Source of the DNA: Schmidtea polychroa
Lineage: Eukaryota
Direction of reading: 5' to 3'
Length of the DNA stretch: 64,000 bases
Assembly (NCBI GenBank): GCA_044892525.1
Contig: CM097888.1
Span: 51,026,001 to 51,090,000, forward strand
The notes under the pieces were generated by a model. That model saw nothing but the letters and a program-made list of their open reading frames with translations, was not told the origin of the DNA and searched no databases. Both the position numbers and the translations under genes were made by a program. Of this stretch, positions 1 through 64,000 are shown piece by piece (position 1 is the first letter of the stretch; the number at the start of each line of letters is the position of its first letter).

Positions 1-125
1 ATATTTATTGGGTAACAACTTTTGAGGCGTCGAAATATATTGCAACTGTTTTTTTTATTTTTTTTTTGGATAAAATTTCATTGCTATAAAACACTTAATT
101 TCAATTATCTTTCTATTCTTTTCAG

Positions 126-2556
126 CAATCAGTCATCGTTATGTCTTCTCTTTACCATGCGTTCGTGCTTTGTCAGGTAAATTTTATTTGGATGATCCTG
201 GATCAGTTTACCAGACATGCTTAATTTAGTTGTGGACCATGTATTGTGAAACTGCTGCTAGCCATCATTCGGTCAACAGTAATCACTATCAAGAAGCGGT
301 AAAGACTGCGATGGACTTTTGGATGAATATCTTACCCACAATTTTGCATTTATTAACCATTTCTGATGATGTAGGCTAATATTTTTTATCATATGAATGC
401 TATAAAATTCTTCGAGAGTTCTAAGTTACAGTTTAAAACTCAAAACATAAAAGACATTTCATACTGTGCGAACTTAATGTGAACACGAAATAATTTACAC
501 GTTTTCTCAATTGGCAAGACGGGCATTTCAAAGTTAGCGACAGTTTTGTTTTACTGTTCTGACATTTAGTGAGTAATAACGTGTGCTGGTCACAATATCA
601 GAAGTATCATACAAAATTTTTTATTATTTATAAGGTATTAAAATATTAAAATTGAATATTATATTAAGTAATTAAAATATATTTATTTATCGATACACTT
701 TAATTTTACTCTCGGAAATTCGAAAATCAAATTCAAGCATGTCCAACAAAATAATTGAAGTAGCTGCTGAAATTGAAGAAACTAAACAAATCGATCAAGG
801 TCACTCAGCAATAAATTTTGGATTTCAATATTAAATTGTATCTTATTACACGGCATATTGCAAGTTAGAGATGTGTTGTTTTTGATATATTAAATGGACA
901 TTGTCAAAGAGTGTGGTGGGACGATTGACGTAAATAGAAAGAGGAAAACAAGAAGAGGTTAAGCGTTTATAATAATGGAAAGAAAATCGTAGATAAACAA
1001 GCCAAGAACTTCAACAAGACAGTATAGGATCAGAGATCTCCTTTAGTTAGAAAAAGTGACAACAAAAACAAATGGCAACTTATATTGATCAAAACATTAA
1101 ACTCCCGTTAAAGACGATATTATGTAGCTCTCTTGCCGCTCGAAGGTATGAGGAACTCTCAAAAATTTAGAGATTTGCTGGAACAAAAACTGGAAGCTGA
1201 ACTACGAAAAGTTGAGGTAGTTTATCAACAAGGTTCGGCTCCATGACATGTGTCGAAGGTCACTAAATTATTTCAAGCACTAAAAGATTTCATGCCTTGA
1301 ATGACCAGGGAACTCACCCTGTCTAATTCCCATCGAAAATTGGTGGGCTAATTAAATCAATAATCAATAAATGATTTCTTTAAATTATCACGTGTTCACA
1401 TTAATTCTCACAATACTGTAAATTATAAAATTAAATAATAACTTTTAAATGAGCAAAATGAGTGAAGGGGAAAATGTATAAAAAAAAGAATACGTTGCTC
1501 CAGAATTCCGAGATACAATGAAATACTACAAGGTCATTATTAACTAATAAAGACAAATTGAAAGAGAAAACAAAAAGCAAACATCAAATTTAAAAATCGA
1601 ATTGTCTTACCTTGACAGCTTGGTCGAAATACCGTTTAGACCACTGGGAAAGTCGGGAAAATAAAAAAATTTAAAAATTAAATAAAATTCCACATCTCTA
1701 CAATTGCCTGGGATAACAGGAATGAGGGGAAATGTCGGAAATGGCTTGGAAAACAATAAAACGAAAACAACATTGGATTATCAACAAATGCCAGCAAATA
1801 ACAATCTATAAAAGGTAGCTACTCAAATGGAATAAAAAGAAGTTTTTGTTATTTGGTTTGTCGCCCTTCTAGTGGAGATTTATTTCTCCCTAGACCATGT
1901 TTATTGGTGATATGAATTTATTACCACTTTGAAATTTGAAAATAAAAAACGATATTATGCTTACTACTATCTGGACTTTTATGTTCCATTGCAGTTAGCG
2001 AACTTAGTATCTGTCTAGTTTAGCCTAATAGTAGCGCAAGCTTTGCTTGGATAAAAGGTTAAAACAAAACTAAGACATAATGTTGCAAATGATGGTATCA
2101 TTATGATGGGAAATTTATATTCACTTAGACATAACCTTGAATGCAGTATACTAGTAAGGATAGTATGGAGTCTTTTTGAGATTTTTGAGAATTTTCTTGT
2201 TAGTGAATTCGAATCTGATCGCATAACGCATAATAATAAATGTTTTATCAATATTCTGTGACAAACCCGTTCGATATTTCATACAATATCTCTATTTGTT
2301 GTACAAGGAATCGAATAATGATATTTTGTTTTCTGTAGTTTGTCGTAGTAAATGGCCACCTGTTAACTATTATGGAAGAGCTGATTGAATGTCGATCTCA
2401 AACTGTTGCCAAGGTTATTTCATAAATTTTCGGGGTAAAATACAAATTTTTTCTTTCTAGGTTATTACCTTATGGACTCCTATTTTGCAGGGCCGTAATA
2501 AACAAGTATTCTAAGATTTTTATTAAGCAACGCTAATAATAATAATAATAATAATA

Positions 2557-2604
<48 letters not shown>

Positions 2605-2781
2605 TAGTTACCTGGAAATCTTCAAAAACGCTTACAGAAATGTGTAGAGTGGGAACCGCCTGAACCTGAAGCTTTAGCTGCCTCTAATGGGCTTTTTATG
2701 AAGTGGTTGAAGAAACACGTATTTGTACTTGGTCGAAATGAGGATCAGCACTCAGCGGCTACTCACATTTTCGTTCAATAA
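126..2781 (+). CDS. unc79: 3' part of an UNC79-like gene (NALCN channel complex subunit); exons 126-176, 230-370, 2339-2413, 2461-2505, 2608-2781; the 5' part lies before the window
   Basis: Five phase-0 exons with GT-AG boundaries splice into QSVIVMSSLYHAFVLCQ|LWTMYCETAAS...TAMDFWMNILPTILHLLTISDD|FVVVNGHLLTIMEELIECRSQTVAK|VITLWTPILQGRNKQ|LPGNLQKRLQKCVEWEPP...FMKWLKKHVFVLGRNEDQHSAATHIFVQ*. This follows the UNC79 C-terminus as recalled (HAF..QLWTVYCE...TALEFWSRVTPSILQL...LQLRLQ...KWL). Confidence 0.82.
1120..1350 (+). pseudogene. Tc1-like transposase remnant inside the long unc79 intron
   Basis: Degenerate catalytic motifs VYQQGSAP*H (1220-1249; cf. FQQDNAPxH) and E*PGNSPCLIPIENWW (1299-1346; cf. 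WPxNSPDLNPIENLW), with stops and a frameshift. Confidence 0.7.
2534..2604. repeat. (TAA)n joined to (TTA)n microsatellite within an unc79 intron
   Basis: Read directly; the two halves are reverse complements of each other. Confidence 0.9.
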
Positions 2782-4403
2782 TTATTACCATTTGCATGTA
2801 TCATTTGGGATCTCATTTGTCAGGATTGATTTTGATTTATATCAAATATATTGTTTTCATTCATTATAAGTTTATACGAAATGTTTTTCAACTCTCATTT
2901 TATCAAAACACTTTAATTTTATAAATTAATCGATTTTTTAATATGTTGTTTAAATGAATTGATATATTTTCTGAATATTGTATGCCTATTTCGTAAACTG
3001 GTCGTTTGAACTAGGCAAATGTTATTTATTGATATTTTTAAAATTATTTGTATTCTCAGTTCTCATAAATTAATTTCACTTCATTGATAATATAAATTAT
3101 TATGCAATGCTTTTACATATAGTTATTGTTTACCATTGATTATGTTGAACTAGAACTGAAAAATTGAGAGCTTGTTTGAATGAGTTGTAAATAGGTAACG
3201 CGGCATTAGAGTCACCAAGAGTGAAACAACTCATTCGAAAAATCTGCCAAATTGAAAAGAATAATAAGTAAAAGAAAGAATTATTAAGATTAAACATTAA
3301 GAATGATTACTTGTCGAATTTACATATAAAAGATTTATGACAAAAAGTGCAGGAATTAAGAGAGAAAATAAGAAAAAATAATTAAATAGGGATTATGAAA
3401 AAATTCCAAAGGAAATTGCCAAAGAAATAGTGAAATAAAAATATTGAATTTAATTATTTTAAACAATCACCAAATTGCACTATCACAACAAATATGAATC
3501 ATGCATACAATGTTATTGCGATGTAAATAAAAAATTCTTTAAAAATTTAATTTATTATAAAATAAATTACATAAATTCGGGAGCAATCGAGTGGGTGTTC
3601 CAGTCTACAAAATTTTAGAATTATGGAATTAATGGAAGGGTACCACAAATTGGTATAACCATAGATCGAAAATTCATTTTTTAACTCTTACAACCTAAAC
3701 TAACTTTTTCTCTCACTTTTTCATCGTTACATTTGTGATGTTCAAATTTTTTATGCTCGAATGGTGTTGTATTCGTATATAACTTAATATATATATTATA
3801 ATAAAATTTCAAATTCTATTCATATTTTTAATATTTTTCTTTTTTTTGTAGACAATTTTTAAAACTTTCGAGAGAAGAACAAATGAGTAAGAAACTGCAG
3901 CATTTCAGAATATTGATCTACCTAATGCTTTGGGAACCTGATTGTTGACCTAAGATTGGCGGACATAAATTGGCGGACAATAGTTACCGATCCACTAATG
4001 TTTTCGTGTAGCAGAGGTAACAAAATCTTTAATTTGGGTGCATATAAAATAAAAATTCTTGTGACATATTACAAAGTGGGTACTTAACAAAACACCATGT
4101 CTCGAAAATTTAGATTAGATGAAAAATCTATCAGTAGCTCTATAACTATTAAAAAATAGCCCCGTGAGCACCAAAAACTCATTTAAAAATATGTAGCCTG
4201 GTTAGGAAAAAATTTAAATTTAATTGTTCGACATACTAAACTCTCATTGATTTATTATCCTATTAAATATCGTTTTGAATCATAATCGAACTTCACGATA
4301 ACCAAATTTTATACTTCCAAAGTCCAATTTTAAATAAATTTGCCACATCTATACGGTATCCGCACCGTTTATCCGATTTTAGTACCCAAAAATAAATCGA
4401 TAA

Positions 4404-7319
4404 GGGGTCATTGCATAATTACGTCACGCTTGAAGGTGGGTGGGTGAATTCCTTCAAAACCTGACGTCACGCTAGTTGTATTTATTAGTTTATATTTTAA
4501 TATAAATAAATCATTAAATTAGAATATTAAATTAGAATATTAAAGAAAACTTTTAATATTGGATGACTATAGACATGTTCAAGAAAAGTAAAGTTAACAA
4601 AATGCCAGATCCATACCAAGATCTAGTGAATACGTATGCTCTTGCACATCCGGACAAATCGAAGCACGATCAGCTGACAGAGGCGCAGACTTTATGGAAT
4701 GAATTAAAATCAGAACCATCTACATGTCAAACGAAACTGAACGAGTTAAGAATGGTTGTAGCAAAACGAAAAGTAAAGCATCTGAGTTATTGGACAAATA
4801 TTCCAGCAAAGAAAACATTATTGCAGGAGGTTCCATCTGTGTCTGTTGAATCATCTGCTGGTGAACTGTTATTGCCGACAGTTATGGACAAAATGATCAG
4901 CATACTTCAGTTGTCGACGAATCGAAAATCATCACTAGTGAATCGAGTATAAATGAGGTTGATAAGCAGAATGTGTTGGAAGATATAAAACATCATACAC
5001 CAGCAGAAATACGAGAACAAAAACGTTTGTATGAAGTAAATGCCAACATATCATTCCTTGTATTAAAGCAACAGAAAGGTTTAGATGATTCAGAAGCTGT
5101 AGGAAAGGAATTGAAGAACTTGGAGACTAGCGAAAAGAAAATCCAACAAGCTATTCAAATTCTTCGACTTAACCGTTCTCGAGCACAGAAATCTCGATTG
5201 AAAAAAAAAGGAAAATACCAAAAATTATCCGCAGCTGCAGGTGAAACATTACTTGAAAAACCTGGGCGTCCCAGAAAGGAGCAGAAATATCCAGATCTTC
5301 TCAATGTGATTTGGGAACTCGTTTGTTCCAATGAAGCTGGAGCTGATCCTGGGCGTCGATCTGAATTATTGCAATGTCCGAAAACTTTAGATGATCTGAC
5401 ACTAATGCTCAATGAAAAAGGTTACAATATTGAAAGAACTGCTGTATACAGACGTCTGATACCACGTCGCTGGAATACAAATGAAGGCAAAAGACATGTA
5501 CAAACGGTTCCGGTGAAACTTGTCAAAGCCCAATTCAATGCTCGGAAGAAAAATGAAGATGCACAGTTTGGTTTGGCTGCTATCAGGCTCGTTATGGAAC
5601 TATGTACACTTATTGGTCCACAAAACACAATGCTATTTTGGCCAGACGATAAAGCTATAATAGCTCTTGTAATTGCAGCAGCAAGTAAAGAGCAGCCAAT
5701 TATGATTAGTAGAGTACCGAGTAAAATTGCCAGATCACGATTGGGTGGTAGCCGAGAAACATAAATTGATACCTTCAGTGTGCGCCTTCCTAACTATCAA
5801 CGATGACATTGTTGGCGACAAGGCAACCGGAATATCGAACACTGGGCCAACTTATATAGCAATCCGTTCAGGAAATCATGATACATTAAATGCCTACAGT
5901 CATGGCACGGACATACGCCACATAGTTGATGATGAACGGTTTGAGAATGTTGTCAAAACACCATCCGGAAATGTTTAACCATTTTGGGTGTCACGGTCAG
6001 ATAAAGGACCAGACGAGAATGCACGGTATCCGAAAGTTTTTTAAGAGGCGATTAATGTTTTTCTGGAATATGATCTTGACATGTACATAGTTGTTATTAC
6101 TCCAAGAGGCTACAGTGCATATAATCCCTGTGAACGTAGAATGGCTCCCCTATCTCATGATATTTGTGGGTTGGTTCTTGATCACGAACATTTTGGTTCA
6201 CATATTAGTGCAAATGGAAAGATAATCGACGAAGAATTGGAAAAAAGGAATTTCTTTCACGACATGAATGTATTAGCATCTATATGGAGTAAAACAGTCA
6301 TCGACAAAAATGCAGTGTATGCGGAGGCTATTCCAATACCAGAAGGCAATGAAGCACCCGAGTTCCCAGAGAAGAAGTTGCAAACCTACTGTGGCGGTCG
6401 CAGCACATAATGAGTTCAAAGTACATGCTTCAAGTGGTCAAGTGTACAAATGTATCTTGCTGCAAACTATTTTGCTATCCTCAATTTCGAAAAATCTTAC
6501 CAAACAGGTATTTACCATATCCTCGTGTTTTTGAGCACACTGAATTTGGGATTAATGCATTGCCTCCGAAGGATCCGATACCAGCAGGTCGTCATTTTTG
6601 CCATCTGTCCGTTCTTCTTCTTCAAGATATTCACTCGGATGTTACGGATCAATCCAAACTCAGACAGCCATACCCATTTGATCTGTATTGTCAATCAATC
6701 TCTATTGTGGATTTGGAAGAGACAATGTCAAGTCTGTGGCATGAATTTTCCAACTATTGTTGCCAAGACAAATCATTATCGCATCTGTCGTAGACAAAAA
6801 ACGAATGCCACATTAATTTTTACTGAATTGAAAAAGTAGCAGAATCCAGCGACAGTTCAGATAAACACGTCTGTTCACCGCTTGTGTGAACCAGAAACCA
6901 TTGTTTGGATCTTTTTTAGTTTTACCTTCGGAACGTGGTAATTCTCCATGGACTCCTGACCTCGAAGAATCAGTTGATTAAATTAATTTTACTTGATCCA
7001 CTGTTATGATTTTAAAACGGATTCTTGCTTAATTTAAGCATCTTAATTAGATTGCTTGAAACAATTTTAAAATCCTTATATAATTTCATTTTACTTTTTG
7101 TTTGAAGCATTAAATTGTTTTTAAACTGTTACAACTGTCTGTAAATTAGTAATTGGCATTGTATTAGTGTACCATTGGGCTACCCCCATTTCGTGAACAA
7201 TAAAATGAGGTCACGATTAGAGCATAACTGAGTCTACGGAAACGTGACCAAGCGTGACAGGGTGAGTGAGTGGTCCAAAAATAGCCATTTAAGGCGTGAC
7301 GTAATTATGCAATGACCCC
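4404..7319 (+). mobile_element. Full-length Zator-type DNA transposon
   Basis: Perfect 26-bp TIRs GGGGTCATTGCATAATTACGTCACGC (4404-4429 and 7294-7319) with a TAA duplication on both sides (4401-4403, 7320-7322). GG termini, a TWA TSD and the transposase motifs fit Zator as recalled. Confidence 0.85.
4563..6839 (+). pseudogene. Frameshifted Zator/TP36-like transposase
   Basis: Consecutive ORF pieces carry ADPGRRSE, EGKRHVQTVPVKL, DDKA (D), LPDHDWVVAEKHKLIPSV, GPTYIAIRSG, DKGPDEN (D, ~6000) and ERRMAPLS (E). There are several frameshifts and stops. Confidence 0.8.
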
Positions 7320-7598
7320 TAAGCTTAAATCAAATAATGCAAAGCTTTTTCGTGCAACATTTATGGGTTTAGTCCATTTTTTAAAGATGAACACAATTGT
7401 GTTTCTATGGTAACCGATATTCAAATTACCAATTCCAGCTCCCGGAAGTCTCGATCGGCACCTGAAGTATTTGACCAAATGATAAATCAATCAATATAGA
7501 AACTGAACATGGAAAATAAAGATAATCAATAAATATAAAAGGCAAAGAACATTTATTCATTCACTGAATCGATAATAAAATGATCACTTGGTATCGAA

Positions 7599-8711
7599 TT
7601 ATCGGGGAGCATACGACAAGCCCATCCCGAATCTGTGGGCGCCTTTCTCCAGATCTTTCCCATCGATCTCTGCATTCAAGGTGATGTCAACATCTGAATA
7701 GGAATAAATATGCATTATATCAAATTGGAAAATTGGCCAATGGAAATATTGTTACTGTCGCGAGCCCGGAACACATAGCCAAGACCCAGGATGCTCTTGT
7801 TATCGATTTTGCCTTTGAATATCGAGCTATTATCGAATTGGTATTTTCCGGCAACTCCGAATTCTGTGTTCCGCGAGTTCCAGTTCCATTTTATCTGGAC
7901 TCCCACCTCGACATTCGGATTGATTCGCTGGTAAATGTGAGTCTCAACGTCCGTTTTGTTGATAACGCTACCAATCAATGACAAATCGTCTTTGTGATAA
8001 CCCAGTGAGAAAGTATGCCTCGTAATGCTCATCCGGTTCGTGTCGTAATTGATTTCAGCCCCCAACAGATAGCCCTTGTTTTCTGTGCATCTGGAAATAC
8101 AGTATCCGTTTCTTTTCAGAATTATACGAGCATATTATCATATTTAGGTAACAAATTGATTAAAGAATACATTATATTAATAACAATGAATATTTTTCAA
8201 TTACAAATATAACACAAATTGAAATGAGTAACTTACCCAATTACCAATGATGGTATTAATATAGGTTTAAGATTTGTAAAACACATGTCCATTCCGCAAT
8301 TTAAATATTTCCTTTTAAATGATGTTTGCATCTTCATTTTTTTATTTCTAATTAACTTTCAAGATAAGATATCAATATCTATATTTTTTCTCACCCACTA
8401 TCCGGGTTGAATCCTAAATCAGCTGATAATTTTGAGCCTGTTTTGATGAAATCTTCAATTGAAAAATTTACGCCTATTTCATTCTTGGTATCCCACTTTA
8501 CAGAATTTTTTAAACCATTTTCAAATTTATATTTCCATTCCAATGAACCGTTTAATTTACCAGCTTTCACGCTATTATCACCTTTAATTGTTAATTCAAC
8601 ACCTTGTGCCGATTTAGACAAATATTCGACTGATAACAAACCAAAATGAAAATTTTTATTAAACAAATCTTTAGTGGCTTTTCCCAAATCACAAAATGAT
8701 GGCGGAATCAT
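7599..8711 (-). CDS. VDAC: Voltage-dependent anion channel (mitochondrial porin), 285 aa; exons 8711-8395, 8347-8237, 8090-7756, 7693-7599
   Basis: N-terminus MIPPSFCDLGKATKDLFNKNFHFG and C-terminus DITLNAEIDGKDLEKGAHRFGMGLSYAPR*. Three GT-AG introns (47, 146, 62 nt) give an intact 858-nt frame. The intron 2 acceptor is the least certain boundary. Confidence 0.95.
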
Positions 8712-9175
8712 TTACAATATCTACAATACAAGCAATATTTATATATTTATAATATAGAAATATAAACAATATAGCTTATATAATAGGTTTAGTTATGTAA
8801 TTATTAAAACATGATATTCAAGTACGTTAAATAAAACAAAGCAAAATATTTATAGGAAAAATTATTTAATTATTTAAATAACTTTTAGAACATAAATTCA
8901 TTATTTAACTTTTATAAATAAAATATTAAAAAAATAATTATTATCTAAAGAATAAATTACTTTAAAAAGTTCAACACGATTAATCTACAGAAAATTATAG
9001 AAATAAAATAGCAATTTTAATATATTATAGCCTATACTGTTAGAGACTGATGAATTAGAGAAAATTCGATGGGGTCATGTTGTGAAATTATATTTGAATA
9101 TGGCTCAAATGTTGCAATACGATGCTTGCTAAGCAGCGGGTGAATGCAAAAGCCCTTTATCGAAAAGTAAAGGTT

Positions 9176-9275
9176 CTGATGATTATTGGAGAATCTGAAG
9201 CTGGTATTTCAATAAATGGTCAAAATCGAGAACAGCCTTCGTTGGCTTATACACTTGGAGTCAAGCAAATAAAAG
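9176..9275 (+). pseudogene. Isolated elongation factor 1-alpha fragment
   Basis: [28 protein letters not shown] matches the EF1A motif [28 protein letters not shown]; no flanking EF1A sequence was recognised. Confidence 0.75.
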
Positions 9276-9679
9276 GTAGTGTAAATAAACCCGTGATTTT
9301 TAGTTTAATTAGATTTGATTTGTTCACCAATGTTAGGATCATAAGGCAAAAAATGCACAGCTGGATCCATTTTAATAGCATGAGAAAACTAAAAGATTCT
9401 AAAGGTTTTAATTAGAAATGTTTAAAATTTTAAAAATATTTTTATCAAAAAATATTTTAAAAGGAAGATTGAAATTTGTTTAAATGACAAACAAATAGAA
9501 AATAGATAATTTCTTAAATAATAAAATTTATGGAGATATTTATTAATTTACAAACCGATGTTAATATTTTAACGGATGAGAATCCTAGTAAATAGTATAA
9601 GCTGGTAAATCATTTTGGCTTAAATACGTTTTCAAAGTATAAAAATTAAGTTTTATCACTTCCAGCCCTGCTTATAACA

Positions 9680-10330
9680 CAATGTTCTTCAATCTTTTGT
9701 CGATGGCGACACCCCATTCACTTCAAAAAAATTTCGTGACATCCCTGACAAATATTTTAGATGTAAAGTTTAATTTGCGGGTTTGAGAGAAAAAAAATAA
9801 ATACAAATTATTTTTATTTTAAGTATTTTTATTTATTTTTTCCTCCCAAACTTCAATATGATGGTTGTGCTTGATGTTTCTGGCAAACAACATCGAAACG
9901 AGGCGAGAGCGACGACAAACTAACTATCATTTATTCATCAACTGTCTGCAATCTTTCACGTTTTTTTGATTTGATATGAACCAGTGCCGAAAATCCAAGT
10001 TCACATAAGTATGATGTAGAAAACGGAAGAAATAATTTTAACGCTTTGATGCTCAACTCAGGATAATCCTTGCCTAGAGAAATCCAAAACTCTTCCAGTC
10101 CCTTTTCAAAATTAATTTGGTTGACCATGTTGTTTTTCAAATCAATAAGCTGTTCTTCTTATGTGGAAAATTTAAGACATTCGTTTATTCCAAATAGATT
10201 TTAAATTCACTGATAAAGGTTGATATTTAAGGAGAGGAAATAATTGTCGAGTGCTTTCAAAAGCATTTCCTTGGTTCGTAAAGCAAGCTCAGAAATCTTA
10301 TCCTTATTAGCGAATTTATTAACTGTGGGG
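9680..10330 (-). pseudogene. hAT (Buster/Charlie-type) transposon 3' remnant
   Basis: Dimerization-domain peptide EFWISLGKDYPELSIKALKLFLPFSTSYLCELGFSAL (ORF 9931-10140) and a terminus-like CAATGTTCTTCAATC at 9680. Confidence 0.75.
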
Positions 10331-10489
10331 AGAAAATTTAAGCCTTTTTACTTGATTTTTCTGATGATTAGTTTGCTAAAAAAGGGTCATTATGGTAAAC
10401 ATGATCAATGTCATAATTTCAAAGTCAAAAATCATCCTAGAATATCTATTAAAGTAATTAAAGTAATTAAAGTAAAATTTAATGAAAAA

Positions 10490-10790
10490 TTTGTATCTCC
10501 AAAATGGTTGCAACATGTTGTGCAACCAAGGGCCCTTGCATTATTGAATAACTCCATTAAATTGCAATTGCAATTCATCTAAATTATTAAGACAAATTTT
10601 GATCTTGAACAGCTGCTATTTGAGCTTGGTCAGCTGCTTGATTAGCTGCCATTTGATCTTGCATTACAAAAATTTAAAATAATTCATATTTAGTAATTTT
10701 AGAAATACCTTGCATCTGGCCCATTATTTGTGCCAACACCCCTCCAGGTGCCGGCACATCTGCTACCACATCTGCTACCACTAAAAACAT
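10490..10790 (-). repeat. Second copy of the intron-containing zinc-finger/PV-rich exon module found at 16.0-16.9 kb
   Basis: 10670-10780 matches 16420-16560 (VADVPAPGGVLAQIMGQMQ|gtatttc). 10497-10560 matches 16762-16820 (GCTTCCNHF vs GCITCWNHF). Confidence 0.8.
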
Positions 10791-11466
10791 CAAATTTTAT
10801 TTCGCTCAAACATTCTGGCCTCATGCAGAAGGGGAGATCGATTCTCACCCTTATGAGAACTGTAGTTTTTATTCTATTCAATCTTTGGATGTTAGAGTTA
10901 AAAACTCCCGCATCAAACGTCTTTTCTCCGGAAGGCTTCAGTAAGGCAGGGTATCGGGCAATTGTGGCCTTCATGAAACTCCGGACATTGGCTCATTCTT
11001 TAATTAACTTATTATTCCTTTATCATCAATTTATCTTAATGTATATTAATCGGAGTAGGAAGGCTCCATTTGTGACTTTTGTAGGGCTTTATAGAGTAAT
11101 ACTTTTATTATAATATAGATTAAAAGGATTATTTCAATGTAATTTTATATTAGCAATACGAACAACAAAAATATTATCAGTTAGGCGGAATCCCTACAAG
11201 GATTCCTACAAATACTCACTGCTAATAACTATTTACTTTATTAATTCTTATTAAAATTTAAAACATTATTTGGAGGATATTTATTTAAGGATACTTGGTT
11301 GTTATTAATGAGGTAAATAAAACATGTAATTTATGGGTTAAATAATTTAATTTTTGTAATTAATCCATACCAACATAATTCCATCTCAATGATTTATTAA
11401 TTATATAATAGGCCATAGAATACAAATAGATATGATATATGATCTATATAGTATAATAGTATATAT

Positions 11467-12250
11467 CAAGGGTGGGCACGCATGGGTTCAATAAGAGCCA
11501 TTTTCCGAAAATTTATTTTTTACAGAGCCACCATAGTAAAGTACATATTTTTTTTTATTTCATTAATTTGATTAAAGAGACTTAAACGCTATTAAAAATA
11601 AACAAAATAATTATTTCAAACATTAAGTAACAAACATAAAAATCCATTAATAAAAAGTAATAAAATTTCTTGAATTAACGAAGACTTTTGGTCAAATCTT
11701 TGAAATTTGGTGTATACTTTGTTAGAGCTGTTCGCAGCAATTCTGTAAGATGCTGATTGGTCAACTGTGAACGATATTTCGACTTTACGAACTTCATTGT
11801 GGAGTACAAAGATTCACAACAATATGTTGTACCAAAAATTGAAATTAGACGGCAAGCAGCTTGTTTTAAGTGTGGATATTTTACCTCTGGTACGAGTTTC
11901 CAAAATTCAACTATAGAAGTAGATTTATGGTGCATTTGCAAAGCCTGGTCCTCTTTCATATCTAATAACTCCAATTCCCCAACCGCTTTTTTAACAAGTA
12001 TTACTTCAGAAATTGGAAATCCATCTTAAATAATATCACAAATAAATGGGTTCACAAAAAATGCAAATGTAGATTTATAACTTTTCAAATCTTCAAACCT
12101 ACATTTGAAATCCACTTGCAATTCTTCCAATTTTTCACTGTATTCGTTTACTTTTTCTTCTGTAATATCAATTATATTAGCTTTTATTCGTGGAAAATGA
12201 TTAAATATATTATGAAAATACAATTGCAACAAAAATTTTTTTCTCAAAAC
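11467..12250 (-). pseudogene. hAT (GTF2IRD2/SPIN-like) transposon 3' remnant
   Basis: EFWKLVPEVKYPHLKQAACRLISIFGTTYCCESLYSTMKFVKSKYRSQL dimerization domain; terminus-like CAAGGGTGGGCA at 11467. Confidence 0.8.
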
Positions 12251-12559
12251 ATTTAGTGAAAAATTTCAAAATAAAAAATCGAATTCGATTATCAAGAATT
12301 CAATTATCAATGAGCCGCAGTTTACTCAACGAAGAGCCGCATTTGCCCACCGTTGGTATATATAATGGTTTATGCTTATGTAATGAAGGGAAAATGAATA
12401 AAGAACAAAAGAGAGATTACATAATTACGAAACTATATGATTTGATTACAGTGGTTTATAGGGTTTGAATTTTGTTAGTATAATAGACCATATAATACAA
12501 TATAGGTAAAGGGTATTCTTTGACTACATAAGTATAAATAATAATATTAATCTTTCAGA

Positions 12560-15500
12560 GTGTGTTCTCTGAAGATATGATAGCTGCTAATCACTGCAGC
12601 TGTGCATGCTTTCCTTGCCAAGCTTTTTATTTCCGCTTTTGTTAGTCCAATTTTGCTCAGTACCTGATCATTATTGTGGTCCCATGATCCAAGAGTACTT
12701 ATTATTAATGTCGATAAAACTTTATGGACTTTTCGATTTCGATTGCAATATCTGCATATTTGGTGTAATTATCATTGTTTACCTTTTCAAAGTTTTCCCT
12801 TTGCTCATATGGTACTTTGATATCTAGAATGTGGGTAAGTTTGTTTCTAGATGACCTGCTGAGTAAGTCAGGTTTAAAGGTTGTGTTAATTCCCTGAGGT
12901 GACTATTCAATGTGAGGGATTCAGCAACAGATCCCAGTACCCAGTATTTTTGCAGGACAATGGTTAAAGATATGAGCCTGTGTTTCTGGGTGGGAATGAC
13001 ATTGTCTACATAGAATATCTTTTTTTCATTTTTAGTCTATGTGGGGTGAAGTTTAGATTAAGAAGGTTATTACGTGCAATTAGTAAAAAGATATATTGGG
13101 CGTCTGTGAGAATATCCATTTTAGTAAGGTAGTCCGCTGTGCTACTATTACATATAGATTTAGCGATATGGCCCTGGCAAGTTAGTGCCATCCATTTGTC
13201 AGCATTTATAAGGCCTATTATTGAGTGAAGTTTGGAAGAAGTATTTTTGAGATTGGAATCCATAAAGTAATTTATACGTTCTTTATATTTTATTTCGAGT
13301 TGGTATTTTTCGCCAAGAAGGGCAATTTTCACATGAATTCCGTATTTACGACGTAGAAGATCAACAGATTTTCTGAATTTTGAAAAGAAGGATTTAGTAG
13401 GAAAATGTTTATAAGTAATACTATTGAGCCATAGTAATGCAGCTTCGAGGTTCCCATGACCTCTTGCTATAGTTGGTTCCGTGAGAACAAGGTTGCTGAA
13501 GCTAGTATCAGAAGAATTTAATGCGCGAGCAAGATGTATAACACTTTGGATAAGATATTCATCTATGGGTGCTGTAAGTCCCATTCCACCCATTTTTACG
13601 GAAGCATATAAGAAGTTATTATTAATTTGTAGTAGTCGATCTCCTAAAGATGTTTTGATTAATGTTCTGATTTTTTTGTCAAAAACCTTTTGTGGTATCC
13701 TGAATTTAATGATGTTATCCTTATGAGAGTCAAGAACGTTATGAAGTATTTCGCAGTTGCGAAATGGAAAAAGAAGACGCGAGTGTACAAAACTTTTGAT
13801 GGCGTTTATTTTTTGGGATGGATGAAGATGTGATTCGAATATCTTCTTAGTATCACTAAAAGGACATTCGAGTTTTTCATCTATATTATGTCTCCCTTTG
13901 TGAGTAAAGTCGACGCCCAGATATCTATACAGGTTGGAGTCATACATTTTTGGGATAAATTCGTTATACAGTTTTATTGGTGCGTAATTAAGTTTATGGT
14001 CAATGCTATAATAGCCAGATTTCGAAGGTTTAAAACGGAGGTTAGCAATTGAACCGAGACGTACAGTTTCGAGAAGAGCAGAGTTAATAGATGGGTAAGA
14101 GTCAACACACCTCCAGAATCAACACAATGTCATAGGCATATGCAAGGATGCCAACATTCATACCATTGAAGACGAACGGGTGGCTTATTAAGATATTTTT
14201 TAGTAAATAGTCAATCTAGAGACAGAAAAGAGTCATAGATAGGAGATAGCGCTGTTTTACTCCCTTTAGGATGGGAACGGAGGTAGACCTTTCTCCTTCA
14301 CAGTCAAAAATCGTGCTGACATTATTATACATGTTCTTTAATAGTTTTATAGAGTTAAATTGGAGGCCCATAATGGAGAGGGTATACCAGATTAGGTCGT
14401 GTGGCAGTGAGCCGAATGCATCAGAGATATCGAGCCATATAGTATGGAGGTCAGATTTGTTTCGGAATGATGAGTCCTTAATGAGTTGGAGGATCAAGTT
14501 ATGCTCTGCACAGCCATCAGAGACGCCAATCGTTTTTGGTTGTTAGGTATTAGATTGCCCTCTTTGATCTATCCAAGGAGTCTATTATTGACTAGTGATA
14601 AAAAAATACGATAGGCGGTATTCATAATAGATATTGGTCTCCAAGAGCTTGCTTCATGGCTACTTCACCTTTTCCTGATTTTAGGATATGTTTTGTTCTG
14701 AAGGTCTTCCAACTAGATGGGCAAGTACAGTTTCGAAGAATATTGTTGCAGATAGACAGGAGTAATTCAAAATCTGGGGATATTTTCTTCCAGTTTACAA
14801 GCGTTATAAGGTCAAAACCAGGGGCTTTATTATTTAGTTGTGTGAAGATATATTTTATCTCATCAATGTCGAAAGGATTAGAAGAGTCATTTTCATTGAA
14901 AAAGGGTATATATTTAATTAATTCGGGGTTACTAGTTACTATTTGCTTTGCAAAAATTTTAATAAAATTATTCATTGTAGGTTTTTGCAAATTCTTTTCA
15001 TTATTTAGAATTTTAGAGATCTACTCCTTGGGATTAAACTTATATCTAATTCATTTTATAATTAGTAATTAGTTAGTATTTTTTTCATTTTATTTGTTAT
15101 ATCTGATGGTTTATTTAGAAGATATTTATTTGGATTAATATTTTGATTATTTTTTTCTATCTCAGCAAGGACTGTGTCAGTCTGTTGCATCAATATTTAG
15201 GTCTGTTATAAGACTACTTATAAATAGTCGATATTTTCGCACATCATCAGTAGGCATTTTTGTATTTAATATTTTTTTAATTATTATTTTACTCTTATCC
15301 TTCATGTTTTGGATATTAGGGATTGTGAGTTTTTTATTTATTATTAGGCATTCGATCATATGACACACAAAGAAGGCTGATTCATCCGTAGTATTATATC
15401 GAGGGTATTCAAGTTGTTGGAGTGTAAAGTCAATAGGCATTACAATTTTTTGTAAGTCAAGGATAGTAGTAAGGATATTATTACCAAGTTTATGATAGTA

Positions 15501-17000
15501 GGAGTAGGAGTTTTCTATTAGAGGGTCAATAATGAGAGCTAGTTTATGACGCTTATTAAGAAAGAAAAAGAACCAATGGTCTTTATCATTATATTTTGGC
15601 ATGACAATCTCATTCCAATATGCGAATTCTATAAAGGGGAAAGATGCAAAGAAGGTTTTGAAGTTATGTTGAATAAGGGAATTTCCTATATACGGGTCTA
15701 TAAAGATAGTTGATTCCTTAATTGCGAAAGTCAAATGAAAGCCTTGATTGTGTGTTGCGACCATCATGTCGATTCTTTTTCCACATTACTTGAAAAAAGA
15801 ATATTATTCAGTATTTCCCTACCCACTACCTCATTACTGTTAGGTGAAAAAATAATTTCGTTCGTTAATAGAATATTTTTAATGTTATTATGTCTTTCCC
15901 TACCCAGTAGCTCAGTACTGTTGGGTGAAATAATATTTTCTTGCGTTAATAGAATATTTTTAAAGAAATTCCAATTCATGTTATTATTTACCTCATCTAC
16001 ACTATTATTATAATTAATAAGGTAAAGGTTATTTTTACTACTTACTATTGTACTGCCAAAAATGGTGGCACATGTACTACCACAACTGGTGGTATGCCAG
16101 GACCATGCACTAAAAAAATTATTAAAAAATTATATATAAAAATAATAAATTACTTTGTTTCACGTGGCGCTTCAGAATAGTGGTCAGTACACGCCTGGGA
16201 CAGAGATGGTGTCTGTGGTCAAGGCCTTTTTTCCATATCTGCAATGCTTGTTTGGTGTTCTCGATGACTTTCTCAGATAACTGGTCAACATAATATCCTT
16301 GAGATCATTTTGCTTTTAAATACAACCGTTTGCAATTCTGATCCAACGAATCAAATAGATTTTCATTGTATATCTCTACGAATGAACACTTTACTAAATA
16401 TTCGACGCCTGGTTGAAAAATTTAAAATAATTCATATTTAGTAATTTTAGAAATACCTTGCAGCTGGCCCATTATTTGTGCCAGCACACCTCCAGGTGCC
16501 GGCACATCTGCTGCGACATCTACTGGCACATCTGCTACCACATCTGCTGGCACATGCACTACCACAACTGGTGGTATGCCAGCACCATGCACTGAAAAAA
16601 TTATTAAAAAAATTATATATAAAATTAATAAATTACATTTATTCATGTGGCGCTTCAGCCCAGTGGCCAGTACGCGCCTAGGATAGAGATGGCACTTTAC
16701 TTTTGTATTTTTCAGAAAAGTTTCAATTACTGGCCCATGGTTCATGTTGCAATTTGTATCTCGAAAATGGTTCCAACATGTTATGCAACCATGGGCCCTT
16801 GCATTGTTAAATAATTCCATCCAATTACAGCTGAAATTCATGTGAAAAAATTAATTTTGACTAAGTCCTTTAATATTGTGAATCTTCGTCCACAGCCATT
16901 CGCGTTGAGGAATGGTGATTGTTGATTGTCGATCCTATTCGATGGGATACTGGGTATTCCTGTGTTCTATTTGGGATTCGCGATATCGTCCTCCATGGGA
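12560..17000 (-). mobile_element. Degenerate RLE-type non-LTR retrotransposon (NeSL-like): C2H2 fingers, Ulp1-like protease, RT, CCHC knuckle, restriction-like endonuclease; boundaries approximate
   Basis: Ulp1-like IVMPKYNDKDHW...IIDPL (15177-15767). RT motifs WLDISDAFGSLPH and KGVKQ (14216-14497) and YRYLG (13947 region). Knuckle CRQCHSHPETQAHIFNHC (~12950-13005). RLE motifs KPDL and ILDIKVPYE (~12800-12880). NeSL-1 of C. elegans is known to carry Ulp1 upstream of RT. Confidence 0.85.
16215..16408 (-). pseudogene. Kinesin motor-domain fragment (kinesin-12/KIF15-like) embedded in the retroelement 5' region
   Basis: VEYLVKCSFVEIYNENLFDSLD...LYLKAK*SQGYYVDQLSEKVIENTKQALQIWKKGLDHR contains the SFxEIYNE kinesin signature; one TGA at 16305-16307. 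Confidence 0.85.
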
Positions 17001-17829
17001 TGGTTCGGCTTTGTCTTCAAATATCCTGGATGCAAAATCGTGAAATACACAAATATAAAGTATTATTGTCAGTATTAATGTTAATATTTTGAATAGTGAA
17101 ATAAAAATAAAATAATAAAATCAATTTTTCATTTGACATAATATAAAACATAATCTTCAGTTTAAATCATTTCGTAAAATTAAATTATGATTTGAAATAA
17201 TATCCAAAATTTATTATTATTAATATTATTACTATTATTATAATCTTCTTTTCATAAATAAATCTTCATTTGACAAATAACAGTATATTATTCTTTTCAG
17301 ACAAAATTCATAAATTTTCATAATTATTATTATTTAAAAAACTTACACAAAAAATAAACTTACATTTTCGCCCTTTCGAAAGAAGAAATTCTCCAGCAGC
17401 AGCAGAACCAGCAGAAGTACTATTTATTACGTTTTGATCTAGAAGAATAATACTAATTACCATTGATTCTATTCAAATCTACAACTTGTCAGCCGATATT
17501 CAAGTTAATCCTTTGATTAAAACCTAATAATCATATTAAAAATAATAAATTTACCATTAATTTCGGTTCCTCCAACGATTTTTCCGGTATTTCTTTGTAT
17601 GTTGCTCATGCTGTTGCTAATATTTATAAAAGTGATGAAAAAATGAAAGTGTAGACTATATAAGAGAGATATTGCAAGTTTTATTTACCGACCAATCAAA
17701 ACAGAGATAGGATAGTAAAACATCCGCACACATACCGCATGTTTATTTATACAAAGCAGTTATTATATGACTAAATAAAGACCTATAAGTTCATGTTTTT
17801 GTTAACATGCACCTTAAAAATAATTACCT

Positions 17830-18030
17830 TGTAGCTCCGCTAATATTTGTGCTAGTAAAGGGTCAACTGGCGGAGCTAGTGGCACACCTGGTACACCTGA
17901 GCAGGATTCAGTGTCGGCTCCCTCTTGGTCACGATCATAGGCCGTTCGTCCGCTACTCTATCGCATGATAAATTGGCCTCCAGCCGAAAGCCATTGTTCC
18001 ACGAGGGAATCTTCGTCCACAGCCAGTTTT
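17830..18030 (-). repeat. Third, diverged zinc-finger/PV-rich module
   Basis: GCGRRF (shares TGGCTGTGGACGAAGATTC with ~16880) and PVDPLLAQILAELQ|gt, which parallels GGVLAQIMGQLQ|gt. Confidence 0.55.
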
Positions 18031-18769
18031 AATTTACCATTAAGTTTTAATTAAATTCCTTTAAACTTAAAATTATCACACAAAATTGATATGAGCAACT
18101 GGTGGCACATGTACTACCAATATATATATTATCTTCTTTATTTAAACCTGATTTTGAAATTTTCTTGTTAACTAACCATTCGTCTAAAATTGTTTCTAAG
18201 CCTCTTTCTATTGAAACTGTTATCATATTATATTCCATGAAAATATAATAATATTTCATCATTTATTCTTATATTATTATGCCACTTTGTTATTGCTATT
18301 CTTTTTATTTTTTCGCTTTTAATTAAGCCTGAATTACCTTTTCATCAATATTCTGTTTCAAAACTCTGAATATTAGCAAAGGACTTAATATTACCAGTTT
18401 CATTAGGTCTTCAATAGGGTTATCTATTTCTAGCTCAAACAAAAAGAAAGGTTCTATAATATTGAAATATTATATCTGTTTGACAGTAAATCTTACTGTT
18501 TTGGGTTTTATTGTTTTAATAAACTACACATGAAGTCAGAAATAATTGCTTCCTACCAAAAATATAAAAAAAATTTTGTGAAAAATAAAATAAATGAAAT
18601 ATTTTAAAAACAAATTAAAGGTGACCAAAAAGATAATAAATTTGTATATTAGTTTCTGTTTTGGAAAATTTAAATAAGAAATAAAAAGATTCACAATTAC
18701 TAATTATACTTTAACAAAACAAGAAGTACATCAATTAATACATAAAGTAACTCCAGGTGAGCCTACAGG

Positions 18770-19135
18770 GAGATTTTCCTGTTTATATTTTTCAGCTTCA
18801 TTAAGATAGTATTCACGCCCGACTTCGTAAAACTCTAAACCTTCGCATGTATTCCGAAATTTTTGTAGATGAAATACTTCATATTCGAAACAACCGCTCT
18901 GAGTGTACTGTTAAGTGCTAGTTAGAATATTATGGTAACTCGAAATTAATTACCAAAACTATCGTTCCTATAAGAAATCCCAATCCAGCAAAAAAAGCCA
19001 TGTAGCCTTTTCGTGCCTCTGATTTGTAGCGGTCACAGAATGGAGCACTGGGAGATCCACAATCAGCCACAGTTGATGAATATTCTGTCATTGGCTCCAC
19101 TGCACTCCAGCCATGTGATTCTTTATAGAAGTATT
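18770..19135 (-). CDS. Probable exons of an unidentified host membrane-protein gene
   Basis: ESHGWSAVEPM...GYMAFFAGLGFLIGTIVL joins through a 46-nt GT-AG intron to YTQSGCFEYEVF...EAEKYKQENLP with the frame kept open; one hydrophobic segment. No family recognised. Confidence 0.4.
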
Positions 19136-20856
19136 TGATTAATAAATAGATTACAACTTGAAATACAGCTAGTGAAATTGATTTTTTTTTTAAATTTATA
19201 GTGGGAATATGACTACATGACATTCCATTGAATAAACTATTTCTATTGGATGATTATCTTCATTTAAATTTCGATTATAGACTAATTAGTAAAAAATATA
19301 ACTATATCAATACTTAAACCTTTTTAACACTGTTTTAAAATTACAAAGCAATATAATGCTATTTTCTGTTTTCATAAAAATATGTGCGCTAAAAACGGCG
19401 TTTAAATGAATTCGATGAAAGTTGGAAGAAAGCTAAAATAGCTAAAACAGATGAGAGACAATGACAAATGATTTGTATTGTCCATTGTGCATACATAGGC
19501 TAATTTAGGCAGTAATGAGAATGGGCAAAATTAAATTGTGGGCATCATTTTCAAGTATTACATAACCCAATCAGTTCATTTTAAAGTTTAACTAGCACAT
19601 AATCTTTTCATCAGTGTGGTGAAGTACATAGCCGGTGTTTTAAAAGAGATTAAAAAGAGATACATATATTTTTTTTACAAATTTGAGGTATTTTGATAGA
19701 ATCTTTATTCTATATTACAAATACGTAACAATGTCTTGAGAGGTGATGATTCAACCACAGGAAAGGACTTGAATTTAAAGTACTTTTACCTCATGAAGGT
19801 TGAACAGGGCAGTCATTACATTTACATTAAATTTGAATTCAAACATAGGTCAACTTTAGCATTGTGGAGTATGGAAAGTTTTTGTCTTAGGTATAGATTT
19901 TGGCAATTCAACTTGTTAATAGTAACCAAGTTAAATGTTTTCTGTAAAGGTTTGAAAAATTGATGCCACAAAAGTCTTAATTATGGAATTTTCACGCGAA
20001 AATGGTAAAAAAAGGTTTTGATAAAATGAAAACTTTTTATATTGAAGAATTGATGATTATGCTAGAATGATTTGTTAGAGTAGGTAACATATGACTATAC
20101 CAATCAACTTAAATAACTCCGTTTTATTGCCGAACACCTAAATTTGGAGTAATGAAAAATTATTTATGGAATGTACCCTAAATTTTAAACAAAATCTCAA
20201 GATTTGTTTAGCTGATTATCAAAATCAAAAGTACAACCGAAGATAACAGATTTTCTAATAAAATATCTTTGGNNNNNNNNNNNNNNNNNNNNNNNNNNNN
20301 NNNNNNNNNNNNNNNNNNNNNNNNNNNNNNNNNNNNNNNNNNNNNNNNNNNNNNNNNNNNNNNNNNNNNNNNNNNNNNNNNNNNNNNNNNNNNNNNNNNN
20401 NNNNNNNNNNNNNNNNNNNNNNNNNNNNNNNNNNNNNNNNNNNNNNNNNNNNNNNNNNNNNNNNNNNNNNNNNNNAAAAGAAGTGCCGAAAATCATCAAA
20501 ATCAAAAACATCGATATTTTTACTGATTCATAGCCAAGCTTTTTAAATGTTACCAACCAGATCTACAATTGTTTTAATGATTTTTGTATATATGATTTTT
20601 TTTAACTAAATTGGGTCTTTATTTAATAAAAATCTGATAGAAGTCGGAAACTTTTTATACCATATTACAATTTATGGATAGCATGAAAGGTATTTCCCAT
20701 TTTTACTAAAGGATACTTATTTATTTTTAAACGTTTTTTTCAGAAACGTATTTATTGTGGAGGTGACAGTATGTTATGTTATGTATGAACCATATTTTAA
20801 TGCATTAGTCTATATATAACAAGGTTCATTAAAAACAGGTATGCAATTTTGTCCGT

Positions 20857-21200
20857 AAATCAAGTGCTAAATACAAATAGAAAATAATCGGAAATTAAGT
20901 TTTATTCTATATTTATTATGAAATTGTAATGATTGTATTTTGGCGTATTTTTTTAAAACCATTTTGGCAAGTGATTTATTTACATTTATTAGGTGAATTT
21001 TAATTCTAAAGAAAGTTTGTTTATTTTTGTTTAAAACTATAACAAATCAAGTGCTAAATACAAATAGAAAATAAACGGAAATTAAGCTTTTATCTATATT
21101 TATTATGAAATTGTGATGATTGTGCGTTTTGGCGTATTTTTATTAAACCATTTTGGCAAGTGATTTATTTACATTTATTATGTGAATTTTAATTCTATTA
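20857..21200. repeat. Imperfect tandem duplication of a ~185-bp unit next to an assembly gap
   Basis: AAATCAAGTGCTAAATACAAATAGAAAATAA...GTGAATTTTAATTCTA occurs at ~20857 and ~21045. Confidence 0.8.
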
Positions 21201-23689
21201 GAAATCATTTCATTCTGATATTTTGATATCNNNNNNNNNNNNNNNNNNNNNNNNNNNNNNNNNNNNNNNNNNNNNNNNNNNNNNNNNNNNNNNNNNNNNN
21301 NNNNNNNNNNNNNNNNNNNNNNNNNNNNNNNNNNNNNNNNNNNNNNNNNNNNNNNNNNNNNNNNNNNNNNNNNNNNATTTTTTTATTGTTCCAATCGATT
21401 GTTTGGTTATTTCAAGTAAACCTCAAAATTCTTCGTAATTTTCAACATTTTCGAAGGCATTAATTAGTCAAATTTTATCATGTTCTATTGAAAAAACTAA
21501 TATTAAATTTATTAAAATTTGAAGATAAATCTTCCGAAATAATGTCTATATTATCTATACAACTCAGAGTTGAGTTTTCGGAATTTCGTCAAATTTTTTA
21601 GGTTATTATTTTCTAAAAATCTCTAAAAATGTCTAAATGATTTATTATAGTGCGTTTATTCATTACAACGATTCTACATATGGAAATTTTGCATGCATTT
21701 TTTACTATATATGTTGTGTTTACAGATAAAAAAATATGGAGGAATTTGCAAACAGAAATAAAGTAGCAGAAGACAAATTATCTCAAAAGAACATGAAAAT
21801 AATTTGAAGGATTTCGTAGAATCCGATTTTTAGGCATCTTTGGAAGAAATGAGAATTGTGTTTGGCGATTAATTTATTTATTTATAATTAAAAATATATC
21901 TGACTTACATTATATCGAAATAATTCCAAATAACTGCATAAAAATTCATAAAAATACTAAAAACCCTGAAATTTAATTATAAATAATTTATAATAAAGAA
22001 TAATATTTAAGGGCTTGAATAATGATCTCATATCTATATGGATCAAAATTCATGTCTTAAAATTTACTTTAAATAAAAAATTACTTGAAAACTATTTATA
22101 AAATGACTAAAATTAAAAATCTTAAATTAACTATTTCATCAGAAATAGTGACACCAACCCATATTATGGATGCGTTTTTTCACTGCAAACGGGTGTATTC
22201 TATGTACATATAATAGTTATAATGACGTAATTCGTATCAAATAGAAATAATACATGTATTATTTTTTTGCTTTATATCTAATCGTTTAGGTCAGCGCACC
22301 ATTGCGGTCTTTAATATCAGATTATATTCTTCAAAAATATTGATAATTGTAAGTGAATATTGTGCCTTTATTTGATATCACAGTGCTGCCTGGAATTACA
22401 ACGCCGCATTTTTAGGAACGTATCAACCGCGTTGTTGTAGGTTTACCTCTACATTAGTATAACAAGTTACCAGCAGACGTTCAATGGTAATTATATGTGT
22501 TGATTGCGTGACTCTATGTTGAAATGCTTACTTCTAAACACTTACAAAAAATCCTGACTAGGCAAAAGAACTTAATTCATTTTACACGTGTTAAATGTTC
22601 TAACAAGATTTCAAAATTATCAAAGTTTTTGTTAACTGAGAACATGATGGTAACGTAAACCACAATAACGATAACGAAGCTAAGGGAAAAATTTATAAAT
22701 TAACATCTAGTTTGATTCACTGGGACTCGAAATTTTTAATAATGTTGAACAATATTTTATTATCCATAATCCGGATGAAGAATGTGCTATAATATCCCAA
22801 TGAGAGCTGTCAGTTTGTATGGTTGCCCATCAAGAAATGGTTCAGAATATAGCAAAACCAACTGTGAAGCTATTTCCTAACAAAAGGAAAGTCGACATCA
22901 CAGGAAATTCCTGTAACTCTTAAACCCTTTAAATGACGAACGAGTCTTCATTAGTTTGAATTCTCTTCCGGAATTTGTTAATTTTATAATAAATTTAAAA
23001 AAAGTCTTTCTTGATTAGTATTTATCAACAGCCCCCCCCCTCATTTAATCTCTAATAAAATAGTTATAAATCTACAATAAGCTTGTCAAGACATCAACCA
23101 AATCAAACAGATAATTACATATTTGTAATAATTTATTAAATAATAAAAATAAATAATTATTACTTCTAACAAATTGGTTTCGAAGAAAATGTCTCACTAA
23201 TTGGAATCTCGAAAACATATTAAATTTAATTAAGACAAAAATTAATTTAATTAAAACAAACACATTTTGTTGTTTTTTAATTAATTTATTTCTTAATTAT
23301 TGTTTAATTCGTATCATAAAAGTGACTNNNNNNNNNNNNNNNNNNNNNNNNNNNNNNNNNNNNNNNNNNNNNNNNNNNNNNNNNNNNNNNNNNNNNNNNN
23401 NNNNNNNNNNNNNNNNNNNNNNNNNNNNNNNNNNNNNNNNNNNNNNNNNNNNNNNNNNNNNNNNNNNNNNNNNNNNNNNNNNNNNNNNNNNNNNNNNNNN
23501 NNNGATACAAATAACAACAAAATATGACTTACATAGTAGAAATAATAAAGGTTTGAATCTAAAATGATTTTTTTAAATGCTAAATTAAAGCTCGATGCAT
23601 AAGTTCCCGAGTCCTCGTGTAAAAATTCATATTTAATTAAAACTCCATTAAAGTTGAATTATCAAAATAAAGGCAGGTTGGTAAGACAC

Positions 23690-24500
23690 AGATAAGAGAT
23701 TGCATTTTATTCATATTCAACATGGATAAAAAAGCATCAGAAGCAACAGAAGAAATTTACCAAATTTATAGAAAAGGCATTGTCATGCTCACAGCTATCA
23801 ATGACTTGTATTCGAAGTTCAACAGGAGTGATTTTTATTTAAAGGACAAGGTCAAAACAGAACGCCTTGACGAGTTTGATTGATGAAGATGTTATCCAGG
23901 AAACTCGTGACCTTGCCATGAAGCTGAATTTAACCAATCGAGTTCGGGCCATGAAAAATGTCTCTAGGCATATAGATGGGTTTCGCATCAGCTATCGCAA
24001 AGAAACAAGACAAAAGATTATAAAAGTTTAAATTAGCAAGCATGTAAGGAAATTTTTTGACACGTATAGTGACTGGTGGTAAGAAATGCGTGTTTTATGA
24101 TAACCCAGAGAGAAAGAGGTTATGGAAAGACTCACACATGTCGTCGACATCCTCCCTATAGTGCCAAATTCATCGAAAAAGGTCATTTGACGTGTGTGGT
24201 GGAACATGAAGTAATCCTGTACTTTGAGTTATTGCAGCCAAATGAAACTGTTAATGTAACAAGGTATTGTAATCAGCTGAATGATAAAATAAAATAGTTA
24301 AGACCGCAACCAAGTCATATACCACCAAACACCATACTCTTTCATGATAACGCAAAACTGCATCTTTCATTTGTCCTGAAAAATACCAAATTGTAAGTTC
24401 TTCCACGCCTAGGATATTCAGTGGACTTGTACCGATCACATTACCAGATCTCTCTAATACACACTTTCTGGTGCACACTTCACCGAATCTAGTTGAATTT
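23690..24500 (+). pseudogene. Mariner transposase remnant
   Basis: FLTRIVTGGKKCVFYDN (~24055; cf. RIVTGDEKW), LFHDNAKLH (~24340) and a degenerate YSPDL region (~24410); many stops and frameshifts. Confidence 0.75.
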
Positions 24501-25127
24501 AATAAAAACACTATAAAGGTAGAGCTGCCACCTAAAATTACTTAAAAAATAGGTGGCCAAGGTGGTTTTTAGAATCTAAAAATATTTACTAATATTTACT
24601 AATAAACTATTTACTTTATGTATGGAAAATTTATGTGATCGTGAAAAAAACGCAATAAAGTAAATTATTATTATTTTTTAAATATAAAATCATATTTCCA
24701 ATTATCAGAACAACTTTTCACAGTGGCGTAACTATTGGACGCTTCTTCTGTCAGGCACTTTTCCCAACCAAATTAAGGGAATGAGCCGTGCACGGCACAT
24801 AATGAGCAACACTGCACTTCTCACGAAGGATAGCCTGGACTCTTTTTAGGGACATATTTAGATGAAGGCTTATATTACGTCAACTATTCTTAGTTATCCA
24901 ATAGTTTGTTCTAAGATGGATGTTTTTAATTCAGCTAAAAGTCCATCGTTTTTAACACCTACTGTAATAACACAGTAATCAACATAGTAAAAGTTTTAAG
25001 CTTGATTTTTCTGTAAAAGCATAATATGCTACTCTAATTTTATTTTTAATTTTAAATTTTAGGGGGCCTAAAAATTGGGGGCCCCTAGATTTAGCCCGAT
25101 CAGCCCCCTTAATCCGCTACTGTATTT

Positions 25128-25195
25128 AACCAATCAAAGGAGTTTGTTAACAAATCAGAGTTTATTGACCAATCAGAGTTTATTAACCAATCAAA
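25128..25195 (+). promoter_or_regulatory. Cluster of CCAAT-box-like repeats
   Basis: Three (A/G)ACCAATCA motifs plus one variant within ~70 bp, about 1 kb upstream of the PLAC8-like exons. Function is inferred only. Confidence 0.3.
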
Positions 25196-26148
25196 ATCAA
25201 GGCTTTTATTAATTTCTATAAATTTGTTTGCAATTGTTGAAAGTCGAATTACAATCAGTTTTAGAATTGTTTAAGAATTTACGAAAATTTCAAAATAATT
25301 TTAAATGTAAGTATTTCATTTTGATATTTTTATTTATTATTTCTTGTTAACTCATTAATATCAATTGTAAATAAGTAAATATTTTAATTGTGTTGATTTG
25401 TAAGGTTTTGCTTTTTAATTAGAATAACTATACCAGTTGAGTAAAAAAAAATTTGCTGAATTAACAACCAATCGTTATATGTATTTGAAATAATATTTAA
25501 TTACATAATTATACTCATATTCATGTCAATTTAGATTTTTAAATTGTTAATAAATTTAATAAAAATATTACATATAATTTATTACGTAACCAATTTTACA
25601 AAACTTTCGAATTATAATAATTATTTATTTAAAAATCTAAACAAATGCAAATTTCTAGGGATTTTTTAATTTTAATTTTTAATCATTAATGTAATGGAAA
25701 TTTTGGTTTGAGCTTGATTATATATCAATTAATTGTTTGTGAATTTTTCACAACCAAACTATTATTAATTAAAAAAAATCAATTTATAATTAAATGAAAT
25801 TAAAATAAAATATAAATAAATTTCAAGGTCAAACTAATAAATGAAAATTCCATAACAATAATAATTGGTACATTTTTCATTTTGAGATATTTAAAGTTTT
25901 GCATTTTATTAAATAATGAAAAATAATGTTATAGTTAAATTTATATGTACAATCCATGAGGATATTATGCTATATTGTTTTTTATTATAATTAAATTTTA
26001 AAAATTGAACCTAAAACCCCTCATATAATAACAAAAAATAATTTTCTTTCTATATTAATAATAAATTATGTCATGAAAATTATATTATATTATATATATG
26101 TCCTCAATCCGTTTGAATATTAAATGGTTATACTCTTATAAATTTAGA

Positions 26149-26374
26149 ATGGGTGAAACTGCTCCACCTTATACTCAGCAACCCCGAATGCAATTTACAA
26201 GTCCAATTTATCAACAGCAGCCTCCGGTTATTCAATGTATTACAATTTACAAATTTAAGTCATAATCATAGGTGAGAAACAACCAAACAGTTATTATTCA
26301 ACAATCTATGATTCAAAGTGGAGGACGAGAGTGGAGTTCTTCATGTTGTTCGTGTTTTGACGACATGGAGTCAT
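26149..26374 (+). CDS. PLAC8/cornifelin-like gene, first two exons (26149-26236, 26291-26374); later exons not found
   Basis: MGETAPPYTQQP...QQQPPVIQ|FIIQQSMIQSGGREWSSSCCSCFDDMES|C gives a Q/P-rich N-terminus followed by the WSxxxCxCFDD motif of the PLAC8 family; 54-nt intron. Confidence 0.65.
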
Positions 26375-27366
26375 GTAAGGAATTCCATTTTTACAAATAA
26401 CATTGATGATTTGTTGGAGGATTCGGCTCCAAATTACAATACAAATGATTGAATAAACATAAATAATTTATACCAAAGATCAAGTAATACGGCTAGTCAC
26501 GCTACCGGCCTTAAAATGAAGCCATAACTCAAATATTAAATGGCAACAAATAAATAGATTAGAAATAATAATTTAATTACAATAACTGAAGTAATTTATT
26601 CCAATTCTTACATTTGTTTTAATTTTACTGCAATTGTTTAGTTCTAAATAACAACGTGTTTATTCTTTATATTTTCTTTATATTTTTTATTTTTACAAAA
26701 CTTTAAATTTTAGATTTTAAAATAATTTTTATGGTTTTTAACATTTTTTCCATAATATTTAAATTCTGATATATCGACAGTCCCTTTAACACCGGTTATT
26801 TAAATAATTAAAATTATATACCGTATTTTAGCGGTCGACTCGATGTTAAAAGTTTAAAACCTGCCAATACAGTTTTCAATATCTTCTTGAGTTATTTATT
26901 TATATGACTGGGATCAGTAGTAGGTCACGAAGTTGACCTCCAGTACCTACTATCAATGAAAAATCTAAACATGTTTAAAATATCGATTATGCAAAACCAC
27001 GAAAACACTTTAAACGGAAATAAAAAATTAGTTGTAATTGATTAAACGGGTGCGTCCTATCCTAATATATTTTTAATTTATATAGCTAAATAAAAGACTG
27101 AAATATTTAAATAAGATGCAGCGTGGGTTTCAAATAAGTAAGTGTATAAAAACACGTGATAGTGACGCACGAAATACGGTAATTCATTAAAATTATATAA
27201 TAATTAATAATCAATTATAATTAATAATCAATTATAATTAAAACAATTATATATAAATTTTAAATTGAAACAAACATACGTTTTTACAAAATGACTAATA
27301 AATTAAAAAAATTATTTTTAATCATGATAAAACATTTCCAAATTGAAATTCCAATGTTTTTTGAAA

Positions 27367-27471
27367 GTGAATCCTAAATGTGTACTACAATGACTGTACT
27401 ACAAAGACTGTACTACAATGACTACAATACTACTACAGTGACAGTCATTGTAGTACACATTTAAGATTCAC
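27367..27471. repeat. 105-bp foldback mini-element
   Basis: 31-bp inverted arms (27367-27397 and 27441-27471, one mismatch) enclose ACTACA tandem subrepeats. Confidence 0.8.
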
Positions 27472-27669
27472 AGTACAAGGGGATTAATATTATTATCTAA
27501 TATAATAATTGCCTTGGTATGTATGTATGTATGTGTGTCTGGTTAGACATGCAAGCTTGCAATTCAAAAGCACAATTCAAACAGATGGGCCTAATTACAG
27601 TGTAATGTATTTATTCTATTCTCTTTCATTCTATAATTTGTGACCCGGTTATTGTAAGTTAATATATAA

Positions 27670-28891
27670 CAGGGTCTGCAATCCCGTCTTATTTTTCAAT
27701 CACAGGATTTCAGGATTACATTATCGAGATCCCGGGATTGGAATTGGACTATTATCATAGTTTAAATTACTTAATAAAGATGAAAACATAAATAAAAATT
27801 GGTTTAATATTAATATTTATTTATACAAAACAAATAAGAAATAATACATGATGAAAATAAAATAATATCCTTTGTTTCATGTGTTTCTTGAAATAGTCCA
27901 AACGTCCAACGTCGCAACGTTCAAACGACTTCTTATTTTTGTTACAAATTGGCCTGCCGAAGAAAATGCTCGTTCAGACTCTACACTAGTAGGCTTTATC
28001 GTCATTAAAAAGGAGTATGTTTTTTCCAGCTAGTCACCACGTATCCCACTGTTTTCAAACAAAGACATTTCTTTTTGAATTTTTGATGACAGTGACTCAA
28101 ATATAATTGGCTGCATTGGCTCATATACCTCTTTAATAACTTTTTTCTAGTTCTTCTGCTACACTCAATGGATTTTGTTCACAAATTTATTCGGTTATTT
28201 AATAAGGTTTCGAATTAACTTCAAGTGCTATTTCAGTTGAAATAGAAGATCCAGTTAAATGTGCGGCGATAAATACAGTGGGATTCGAAGGATTTTGTCT
28301 ATTAAGCAACTCCGTTATTAATGCACAGCATCTATTTGAAGAAGGAACTGAGAAAAACTTTTCCTGGGATATTGCTTATACCACTGTGTAAGTACTGCAG
28401 TAACCCACTTAGATTTGTGCGGCGTTCTTCCATATGAAGAATGAGGGCTTCACATAATTTTTTACTTATAGCACTATTTGCATTTCTAAGCTTCCTTATC
28501 ATAAAATATTTGGCTATATCTGCTGTAAACAGATTGGTATCTCGGCGATAGAGGTCTTCAACAGTTTCTTTTACTAGTACAATAGATGTAATTACATCAA
28601 ATAACAATTGGATATCATCGCGAGATAAATCTAGTGATGTATCTGTATTTTTATGCAATCTTTCAGTAAATAGAAACGTTCCACCATTAGCAAAAGACTG
28701 CTCCACATAGTCTTGCAGTCTTTTAATAAGACAATATCCTTACCAAATTCTGTTCGAACATATTGTTGTAATAAATCATTCTTTGTTGAATATTTTAATG
28801 ATTTTTCGCACCTTTTTATCAGTGGACCAATACCTTATCAAATTACCGGAAGTTTGTTTCCTCTGAAAATACGTCATTTCAAACAACCAAT
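27670..28891 (-). pseudogene. hAT transposon remnant, interrupted at its upper end by the Gypsy insertion
   Basis: LLKDCKTMWSSLLLMVERF (~28700) and IKPTSVESERAFSSAGQFVTKIRSRL (~27950); terminus CAGGGTCTGCAATCCCG at 27670. Confidence 0.85.
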
Positions 28892-29131
28892 ATTGTTATT
28901 AGGAGGTTCATCCTGTAAAACATTAAAATCAGTTTTTGTTTCCATAAATTTTATTTCAATAAATATCAAAATCAAATTATAACTTCTTTAATCTTTCTTA
29001 TTTAAACAAATTTTCTACGAAGATATTTTTAATTAAAATATCTTCTTATTTTGTTTTTTTAAAAATTAATCTAAACTTTAATTTTTAAAATTTTCAATTT
29101 AAAAATTTCTTCATCATAAAACTTCCTCATA

Positions 29132-29142
29132 TCCCCCTTCTT
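29132..29142 (-). promoter_or_regulatory. Polypurine tract
   Basis: AAGAAGGGGGA immediately precedes the 3' LTR. Confidence 0.9.
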
Positions 29143-32100
29143 AAGAAATCTTTAAGTTTTTCCACATTTCTTTCGATCCTTTTTCCATCTTCATTTCTTA
29201 AGATGTATCGTCTGTCATGCACTTTCTTTATCACTTTGTACGGACCTTCATACCTGTCCTGGCCTTTGTGGCGTGTTTCTACTTTTACTAATACTTCTCC
29301 TACATTGAATTTTCTCCTTGTTTGTTCTTCTAGTTCTTCCTTTATCGGTATTTCTTTGGACCCGTACCATTTTTCCTTGCTAATCTTTTTTCCAAAAACT
29401 ATCTCTGCTGGGCTTTTCCCTGTCGTTTTTTGTTTGGTTGCATTTAAAGTGAATTCGACTTCTGGTAATATCTCTGCCCAATCCGTCTTCTTTCTATCCT
29501 GTAAAGTAGCATTTATCAAATCCCGTATTGTCCTGAATTGTCTTTCTATCTGACCGTTTGTTTGTGATGGTATGGACTCGAAAAACATAATTTAATATCT
29601 AGCATCTTTGTGAATTCTCTCATCATTCCTGATTCAAACGCCTTTCCGCAATCAACTCTTATCTCCTTTGGGCATCCAAATCTTAAAATCCACTTTTCTA
29701 AAATCGTTTTCTTTATTGTTTCTTCGCCTTGTTTTGTTATCGCTGTCAAGACTTGATACTTACTATACTGATCTATTATGCTTAATATATACTTCTTACG
29801 TCCTTTTGTTTCTGCCAACGGTCCACATATATCCACGAATATAATTTCGAACATTTCCTTCGAATCTTGCCTTTTTACTTGTTCTTTCGTTGTTATTGTT
29901 AAAGCCTTGGTTTTTTGACAAATCTCACAACTTCGAACAATCTCCTGAATCTTACTCCACAGGGGTTTTCCAACATATCTATCTTTCATATAATCGGCTA
30001 TCTTCTCGACTCCAGCATGACACAATAGTCTATGTATTTCCTTTGTTGTTTCTTGTAACTCATTTTCAGGTATCATCGTTTTCTTTCGTACTTCTTCTAC
30101 AATTCCATGTTGGATGTTGCTTCTTCCCTCTTCTCTGATCGAGTCTAGTAATCTTGTTTTTATCTTTCCTTTCTTAGCTTCTTCGTGGGCCATTTGACAT
30201 TGAACACACGTGTCACATTTAGTTCTCGACACCATGTCTGCATTTTGGTGATTAATACCCTTTCTGTATTCTACTCTTATATCTAAACTGCTCAAATAAT
30301 TGATCCATGTTTGGAATTGTGAAGTAATCGACTTCTTGGTTGTCATCATAAACGTGATTGCCTTGTGGTCTGTCCTGAGCGTGAATCTTCTTTCGTAGAG
30401 ATAGTGCTTAAAATGAATGCAAAAATAATATACCGCCAATAGTTCCTTTCTTGTAATACAATATCCTTTCTCGTGGCTCGTCATCGAGTGTGATCCATAC
30501 GCAATTACTCTTTCCTTTCCATCTTTATCTCTTTGTGAAAGTACTGCTCCAATGGTATCGAAACTAGCGTCGGTATCTAAAATGAACTCCTTTTCAGATC
30601 CGGAAAACATAAGATTGGCGCCGTCGTGAGTGCTAATTTCAATCCCTCAAACACGCTATTCGTTCCTTCACTCCATTCTAATTTTTTGTTACTTGGTCCG
30701 CTACATAATTGTTCTAACATCCTTGCCTTCTTTGCATAATCACTGATGAATCTTCTATAATAATTGCAAATACCTAAAAAGCTTCGGAGTTTCTTTACGC
30801 AATTAGGCTTCCCAAAGTTCTGTATGGCCTGAATTTTAGATGGATCTGTCTGTACTCCTTCCTTGCTGATTATGTGTCCTAAGAATCTGATTTCTTCCTT
30901 TATTATTTGGCATTTTTCTGGATTAATCCTTATGCCTGCTTCCTCAATCGCCTTTAACACTTCTCCGAGTATTGTATAGTGTTTCTCTTTACTGCTGGAA
31001 TAAATCAAGATGTCGTCCAAATACACCATTGCTCCCTTTATTTTGCCTAATACTTTTGTCATCATTTCTTGGAACGTACCGTGGTGCTGCTGCAATTCCA
31101 AACGGCATTCTGTTGAAACAATATTGTCCGTTCTTTGTTGAGAAAGCTGTTTTCTCCTGTGATTCTTCTTCTAGTTCCACTTGGTAATATGCATTACCTA
31201 GATCGATTGAGCTGAAAAAGACGGATCCTCCTAACAAATCTAACATCTCGTCTATGTTTGGCATTGGAAATGCCTGCCTCTCTGTTACCGCGTTCAGCTG
31301 TCTAAAGTCCAAGCATAGTCTAATATCCTTTTTCTCTTTTTTCCATACACATATTAGCGGTGTATTCCATGGAGAGTTACATTTCCGTATAATTCCATTT
31401 TCGTACAAATTTTGTATTGCTTCTTCAATCTTTGATTCCAAATTTAGTGGCTGGCGATATGATTTTATGTTTATCGGCTCACCTCTTGTAACTATCTTGT
31501 GTTTTACCAAATGTGTGCGACCCACATCCCATTTATCTGCCATAAACACGTTTCCACTGTTTGTTATAATTTCCTTTAATTTGCTATCTTCATTGATCTT
31601 TAACTGTTCCAACGCTCGTATCAATCGTTCTTCATCCTTTATTTTTCTGCCAAATTTTGCTTCAATGTTACAAATATAGTTCTTGTCTTTTTCACTAGCC
31701 TCGATATCTTTAATTTTTAACAGTCTAAATCCAAATGTTTCTTGTAATTCGATTCCTCCAATCACGTCTGGTGTCACTTTCTCCGCCACAATGAATATAA
31801 CTTCCTTCGAAACATTTCCAATGGTTACTTGCACCTTCGTTTTTCATATTGTCTCGATCGTACTCTCGTTTGCGCAACGTAACTTATCGTCACTTTTCGT
31901 CAATTGTTGTCCTCGTAGCTTGTTGAAACAGTTCACACTCATTACATTGATTCTTGCCCCAGTGTCTAATAAACAGTCGAAATTTTCCCCATTCATCCTT
32001 ACTGTTATACTAGGCCTTCCTTGCATTCTGTTATACAAAATTTCAACAACCTGCTCCGTTTCAATGGTTCCAATTCTTTCCACTTCCTCTTCAAACATTT

Positions 32101-32190
32101 CTCTCTTTAGGAACCTGTATACTTTCTCGCTTACCCTTCCAACATTCTCCCACTTTTCTGCCCCTTGAGGATATCCCATCAAATTTTCTG

Positions 32191-33237
32191 TTAGAATATG
32201 GCTCCAACCAACTCCTCTACTGGTGAAGCCCTGTTGTTTGGGTACGTCTTCCTAAAATTATCTTCATTTGTCTCTACACACGATTCCCTTTCTTCTTCTT
32301 CCTCGATACCATTTATCCGACTGTATCTGTTTCCCGTGAATCTTTGTCTCTCCGTCGCTCTCCCGTACCTCATCTTTGTATAACACTCCTCGGATCTATG
32401 ACCATTTCTGCTACATCTTTCACAACGTATTTCCTGACACAATCTTCTTAAATGACCTTCTTTCCCACACCCAAAACATCTTGGAGCTTTTTTATCTGGA
32501 CAGTTTCTACTTATATGTCCGCTTCTATGACATGTCCAGCATTCTATTTTACCTTTTATTGGACAATCAATTTTCGTGTGTCCTATTTTGTGGCATAACC
32601 AGCATTCTGGCATTTCTCTTCGGATACTTTCTTCTCTCTGTTCTTTCTTCTTGTATTGTACTCTTCCCTGTGGTTCCTGATAGACCACTCTGGCGTAACT
32701 TTTCATACTGTTTATCTGCTCTCTTTGCTTGTCTACTTTGTCCATCAGAGTTAGTGTTTCCTTTATTTCTTCTGTGCTTTTTATCTTCCGTAGTATCACT
32801 TCTTTCTCAACTTCTTTATTCTCCGCACATACTATTAACATCCTTGCTGTTAATTTCTCTTTGGTAAATTCTTTATTTTCGAACAACCTATCAACAAGGT
32901 CCTCCACCTTTTTAAAATACGTTTCTATTTCTTCACCCTTCCGCTTGTAATTCAACAAGTTTTGTAGATCCTTTAAAACATCTCTTTCACGATCGAATGA
33001 CAATCGCAACCTAGCCTGGAATCCTTCGGCTTTTTTCAGTGTTTTGGCGTACACTTCCAGGAGATCCTCATCAATCATGCAAGATGTTAATCTTTCCGGG
33101 TCTTTCTTCTGCGTGATTCCCTTGGCGTCGAAATAAATTTCGCATCTTTTAATGAACTTTTCCAAATCGTCCCCTTGGCAGAATACCTTTGGTAGCAATC
33201 TTTCGGTGATTGCGTCCGTGTTTACCGCTGCCACCAT
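32191..33237 (-). CDS. gag: Gag with four CCHC zinc knuckles (in-frame upstream ATG also present inside the LTR)
   Basis: CWLCHKIGHTKIDC, CWTCHRSGHISRNC, CFGCGKEGHLRRLC, CERCSRNGHRSEEC; uninterrupted ORF. Confidence 0.9.
   Translation of the reverse strand: MVAAVNTDAITERLLPKVFCQGDDLEKFIKRCEIYFDAKGITQKKDPERLTSCMIDEDLLEVYAKTLKKAEGFQARLRLSFDRERDVLKDLQNLLNYKRKGEEIETYFKKVEDLVDRLFENKEFTKEKLTARMLIVCAENKEVEKEVILRKIKSTEEIKETLTLMDKVDKQREQINSMKSYARVVYQEPQGRVQYKKKEQREESIRREMPECWLCHKIGHTKIDCPIKGKIECWTCHRSGHISRNCPDKKAPRCFGCGKEGHLRRLCQEIRCERCSRNGHRSEECYTKMRYGRATERQRFTGNRYSRINGIEEEEERESCVETNEDNFRKTYPNNRASPVEELVGAIF
32200..32242 (-). promoter_or_regulatory. Putative -1 ribosomal frameshift signal (gag to pol)
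   Basis: Heptamer C CCA AAC in the gag frame (32236-32242), a 5-nt spacer, then stem-loop GGCUUCACCA...UGGUUGGAGCC (32200-32230). The -1 frame is open from here into the protease. Confidence 0.7.
33224..33236 (-). promoter_or_regulatory. Primer-binding site, probably for tRNA-Leu
   Basis: TGGTGGCAGCGGT directly abuts the 5' LTR and is complementary to the ...ACCGCUGCCACCA end of metazoan tRNA-Leu(AAG/TAG) as recalled. Confidence 0.75.
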
Positions 33238-33745
33238 ATTAGGAGGTTCATCCTGTAAAACATTAAAATCAGTTTTTGTTTCCATAAATTTTATTTCAAT
33301 AAATATCAAAATCAAATTATAACTTCTTTAATCTTTCTTATTTAAACAAATTTTCTACGAAGATATTTTTAATTAAAATATCTTCTTATTTTGTTTTTTT
33401 AAAAATTAATCTAAACTTTAATTTTTAAAATTTTCAATTTAAAAATTTCTTCATCATAAAACTTCATAATTGTAATATACGAAACTTCAGCTCATCAAAC
33501 AGGTCACTATATGGGATTAGTTATGGTAATATCACCAATTTTCTTATTTCTCGTATGCTCGTATGCCATCAAGATTGGAAGTTACATTAATGCAAATACC
33601 AGATTCACTTTATACCAAGATGTGGCATTCAAGAAATATATTATATCTATTAGTTAATATTAGTTTCAAATTTTTATAATCATCTTTTTTCAGCTCACTT
33701 TCCAGAGCCTCATTGACTAAATCGAATCTCCTTTTGAGTGACATA

Positions 33746-34475
33746 CCGTATTTCCCCTATAATAAGACCTACTCTGAAAATAAGACCTACCTTGAAAGAT
33801 CTGTTTACTTATTTACATAACGAAAAAAATAGTAATTTTAATTCAAATTAGCCATAAATATATGCTTTAAAGTGTCAAATACTGGCAAATCTGTTAGTTA
33901 TTCAATCCCCAATCCAATGATCATGACCATAATTTTAAAATCACATGTGTCGGTTTTACATGGGTTTTTAGGTATTTTAATACATGTTCTGTTCAGATGT
34001 CTTACATACACCTCCTTCACGTGTAGTTTAGGTTCGAACATATTGAATTGCTCGGGCAATTGCATTTTAGCATATTGTTATAAAATTTATATTTGGTAAA
34101 GCCAAAAATACAAGAGGTTGTATCTTGGATCGCGAAAGCATGGAATGCAATCACGGATACGTCCATTGGTAACACACTAAGAGCAGGATACTTGGATAAA
34201 AATTGCTCGTTTGAAGATAACTATATTGCCAGGCATTCGAGATTTGGACCGATGATCTTAGATGAAATTGAATCACTGATGCGCAATATTGTAACCCCGA
34301 CTGACAGTAATGATGGTGATGTAAATGAGGTGGATGACATGATTATATTTGAATAAATGTCTAGTTTTTAAACGTAATAAATTTGTTTTGAAAATATGAC
34401 CCGAAAATAAGCCCTAGGTAGCTTTTTTTCTGAAAATTTGAAGTAAGACAGCGTCTTATTTTCGGGGAAATACGG
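33746..34475 (+). mobile_element. Internally deleted pogo/Tigger-like element
   Basis: TIRs CCGTATTTCCCC flanked by TA on both sides; ORF 34093-34356 KPKIQEVVSWIAKAWNAI resembles a pogo transposase C-terminus. Confidence 0.8.
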
Positions 34476-35219
34476 TATTTAGTTTTTAAATTTAGATTAA
34501 TAAAATTTACGATTTCTTAGTTTATTCCCCAACATCAACCTCGGACGGAAAAGTTGATAAAGAAATTTCAGGGCAATGTGAAATACTAAAAAACTAATAA
34601 ATTGAAGATAAATATTACGAAATTATGTCAAAGTTGAGTTTTCGGGAATTTTCGTCGAAAATCTTTACGGTCTTTTTTTACTAAATATTTCTGTAAATAA
34701 TTTATTATAGTACGTTTCTTAATTACAACCATTCTACATATCAAAAGAAAAAATAAATATCTATCGATTGGAAATTAATTAAAAATGAGATTTTTCAATT
34801 CTTTCTTTTTATTTAATATTCAACAAAAATGCCTTGCATATTTATAACATTTATTCATTGATATAGTACAAGTTCATCATTCCTCTCCTTTCGTTTCCTA
34901 TAACCCATTTAAGGTACACTTTCACATAGTTGGAACATATAATTTAGGGTCGACATAGGTTAAGAGCCCTGTAATGAGACATGTCCATAAATACTCTCTC
35001 GTAGCACATGAAAATGGTGGGAAAAAATTCACTTTTTGAAAATCGAGTTCAAATGACAGTTCAAACGTAACAAGTAAATATTTTGTTTACAATAACAATT
35101 ATTTTTATTATGTAAAACATTGATCGAGGTGGCTGATAAATATTTTTGATAAATATTTTTAACATAAATAATAAAGAGATTTAGTTATGCAATAATAAAA
35201 AAGATCAAGAATAGTTTTA

Positions 35220-35350
35220 TGAAATATTTAGTAAATATTTTATTGTATTATCTCTACTGTAATTCATAGACTTTATCAGAATCCTTTCACCCTCTGAGTT
35301 CAGGTCCAGTAAAAGCGAGCACCACCTTATAATATCACACCCCCCCCCTT
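35220..35350 (-). mobile_element. PPT plus short (120-bp) LTR remnant
   Basis: G-run PPT (35340-35350) followed by TGTGATATT...AATATTTCA with inverted termini. Confidence 0.5.
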
Positions 35351-36277
35351 CGAACCATTCTCTCAATGTAACGTAAATGTTTTTTATAAAATAGATGAAT
35401 GTTTTTCTTAAGTTCATTTATCTCTAATTTTTACAGTAAGAAATACAACTCAACAGTAGGTAAATATTAGCCCTCTGTAGCATGACCATCCGGTGTACCC
35501 TTCTCCTGATGCAGAGGGATAAAATCTACCTACTCTCATCAATTCATTTGATGAAATACTCCCCATACCGAATCTTCACATCTGATCTGCATCTAACAAT
35601 TTATGAGTAATTTATGGGGTTGCCTTTCTTTCTAATATATTTTCAAGGCCTTGCAAATCAGTGTCATTAATTACTTAATAAACCTTTATTTAATTATCAG
35701 TTTAATGGTTTTGATTATTCTTTTTATTAAGGTTGTTGCGTGCTTTGGGTCTGTCCATGCTATTTATGCTGGTTGTATAACCAATATGGAGAATGTTGCT
35801 GTACCCCATGTGTGGTTCCATGTGCTTCTATGGCATTAAGAATTCAACATCGGAATAGAAATAAAATTCAAGTAATTAATTTTTGATATTTTTATTAGTT
35901 ATTCTAATAATACAATAAATTTAATTAAATTTTAACAGTTGCCCTTTCTGTACAGAATTGAAATTTAAGAAAAACAGAAAAAAAACAAACCTTTTTTTGT
36001 ATTTCGTTTTTTTATTTCATTTCTTTTCACCATTGATTTAATATTTTCAATTTTATTTTCAAAGTTTGCAATCAATGTTTTGCACTTTTATTTAGAAAAA
36101 ATCAATAATGCACTTTCATTTTGATAAAGTTGTCTGGGAACAAAAGGCACCTCTGACTATAGTCAAAAATCTCATTTTAACAGTTTGCACTTAAAAATCC
36201 AAACAAACACATGTAATATATAAAATATTCAAATGAACAGGATCTACACTCGAGAGATCGGTATTTTCGGTGTTTCC

Positions 36278-36460
36278 GAGGGAGGGGCTATGTGTGATAG
36301 CTCATAGTGATCTAGAACGCTTAGAATCCTCAAACAATGTCAATGTCTATTTTGGTAATAATACATACAATTTTATCTTGTTAGTTTTGTTATGTATTTG
36401 TTGGGTTATTATTGTCAGTCGGTAATGACTCTGACTCCACGTACATCTTTATCTCACACA
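36278..36460 (+). mobile_element. PPT plus short (170-bp) LTR remnant
   Basis: GAGGGAGGGG followed by TGTGTGA (36291)...TCACACA (36460). Confidence 0.55.
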
Positions 36461-36919
36461 AAATGTCAAGAAATTGGATTCAAAGTTCTCAATTACACTC
36501 TTTTCGTTCTGCACTCTCAAGAAATTTGAAAGCAGATAAGCCTAAAGGAGACCGTTTTTATCAGATTTAGCAATAAGTTTTCTCTTACTAATTTTATTTA
36601 ACATTGAGCCGATTTCTACGCCTTTTTGTCACGATATCGTAGTTTCCTCTAGCATTTACTTTTATATTATTGTTCCTTCCGCTTAATCGGATAATTGAAT
36701 TAGCCATCGCCCAAAGTTTTGGAAAAGAAAATAATTGAACAAATAATTGACGTCAATAATTGAAAACAAAATAATTGTTCAAAAATCAATTTGTTTCGCT
36801 AATTCATAATCAATCATCTTTATTGATTTTGAAAAGAGGCCTAATTTCATTATCCACTTGTTTCTCATATGGTTCGGGTTTTCCACATAATTAATAAATT
36901 ATTCATTTATTTTTGATTA

Positions 36920-37254
36920 CCGCATTTTTCGGGTCATAAAGCGCACTTAAAATCCTTTCCTTTTCTCAAAAATCGTCAGTGCGCCTTATAATCAGGTGTG
37001 CCTGATCTATGGTTATGCATTCTGACTTTCTAATCTAGAACCGATTTTACACCTAAATCCGGAATATAAAAGTTTCTATAATCTAAAAAAAGATGAAGAA
37101 TTTGATGGATTTTTGGTAGAGGAATAGAAAAGATAAAAAAAAGTCAGTGTATTGTTTTGAATTCTATGTGTATTACACTGAACAATGTTGACAGTTATTG
37201 TGAAAGAGTTGAATAGAGTTGAATAAAGTTTGCCTTATGGTCCGAAAAATACGG
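36920..37254. mobile_element. pogo-type MITE
   Basis: Imperfect ~20-bp TIRs CCG(C/T)ATTTTTCGG..CATAA with TA on both flanks. Confidence 0.75.
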
Positions 37255-38265
37255 TAATTTTTATTTATTGAATATCGTTTTCTGAGGACCCCTTCGTTTT
37301 CATATTAGTATATCTCTGTTCGTTTCAACGTTCTCTATCCTTATATACCAATTTCCCCTGGAAGACGTAATTTTGTTGTTTTTTTCAAATTTTTAATTAA
37401 TTTCGGATTTTTATATATTTTATCTTTTTAGTGATTTGCACTTTTAATATTTTGCACATTCAAACTTATCTTGAGCTATTTTATACGAACATTGACATAT
37501 TAAATGTCTTATTTAATGTCATACAGGACCCGATTAAATGGGTATCGAGGTATAACATTAAAATAACTACAAACGTACCAATAGTTATTATTTATGAAAT
37601 TAATTATGCAAATTAATTAAGCGTAAAATTTATGCGTGGAATAAATAAAATAAATATCGTAAACAAATTATTTTTCTTACAAATGTTCAATTTATTAAAA
37701 TCAACAAATATTAAAAAAAATTATTCCACAGATCTGGAGTGAAATTTGCATATTAAATATTTTTTTAATTCTAGGGTACCATTTTGAATGACTGTTGTGT
37801 CAGCACCTTTTGTGAATATTGTTCTCTGTGCCAGCTGAAGCGAGACATGAATTACGTTATGAATACGAAAGGATCTTTGTTCCGTTTATGAAACTGACCA
37901 ATAAATTTATGTTTGATTATTTATTAAAATTATCTTATAATTTCTTATTTTATTTTCTTTTGAAATATCATGAAATTAAACACTGTCCTGGAGCATATGG
38001 AAATTCTAGCTGAAAAGGTTAGGCATCGGGTCTGTTAATACATACGAACAGGTAAAATGCATGTAACTTACAATTTATAAAAGAACCATCAAGTTGCGAT
38101 TTGAGAACTTCAACACATAATAGTATTAAAATTGTAAAAAGTAGTAAAAATTGTTTAGTTAAAGCGCGGGGCCCAAGGCGATTGTTTGTTCGCCTTGGGC
38201 CTGGGCCACATACCTAAATCACATTTATTTACAAAGATTATAAGACTTTAAATGCTGAATTTTGG

Positions 38266-38511
38266 TTAATAGGGGACCTAAAAGGAATTCGAACATAGGC
38301 CTTCTATCAGCAGTCCGCGAACCCGCTCAAGTACTTGCCGATTATAGTGTACAAAGGTACGTTTGATATTTGCAAGTACTCACCCAAATGCTCACCTCAC
38401 AGTTCCAACGTTGATCACTCAACGGGTATCGAGCGTTACATGATTTTTGTATTCTCGGTTACACTGGAAGGAGCACGAAAATGTAAAATGTGGATTACCT
38501 GCAACCCACCA
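38266..38511 (+). other. Structured dispersed repeat, copy 1 (most degenerate)
   Basis: Homologous to 38810-39035(-) and 61408-61652(+); hairpins 38330-38380 and 38409-38424; ends AACCCACCA. Confidence 0.75.
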
Positions 38512-38809
38512 AAAAAATAATAATTATGTCGTTATTATTTTTCTTGTAGTTATTAACAATATAAAATCTACATTACATGAAAAAAATATATTAACTTTTA
38601 CATTTTTAAATGCTATTAAATCTTCACATCGTCTTTCGATTTGTGGTTTTCTCAATAATTCTTGAATCTCGTACTAAAGACGGAGATATTGAAAATATCA
38701 CTTAAAAGTTTATTGCATCTAGTTGATTTAGCTGACAGTGAAAGACAGAAAAACACAAAAGCTGACGGGACTCGATTAAAGGTTTACATTATTAATACGG
38801 TCAATATTA

Positions 38810-39035
38810 TGGTGGGTTACAGGTAGTCAGCGTAACCCAGAATACAATGATGATCCTACCAATTGATACCCGTTGAGTGATCATCGTTGGTAATGTATTA
38901 ACTGGGTGGTACTAGCAAAAGGTGAGCGCGTTATCGCACTATAATTGTCGGGTACTCTTTGAGTCCACGGACTATCAATAGAAGATATACGTCCGATTTC
39001 ACTCTGGTCCCTTAACTCTATTGTTTCCCCAAATT
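38810..39035 (-). other. Structured dispersed repeat, copy 2
   Basis: Reverse complement aligns with copy 3 over ~230 nt; ends GGGTTAC-loop-GTAACCC-A-CCA. Confidence 0.8.
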
Positions 39036-39392
39036 TCATAACTCTTCCATTCAATCTCATCAAACTAACCTGCATCATACTAACGTCAAAGTACTACAAT
39101 TTTATTTACAAATTCATTACATCATTCATTTATTGTTTACCAAGCAGTTTGAGTTGTGACGATCCTGATTCATTCAGCCAACCGAAGTCGTTTTAACCGC
39201 TCCCTTCCGTCTCGCCCTAGCCGTTTGCGCTTGGTCTTGATGGTTTTGGCCGTGTGGATTTCGGTCAGCTCCGTTTTGATTATTCTTTTTATTAAGTTTG
39301 TTGCGTGTTTTTTTTCGCTCCATGCTATTTAGGCTACATGTATAGCCAATATGGAGAATGTTGCTGTACCACATGTGTAGTTCCATGTGCTT

Positions 39393-39746
39393 CTATGGCA
39401 TTAAGAATTCAACTATCGTTTTCTGGTTCAGGCGTGTTTCCATTGCTTGCATTTTTATTTTAAGCGCGCGGATTTCGGTTTTGTCCTGAGCGCTTTGAAG
39501 TTGCAATTGCTCCATTTGCTTCATACGCTTATACATGACTTCGGGACGAAACCAAGTCCGTCCCATCTCTCGGAATCGCTCTTTGAACTTAGCAATACTG
39601 GCTTGAAGACTCTCGACTTGTCGTTGGGCCTGTTCTTTGTCTTTTCTGAGGTTCTCGAATAGCTTGTACACTAAATTATAAACATGATTAATTGAGTTTC
39701 TTACATACTCTTCTTCTTCTCCGCCTGCGAGCATCATCAAACTCAA
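39393..39746 (-). CDS. Coiled-coil ORF of unknown origin, upstream of structured repeat copy 2
   Basis: 117-aa open frame with relatively high GC and a heptad-like E/K/Q pattern; no family recognised. Confidence 0.35.
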   Translation of the reverse strand: MSLMMLAGGEEEEYVRNSINHVYNLVYKLFENLRKDKEQAQRQVESLQASIAKFKERFREMGRTWFRPEVMYKRMKQMEQLQLQSAQDKTEIRALKIKMQAMETRLNQKTIVEFLMP

Positions 39747-40434
39747 GTTTCTACAGATATAGCATGAATATTAAGCCCTTGTGCGTATTCTAAATCCCTG
39801 TATTCAAGTTCTAATTTAAAGAAAAGAAAGTTAATATGAAGTTTTATTACAATTTTATTTATTGCTAAAGGAAATATTACAAATTACGAGATCACTATAT
39901 TATAATTAAGAATGTGAATCACAAATTATTCATCATACATACAGACAAGAGAGTAAATTCACTAATTATCATTATTATTGTTGTCATCACAAAATCACGA
40001 GTTTGCTTTTAACTTCGTGGAGTCGTCTTTCGGGGTCTGCCGCGTCTTTATTATGATGATAAAAGATTTGTTTTATCTGATGGTATTAGAACACTTCCGT
40101 TTGGAAATTACTTGGTTCCATTTATAACCAACTTACGCAAATTTAATAAGAAATATAGAACCAACATGACAGATGTTGAAATGATTAAAGTTAACCTCGG
40201 ATGTCGTCATGATGAAATTTGACGATATAAAATGTCAACTATAAACTTAGATACTTCAATGATTATCAAAATGATAAACACCTTTGATAAACTTATGAAT
40301 AGAATAAATAAACTAGAAAAGATAATTAAATTTTCTCTTGTGCTTCCAATCTCCTCTTTATATTTTTATGTTTTACCTCGGTGGAATTAGTTGTCAATTT
40401 AATATTATATTTCATATCCATTAAATATTCATAA

Positions 40435-40800
40435 TTAACAATTTAACCATTTCTCTCGATCATCTTTTTTCGAATATCCTCGGGTTATTTGATTTGCACT
40501 CTTCAACTTGATAATTTGATCTTTTATCTCTTGAATTATTTGATTGGATTTTAAAATGTCATCATTCGTCAAGACTCCATCTTCCATGGCTTTTAAATGA
40601 AATAAAAATAATTTTGCTATTCCTACATCTATTGATGAACATACTTCACGATATAAACTCTTCTCTTTTGCAGTGTATGATACAAACACAACTTCAGTCA
40701 AGAATAAATCTCCTGCTGAAATACTCCCAAGAATTATTGGTACAAGTGTTAAAACTGGTAAAGTTGCAGGTAATATAATTGTTACTGTTGTTGCAAAACC
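40435..40800 (-). pseudogene. Polinton-type membrane protein fragment
   Basis: Hydrophobic TIILPATFPVLTLVPIILGSISAG followed by KAMEDGVLTNDDI; 5' end disrupted by an 81-bp tandem duplication (40788-40946). Confidence 0.45.
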
Positions 40801-41191
40801 TAGCGATCTTTAAACAAGTATCAGCTCTATTCCATCTACTTTTAATTTTTTTATAATGTTTTAGTATATTGTTGCAAAACCTAGCGATCTTTAAACAAGT
40901 ATCAGCTCTATTCCATCTACTTTTAATTTTTTTATAATGTTTTAGTAAATCTTCTAAATAAAGTTTTCCAGATTTGAATTCTTTTACTTGTTTACAGGGA
41001 GAGGTGCTTTTGAATTACAAGGGACTTGTGATTCAAAAGGTGTTGTGTATGATATCCTGATGATCTCAATTCTGGGTAAATTTTATCTCAATTCAAAATT
41101 TCATTTTGATTCAAGATTTTATCTTCTTGGACCTCCATTTTATATATTTTAATTTCCGTTTCAAAGAATCAAGATTTATTAAAAACAAGTT

Positions 41192-41554
41192 TTAAAACAA
41201 GACTTTACTGTGTGGTATCAACACTCGTATATCACATGGCCTTGGTGTGAGCACATCTTTATACAACTCGGACAACAATTTACGAACCTCTTTAGCATCA
41301 ATCTTTTTATCATAAAATATTAAATCTATATAATGTACTAGTGAAATAGCAAAATTAATATTCTTACTTTTGACTTTATATGTTTTATGCGATTCAGTAT
41401 TATCATGCCAATACCCATGTGACAAATCATAACTAGTCATTATAACATCATCCTTTTTAAGCTTAATATTATTATCACATTTCACGAACCATTTCATTGT
41501 TTGATCATCATCAGTAAATAAAAAGAAATATGGATCAATAATTTTTAAAATCAT
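41192..41554 (-). CDS. Hypothetical Polinton protein
   Basis: 120-aa ORF inside the element; family not recognised. Confidence 0.4.
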   Translation of the reverse strand: MILKIIDPYFFLFTDDDQTMKWFVKCDNNIKLKKDDVIMTSYDLSHGYWHDNTESHKTYKVKSKNINFAISLVHYIDLIFYDKKIDAKEVRKLLSELYKDVLTPRPCDIRVLIPHSKVLF

Positions 41555-41827
41555 AAAACAAGACCATTCTTTACTATTTGTTGTTATTGAAATTGGCTCT
41601 GTTAAATATTTATATGTATTAGGTAATGATGCATGATTCTCTTGTAATTCAGCAGCTCTTTTTCTAATGATGTGTGTAGGGTGAGACTCTAAATTTGAAA
41701 GTCTTTTATTAGATGATCTATTTATCTCATTTATTGTGTTATATATTGCATTAAATTTAGTATTCGTAATTTGTTTATCTGTAGAATTTAATATGGAAGC
41801 ATTTAACTTTACAACTTGTTCAGTTAA

Positions 41828-42223
41828 CTAACTTTGTAACTTAATAAATTTATCATTAAATCGCTGTTCAATATTATTAAGCTTGGATTCCATCAAAGAA
41901 TTAATATTATTAAGCTTGGATTCCATCAAAGAATTAACTTTGGATTCTATCAAGGCATTAACCGTGGTTCCCATTGAATCAAATTTTGTTGTTAATAAAC
42001 TTTCAATTCTTGTTGTTAAATCAGTATATTTTTTATTAACTGCATCACCTTCATTAATTGACCAAGATAATTCTTTTATCTTGTGTCCATTCATGTCTAA
42101 ATCACTCTTCATAGAATCACCCTTTTCATTAATATATTTATTTTCTGTAATGGATATAATATCTTCGGTATCTAAACCAGCTTTAATTGTCCTGGCGATA
42201 TTGCAAGGAGTATAAGAACTCAT
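41828..42223 (-). CDS. Tail-fibre-like repeat protein
   Basis: GDSMKSDLDMNGHKIKEL...DAVNKKY motif; internal 30-bp repeat LMESKLNNI occurs twice. Confidence 0.6.
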   Translation of the reverse strand: MSSYTPCNIARTIKAGLDTEDIISITENKYINEKGDSMKSDLDMNGHKIKELSWSINEGDAVNKKYTDLTTRIESLLTTKFDSMGTTVNALIESKVNSLMESKLNNINSLMESKLNNIEQRFNDKFIKLQS

Positions 42224-42243
42224 TTTATAGTAATAATTTTCAT

Positions 42244-42498
42244 TTACACTTGTTTCAAATGTAAATACATGGAAATCTCTTCACCATTAAAATTAATCAA
42301 TTCACCATCCCCACCAACAATTTTAAAATTAATATTATATAAATATTTTCTACACAAGGGTAAATAATTTGGAGGATTCATCCTTTTAGAATTTAAATTT
42401 ATAGGGTTATCAAAATATATAGTAAAATCAGACTTGGTAGAAATAAGTGATAAAGTTATGGAATATTTTGAAGACATTATATTCTCCATTTTTTTCAA
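42244..42498 (-). pseudogene. Minor capsid (penton) with its middle deleted
   Basis: N-terminal ISTKSDFTIYFDNPINL is joined directly to C-terminal YLPL...INFKIVGGDGELINFNGEEISMYLHLK. Confidence 0.7.
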
Positions 42499-42588
42499 AC
42501 TTTACTCTATTTTTACTAATAAAAAATTATAAAAGTTTTTATTGTAATAAAATTATTTTAACAAAGTTTCCAGATTATTTTAGATTTC

Positions 42589-43019
42589 TTAGATTATACT
42601 TGTTAACTCTTGTTTTATGAGCGTTGTATCAACAAGATTTAATTTATACAAAACATATAAACACAAAACTCCACATATTTTAGTGTTGTCAGGTTGAAGC
42701 TGTAGAGTATTATAAATATATTCTTGTTTTGTTGGTGTTGTATCAAAATCAAGAAAACCTTCTCCCAAATATTCTTCAACTTCTTTTGTAGGTTTAATTC
42801 CATGTGAATCGAAATAAAGAACTCTATTATAAACTCCAACCCAATGAGATTCTTTTTCATTAGAGTTTTGATAATTGATTATTATATTATTTTTCTTAGT
42901 TTTTCCAATTTTGTGCAATTCATCATTCATTAATAATTTGCATAGTCTTTTAAATCAAAATTTGTTTTTGTATCAACTCCAAATGTTTTTAAAAAATTCA
43001 ATATTGAATACTCGCTCAT
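42589..43019 (-). pseudogene. Adenain-like cysteine protease
   Basis: TNFDLKDYA at the N-terminus; catalytic SHWV, YFDSHG and QLQPDNTKICGVLCLY; frameshift near 42930. Confidence 0.88.
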
Positions 43020-43021
43020 TT

Positions 43022-43902
43022 TTAAAGTGTATATTTATTAAATTTATTAAATTTATTTATTATATTTATTAAATTTATTTGTGGAATTAATTTATGTTTT
43101 AATAATTTTTTAGATATCTTTAAAATATCACCATTCAAGTTATTATGACCTGCTTTCTTTGCTGCTAATAATTTTCTTAGTTGGATAAAAAGATTAATAA
43201 AATTTGTTTTGTTAATAAAAGTTCCTTTTGCCTTCTTTAACAGTATACCCCATTTCATTTTGATTTAAATAACCCTTTAAACCCTGTATATAATTTGATT
43301 TTGAACTACCTCCTACTAATTTTATTAAATCTAAATATTTTTTAATTTCATTTTTATCATCTGATGAATGTCCTCTAATTAATTTATCCAAATCTTTTGT
43401 GTATTCTATATTTAAACGTTGATTGTTGAAACTATTTTCAGAATGAATATATAGTTCACCATTATTATTTTCATACAACACAAATTTTTTATTAGTAATT
43501 GTTATAATTTGAAATCCTTTATCATTCATAGAAAAAATAGGATTAATTGTTTTAGTCAATTTTCCATTAATTCTTGTATCTACCTTGTATGGTTTTATAT
43601 TTATCCCCAAATCTTCAGGTTCCAAATCCCAAGATTCTAAATCTCTATATTCTAAATCTTTAGGTGATTCTAATTCTTTGGGTTTTAAATATCTGGGTTC
43701 TAATTCTTTAGGTTTTAATTCTTCTCCCTCTAAACAAGTTTAGAGGGAGAGCTTTCAAAGCATCAAGAGTTGGTTGTTGTTGTTGTGTCATTAATTCATT
43801 TAAAATTATAGATTCACTATGTTGATCTAAATCTTTTTTGTTATACTTGTCTTGTTCAACATGTAATTTTTTTAACAATGCCAATCTTTCTTCATTAACC
43901 AT
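43022..43902 (-). CDS. Hypothetical Polinton ORFs (43708-43902, 43212-~43730, 43022-43258)
   Basis: Open frames inside the element, with LEP/KEL peptide repeats at 43610-43725; no family recognised. Confidence 0.45.
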
Positions 43903-44071
43903 TTTTATACCATTTTATGGTATACCATTTTTTATACCATTTTATGGTACATGTTCCTTTATTAGTAAAGAAACTTTACTTATAAAGTTCTTTCCAAGGT
44001 TTCAAATATAAACCTTTACCATCTTTTGATTTACAAATACAACCATTTTTCAAAGACTTGCATATTTTTTT

Positions 44072-44512
44072 TTAACTATCTTTATCTTTTGTAGATAATT
44101 CAGATGATGAAATTTGATTTTTGAGAAAATCATTTAAACCTCTACTTTTGTAAGGATCAAGGTATAAACCTGTTCCAAGCTTGGAACCTTTTATTAAATC
44201 AATTTCATTTTGTAATTTTTGTTTTTCTAATTCAGTTTTTTGAGCTTCTTTAGATTTTTGAACTGTAGTTGCAATCCCTCCAGCAATTCCAGCAGCACCA
44301 GATAAGCCTGCAATGATTATAGGTATTAAAGCAGCCAAAGGTAAAATACCACCTTATCTAATTTTCTCTTGAACTTTTTCCTTGACATGTTTTCCAACAA
44401 AATATTTCTTGCCATCAATTACTACTGATTTACTTTTGTTTGAATTGATTAATTCTTTCACAGATTCTTCATTTGAATTAGTTAATTTAAATGGAGATTC
44501 TTCAGTCGTCAT
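44072..44512 (-). pseudogene. Conserved Polinton/adintovirus virion-core-type protein with an amphipathic Gly/Ala segment
   Basis: GGILPLAALIPIIIAGLSGAAGIAGGIAT...GTGLYLDPYK; premature TAA just before the GG. Confidence 0.65.
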
Positions 44513-44527
44513 TTTTTTTAAAATAAA

Positions 44528-45308
44528 ATGGATATTTTAAATCAAAATAAAATTATGAATCAAAATAATATTTGGTATCCAATTTTAACGCGATATAAAA
44601 GTAAATTTAATAATAAAATTTTTCCAGATAATTTTAGATTATTAATTGTTGGATCTTCAGGATGTGGAAAGAATGTACTTCTTTTGAAAATGTTACTTGA
44701 AGATGGTTTTTTAGATTATAATAATTTAATATTTTATTCTACAACTATAAATCAACTTGTGAAATGTGGATTTGAAAATTAATTAACTAAAAAAGGAATC
44801 ATTGATATTTTTAAAAATCAACATAGAGTCCTGATGAAGTACATCAACCATGTGATATGGTTGATTGGTATAGGGAAGAGATTTTAGAATCAAACATTCC
44901 TAATAAAAATGATTATATTAGTGATGAATCAATACAAATTTTATTCTTCAACAAACCTGAAGATGTATTACATTGTGATTTTCTTTCCAAAAATAAGAAG
45001 AATCTAGTTATATTTGATGATGTTGTAAATATGAAAAATCAAGAAATTCAGAAAAGTTGTAATGTGATAATAATAATTGTAATGTGATTTACAATTCTCA
45101 AACTTATTATGCCTTGGATAAAAATTCAATTAGAAACAACTCCAATTGTTTCATCTTTTTTAAATTAGATAATCGTGACAAGAATATGATTTATAGTGAT
45201 TTATTTTCAAATGTTGAACGTGACAAGAATAGGTTTGATATGATTGTTGACAATCATTGGAAAAAAAATATAAATATATTTATTTGGATAGAGAAAAGGA
45301 TGAGTTAA
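44528..45308 (+). pseudogene. A32/FtsK-like packaging ATPase (frameshifted)
   Basis: Walker A LIVGSSGCGK, Walker B LVIFDD, and IRNNSNCFIFFK. Confidence 0.88.
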
Positions 45309-45357
45309 AGAAAACCTTGTTTTAATAAAACCCTGTAAATATTAAAAACTTGTTTTG

Positions 45358-46200
45358 TTAAAAACTTGATTTCTGTAATTCATTATTATAAAATCTACCC
45401 AATATTTCTTCATTATTTATATCGATGATACTATATGTAATTGGAACTGTATGATGTATTTTATTTATAATAAAAATTTCATTTGTCCATTTCGCTGTGA
45501 ATCCTTTTTCAAATTTATTTTTATATTTAAATATTCTTACTCTATCACCAATTTTAAGTTTAGATTGAGAGAATTTCTCTTGATCTAAACTTGGTTTTAC
45601 AAACTCTTGTTTTAGAGCCAAAACTTATTTTGGATCTAAAACGGGGTTTGTGGAAGCATTTAAAGGTGTTTCTTTAATAGAGCTATGTACATCATTATTA
45701 TTTTCATTTACCATCTTTTGCAATAATTCATTGTTCCATTTTTGTTTTCCAATAGCAGTAAAATATTTCCACATTTTATTTTTTAACGTTCTATTTAATC
45801 TTTCAACTACGACTGCTTTTCCTTCATTTTCTGTGTAATATAATTTAATATCATTTTCTTGCAAAGATTTTGTAAAAACTTTGTTATAAAATTCTGTTCC
45901 TTTATCACACCATAAATATTTTGGAATTCTTTGATATTCTTCAAATATATTTTCAAATGCTTCTGTAATAGAATATCCTGTTTTATTTTCTAAACATCTT
46001 GCAAAAGCAAATCTTGTATATAAATTTATTACAGTTAAAATTATTTTATATTTTTCGGGGTCTGATGATTTGGTTGGCATAAAGACTAAATCAGCAGAGC
46101 AAGTATGATCTTTTTCATAAACTTGAACTTTTAGATATTTTTTATTTTTTCTAAATTCATGGTGTAATTCTTCAGCATATTTTATTAGTGATTCTGTTAG
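45358..46200 (-). pseudogene. Retroviral-like (rve) integrase of Polinton type
   Basis: YAEELHHEFRK...SADLVFM, LWCDKGTEFYN, KAVVVERLNRTLK and IGDRVRI...FEKGFTAKWTNEIF. Confidence 0.9.
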
Positions 46201-46202
46201 GA

Positions 46203-46740
46203 TTAATAAACTTTTATTAGTAAAACTTGTTTTACTAATAAAAAAGTCAGTCTTGGATGCATTCTCGAGGTGTTTTCAGTGTCTGCTTGTTCAATAATCT
46301 TTTTATTAGCAACATCTTTTGCCATCCTTGATAAACTAGCACCTATAGCGATCATGGGAGTCGGATTGTGTCCTGCATCCATGAAAATTTTACCCTTCAT
46401 TGCTAATTTAACTAGAGCTCTTTGAATCTTTTCTTGAGTTGATGGATTTTGTATATTATTTAAATCATGAATTAAATTAACATCAGCAACATGTCTATCT
46501 CTAAGAGTTTTTGAATTGTAAGCAATGTCATGTTTTAAAGCAGCTCTGTCAATTCTATTTATTGGTTCCTCTCCTTGTTTAGGATTGTCATTTTCATCAA
46601 GTCTAATATCTAATCGTGTTCCAGGTCCAGTATAGTTGTGTTTAAATAAATGTCTTTCACCTGGGTATTTTTCAGTAGTAAAGGGTTTCAATAATGTTGA
46701 TGTTAATTTTGAAGATTGTAAATCACCACCAATTTGTTTT
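46203..46740 (-). pseudogene. Parvovirus-type phospholipase A2 (PLA2X-like) domain, probably originally fused to the integrase
   Basis: NYTGPGTRL...PINRIDRAALKHDIAY...RHVAD. Confidence 0.85.
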
Positions 46741-46883
46741 TCTCAAAAGCAAATCTACTTAAAGGATCAAGATCTAACCATGGAATATTTTTTGATGATG
46801 AAATTATTTCACCTTCAAAATTATCTGATAGAATATTATTAATATTATTTAATTGAGTTAAATTCTCTCTCTCTAAAACAAGT

Positions 46884-46988
46884 TTAGATCGAGAGAGGTG
46901 TTATTTTATTTTTAAGATGACTGGCTTTATGGTGTGTTGTAACATCACAACAACAAGTTTCACATCTCCAACAACGTTTAGTAGTCAT
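46884..46988 (-). CDS. 34-aa Cys/His-rich micro-ORF (zinc-finger-like)
   Basis: MTTKRCWRCETCCCDVTTHHKASHLKNKITPLSI*; A-rich start context, and its stop overlaps a hairpin. Confidence 0.5.
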   Translation of the reverse strand: MTTKRCWRCETCCCDVTTHHKASHLKNKITPLSI

Positions 46989-47057
46989 TTTTAAAAAGTT
47001 AAAATTTAATTATAATAATTTTAGTTTTATTACTAAAACAAGTTTTAGTAATAAAAG

Positions 47058-48294
47058 TTAATCTCCTCTAACATTCTCAATTATTGAAATCTTTCTACCA
47101 TATAACTTCATTTCTAATGTATATATTTTTGCTTTAAAATTAGAATCCTTTGTCAACATTATTTATAGCTAATCTATCATCTTGATCTGAAACATTTATA
47201 CAGAATATAGAATATAAATTTTTAAAATCTTCTAAACTTAATTGTGGTTTTATTTTGAAGTCTTGGCATGTTTGAATATAATTTTCATATGGGAATATAT
47301 TTTCATTGTTTTGTGGATTCCATTCTATTTACTGGATAATAAGAATTATTCAATTGAATTTGAATTGATTTTATATTATCATCTCCAATCTTTTGAATAA
47401 ACAAGTTATATTTTTGAAAGGATGGATTTAATTCTTTGAATCCAATTAAAATATATCTTGGACGATCTGCTAAATTTATAGAGTATGATGAACCTTTTCT
47501 CATGTCAAATACACTACAAATTCTATTTAAATAATTAACATTTATAGACTTGTTGGAGTTTAATCTTTCAAGGAGTTTAATTTCAGCATGCGGCCTTAAT
47601 GTCCATTCGGGTATATGTATTTCAATTGTTGTTAATTTTAATTTGGCTTTTGTATCTGCAGCTAAATAGAATAATACTTTATCATCTTCTATTCTATTAC
47701 AAAGTAATTTTATAAAAACATTATGAAGTATACGATTATAGTTTTGAAGGAAACCAAATAAATATTTTAATTCGAAATAACCCTCAAATTTTTTAGACTT
47801 GTAAAGTTTAACACGTTTATAATAACCATAATTTGTATCTAAACCATCTTTATCTGTATCACCTTTGTTAACATCGGGGATCAAACCTGTTTTATAATCA
47901 AAACCAGTCAAAACAAAATTTAACATTGAATTGATATATTTTCAATTTCTGATGATCCTAATTTTAATCTCATGCTGTTGAATAAATTTGGAAAGAAATT
48001 ATTTTCTAGGGTAATAACTTTATTTGGTTCAATCTCTAATTCAATTTTGTAATATAATTTTTCATTACAAATATCTATAAGGTTTGATGTTTGAAGAGAT
48101 TGAAAATCTATATCACCTGAACGATTTAAATTTGAAATGAAACCAGAAGTTGGACAAATTTTAAGTACATCATTTTTCTTGATTTCATGAATAAACTGTT
48201 TATCATAATCAAGATTTAATTTATTTTTTTCTGAAATCTCGAGATTTATATTGTTCATTTTTATAATAAAAATTTCAATTTTTATATTTTTCAA
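47058..48294 (-). pseudogene. Polinton major capsid protein (frameshifted)
   Basis: ENNFFPNLFNSMRLKLGSSEIE, LKYLFGFLQNYNRIL and a C-terminal piece PQLSLEDFKNLYSIFCINVSDQ; final stop at 47058-47060. Confidence 0.85.
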
Positions 48295-48379
48295 TTTTTA
48301 TTTTTTTATATTTTTACTATTCATAATGCGACCCTCTAATTTTTATAAATTTTAGATGTATGTAGTATTTACAATATTT

Positions 48380-48760
48380 ATTAAAATCTTGAGTGTTAAT
48401 CCTCGGGTGTCTATATTTAAAGTATATTAAATTATTATTAAAAACATGAGTCTTAATTCTTGTGTGTCTATGTTTGAAGTATATTAAATTATTATTATTA
48501 TTAAAATTTCGGGTGTCTATATTTAGAGTGTATTGAATTTTGATGAAAACGTGGAAGTTTAAATTATTATTTCAAGTAGTGGTGAAACTAGTCGCCTTGC
48601 CCACCCCTTCCCTATTATGCCAGATCTGTATTTTAATAATTTTGTAAGATCTAAAAATCTCGGGTGTCTATGTTTAGAATATATTGAATTTATAAAATCT
48701 CGGGTGTCTGATTTAGTGTATATTAAATTTTGAGAAATATTGAAATTTTAAATAACACGT
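48380..48760. repeat. Subterminal tandem repeats
   Basis: About five to six imperfect copies of CTCGGGTGTCTAT.TTTA.A.TATATT.AATT. Confidence 0.75.
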
Positions 48761-49225
48761 TTTCATTATTCACAAATGTTGCGATTAGAATATATTGAAT
48801 TTTGAGAAATACACAAACTCAACAACTCGCAAGGGATTATTATTATTACATTCAAAGTTATTTTCAAAGGTATTTTATAAGCTTCATTATNNNNNNNNNN
48901 NNNNNNNNNNNNNNNNNNNNNNNNNNNNNNNNNNNNNNNNNNNNNNNNNNNNNNNNNNNNNNNNNNNNNNNNNNNNNNNNNNNNNNNNNNNNNNNNNNNN
49001 NNNNNNNNNNNNNNNNNNNNNNNNNNNNNNNNNNNNNNNNNNNNNNNNNAACTTAATTTCTCCGTCAATTTCATGATTTTCAACATTTTCATCATTTGCA
49101 TGAATATTTTAATAATTTTCAATATTTTCATAATTTCCAAATTTATCAACATTTTCATGATTTTCATAATTATTAATATTTTCATGGATTTTTTACATTT
49201 TCATAATTTTCTACATTTTCAACAT

Positions 49226-50034
49226 TGTTGGGGTTAGAGCAAAAACAAAATAAATTTCACATGGTACCAGAAAGCAGAACAAAAATTGGTAAAATCAATA
49301 TAAGTACAAAATTAATTAAAATTTAATGAAAATTAAAAATCAATATTGATGGTATGGTTGAGGTATGGTTGAATGCCAAATTGTTAGACGAGGTTAGAAA
49401 GCATAATAAAAATGTAATAGGGTGATCATAGAAAAAGTTAATAAGGAAAAACAAATTAATTAAAATTAATTAATCTGTAATGGAAAGCCCGAGCTATTGG
49501 AAAGCCCGAGCCCATGGGAAACCCGAGCACTGAAGAAAACCCGATGCGCAGTGAGACCCGAGACACCAGATAAGGTAATAATATTTCGATTTATAATTTC
49601 AAAGTAAACAAATTAAAATAATTATCAAACCTTTCAATATTAACTTAGGGTGCCCGGGGAAACAATTAATTTGAATTTGCTAGATAATTGGCCTCTTAGA
49701 AACACAGTATAAAAGGAGAGCTTAGAAATGAGCAAGCCGCCATTTGGTCGAAGAGAAAAAGGAAAAAGCTAAACAGAAAATCCAGCAAGGACAAGTCAAA
49801 AGAGGAAATTTGTGAATTATAAAGAAGCTAGACTCGTACAAGAAAAGGTAATTGCCCCTTGGGTTCTATACCTTAACGAGACAAATTTGAATTGAGAGAA
49901 AGGTGCAAATAGTGACAAATTGTAATTGTGATAAAAATCAAATAAAGTTATTTTGTGTTGAGTTTCAATTGATTTGGTAAAATAAGAACACGAGGAGTCA
50001 GAGAAAGGACGGACTTACAAATAAAAACTCAACA
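49226..50034 (+). mobile_element. Solo LTR (809 bp) with a 4-bp TSD
   Basis: TGTTG...CAACA termini; ACAT at 49222-49225 and 50035-50038; TATAAAA near 49708 and AATAAA near 49942. Confidence 0.8.
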
Positions 50035-50685
50035 ACATTTTCATTATTATTTCAGGAACATTTTCATCAAATATTTTTCAAAGTAATATTTTCAACGAAT
50101 TATTTTCAAAGTAATATTGTCAAAGTNNNNNNNNNNNNNNNNNNNNNNNNNNNNNNNNNNNNNNNNNNNNNNNNNNNNNNNNNNNNNNNNNNNNNNNNNN
50201 NNNNNNNNNNNNNNNNNNNNNNNNNNNNNNNNNNNNNNNNNNNNNNNNNNNNNNNNNNNNNNNNNNNNNNNNNNNNNNNNNNNNNNNNNNNNNNNNNNNN
50301 NNNNNNNNNNNNNNNNNNNNNNNNNNNNNNNNNNNNNNNNNNNNNNNNNNNNNNNNNNNNNNNNNNNNNNNNNNNNNNNNNNNNNNNNNNNNNNNNNNNN
50401 NNNNNNNNNNNNNNNNNNNNNNNTTCAAGTGGTATAATATAATTATTATTAAATTCCAACCAACTTAAATCAATAAAGGGGTAGGACAAAAATATATTAC
50501 GTTTTCATAATATTTTCATGATTATTTTCTTCAAAATTCTTATTTTATATCTTGCACTGGGCTTTAAAATGAGCTGTCGATTAATAAATTCATATGATGG
50601 AAACACTAACTTGTTGCATGACCAAAACCATGTCACCGCAAGACCACTAATAATATTTTGAATAATAATAATAATTTTTGATGAG

Positions 50686-50800
50686 ACATCGGATGAGTGA
50701 TTGTCTTTGTTCTATAAATTGATGGGTTATCGGATGAGTCATTGTCTTTGTTCCATAAAAGTGATGAGTCATCGGTTGAGTCATTGTCTTTGTCCTAAAA
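50686..50800. repeat. Three tandem ~41-bp repeats
   Basis: ATCGG(A/T)TGAGT(G/C)ATTGTCTTTGT occurs three times. Confidence 0.8.
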
Positions 50801-51076
50801 AATGTGCTCTTGCGGTGACACAACCTTCTACTCGGAGTTTTTTTGCGCAAATTTAGTTTTTCAGTAAAATCTCAATAAATCGGAAATTATTTAAATTTTT
50901 AACCAACGTTTCTTATTTTGGTGGAACATGTATAATATTATCGTAAATATGAAATTTTAAATATATATAGCGCTCAAGTGCCAATCATAAAAAAACGTAC
51001 TAGTACGTGTACTACATACAATGTGTTAATAAGTTGATTTCAGGCGCGTACGCATGATGAATCCATGAGGGGGGAG

Positions 51077-51077
<1 letters not shown>

Positions 51078-51135
<58 letters not shown>
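51078..51135. repeat. (TA)n microsatellite flanked by G-runs
   Basis: Read directly. Confidence 0.95.
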
Positions 51136-51138
<3 letters not shown>

Positions 51139-51619
51139 GGGGGGGGGGGTTATTTATAGTCACACCAATCATTTAGATAGCACATCCACGTTAAACTAAA
51201 TGTATTAAAATAAATGTAAGATCATATAGGTTAGAACTAAAGCTAGCAATTTATTAATGAAATTAATTTAATAAAAAGGTGTATTAAATTTTGTATTTGA
51301 AATTTATTTCATAAAAATTTCTTTTTAAAATTTCATAATTCTAAAAAAATTCTTTAATTTACCTATTTAAAAATAGTTACACTTACTAAAAGTTTAAAAG
51401 ATCACTTTACTTTAATTTTAAAATATTATTTATTTAAAATCTTGTGCTTAAAATTTTGTCCTTATTTTTAAAATGTAGCCCTTAAATTTATAAAATTAAT
51501 TAACCTAAATAAAATATTGTCTAAATAAAATATTTATTTTCAAACATTTTATTTTTTGTTAAGATATTATTTGTTTAAATACCAATGAAATCGAGTTATA
51601 TTTAAAATAAATTTAATAA

Positions 51620-52622
51620 ATGGATATCAAATCTTCTGTTGATTTTGAAACTAGACCACATGCTTTAATTGTTATAGGCATGGCTGGAAGTGGTAAAACT
51701 TCATTTGTCAATGCTTTGAAAACGTATTTAAGTCAAAATGATTTACCAGCTTATACTATTAATATGGATCCAGCTGTTCATTTTTTGCCTTATGATCCTA
51801 ACATTGGTATATTAAATTTTAAATGGGTATTATAAATTTAATTGATATTTAGATATCCGTGATGTAATTAATTATAAAGAAGTTATGAAAGAGTACAACT
51901 TAGGTCCTAATGGTGGTATTTTAACGTCTTTAAATCTTTTCTCAACAAAAATGAATGACGTTGTTCAGTTAATTAACAATAACTCAGGTGCAACTAATCA
52001 TTGTATCATTGATACACCCGGTCAAATAGAAGTATTTAAATGGTCAGCTTCTGGTAAAATAATTACTGAAACTCTGTCATCATCCTTCCCAACAACAATT
52101 GTTTATGTAATCGATAGTACACGTTCAACTAATCCACGGACATTTATTTCCAATATGGCTTATGCTTCAGCGGTAGCAACTGAATATGATTTACCATTTG
52201 TAATGGTCATGAACAAGACTGACATAATTGACTGCAAATATCTTGAGGATTGGATGGCTGACGTGACGAAATTTATCGACGATATGGAAGAACAAGATCT
52301 CGGTTACATGAAGACAATGACGAGGCAGATGGCATTTGTGTTGGAGAAGTTTTATTCTGTAATTCCCAAATGCGGAGTCTCATCGCAAACTGGCCAAGGA
52401 ATGGCTGAATTTGTGGAACTCTTAAAGGCTGCTAGAGAACAGTTTCTCACTGAATATCTTCATGAAATTGTACAGGCTAAAAATTCTGATGTCGAGGGGC
52501 CGGCGGAAAATGGATTTATCGATCTGTTGACTGATAGGATGAAGAAATCAGAAGAGGAACAAATGAAAACAGAAAGCGAGAATGAGGAGACAATTTCAGA
52601 AAATGGAAATGAAACAGATTAA
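51620..52622 (+). CDS. GPN1: GPN-loop GTPase 1, 318 aa; exons 51620-51806 and 51853-52622
   Basis: GMAGSGKT, NMDPAV, DIRD across a 46-nt intron, LGPNGGILTSLNLF, DTPGQIEVFKWSASG and NKTD. Confidence 0.95.
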
Positions 52623-52713
52623 TATAATATTCATTCTTTGATGTTTCTTATTTTAAATCCGTCTCTACACCTAACTAACATTATCTAATCTAAAAAAAAT
52701 CAATAAATATATA

Positions 52714-55312
52714 CACCAACCGGCATTTGATTATCATCAAATGGCCATTGATTTGCATATTTATTAATATAAATAATAAATTTGTGTGTGTCATAGTCAG
52801 AAGGGACATTCAATTAGCTAGGTGACATTGAATTAGCTCTTACACTATAGAAAGATAGAAAAAATTGCTGTTGGAAGAAAAATAAATACATACAAACACG
52901 GTTCACAAATTTTCTATAATATAAAATACACACTATAGGACATTGATTTATCATAAGGACATTCAATAAGCTAAAAATTTTCATTTTTAAATCAAATTAT
53001 TATCAAAATGTTCGAAGATATTTCAGAAGCTTCTTCAGAATCAACAATTCCATTTCAAGAAATTCATAGAAATGTGTAAGTTTTTCATTAAACTTTAATT
53101 ATTTTTTAAAAATCGATATAGAATTACCATTAAAGATAAAGAAATAATCATTAAATCCATGAAGATGGCCATGATTATTATGAATTAGGCCGTATTCTTG
53201 GAATTAAGCGGAATACAATAACCAGCATTATTGTGAAATATAAGAAGACTGGAATTTTATCCGCAGGAACAAGAGGAGGCAATCGACCAACAATTATTGA
53301 ACTATGTCGAAAGAAATTGTTATTCGACATTAAATCAAATGAGATGTTTTTATCTACAAATCACAATGTAGAAATTTCCACAAAATCAATATCCAGGTAC
53401 CTGAAAAATCAATTTTTAACCTTCAAAATGATCAGGCCTTGTGTGGAAGAAAGAAATTCAGATAGAATATTGGATATTCGGCAGACATATGTTACACGTC
53501 TGCTTGAAGAAGGTTGGGGGAGCAGTAAATTTATTTATATAGATGAATGCTCTTTCAATACATGGATAAACAAGAGATTCGGAAGATCTCGAGTAGGCAC
53601 TCGAATTTACAGCATCGTGCCGACAAATCGAGGTCCCAATATTTCATTAGTTTTGGCAATATCCAAAGATGGGCCCATCCATTCACAAATCATCATTGGC
53701 TCTTTTAGAAAGGAATCATACCAGTCATTTATAACAGAATTGACTGAGAAACTGAATGGATCTGGATTCAGTTTGATACACGATAATGCATCCATCCACA
53801 ATAATGTATTATCTTTGAACGATCACATAGAAAAGTTGCCTCCATATAGTCCATTTTTGAACCCCATCGAAAGTGTGTTCAGCAAGATTAAAAATGGGGT
53901 AAGGACTAAAGTTTCCTCGGTTAATGGATTTTCCAGGATGAGTTTCAATGACAGATTTACCGCAATATCCCAAGCAGTTATCGAGGAACTTAGCAAACCA
54001 GATTATAGTAATTTGAAAAATTACTATAATAATATTAAAAGGTTCTTCCCTAAATGCTTGAAGAAGCAGGATATTTTTGGTGAATTCTGAAAAATGTAAT
54101 GTATATTATAATAAATAATTAAATATCTTACTTCTTTATTCATTATTTTAAAAAAATCTTAAAATTAACTAAAATCCAAAACAAAGCTTATTTGATAATT
54201 AATTTGATAATTATGATAATTAAATGCGCTTTGGTGTATTATAGGAACACACAAACTTGTGTAGAAATTTAATGCTGCGAAATGCTGTAACATATTTATT
54301 AATCTAAAAAGTGAGAGAAAATAATTAAGCATACAAGCACAGCACACAAATGAAAAATACATACAAAATTAAGTAAAGTGCTTTTTACACATAAGCGCAT
54401 TTAATTATCATAAATGAGACATTCATTTAGCTTTGTCAAATAAGCTTTGTTTTGGATTTTAGTTAATTTTAAGATTTTTTTAAAAATAATGAATAAAGAA
54501 GTAAGATATTTATTTATTTATTATAATATACATTAAATTTTTCATAGTTTTATTAAAATATCAAGAATTTAGGGAAGAATCTTTAATATGATTATTAATA
54601 TGATTTTTGAAATTATTATGATCTGGTTTTCGAAGTTCCTCGTTAACTGCTTGGAATATTGCAGTAAATCATTCATTGAAGGTAAATCTGTCTGGAAAAT
54701 CCATCAACCGAAGAAACTTTAGTCCTTACCCCATTTTTAATTTTGCTCAACACTTTCGATGGGGTTCAAAAATGGATTATATGGCAATTTTTCTATTTGA
54801 ATAGTCAATGAAGATATATTATTGTAAATGGATTAGCTCATCTTTGAAAATTGAGACCTCGATTTGTTGGAATATTGTTATAAATTCTATTGTCTACTCG
54901 TGATCTACCGAAGCTCTTGTTCGTCCATCTATTGAAGAGCATTCATCAATGTATTTCTTGAAATGAAATAGACGATTCTGATGAAGTTTCTGACATATTC
55001 TTGTATATTTTTTTATAATTAATTAATTTTAAATGGAAAATTTTTCGCTAATTGAATGTCCGCATGATAAATCAATGTCCTATAGTGTGTATTTTTTATT
55101 ATAGAACCGTGTTTGTATGTATTTATTTATTTTTTTTCCAACAGCGATTTTTTCTATCTTTCTATAGTGTAAGAGCTAATTGAATGTCACCAAGCTAATT
55201 CAATGGCCCTTCTGGCTATGACACACACACATTTATTATAGGTAAGTTAATATTTATATTATTAAATATGCAAATCAATGGCCATTTGATGATAATCAAA
55301 TGCCGGTTGGTG
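52714..55312. mobile_element. Foldback IS630/Tc1-type element made of two inverted left halves
   Basis: TA-flanked termini CACCAACCGGCATTTG. 52714-54231 is mirrored, with deletions, by 54393-55312 around a ~160-bp spacer. Confidence 0.9.
53008..54090 (+). pseudogene. IS630/Tc1-superfamily transposase with a 46-nt intron (53076-53121) and one frameshift near 53157
   Basis: HTH YELGRILGIKRNTITSII; catalytic YIDE, HDNASIH and LPPYSPFLNPIE. Confidence 0.88.
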
Positions 55313-56559
55313 TATGCGAAATTAACATTGATTAAAATATAATTAAGATATCAATATTTTCAAATTATTTAAAAAGTTATGTACAAAAAAACTTTTGAAT
55401 CAGATTCTGACTGCTCTACCTTGAGCTTTAGGGAAAAAGAAGAAAATACATCGTAAGATTTAATTATAAAATAATTTAGAATATAAAATTTCTTTAGATT
55501 TACAGATATTCAAGAAGGTCCTTCGACATCTTTGAATTTGCAAGAAAAAAATCGCAAATCGTAAATTTTAATAAATTATTTTAACAAATTAATATTTTCA
55601 TAGAATTACAGAAATAGACTTAGAATAGACTTAGAAATTGAATTACAAAAATAAATTCGAAAGAAGATTACAAAAACTTAAAAAATATTTTATCCATTCT
55701 TTACTAAATGTCTTTAAAAAATAAATGTTTGGTGATTACTTTACTTATTTATAATTATAAAAATATCTAACTTACATTTTTACGAAATAAATCCAAATAA
55801 AATACCATAAAATTCCTAAAAAACACCTGAAATTTAATTATCAATGTTATTATAAATGCTTACTAACAGTAATATTTAAGAACTTGAATAATGATCTCAT
55901 AATTATTTAAAATCAAAATTCAAGTCCTAAAAATTACTTCAATTCAAAAACTTACCTTAAAACGATTTTTGAAAAATTGAAAAAATGAAATTAAGTTAAC
56001 ATTGTCATATAATAGGTGTATATAGTATATAGTATATAGGTGTATATAGTATTGATTATAAATATCGCTTATTGTTGTCCATCCATTTTCAGCCAATCAA
56101 AATCTTGCAAAGAAATCTCACTAAATTATTGGTCTCTATTAATTATTTATTAAATTTTTTTGTTGAAAGATGTTTTATTTACTAAAATGAATCAATGAGT
56201 TATCCAGACTTATTTCAATATTTCGGTAAGCTATTGTGCACTTACTGTAAAATTGGAGAATAAATACAGAATTATCCTATAAAAATACTAAAATTTCACT
56301 GATTCTCATACGGTAACACTCATTTATAGAGTTAAACTTGTGTTTCGGCTAATAAAGTTTTTATTGATGGTGACCGATCATTTGGTCAAAGTTAATTTCG
56401 TGTTGATTAATTGGTCGAAAAAATAATTTAATTTGCATTAAAAATACGTACAAAAAAAGTACAAAAGTAATTCATTCAATACGCGATGTTATGAGCGATG
56501 CTTTTCAGAAACTGCTTGATATTGTTCGAATCATATCTATCCACTAATAGCTTTATTCT

Positions 56560-56900
56560 AGTGTCGACGGCCTCGTATTTCTTCGTTTTACTTTTCGAAG
56601 GATGACCACCAATGGTTCTTTCAATTTTGGTGCCACAGTTGACTTCTAGATGTAGCTTAGTTACGAAGCTACCATTGACGGATGTGCTTTTTGGATGACA
56701 CCTTTCAGTGCGTTATGCCACCCCTCTAGTGAATTGGTTGTTGGTGGAAGGCTATTTTTCACTCGTTCATACTGTTACCAAATAGAATTGGGAAAATTTG
56801 GACCTCTTCTTGTAATTTAATTTGAAATAATCGACTATTTGGTCTTATTCATCTGAATAATCTCCGTCATTTGTCAGAAGTACTAATGACCAAGTTTAAT
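56560..56900 (-). pseudogene. MULE transposase C-terminal remnant
   Basis: FPNSIW...LPPTTNSLEGWHNAL...HPS (cf. PRTNNxxEGWHN). Confidence 0.7.
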
Positions 56901-57489
56901 TTCGACATTTAGATAGATTATTTGAAATGATTTATATCTTTAAAATATCATTTGATCGAAGATCATTTACTGTTTATTTGGTCACTGTTTATTTTGTCAA
57001 GAATTCATATAGTCGGATATTTGGGGTTTAAGTGACGATAATTTATTATTAGTTTATTAATATCATAAACTAATATTTTGATGGATCTAACTAGAGGTTA
57101 TGAACACATTGGTTTTCTAGAAATTTAAAGATAACTAAAGATACCCTTACCTATAATTAATTCACAATGATTTTTCAAAAATAGGCTGATATAGTACTGA
57201 TATCTTAAATTATTTTTTTATTAGTTTTGGATGCGCGTAATAATTATGACTACATAAACAATAGTAATTGGAAAACCAACCATAGACACTGCGAATGACT
57301 ATTAATCAATTCTAATAGTAGCCGAGGGATTTGTTAGGCGAAAATTGTCAAGAAAAAAGTTGTTGGATATTATATAGTCTAAATCCATTAATTATAGGGA
57401 TAACCAAGAGATAACATTAGAAGTTGGCTTTTTGCCTCATGCAAGGAAGAAGAAAGGTGAAATAAGCACTAATTTGTAAATTAATCAAA

Positions 57490-57790
57490 GAAAGATTGAA
57501 AACAATTATATGAAAGCGAATGCTCTTCGATCAAGAATTTTCGCAGCTTTATGCGAAGTAATGGATTCAGATTACAAAAATTTATTTTATTACACCGAAG
57601 TTCGATGACTGTCAAAAGGAAATGTTTTGAATCGATTACTGTTTATGAAAGTTGAAATTATTTCATTCATCGATAACGAAAAAGTTGATTTTTCATTCCT
57701 GAAAGAAAATATTTGGTGGTTACGAGTTTCTTTTTTGAGCGATATTTTCGACAAACTTAATGATTTAAATTTGAAATTGCAAAGAGCTCA
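57490..57790 (+). pseudogene. hAT (ZBED5/Buster-type) transposase remnant
   Basis: NYMKANALRSRIFAALCE...YYTEVR*LSKGNVL...FLSDIFDKLNDLNLKLQ. Confidence 0.8.
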
Positions 57791-59599
57791 ATAAATCTTT
57801 ATCACTATGTTGGGCTAGAACTGACTTCTAGACCCAAATTTCTAATTGTGACTGAAATGTGTAAGTACACAGCATGCAAAAAGCAAAAAGTATAGTTAAA
57901 TATTAAAAACTACACCAAATAAACAATAGTAATTAAAGGAAAAAACAACAAAAACCTAAACACCGAAATTAAATAAAATTATACCAAAAGCAAGAGGTTA
58001 TGCAAAATAGAACTCGAAAATAACCAAATAAACACAGATAAACATAAAACAGACTCGAATAACTTAAAAGACGATAAAAACCGAAAAAATTCCAGAAAAA
58101 CCCAGAACATTCCATAAAAATGGCGATGACCATCATAAAAGCTACCTTAAACAATAAAATTTAGGAAAAATAAATAAATTAGTAATAAAAATAAAAAATC
58201 TTAAAAAGAAATTCATAAAACATCAGTTAAAATAAAAATTAAATTAAAAGTAATATAGAATGTTCTGGAACCGTTCCAAATCCATCATGGACGTAAAATT
58301 AACGAAAAATAATTAAAAAATAAAAATTTAAAAATAAAAACAAAAATTATGGCACAAAAATTGCCATTAAAAATATCAAAATCGCAAAATAGAAAATTCT
58401 GGAATAAAAAGAATTCGAGTTTGTTTTAATGCATCAATACATACACGTGTACAAAATAGGTATATATACTGACACGTTTCAGTCAGAATAATCATTATTT
58501 TATGCCAAATTTTGAACAAAAACTTTTCCAATCTACATAGTGAGTATATATGATTGAATTTTTTATTATTATCATGTAGTTATGATTTATTTAAGATTAA
58601 AGTAATTCCATATTTGATGTTTTTTTTAAATTTTTTGATGTACGAATGTTCAACGGCGTACTGGTATTCCTGCGTCGTTGTTCAGTCCTGCATCCAATTT
58701 GTTAAAATCCTCATAGTACATGCAAACATGCATTATTTATATTATATTAATCTCTTATTATATGGCTCTTTTTGTTCGGGTCAGCCGGAGGTCGAAATAC
58801 TTCATGGTCCTGCCATGGAGTTAGGTCGAGAAAACCCTCCGTCCGACTCTTCGTATTTATTTAAGGTCAGCCGTAAATGGTTGACTTAGCACACAACACT
58901 AAGGTTTGTGGAAGTGGTCACAGTGGGGCCATGGAAGCAATATTCTTCCCGACTCATTGCGTAATATACAATTAAACTCAACACTTAAAATCCTGAACAA
59001 TAACTCTACACTAAGGTTCTAATTTGAGTAGAGCTCGTACCTAAAATTACACAATTCTACATTCACATTAATGTAGTTAGTTGATCCATAATGGTAATTT
59101 CAATTATACTTAGACATATGCCGAACTAGATTTTGTAGTAAGGATCTTTGATAAAGTAATAGAAATAAGAGAGATATTCGGCATACGTACAGGTATAACT
59201 TGATCTAGATATGCTGATTCCGAGTAAATATAGACATTTTAAATCTAGTTCCCACTTTAAAATGTTTGTAAATGTGGAGGCTTTTAGTGGTAATATTCTT
59301 GTTGTTAACTATAAAACTATAAGTTATAACTAATTACGATAGCTAGGTACAAATCACGTCGATCCTGAAAATGTAAATTGTTAATGGAGAAAGTCTGATC
59401 AGAGATAGTAGTAAACAATTTTTCGTATAAAAATCAACTTAGGATTGGTTACAGATAGGCGATAGACGCGCTAGAACTCTGAAGTTTAATCCACAAATAG
59501 GACCAGGAAATCTGTAAGTACTGCGGAAAACAATGTTGATCATAGAAAGGAAGTTGTAAGAAGTATATTCCGTCGACTAAAAATTTCAAATTATAAAGT

Positions 59600-60043
59600 A
59601 TGAAAATACGAATTACAAAATACAAAAGTATAAATTTTAGATTATAAACTTATAAATTATAAGTTAAGCAATTATAACTTATAAAATATGAATGTATAAA
59701 TTTCAAAATATGAAATTATAATTATAAATTACAAGATTGTAAATCCCTAAATTGAAAAATTTAAAATTATAAATCGAAAATTATCAAAGTACAAATTATA
59801 AAACATAAATTTATAATTCTAAAACATGGGATTATAAAATTATAGTTATCATAATCTGGATCATTTCCCTTGTTATTACTATTAACAGTATCAACATTAT
59901 CATTACTATTAGTATTATTATTCTTATTCTTATTATTATTATATTATTATTATTATTATTATCATTATTATGAATATCATAATTAGCATTATTATTATTA
60001 TCATCATTATCAGTACCATTATAAAAATTTATTATTATTCTTG

Positions 60044-60079
<36 letters not shown>

Positions 60080-60240
60080 CCATTATCATTACCATTATTA
60101 AAATTTATTATTATTCTTATTATTATTACTATCATTGCTATTATTAATATTAATATTATTATTATCATTATTATTATTATTATTATTAGTATCGTTACTT
60201 CATTGTTATTATTATTGGTATTATTATTATTACAGTTAAC
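59600..60240. repeat. Low-complexity AT tract and degenerate (ATT)n array
   Basis: Read directly; it produces spurious Ile/Asn-rich ORFs. Confidence 0.9.
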
Positions 60241-60764
60241 TACAAAAAAAATCGATATCCCAATCCGATATCGATCACCTGGAAATTTAGAAATTAGCAA
60301 ATTAAATAAATTACTTGTATGCAGAGCAAACCACTCATAACGAGCACAACCGAAGGAAAGGTAAGCAGACGAAGAGCTTAGTTCGTTGCTAGCACCTGTC
60401 GCCCCAGCGTGCCAGAATTTAGTGGCCTAAAAATGATGATCCAAAAACTTTACATTTTATTCAAGTATAAACTAAAATTTATAAATAGTAATTAAAATTA
60501 CCACTTAGTGGTAAACAAATTCTGGAATGTAAATGATTAATTTAAACAAACGGATTTTCGACGAAATTCCTTTTTAATCTAGTTGATAATGAATGTGATT
60601 TTAATCTATTGTTCTTAGGCTTATAAGTGTTAGCTGGAAAATAAAGAATTTTCTTTTTCGTTAACGTTGAATTTTTAAAAAGTGGAGAAAAGGGATTAAC
60701 AAAATCCCGTGTTTAACTTCGTAACATAATTTGTATAAAGTGACCTGATTGTTACTTTGCAGAA

Positions 60765-61130
60765 ATGTCCTACTCTGACAGCAGCAGCATCGAAGAAGCC
60801 GATCGGCAGACGCTCACCCGACTCCGGACCCGGTACATTTGGTACCACATCCATCGGTGGAGTCAGGGACGGGACCTGGACTGCACAGATCGAGTGATCC
60901 GGAAGGGCCCCGAAGTAGATGCCCCGGCGTGGGTGAAGGAGGAGCCGGGAAACGACCTTTTACAGGAGGCCCGCGACCGAGCGGCCGTCGAGGTGGACGC
61001 GGCCCAGATGCGACTGAAGAAACTCGACATGCAAATCCGGGCAATCCGAGAAGGAAAGACTCTGGAGGACCTGGAGGAGGCCGAGGCGACCCCGCGGAAA
61101 AGGGGGAGGCCTCGCAAGTACCCGGCCTAA
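60765..61130 (+). CDS. GC-rich 121-aa ORF with a coiled coil and a C-terminal AT-hook
   Basis: Intact ORF ending TPRKRGRPRKYPA*. Acceptor TTTGCAG lies 2 nt before the ATG and a candidate donor AAG|GTAAG is at 60361. Composition is far more GC-rich than the flanks. Confidence 0.6.
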   Translation: MSYSDSSSIEEADRQTLTRLRTRYIWYHIHRWSQGRDLDCTDRVIRKGPEVDAPAWVKEEPGNDLLQEARDRAAVEVDAAQMRLKKLDMQIRAIREGKTLEDLEEAEATPRKRGRPRKYPA

Positions 61131-61407
61131 CTCGTCCTCAATTCTAACTCGCGATAGACATGAACTTTACTCTGAACAAATCTCCTCTGTAATGAATTAA
61201 TAAGATTTGATTTGATGATGAACTTTACTTTGAATGAGTTTCTTCTTTAATAAATTATCGTAAAAAAAATACGAACAGTCATCTGGACTATACGCATTGA
61301 ATTTTTGGTTGTTTATTGTTATGGTGTAAATACAATTTAGTTAACAAGTGTTGTATGAGGTGTATTGTCCACAAATATCGAGTGATTGAGAATTAGCGAG
61401 TTGAGAT

Positions 61408-61652
61408 TTTGGGAAAACAATTTTGATAAGGGACCTGAGAAATCGGACACACACACCTTCTATCGGTAGTCCGTGAACCCATAGAGTACTCGACAATTAT
61501 AGTGCCTTGATGCGCTCACTTTTTGCGAGTACTCAACCCTTGGTACAGTACCAACGTTGATTACTCAACGGGTACCAAGCGGAAACTCTAATGTTGTATT
61601 TTGGGTTACGCTGGTAACAGCACTTAATCATTCAACCACCAGTAACCCACCA
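61408..61652 (+). other. Structured dispersed repeat, copy 3
   Basis: Hairpins 61484-61534 and 61555-61570; terminal GGGTTAC (61603-61609)/GTAACCC (61642-61648)-A-CCA. Confidence 0.8.
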
Positions 61653-61739
61653 ACTATATCCGGCAAGTTAAAAGGAATTTTATGAAAAACTGAGATTGTG
61701 GAGTCTAAAAGTCATCAAATCAAAATTTGGATCCTTTAG

Positions 61740-62180
61740 GAATGTTGACTAGGTTCCTCCAAAGATTCAGATCACACAAAAAACGGAGATACTTTGAAAT
61801 CTTTGTCAGAATCATTTCTTAAGTAATGAAAATGGAATGAGTTCTGGATATCTTTTAACAGCAAATATCCATGATTGCTATTTAGTAGCTCTTATCTTTG
61901 CGAGCAGGGCTTTTCGCCACTCACAGAAATGAAGTCAAAAAGGGTGAGAGACCACAAATGACCTATAATGAAATGCGTGTTTGTCTTTCAAAAAGTGAGC
62001 CTCGCATCATCCATATTTGCGCGACAAAGCAATCTCAAATTTTGCATTGAACAAAAATAAAATTTAATTGTATTCGATTTAGTCTAAGATTTTCAAATGT
62101 TGATCTTTAAATAGGAGTGTCTCGAGAAAACAAATTGGCTTAGAGTGCTGCGATGCGAAAAATATTGCCCGATACTGGTT
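61740..62180 (+). pseudogene. hAT 3' remnant related to 9680-10330
   Basis: EFWISFNSKYP...YLCEQGFSPLTEMKSK. Confidence 0.65.
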
Positions 62181-62727
62181 TAGATGTTAACTATTGTAAT
62201 TTTGTAAGTTTGACTACAGAAAATGGACATTTGTGATAGGCCATGGTCCTTAGCTACTTAAAGTAAGTGAAAAACGATTTGACTATGGGATAAAATTTTA
62301 GAATGAATTCAAAACTTCTGGAATCTAGTACAATCGGTATCACTTGATCATAATTTTAAACGTATTTACGATAGACGTATATATGGAATTTTTGGTAATT
62401 AATTACTGTATATTACAATCGTAGATTCTCACTGGCTGCTCAAGAATATTTTATACGTTCACATGATATCACAGTATTGCCTAAAATTTTGAATTATTTT
62501 CATTTCGACCTAATAATTTTTGAAAAATAATTAATTCCTAATTTTTGGTTAAACTCGTGTTTGTGTAGTAAAAAAATGCAAAGATCAAACATAATTTGTT
62601 TAAAATTTAAATTTAAAAATAATAATCTGATAAACTTATCTAAACTATTTAATTTAAATGGAAAATATGATTTGTCTCATAAGTCACGCCCAGTTTATTA
62701 TAGTTTCCTTCATAGATGCTTTAATTA

Positions 62728-62945
62728 CCGTATATTTCGGCGTATAAGGCGACCGTCAGATAAGACGAGGTACAAAATTAGAGCAAATTTATCATATATC
62801 GGTTGTAGTAGTATAAATACAACTAGTATAAATACAACTACCTGTACTGTAATACTTTCTTTTATATCGGTTGTATAAGACGACCCACAATTTTCAAGGG
62901 TGATTTTTTGACTTTAAGGGTCGTCTTATACGCCGAAATATACGG
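62728..62945. mobile_element. pogo-type MITE (218 bp)
   Basis: 27-bp TIRs CCGTATATTTCGGCGTATAAG(G/A)CGACC with TA on both sides. Confidence 0.88.
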
Positions 62946-64000
62946 TATATTAAATTTTTCAAAAGAATAAAATTATTAAATAATTTTAATCTCAAGCCTA
63001 CAAAACAATTTTGATGAAATGGATGAAGTCAAATTTTACTTTTACTGATTATTTCAAAATCTATTGATGTCATGTATTTAAGGATTATATATTTAAAATT
63101 AAACCTAAATTACCAAATCTTTAATGAAAATTATAAAATGCACAAAAATTTGTTTGAATTATTTTAATTACCATGGAATTATGAAACTGTAAATAATATA
63201 TTTTGTTACGTTGCTACAGATTTAATGGTTATTATAATATATTTTTATGTAAATAATTAGAGTTACTAGATTAGAATTTAATTTTTTTCATATTTCAAAT
63301 AGTTTTATTCTTATAATAAATTTATTAAAAATTTTAATTAAACACAAAAAAATGATGAATTAATTTATAATCACTTTCTAGAGACAATTAAATGATGTTT
63401 AACCATTCCATTACTAATGTTTTTCAATGAGTAATGTAACTGTAAGAAATAAATTAAGTGCTGTTGCGAAACCTCCAGTTGTGAAAAGTAGGAATTATTA
63501 ATTAATTTATTAAAAACTTGTTATTATTATTTACGATATTGATTAGGATTTTTATTACATTTATGATTCAATCGTAAGAATAATAGTGACTCATTTGGAT
63601 TTTGGAATAGTATATTTGTTAAGAAATGAAGTTTTCTAAGTTATTGGTTTTAATTAAGATTTTAGCGGAAGTATTAGGAATTATTTTGATAAAGAACACT
63701 TAAAAATAAAACTTAAAATTATAATTGCATTCAGTGTTGTCTTTGAATATTAGAATAAAGTATTTATTATATAGTTTATCAATTAATCATTTTATTTATT
63801 ATTTATTGTAAAAATAAAAATTACATAAATTCCACCTTTTTATTTAGTATAAAAGTTACAGCCTCATGATTATTCTACAACATTTTTCATTTCATCTTTT
63901 TCCAATGATTTATCCTATGTAAATCTCAAAATCTTTTATATATTTTTTATATATTTTATATAATCTGCTTTTATTTATTTTTAATTTTCTGTCTCATTAT

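Follow-up and report, generated by a model that had tools for sequence, protein, structure and literature searches.

The minus strand of the 64-kb window (the whole stretch of DNA that was analyzed) probably carries a dead, 5′-truncated copy of a NeSL/Utopia-like retrotransposon embedded among host exon fragments that form a decaying array, and the "introns inside a retrotransposon" of the original prediction are most likely introns of that neighboring array. The element, an R2-like non-LTR retrotransposon of the RLE type, would span about 16060 to at least 12547 and would retain the last ∼100 codons of ORF1, with about 2.5 kb of ORF1, including two zinc fingers, missing. The module array would lie both upstream (16841–16066) and downstream (10783–10477) of it and contain GT-AG introns of 44–48 nt, and a 5.3-kb block comprising the element and a hAT fragment would break one E2-type exon of the array inside a 12-nt repeat. 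Target-primed reverse transcription, with its customary 5′ truncation, may have placed the copy here, to be followed by decay, and it is likely that nothing at the locus is functional now. Modules and element are considered distinct because of a shift in G+C content, the homology breakpoints, the kinesin fragment among the modules, and the negative result obtained with a profile of the zinc fingers of the element's relatives.

The Ulp1-RT-RLE element and its relatives

The Ulp1 protease (Pfam E 5e-5) and reverse transcriptase (RT) that had been proposed downstream of the modules are both present, and alignment to relatives also accounts for the CCHC knuckle and the restriction-like endonuclease (RLE). 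All four belong to ORF2 (12547–15767, minus strand, as for all features below), a broken gene that could be aligned with the relatives from their residue 6 through to the C-terminus, spread over three frames, with alignments of about 750–920 residues at about 33% identity to the nearest of them. The Ulp1/Peptidase_C48 catalytic domain (15270–15608; Pfam PF02902, E 4.8e-5) scored above the curated cut-off. The bounds of the RT domain (13914–14672) and of the CCHC knuckle and RLE region (12564–13001) were transferred from a relative, P0002, the former from its RVT_1 match; RVT_1 was weak in one piece of the window and strong in the relatives, and the CCHC/RLE region of the window (13001–12564) aligned to the relatives in two frames and is therefore broken.

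The family is rare, with 70 matches among 1.8 billion representative proteins; the nearest of them shows 33% identity, reaching 51% in one short stretch, and no further copy from the same genome came up among these proteins or in metagenome contigs. A partial relative, P0005, is 47% identical. A 313-residue RT-thumb piece of the window matched no solved structure and had no close relatives in JGI metagenome contigs, and for the relatives, R2 proteins were the top matches among solved structures (E 4e-55). The relatives are ∼1040–1135 aa long and contain Ulp1-RT-CCHC-RLE, with Ulp1 recognized by Pfam in five of the six full-length proteins and with nearly invariant C..C..H..C and D..D.K.P.D columns. 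By domain order and by alignment to these relatives, the element is likely of the NeSL/Utopia type.

ORF2 is split by ∼5 frameshifts (small indels) and 5–6 in-frame stops and is, in addition, offset in frame from the ORF1 tail. Short introns were considered as the source of these breaks and rejected; the excess DNA at the frame changes amounts to −1, −1, +10, +1, and −10 nt, thus at most 10 nt at each, and because these values are far from intron size, no ORF2 frameshift is an intron. The same damage bears on the suggestion of a domesticated chimera, that is, a host gene in which the module exons are spliced to a retained Ulp1-RT-RLE coding region. Apart from the gene-like layout of exons and introns upstream, nothing speaks for such a gene, and it is contradicted by the frameshifts and stops of ORF2, which add up to some ten disabling lesions of the RT gene, by a further stop in the third exon and the frame offset at the junction, and by the lack of a protein homolog of the module ORF; we consider it extremely improbable.

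A common architecture was found in all six full-length relatives, namely an intronless ORF1 of 300–733 codons, a single in-frame TGA, and then Ulp1. Their ORF1s and ORF2s are uninterrupted in every case, with no shared intron, and in five of the six, the final 90 residues of ORF1 contain uninterrupted C2H2 fingers. The in-frame TGA of the intact relatives, mostly TGA-CT, stands between a finger-bearing ORF1 and Ulp1-RT-RLE, and its conservation suggests that the family uses stop-codon readthrough to set the ratio of its two products.

In the window, the ORF1 remnant (15764–16062) consists of ∼100 codons with no Cys and 29% G+C, holds an in-frame 81-nt tandem duplication (15800–15961), and ends in a TGA placed where the relatives have the conserved one, ∼62 codons before the catalytic-His motif as compared with 62–65 codons in the relatives. 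Local alignment of this tail to the ORF1 tails of the relatives was no better than that of shuffled controls, a tblastn search of the window with the relatives' ORF1s gave no match, and the tail lacks the second finger that is seen in the last 45 residues of five of the six relatives; the relatives' own ORF1 tails fail to match one another by BLAST. At the opposite end, ORF2 is followed by a possible 3′ UTR (12248–12546) with no poly(A) tail.

Intron-like stretches and the module array

Upstream of Ulp1, four minus-strand GT..AG stretches of 45, 48, 44, and 44 nt were confirmed at the positions where introns had been proposed, and their assignment to the size class of the host agrees with the 46- and 47-nt introns that two host genes of the window contain. 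Stretches 1 (16592–16636; 45 nt, 7% G+C), 2 (16409–16456; 48 nt, 17% G+C), and 3 (16110–16153; 44 nt, 5% G+C) are intron-like and match a strict short-intron pattern (GT..AG, AT-rich, with a T-run before the AG); this pattern has only 11 matches on the minus strand of the 64-kb window, of which 3 are clustered in ∼530 nt here, where ∼0.1 would be expected. The G+C content of all four stretches is 5–18%, vs. 39–56% in the pieces between them. Stretches 1 and 3 are paralogs that differ by 2 substitutions and 1 indel. The first 41 nt (5′) of stretch 2 were found again at about 10709–10668, and because this homology ends 7 nt before the AG, a recombination joint lies inside this intron-like stretch. 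We infer that stretches 1–3 are present or former spliceosomal introns of the module array and not of the element.

Stretch 4 (16002–16045; 44 nt, 18% G+C), the "intron 4" that lies inside the 5.3-kb block, has GT..AG and a fitting length but no T-run, and it fails the strict pattern. The frame of the ORF1 tail is open across it without splicing and without a stop, and the stretch is most likely a chance GT..AG within that tail; that its removal also yields an open frame is a point against the favored reading of a truncated element within an exon array. Splicing at this stretch had been proposed to join the modules to an ORF that leads to Ulp1-RT-RLE. The two 44-nt stretches do shift the frame stepwise to one that ends beside Ulp1, but the last exon stops at a TGA and Ulp1 lies in another frame. 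The claim that all four introns keep the frame was borne out for each single junction, which is open after removal, but the five-exon model as a whole contains one in-frame stop, in the third exon. The frame of that exon is fixed by kinesin homology only, and the module protein has no homolog that spans the junctions.

The first module comprises exon E1 (16637–16841), which begins with an ATG and has the first finger-like stretch at its end, and exon E2 (16457–16591), which is of low complexity, with about four 12-nt repeat units and 56% G+C. In the second module, exon E3 (16154–16408), the one with the in-frame stop, consists of a 5′ kinesin-motor fragment (PDB E 7e-6, Pfam E 4e-4) fused to the second finger-like stretch; its tail is homologous to the E1 tail, and its 3′ part alone gave no kinesin match among solved structures. 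It is followed by the left part of an E2-type exon (16066–16109), the start of the fourth exon of the original prediction, with clear homology to module 1. A third module is represented by the start of an E1-like exon (10477–10578), a 71%-identical copy of the first 34 codons of E1 that is cut off after them. The G+C content of E1–E4 is 39–56%, whereas the ORF1 tail has 29% and ORF2 34%. The module ORF (139 aa) had no match among 5.8 billion proteins, and Pfam searches of all module exons returned the weak kinesin match only. The array is a patchwork, in which the finger-like exon end was duplicated recently together with its intron and a kinesin exon fragment was joined via an intron-internal breakpoint.

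Splicing at these sites was also said to complete C2H2 fingers. Both finger-like copies have H-x4-H, but each has a single Cys; the C-x2-C position reads C..Y in the one and H..C in the other, with a spacing of 11 to the first His. The two are recent duplicates in which 6 of 18 residues differ, including a supposed ligand. A profile built from the fingers of the relatives gave ∼1 bit, and thus no match, against the 1.4 kb upstream in all frames and in spliced models. Pfam found no zinc finger in the spliced finger-like peptides (E up to 10) or in the unspliced exons (E up to 1), a negative result that has little weight because Pfam also misses the clear fingers of the relatives. With the two-Cys ligand set absent and the relatives' profile negative, "zinc-finger family" is not an apt label for the modules.

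The central claim had been that an RLE element here carries a zinc-finger region of its own that is split by introns. In such an intron-retaining lineage, the modules would be the element's ORF1, host exons and spliceosomal introns having been taken up and kept by its copies, with unspliced RNA as the template and spliced RNA as the message. The intron-like character of stretches 1–3 is in keeping with this, as are a spliced frame with no stop between the second finger-like stretch and the TGA and the two C2H2-like fingers that the relatives have just upstream of Ulp1, approximately the position of the finger-like stretches in the window. However, the relatives' ORF1 is intronless with unbroken fingers, their finger profile does not match the window, and the finger-like stretches are recent duplicates of one another that already differ in a supposed ligand. 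Additionally, a kinesin-motor fragment cannot work as part of ORF1, base composition breaks at the junction between modules and element, module pieces are found again ∼5 kb away with no adjoining RT, and ORF2 has no introns. An intron-retaining RLE lineage is, on this evidence, very improbable.

The 5.3-kb block and an apparently interrupted exon

Homology of module 2 to module 1 ends at about 16065–16036, within the 12-nt repeat. In this junction zone (16036–16065), which also contains the left end of the 5.3-kb block, similarity to the E2 repeat drops from 9/12 to 6/12 per unit. The complementary half of the interrupted exon was found 5.3 kb downstream (10783–10710), where the last 12-nt repeats and the exon end are 83% identical in protein to the end of E2; next to them, a stretch-2-like intron is represented by its 5′ part, which extends to about 10668. 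This right part complements the left part (16109–16066) in the same orientation, and the two meet in the 12-nt repeat. Because the exon halves are complementary across 5.3 kb, the block that carries the element seems to break up a host-type array, with breakpoints that are fuzzy because both fall in the repeat; the estimated chance of such complementarity between two unrelated fragments is only about 4%, which is suggestive, not decisive. Among the readings offered originally was a 5′-truncated element inserted in frame into a modular host zinc-finger family, and this is the one favored here, except that the element is not in frame and that the family does not warrant the name of a zinc-finger family.

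The 3′ end of ORF2 is separated from the right half of the split exon by a C-terminal fragment of a hAT transposase (11675–12247; Pfam Dimer_Tnp_hAT, E 7e-10), which lies inside the block, and by ∼900 nt (10784–11674) with no domain and no terminal inverted repeats. These sequences count against a simple insertion, because a simple insertion puts the 3′ end of the element onto the target. A search for terminal inverted repeats of a hAT or other DNA transposon around the block returned AT-rich chance pairs only. No target-site duplication or poly(A) tail was found for the element, and a search for a small-RNA target beside it gave no Rfam family at the gathering score and no tRNA in the whole 64-kb window.

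It is also possible, if rather unlikely, that several unrelated rearrangements, or gene-fragment capture, assembled the locus from its modules, kinesin fragment, element remnant, and hAT fragments, in which case the split exon would be coincidental, its halves stemming from two module copies that were truncated independently of each other. The array is chimeric to begin with, as a kinesin fragment abuts a finger-like tail and sequences were joined 7 nt ahead of the stretch-2 AG; two separate hAT fragments and the cut-off third module lie nearby; and the expected 3′ junction of the element is occupied by the hAT fragment and further sequence. A coincidence of this kind is, however, at odds with E2-type halves that complement each other, run in one orientation, and come together within a single short repeat, and with a base composition that shifts at the point where the exon halves break.

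The position of the modules directly 5′ of the element and on the same strand, and the continuous frame that can be drawn over the junction, could alternatively reflect 5′ transduction, in which an unspliced read-in transcript from a source copy inside a module-type gene gave rise to a chimeric retrocopy by one joint insertion. Short introns can escape splicing, but all three good introns would have to have remained unspliced, and downstream of the block lie both the start of a third module and the right half that the interrupted exon lacks. An origin by transduction is thus improbable.

Comparison with known retroelements

Penelope-like elements are known to retain introns, and the present case resembles them only in the idea of introns within a retroelement copy; the introns here are not in the sequence that the copy shares with its family, none occur in ORF2 or in the relatives, and the endonuclease is of the RLE type. 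R2 shares with the element the RT as well as the CCHC and RLE at the C-terminus, and with the element's relatives also the fingers at the N-terminus; in contrast, R2 targets 28S rDNA and lacks an Ulp1 domain. An Ulp1-like cysteine protease has been described in NeSL-1 from nematodes and in Utopia-1_TSP from Trichinella, both of the NeSL clade (Kojima and Jurka 2015, PMC4640811). Their order of zinc fingers, Ulp1, RT, zinc knuckle, and RLE is that of the relatives and, from Ulp1 on, of ORF2 in the window, whereas the window copy is 5′-truncated and without fingers. NeSL inserts in the SL1 gene and Utopia in the U2 snRNA gene, but no spliced-leader, U2, or other small-RNA gene adjoins the window copy.

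With dead-on-arrival LINEs, the element shares its 5′ truncation, its decay by small indels and stops, and the absence of introns from the reverse-transcribed part; it differs from them in its unclean 3′ junction, with a hAT fragment between the element and its presumed target. In spliced copies of L1, splicing removes sequence from new copies (PMC5860796). The case would be a largely ordinary one, of a dead truncated retrotransposon beside decaying exon fragments, in which apparent retrotransposon introns arise from the juxtaposition of the two. It also calls for caution in reading from sequence alone, as GT..AG pairs that join neighboring open frames are easily found in an AT-rich genome with 45-nt introns. 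The host looks like a divergent metazoan, possibly with arthropod affinity: its GPN1 shares only about 55% identity with its best matches in named animals, which are scattered among insects, crustaceans, and other groups, and one weak match to an arthropod family was obtained. Ulp1-carrying R2-like elements have been described so far from nematodes (PMC4640811), and the presence of one in the genome of the present host would widen their known distribution.

Probable short introns in a damaged module array

The window is AT-rich (G+C about 20–38%) and crowded with transposon remains. The original prediction, a retrotransposon with a restriction-like endonuclease (RLE) whose N-terminal zinc-finger region is split by four frame-preserving introns, located the four minus-strand GT..AG stretches accurately (stretches 1–4: 16636-16592, 16456-16409, 16153-16110, and 16045-16002; 45, 48, 44, and 44 nt), and the frame stays open across each junction once that stretch is taken out; the resulting five-exon model (E1–E5) is thus open at every junction, but not throughout, as E3 contains one in-frame stop. 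Removal of the two 44-nt stretches shifts translation, one step at a time, into the frame that terminates beside Ulp1. Stretches 1–3 match a strict pattern for short introns (GTA[AT][GT]T followed, in 42–56 nt, by a T-run and [CT]AG) with just 11 occurrences on the minus strand of the 64-kb window, three of which cluster here in about 530 nt. The G+C content is 5–18% in the stretches versus 39–56% in E1–E4. The short-intron class of the host was calibrated by a 47-nt intron (8394-8348) in VDAC (7715-8711, minus), which also has a 146-nt intron, and a 46-nt intron (51807-51852) in GPN1 (GPN-loop GTPase 1; 51640-52622, plus), a protein ≤62% identical to any database protein and reaching about 55% with the best named match; the predicted host size class of the stretches was therefore correct. 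Because of this size, the strict pattern, and the low G+C, stretches 1–3 are credible as introns, judging from sequence. Stretches 1 and 3 are paralogues within a 148-nt duplication (88% identity) and were thus counted as a single observation.

The pieces around these introns form modules. Module 1 (E1, stretch 1, and E2) is covered by a 139-residue open reading frame with no homologue among 5.8 billion proteins. Module 2 includes E3, the 5′ part of which is a kinesin motor domain fragment (Pfam Kinesin, E 4e-4, profile positions 123–147 of 327; solved structures of kinesin-8 and KIF15 motors, E 7e-6) that is incompatible with a functional role in a retrotransposon ORF1. Because homology between stretch 2 and a second copy near 10.7 kb ends 7 nt before the AG, inside the intron, the kinesin exon appears to have been added at the DNA level via a breakpoint within the intron. 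The predicted fingers, formed by the ends of E1 and E3 together with the initial residues of the exon that follows, are recent duplicates (6 of 18 residues differ); both have H-x4-H after splicing, but the C-x2-C site reads C..Y and H..C, and they do not qualify as C2H2 fingers. Pfam found no finger in them, a weak negative because the fingers of the element's relatives also escape Pfam, and a profile of the relatives' finger region scored about 1 bit against the 1.4 kb upstream of Ulp1 in every frame and in both spliced models (predicted exons joined unaltered, from after the E3 stop onward). The array itself is damaged by the E3 stop, by one exon apparently split by a 5.3-kb block, and by a third module cut short.

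The element and its intact relatives

The Ulp1-RT-RLE gene is not an open reading frame: when compared with six relatives, ORF2 (15767-12547, minus) aligns from a point close to their N-terminus right through to the C-terminus, but the match is spread over all three frames and is broken by about five frame changes and five or six in-frame stops. Surplus DNA at the frame changes is so small (−1, −1, +10, +1, and −10 nt) that none of them is an intron. Pfam identified Peptidase_C48 (Ulp1; 15608-15270, minus) and, beyond it, a weak RVT_1 match. About ten disabling changes rule out, for this copy, the suggested domesticated chimera.

The longest intact piece, 313 residues from the RT thumb region, recruited only 70 matches from 1.84 billion representative proteins, the best 33% identical. 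Full-length relatives (1042–1135 aa) contain Ulp1, RT, a CCHC knuckle, and a D..D.K.P.D endonuclease motif, and among solved structures they match R2 retrotransposon proteins best (E 4e-55). Their domain order is the same as that described for nematode NeSL families and Utopia-1_TSP (PMC4640811), which on architecture alone would place the element in the NeSL clade. No small-RNA gene of the type targeted by NeSL/Utopia elements was found across the window, and no second copy from the same genome among representative proteins and metagenome contigs. It thus adds a new though distant member to the Ulp1-bearing R2-like elements, and the finding is overall an ordinary one. The low identity of GPN1 to named animal proteins marks the host as a divergent metazoan from a poorly sampled lineage.

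The most interesting by-product is the conserved in-frame TGA of six distinct intact relatives (L002–L007), whose contigs have one common plan. In all six, ORF1 extends uninterrupted for 300 to >730 codons upstream, and a single in-frame TGA (L002:2122, L003:2996, L004:1585, L005:896, L006:2201, L007:169), 62–65 codons upstream of the Ulp1 catalytic-His motif, joins it to a same-frame Ulp1-RT-CCHC-RLE. Five of the six carry two mutually alignable C2H2-like fingers, at residues about −80 and −45 to −33 counted from the ORF1 end; fingers upstream of Ulp1 were thus rightly predicted for such elements, but neither they nor the rest of ORF1 are split by introns. The TGA is followed by CT in five relatives and CA in one, and because a C following UGA favours readthrough, the arrangement suggests programmed readthrough of the stop codon, from a finger-bearing ORF1 into the enzyme polyprotein. 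The closest relative, L004, has an ORF1 without fingers and with an N/S-rich tail; this ORF1 (L004:1-1587) carries a second Ulp1 domain upstream of the TGA (Pfam E 9e-11), giving two protease domains in tandem. Separately, L002 has a same-strand tRNA-Lys(CTT) gene (6266-6340) some 700 nt beyond the 3′ end of ORF2 that, by analogy with tRNA-specific NeSL-related families (PMC4640811), could be a target gene; the L003–L007 contigs are too short for this region to be judged.

The junction between modules and element

The last predicted exon, E5, does not lead into Ulp1; its frame stops at a TGA and the Ulp1 open reading frame lies in another frame, unlike in the relatives. The E5 frame is already open upstream, unspliced, through stretch 4, which lacks the T-run seen in stretches 1–3, lies entirely within the 5.3-kb block, and has a GTAAGT that may be a mutated 12-nt repeat unit. 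E5 probably represents the ORF1 tail of the element itself, mainly because its TGA sits at the site of the family's conserved stop, some 62 codons ahead of the Ulp1 His motif, and also because its base composition (29% G+C) resembles that of ORF2 (34%). The tail has no Cys, and its similarity to the relatives' ORF1 tails is not significant; those tails gave no BLAST match to one another either. ORF1 is truncated at its 5′ end (about 2.5 kb absent compared with L003), is offset in frame from ORF2, and contains an in-frame 81-nt (27-codon) tandem duplication in its tail (15800-15961, 85% identical).

Module 2 tracks module 1 across its finger-like tail, across stretch 3, and for 14 codons into an E2-type exon, after which the similarity fades inside the 12-nt repeat (16065 to about 16036). 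A fragment in the same orientation at 10783-10668 holds the complementary part, namely the final repeat units and the E2-type exon end (83% protein identity), together with the first 41 nt of a stretch-2-like intron, and is followed by an E1-like exon start at 10578-10477, the cut-off third module. The simplest reading is a module array with one E2-type exon interrupted by the 5.3-kb block. Within this block, the ORF1 tail and ORF2 are accompanied by about 300 nt of 3′ sequence, the C-terminal part of a hAT transposase (12247-11675, Pfam E 7e-10), and about 900 nt of other sequence. By estimate, two unrelated truncated module copies would be so complementary by chance in roughly 4% of cases, and the split-exon argument is therefore suggestive, short of proof. 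Target-primed reverse transcription should put an element's 3′ end directly against its target; the hAT fragment intervening between the element's 3′ side and the presumed target is a clear weakness of the interruption reading. A second, different hAT C-terminal dimerisation fragment (9931-10140, minus) lies just downstream of the third module, such that a hAT fragment follows each module break; both remains are C-terminal fragments only. A search at the block for inverted repeats, a duplication, or a poly(A) tail that would order the events found none.

An RLE lineage that retains its introns is unlikely, as the testable evidence is all against it: the relatives are intronless, ORF2 has no intron, finger homology is absent, composition breaks at the junction, and the modules contain a kinesin fragment and also occur without RT. 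Best fitting is the third option originally offered, a 5′-truncated element within a modular host family, except that the fusion is out of frame and the label of a zinc-finger family is unsupported.

Other elements in the window

Next to assembly gaps, three minus-strand open reading frames in a row (45625-46080, 46203-46691, and 47303-47926) encode, respectively, an integrase core domain, a phospholipase-A2-like domain of parvovirus VP1 type, and a double-jelly-roll capsid-like domain; they look like what is left of a Polinton/Maverick-like element or of another virus-like one. An open reading frame at 18930-19223 (minus) has a weak, below-cut-off match (E 3e-4) to the arthropod-specific 'Deltamethrin resistance' family, at most a hint of an arthropod host. 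A Tc1/mariner-type DDE_3 transposase lies at 53233-54090 (plus; Pfam E 3e-17). A Gypsy-type LTR retrotransposon (28332-33315, minus), in several open reading frame pieces encoding a gag with a CCHC knuckle, RT, RNase H, and integrase, coincides with strong negative GC and AT skew.

Follow-up and report, generated by a model that had tools for sequence, protein, structure and literature searches.

The window, by which we mean the whole 64,000-nucleotide stretch of Schmidtea polychroa DNA that was analysed, holds three segments that were confirmed at the places given in the preliminary description and could be aligned with each other over about 245 nt. Each of the three belongs to an LTR.

61409 to 61652, plus strand: copy 3, a conserved structured block, likely distal U5, marked out by identity between subfamilies and by covariation
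38810 to 40049, minus strand: copy 2, the 3' part of an older LTR subfamily, 74-80% identical to the TG..CA-bounded copy L162
38268 to 38511, plus strand: copy 1, the decayed block of a third, old LTR subfamily, 78% identical to L168

All three end in the shared terminus AACCCACCA. Copies 1 and 2 are decayed fragments. Copy 2 has its block at 38810-39033 and no left LTR end was found for it; it carries a 29-nt deletion in the last stem, and the "very different loops" first reported for that stem were largely a product of these 29 deleted columns. Copy 1 retains almost no upstream LTR sequence, its upstream region being common only to two duplicates, and its terminal stem is broken. Where CGGAC was said to be kept in all copies, copy 1 has CGAAC, and the CGTTGA-N4-TCAACG hairpin was present in copy 3 (plus strand) and mismatched in copy 2 (minus strand), with CGATGA opposite TCAACG. 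A 145-bp piece at 35708-35852, 90% like 39273-39413, is a second scrap of the copy-2 LTR, and a Maverick/Polinton-like remnant at about 40400-48300 (double jelly-roll, integrase and phospholipase A2-like matches) adjoins the truncated copy-2 end. Elsewhere in the window we observed a Tc1/mariner-type transposase (DDE_3, 53155-54090) within a fold-back with nested inverted arms at 52711-55315, a broken non-LTR-like element on the minus strand at 13006-15785 with an Ulp1 protease match and RT-like frames seen by eye, a GPN-type GTPase frame (ATP_bind_1) on the plus strand at 51846-52622 and, by eye, porin-like exons on the minus strand at 7715-8711.

What had been called a three-copy element is far more numerous: the 15-nt end motif had 2,168 exact matches genome-wide versus 0 for a reversed control, and each window copy drew 2,230-2,681 candidates in the 781-Mb genome, 40 of which were scored. 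A start of homology at the block edge was not seen, as 54 of 57 distinct copies share upstream sequence with another copy. The relatives of copy 3 share 4.2-5.6 kb of upstream sequence, back to a common start, TGTTGGG. The block forms the final ~245 nt of an LTR of 4.2-5.6 kb (TGTTGGG...CCCACCA) and is not a free-standing RNA. Around copy 3 the following features were assigned.

57808 to 61652, plus strand: solo LTR of 3,845 bp from a Burro-type Ty3/Gypsy element, 95.5% and 98.7% identical to L081 in two pieces
57804 to 57807, plus strand: left target site duplication (TSD) ACTA, with the right copy at 61653-61656
57808 to 57814, plus strand: left short inverted repeat and integrase end TGTTGGG, the common start in 16/16 copies shown
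61646 to 61652, plus strand: right short inverted repeat and integrase end CCCACCA, containing the "CCA", flush with the TSDs

The solo LTR lacks ~540 bp at 61266/61268 relative to the full-length copy L081. Its right end mirrors its left end, and the TG..CA ends fit the description of LTRs given in passages of PMC3601003. Among 14 copies with both ends, two of them longer through insertions, an exact 4-bp TSD lay flush with TG and CA in 13 and a 5-bp TSD in none; both whole elements likewise had TSDs (ACAG/ACAG and ATAG/ATAG). The CCA had been read as a tRNA-like 3' terminus, whereas its CA is the integrase end of the LTR, flush with these 4-bp duplications. L162, a relative of copy 2, also starts with TGTTGGG (flanks CATA/TATA), as does L168, a relative of copy 1 (flanks TATG/TATG); most other old copies that were fetched had no recognisable left end within 8 kb. 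We rejected the block as a mobile unit of its own or a SINE, since it has no TSDs of its own (five-mers, 2 of 57 versus 3.05 expected). The left LTR end also starts with a hairpin (TTGGGCTAGAA...TTCTAGACCCAA, window 57810-57838). About 400 PBS sites and 397 matches to the pattern for the start of the 3' LTR compare with more than 2,000 ends, and solo LTRs dominate the genomic copies. Tandem elements were also seen (G000 C1:39.42-39.47 Mb and C1:224.48-224.55 Mb, with periods of 15.8 kb and ~36 kb), and L046 has two blocks head to tail.

Homology had been thought to stop at CCA, whereas 410 genomic sites continue from AACCCACCA to TGGGGGCTC and thereby into a primer-binding site (PBS), versus 0 for the control. 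The pattern allowed 4-12 nt between the two motifs and the gap was 8 nt in all 100 of the matches listed. In 81 PBS-linked rows (78 distinct sites, with 8 further loci left out as they had no block start) the spacer was always 8 nt and read TACAAATT in 73, and the next 18 nt were TGGGGGCTCAGCCGGGAT in 75. This PBS is an exact complement, 18/18, of the 3' end of the host tRNA-Pro(TGG) including its CCA. It lies on the same strand and starts 8 nt past the CCA, so TGGTGGGTTAC is not the opposite-strand PBS that had been considered. No PBS-linked copy of the copy-2 subtype was found, the 7 sites recovered all having the GATTACCTG end, and the junction pattern had 0 matches in viral contigs. Side observations on the tRNA were that in 6 of the 81 rows the PBS differs by one change, perhaps fitting a second tRNA-Pro gene type, that complementarity extends to 23 nt in 17 rows, and that tRNA-Pro(TGG) genes form a long tandem array, repeating every 475 bp, from 130.90 Mb of G000 C1 onwards (L150, L151).

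A complete element measured 31,893 bp (31.9 kb) and was bounded by LTRs 98% alike with ACAG on both sides. Pfam matches followed the order Gag, CCHC, MATH, mononegavirus-type fusion glycoprotein, PR, RT, RH and IN, and after IN came a TRAF zinc finger, MATH, BIR and RING; a second long copy additionally had ankyrin repeats. PR-RT-RH-IN lay in this order in one 1,187-aa frame. An RT linked to other copies was therefore found, and the proposal that the structured element belongs to an RT-based mobile family was borne out. Both long copies read were broken by stops and frameshifts, and the Burro polyprotein of the reference is a single ~4,900-aa frame. BCL2-like, SUMO-like, dUTPase-like and Smc domains had no Pfam match at E<=0.01 in 16 frames; the reference used profile-profile searches for some of these. 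The distance from PBS to 3' LTR was 25-26 kb in 36 of 79 cases and 10-12 kb in 22, the 79 being those with a listed 3' LTR start within 60 kb among the 100 PBS sites listed. Elements of a 10-11 kb class (L249-L254) were located in G000 as follows.

C1:19489100-19506599: element of the 10-11 kb class
C1:75301700-75313699: element of the 10-11 kb class
C1:70790300-70800299: element of the 10-11 kb class

These short elements keep the same block, LTR ends, PBS and 3' junction as the long ones. All three have a Gag-like frame, open over 1,570 and 1,571 aa in two of them, and nothing similar to the long element's pol part was found in any. With a Gag-like frame and without pol similarity the short class looks non-autonomous, and from its coding content it is likely a dependent partner with capsid production of its own.

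The preliminary description had supposed an undescribed family, whereas the architecture is that of the described Burro elements. For Burro/GYPSM1 of planarians, section 7 of PMC6431247 gives an internal region of up to 25 kb, a total above 30 kb and thousands of copies, as well as MATH/TRAF, BIR, RING and ankyrin domains and an env-like domain between gag and PR. Like Burro/GYPSM1 of dugesiid planarians, our element has an internal region of ~25 kb, a total above 30 kb and thousands of copies, Gag with CCHC knuckles, MATH/TRAF, BIR, RING, ankyrin and PR-RT-RH-IN, and a fusion glycoprotein between gag and protease. Judged by this described architecture, the element is a Burro-type giant Ty3/Gypsy LTR retrotransposon. 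Knock-down of PIWI increases the RNA of BURRO1 in planarians, according to passages of PMC8532177. Section 7 of PMC6431247, on Burro, is silent on LTR RNA structure, PBS, polypurine tract (PPT), LTR-encoded ORFs and a gag-only 10-11 kb class. Our literature searches turned up no account of Burro LTR structure, PBS or PPT; the 2018 naming paper may already give the PBS and PPT.

The LTR itself has coding potential, with two short frames seen in the window.

60765 to 61130, plus strand: ORF A, 121 aa, dN/dS 0.14-0.34 in 10/10 pairs
39396 to 39770, minus strand: remnant of ORF B, predicted coiled coil, ~50% identical to ORF B of the copy-3 family

ORF B had a dN/dS of 0.06-0.20 in the 7 measurable pairs of 10. 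By these ratios the LTR encodes two short predicted proteins that are under purifying selection (dN/dS 0.06-0.34; window, L081, L093 and L095). Neither had a Pfam family or a usable Atlas match; the C-terminal RGRPRK of ORF A is presumably an AT-hook-like motif.

The block folds into three helices and a terminal stem, given here for copy 3.

61444 to 61473, plus strand: helix 1, a covarying 3-bp inner stem with a 7-nt loop TTCTA(T/A)C
61484 to 61534, plus strand: helix 2 (GAGTACTCG/CGAGTACTC) with an inner variable hairpin; 8/17 pairs change on both sides
61539 to 61579, plus strand: helix 3 (CTTGGTAC/GTACCAAG) with the CGTTGA-N4-TCAACG hairpin; 7/14 pairs change on both sides
61594 to 61652, plus strand: terminal stem GGGTTAC/GTAACCC with a GCTG-GNAA-CAGC hairpin; conservation only

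Across 38 copies, picked from clusters at 94-96% identity with mis-cut and near-duplicate rows excluded, the 50-pair structure was paired in 94.7% of cells and 18 pairs were changed on both sides (0/500 shuffles), the structure being drawn from the same alignments it was tested on, which favours it in the slide control. In the 22 PBS-linked copies 99.2% of cells pair. As related copies inflate counts of pair changes, events were also counted on a tree, which ignores recombination. Both partners had changed on 18 branches, 17 of which keep the pair, in 13 pairs, compared to 3.7 +/- 1.8 and, rate-matched, 4.9 +/- 2.2 under two partner-permuting nulls (0/5000). The helices and compensatory changes noted earlier from three copies were thus upheld above chance in the larger alignment. 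In helix 1 the covariation was GC:19/AU:18 and CG:25/UA:11, with the loop kept in 29/38 rows. The self-complementary arms of helix 2 were rejected as a universal dimer signal (5' arm in 22/38 rows, 3' arm in 17/38).

Folded singly against shuffles, copy 3 was significant with a z of -3.2, and copies 1 and 2, with z of -1.6 and -1.5, were not; the mean z was -3.4 for the sense strand and -2.4 for the antisense strand. G-U cells exceeded A-C cells by 50 vs 7 (PBS-linked copies) and 103 vs 39, and the small hairpin loop was GAAA, GTAA or GCAA (GNRA-type) in 20/22 rows. Hairpins that act as single-stranded or cruciform DNA, in strong-stop cDNA or in binding of integrase or another protein, would agree with the antisense strand folding below shuffles and with the hairpin found just inside TG/CA at both LTR ends, but the G-U excess of the sense strand and the GNRA-type loop make this DNA role improbable. 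The same two features indicate that the sense RNA is the folding strand. By sequence comparison the fold is real, with covarying helices on the sense strand.

Covariation support was confined to helices 1-3. No double-sided change was seen in the terminal stem or where it extends into the spacer, and RNAalifold alone missed this stem, the outer pair of which was kept in 36/38 rows. In 5' LTRs a pairing across the LTR border is possible between TTGTAT (61594-61599) and ATACAA. In the modelled fold the CCA can thereby come to lie within a longer stem that abuts the PBS at its foot; 5/22 rows lose one border pair and the same five gain a neighbouring pair.

In plant RNA viruses and the Mauriceville retroplasmid the 3' tRNA-like structures have a stem followed by NCCA. 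The block resembles them in having a true 7-bp stem and then A-CCA, and the 7-nt loop of helix 1 is, as we take it, reminiscent of a T-loop. On this ground the block could conceivably give rise to a tRNA-like RNA of its own as well, with CCA at its end, for instance as processed LTR read-through. We consider such a product highly unlikely. Unlike the viral and retroplasmid ends, the CCA is a DNA end fixed by TSDs and is internal in the likely transcript, in that transcripts from a 5' LTR would continue past it to the PBS and gag and it would lie inside the longer stem, and the CA is explained by integrase. The block lacks a T arm and a pseudoknotted acceptor, no T, D or anticodon arm lies inside the terminal stem, and ARAGORN made no tRNA call in the window or the block. 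Rfam made no call in the window either and, searched at gathering thresholds and at E<=10, had nothing in the block (five weak matches, the best at E 0.18, were all at chance level), and there were no block-only insertions with their own TSD.

Poly(A) signals placed the block within the LTR.

61329 to 61334, plus strand: AATACA, likely a variant poly(A) signal, 101 nt upstream of the block
39101 to 39106, minus strand: AATAAA, 95 nt before the copy-2 block

In 27 of 39 upstream types, many of which are related, AATAAA (20) or a variant (7) starts 91-101 nt before the GGGACC of the block, with G/T-rich sequence downstream of AATAAA. The other 50-nt bins had AATAAA in 1-4 types, except for an adjacent bin with 9. 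As the conserved LTR motifs, passages of PMC3601003 name short inverted repeats, AATAAA and a GT-rich stretch downstream of it, with U5 following. Since a poly(A) signal precedes it at a fixed position, the block is most likely distal U5; judged by motif position, it would most likely belong to the 5' end of the genomic RNA and be missing from the 3' end. Contigs of three presumed-RNA runs covered the block and internal region and little upstream sequence, though such contigs cannot show transcript starts or ends and the upstream sequence differs between subfamilies.

The block was 91-100% identical between subfamilies, and upstream 35-nt bins were mostly 55-85% alike. If transcription instead started near GGGAAAAC (61411), the block would be R or R-U5. 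Co-packaged RNAs would then exchange it whole during the first strand transfer, and this would account for the nearly identical blocks of different subfamilies. In 6/6 comparisons identity did jump at precisely the block start, being 60-70% before it and 91-100% after it; 11 of the 28 pairs with a block at least 95% identical have upstream sequence below 75%, and the most distant of the compared copies differ in ORF B at 59-71% of synonymous sites. However, this model predicts that upstream sequence correlates more closely with the post-PBS leader than with the block, and the reverse was observed (rho 0.74 vs 0.42); in addition, AATAAA would sit 75-95 nt from the cleavage site. An HTLV-like looping between AATAAA and the block was rejected, since this stretch had no folding signal (mean z 0.09, 24 types). 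Overall we regard an R or R-U5 block as unlikely.

We consider it very probable that the block is the right LTR end of a giant Burro-type Ty3/Gypsy element, likely a folded U5 leader beside the tRNA-Pro PBS. With the poly(A) end of the RNA upstream of the block, the genomic RNA would carry the block only close to its 5' end. tRNA-Pro would anneal 8 nt beyond the CA, and spacer and block would be the first sequence copied by RT, as minus-strand strong-stop DNA; two strand transfers would put the block at the end of both LTRs, integrase would join the CA ends, and LTR-LTR recombination would leave most genomic copies as solo LTRs. By analogy the helices may prepare the RNA for loading of the primer and would probably also serve packaging or dimer formation. 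A role of the helices in loading or packaging would account for autonomous 25-kb and gag-only 10-11-kb elements keeping the same block, and the terminal CCCACCA would be kept because integrase needs it. Passages of PMC11381356 describe structured 5' ends with primer, dimer and packaging signals as general (Ty1, Ty3, HIV-1). As in Ty1, Ty3 and retroviral leaders, in so far as passages of PMC3601003 and PMC11381356 describe them, conserved helices lie just upstream of the PBS, and the LTR end can pair with adjacent internal sequence (U5 stems, U5-IR loop). Unlike those leaders, the block has another sequence and fold, no Rfam match and an 8-nt gap from CA to PBS, and the element has no PPT.

The invariant 8-nt gap between CA and PBS is unusual. 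Priming from this PBS would give cDNA 8 bp beyond the CA, yet insertions end at the CA. End trimming is usually of 2 nt, and a PPT is usual for Ty3/Gypsy though not superfamily-defining. Passages of PMC8487063 state that Ty1 needs no end trimming and that retroviruses and Ty3 do, and for fly elements part of PMC2790888 gives PBS offsets of 0-5 bp (median 2) within that tool's own limits. Purine-rich plus-strand primers are the rule according to passages of PMC3185511 and PMC5371799. In the 40 nt before the 3' LTR no PPT was found, the longest purine run being 3 nt in 28/29 junctions and 5 in one. An ordinary Gypsy on the minus strand of the window (28897-33470; 234-bp LTRs, PBS flush with the LTR) has a normal PPT and served as a control, with an 11-nt purine run, AAGAAGGGGGA. 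In the giant elements the PPT position is occupied by TTTTATGGGCCCCCGAGTGTTTTA, which is complementary to the PBS, and the two junctions mirror each other (CA-TACAAA and CA-TAAAAC). A conserved hairpin, AAATTGCG-GGT-CGCAATTT, followed by the PBS-complementary stretch, was observed just before the 3' LTR in L219-L248.

Across the internal region TTTTATGGGCCCCCGAGTGTTTTA was the best partner of spacer plus PBS in 3/4 elements, at -23.8 kcal/mol compared to -14.6 to -17.5 for the next best; in the fourth, a copy without one C, the 3' site ranked fifth. This pairing stays a lead, because a G run favours any C run in an AT-rich element, and there was no covariation present to test it. Direct minus-strand priming by tRNA-Pro at the 3' site was rejected as weak: the last base of the tRNA is mismatched there, and the best duplex found reached -16.8 kcal/mol, compared to -48.2 kcal/mol for the PBS. 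As a tentative model, which we hold to be unlikely, the PPT would be replaced by a mirror image of the PBS: TGGGCCCCCGAG would pair with the PBS and close a 25-kb RNA ring, TGGGCCCCCGAG or the recruited tRNA-Pro would prime the plus strand, and the cDNA would gain symmetrical extensions of ~8 nt (CA-TACAAATT, CA-TAAAACAC) that are trimmed before integration. Trimming of ~8 nt would be far above the usual 0-3 nt.

Our literature searches found no report of PPT-less LTR elements, nor an earlier description of the leader fold and the unusual junctions, the Burro naming paper lying outside this comparison. The block is the LTR end of a described family and not a new RNA class. What the analysis contributes is a leader-RNA map, supported by covariation, for the largest LTR retrotransposons known, together with two junction features outside the standard scheme of reverse transcription, the 8-nt gap and the PBS-complementary sequence in place of a PPT. 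If these junction features hold, plus-strand priming and end processing in this family would differ from those of Ty1, Ty3 and retroviruses.
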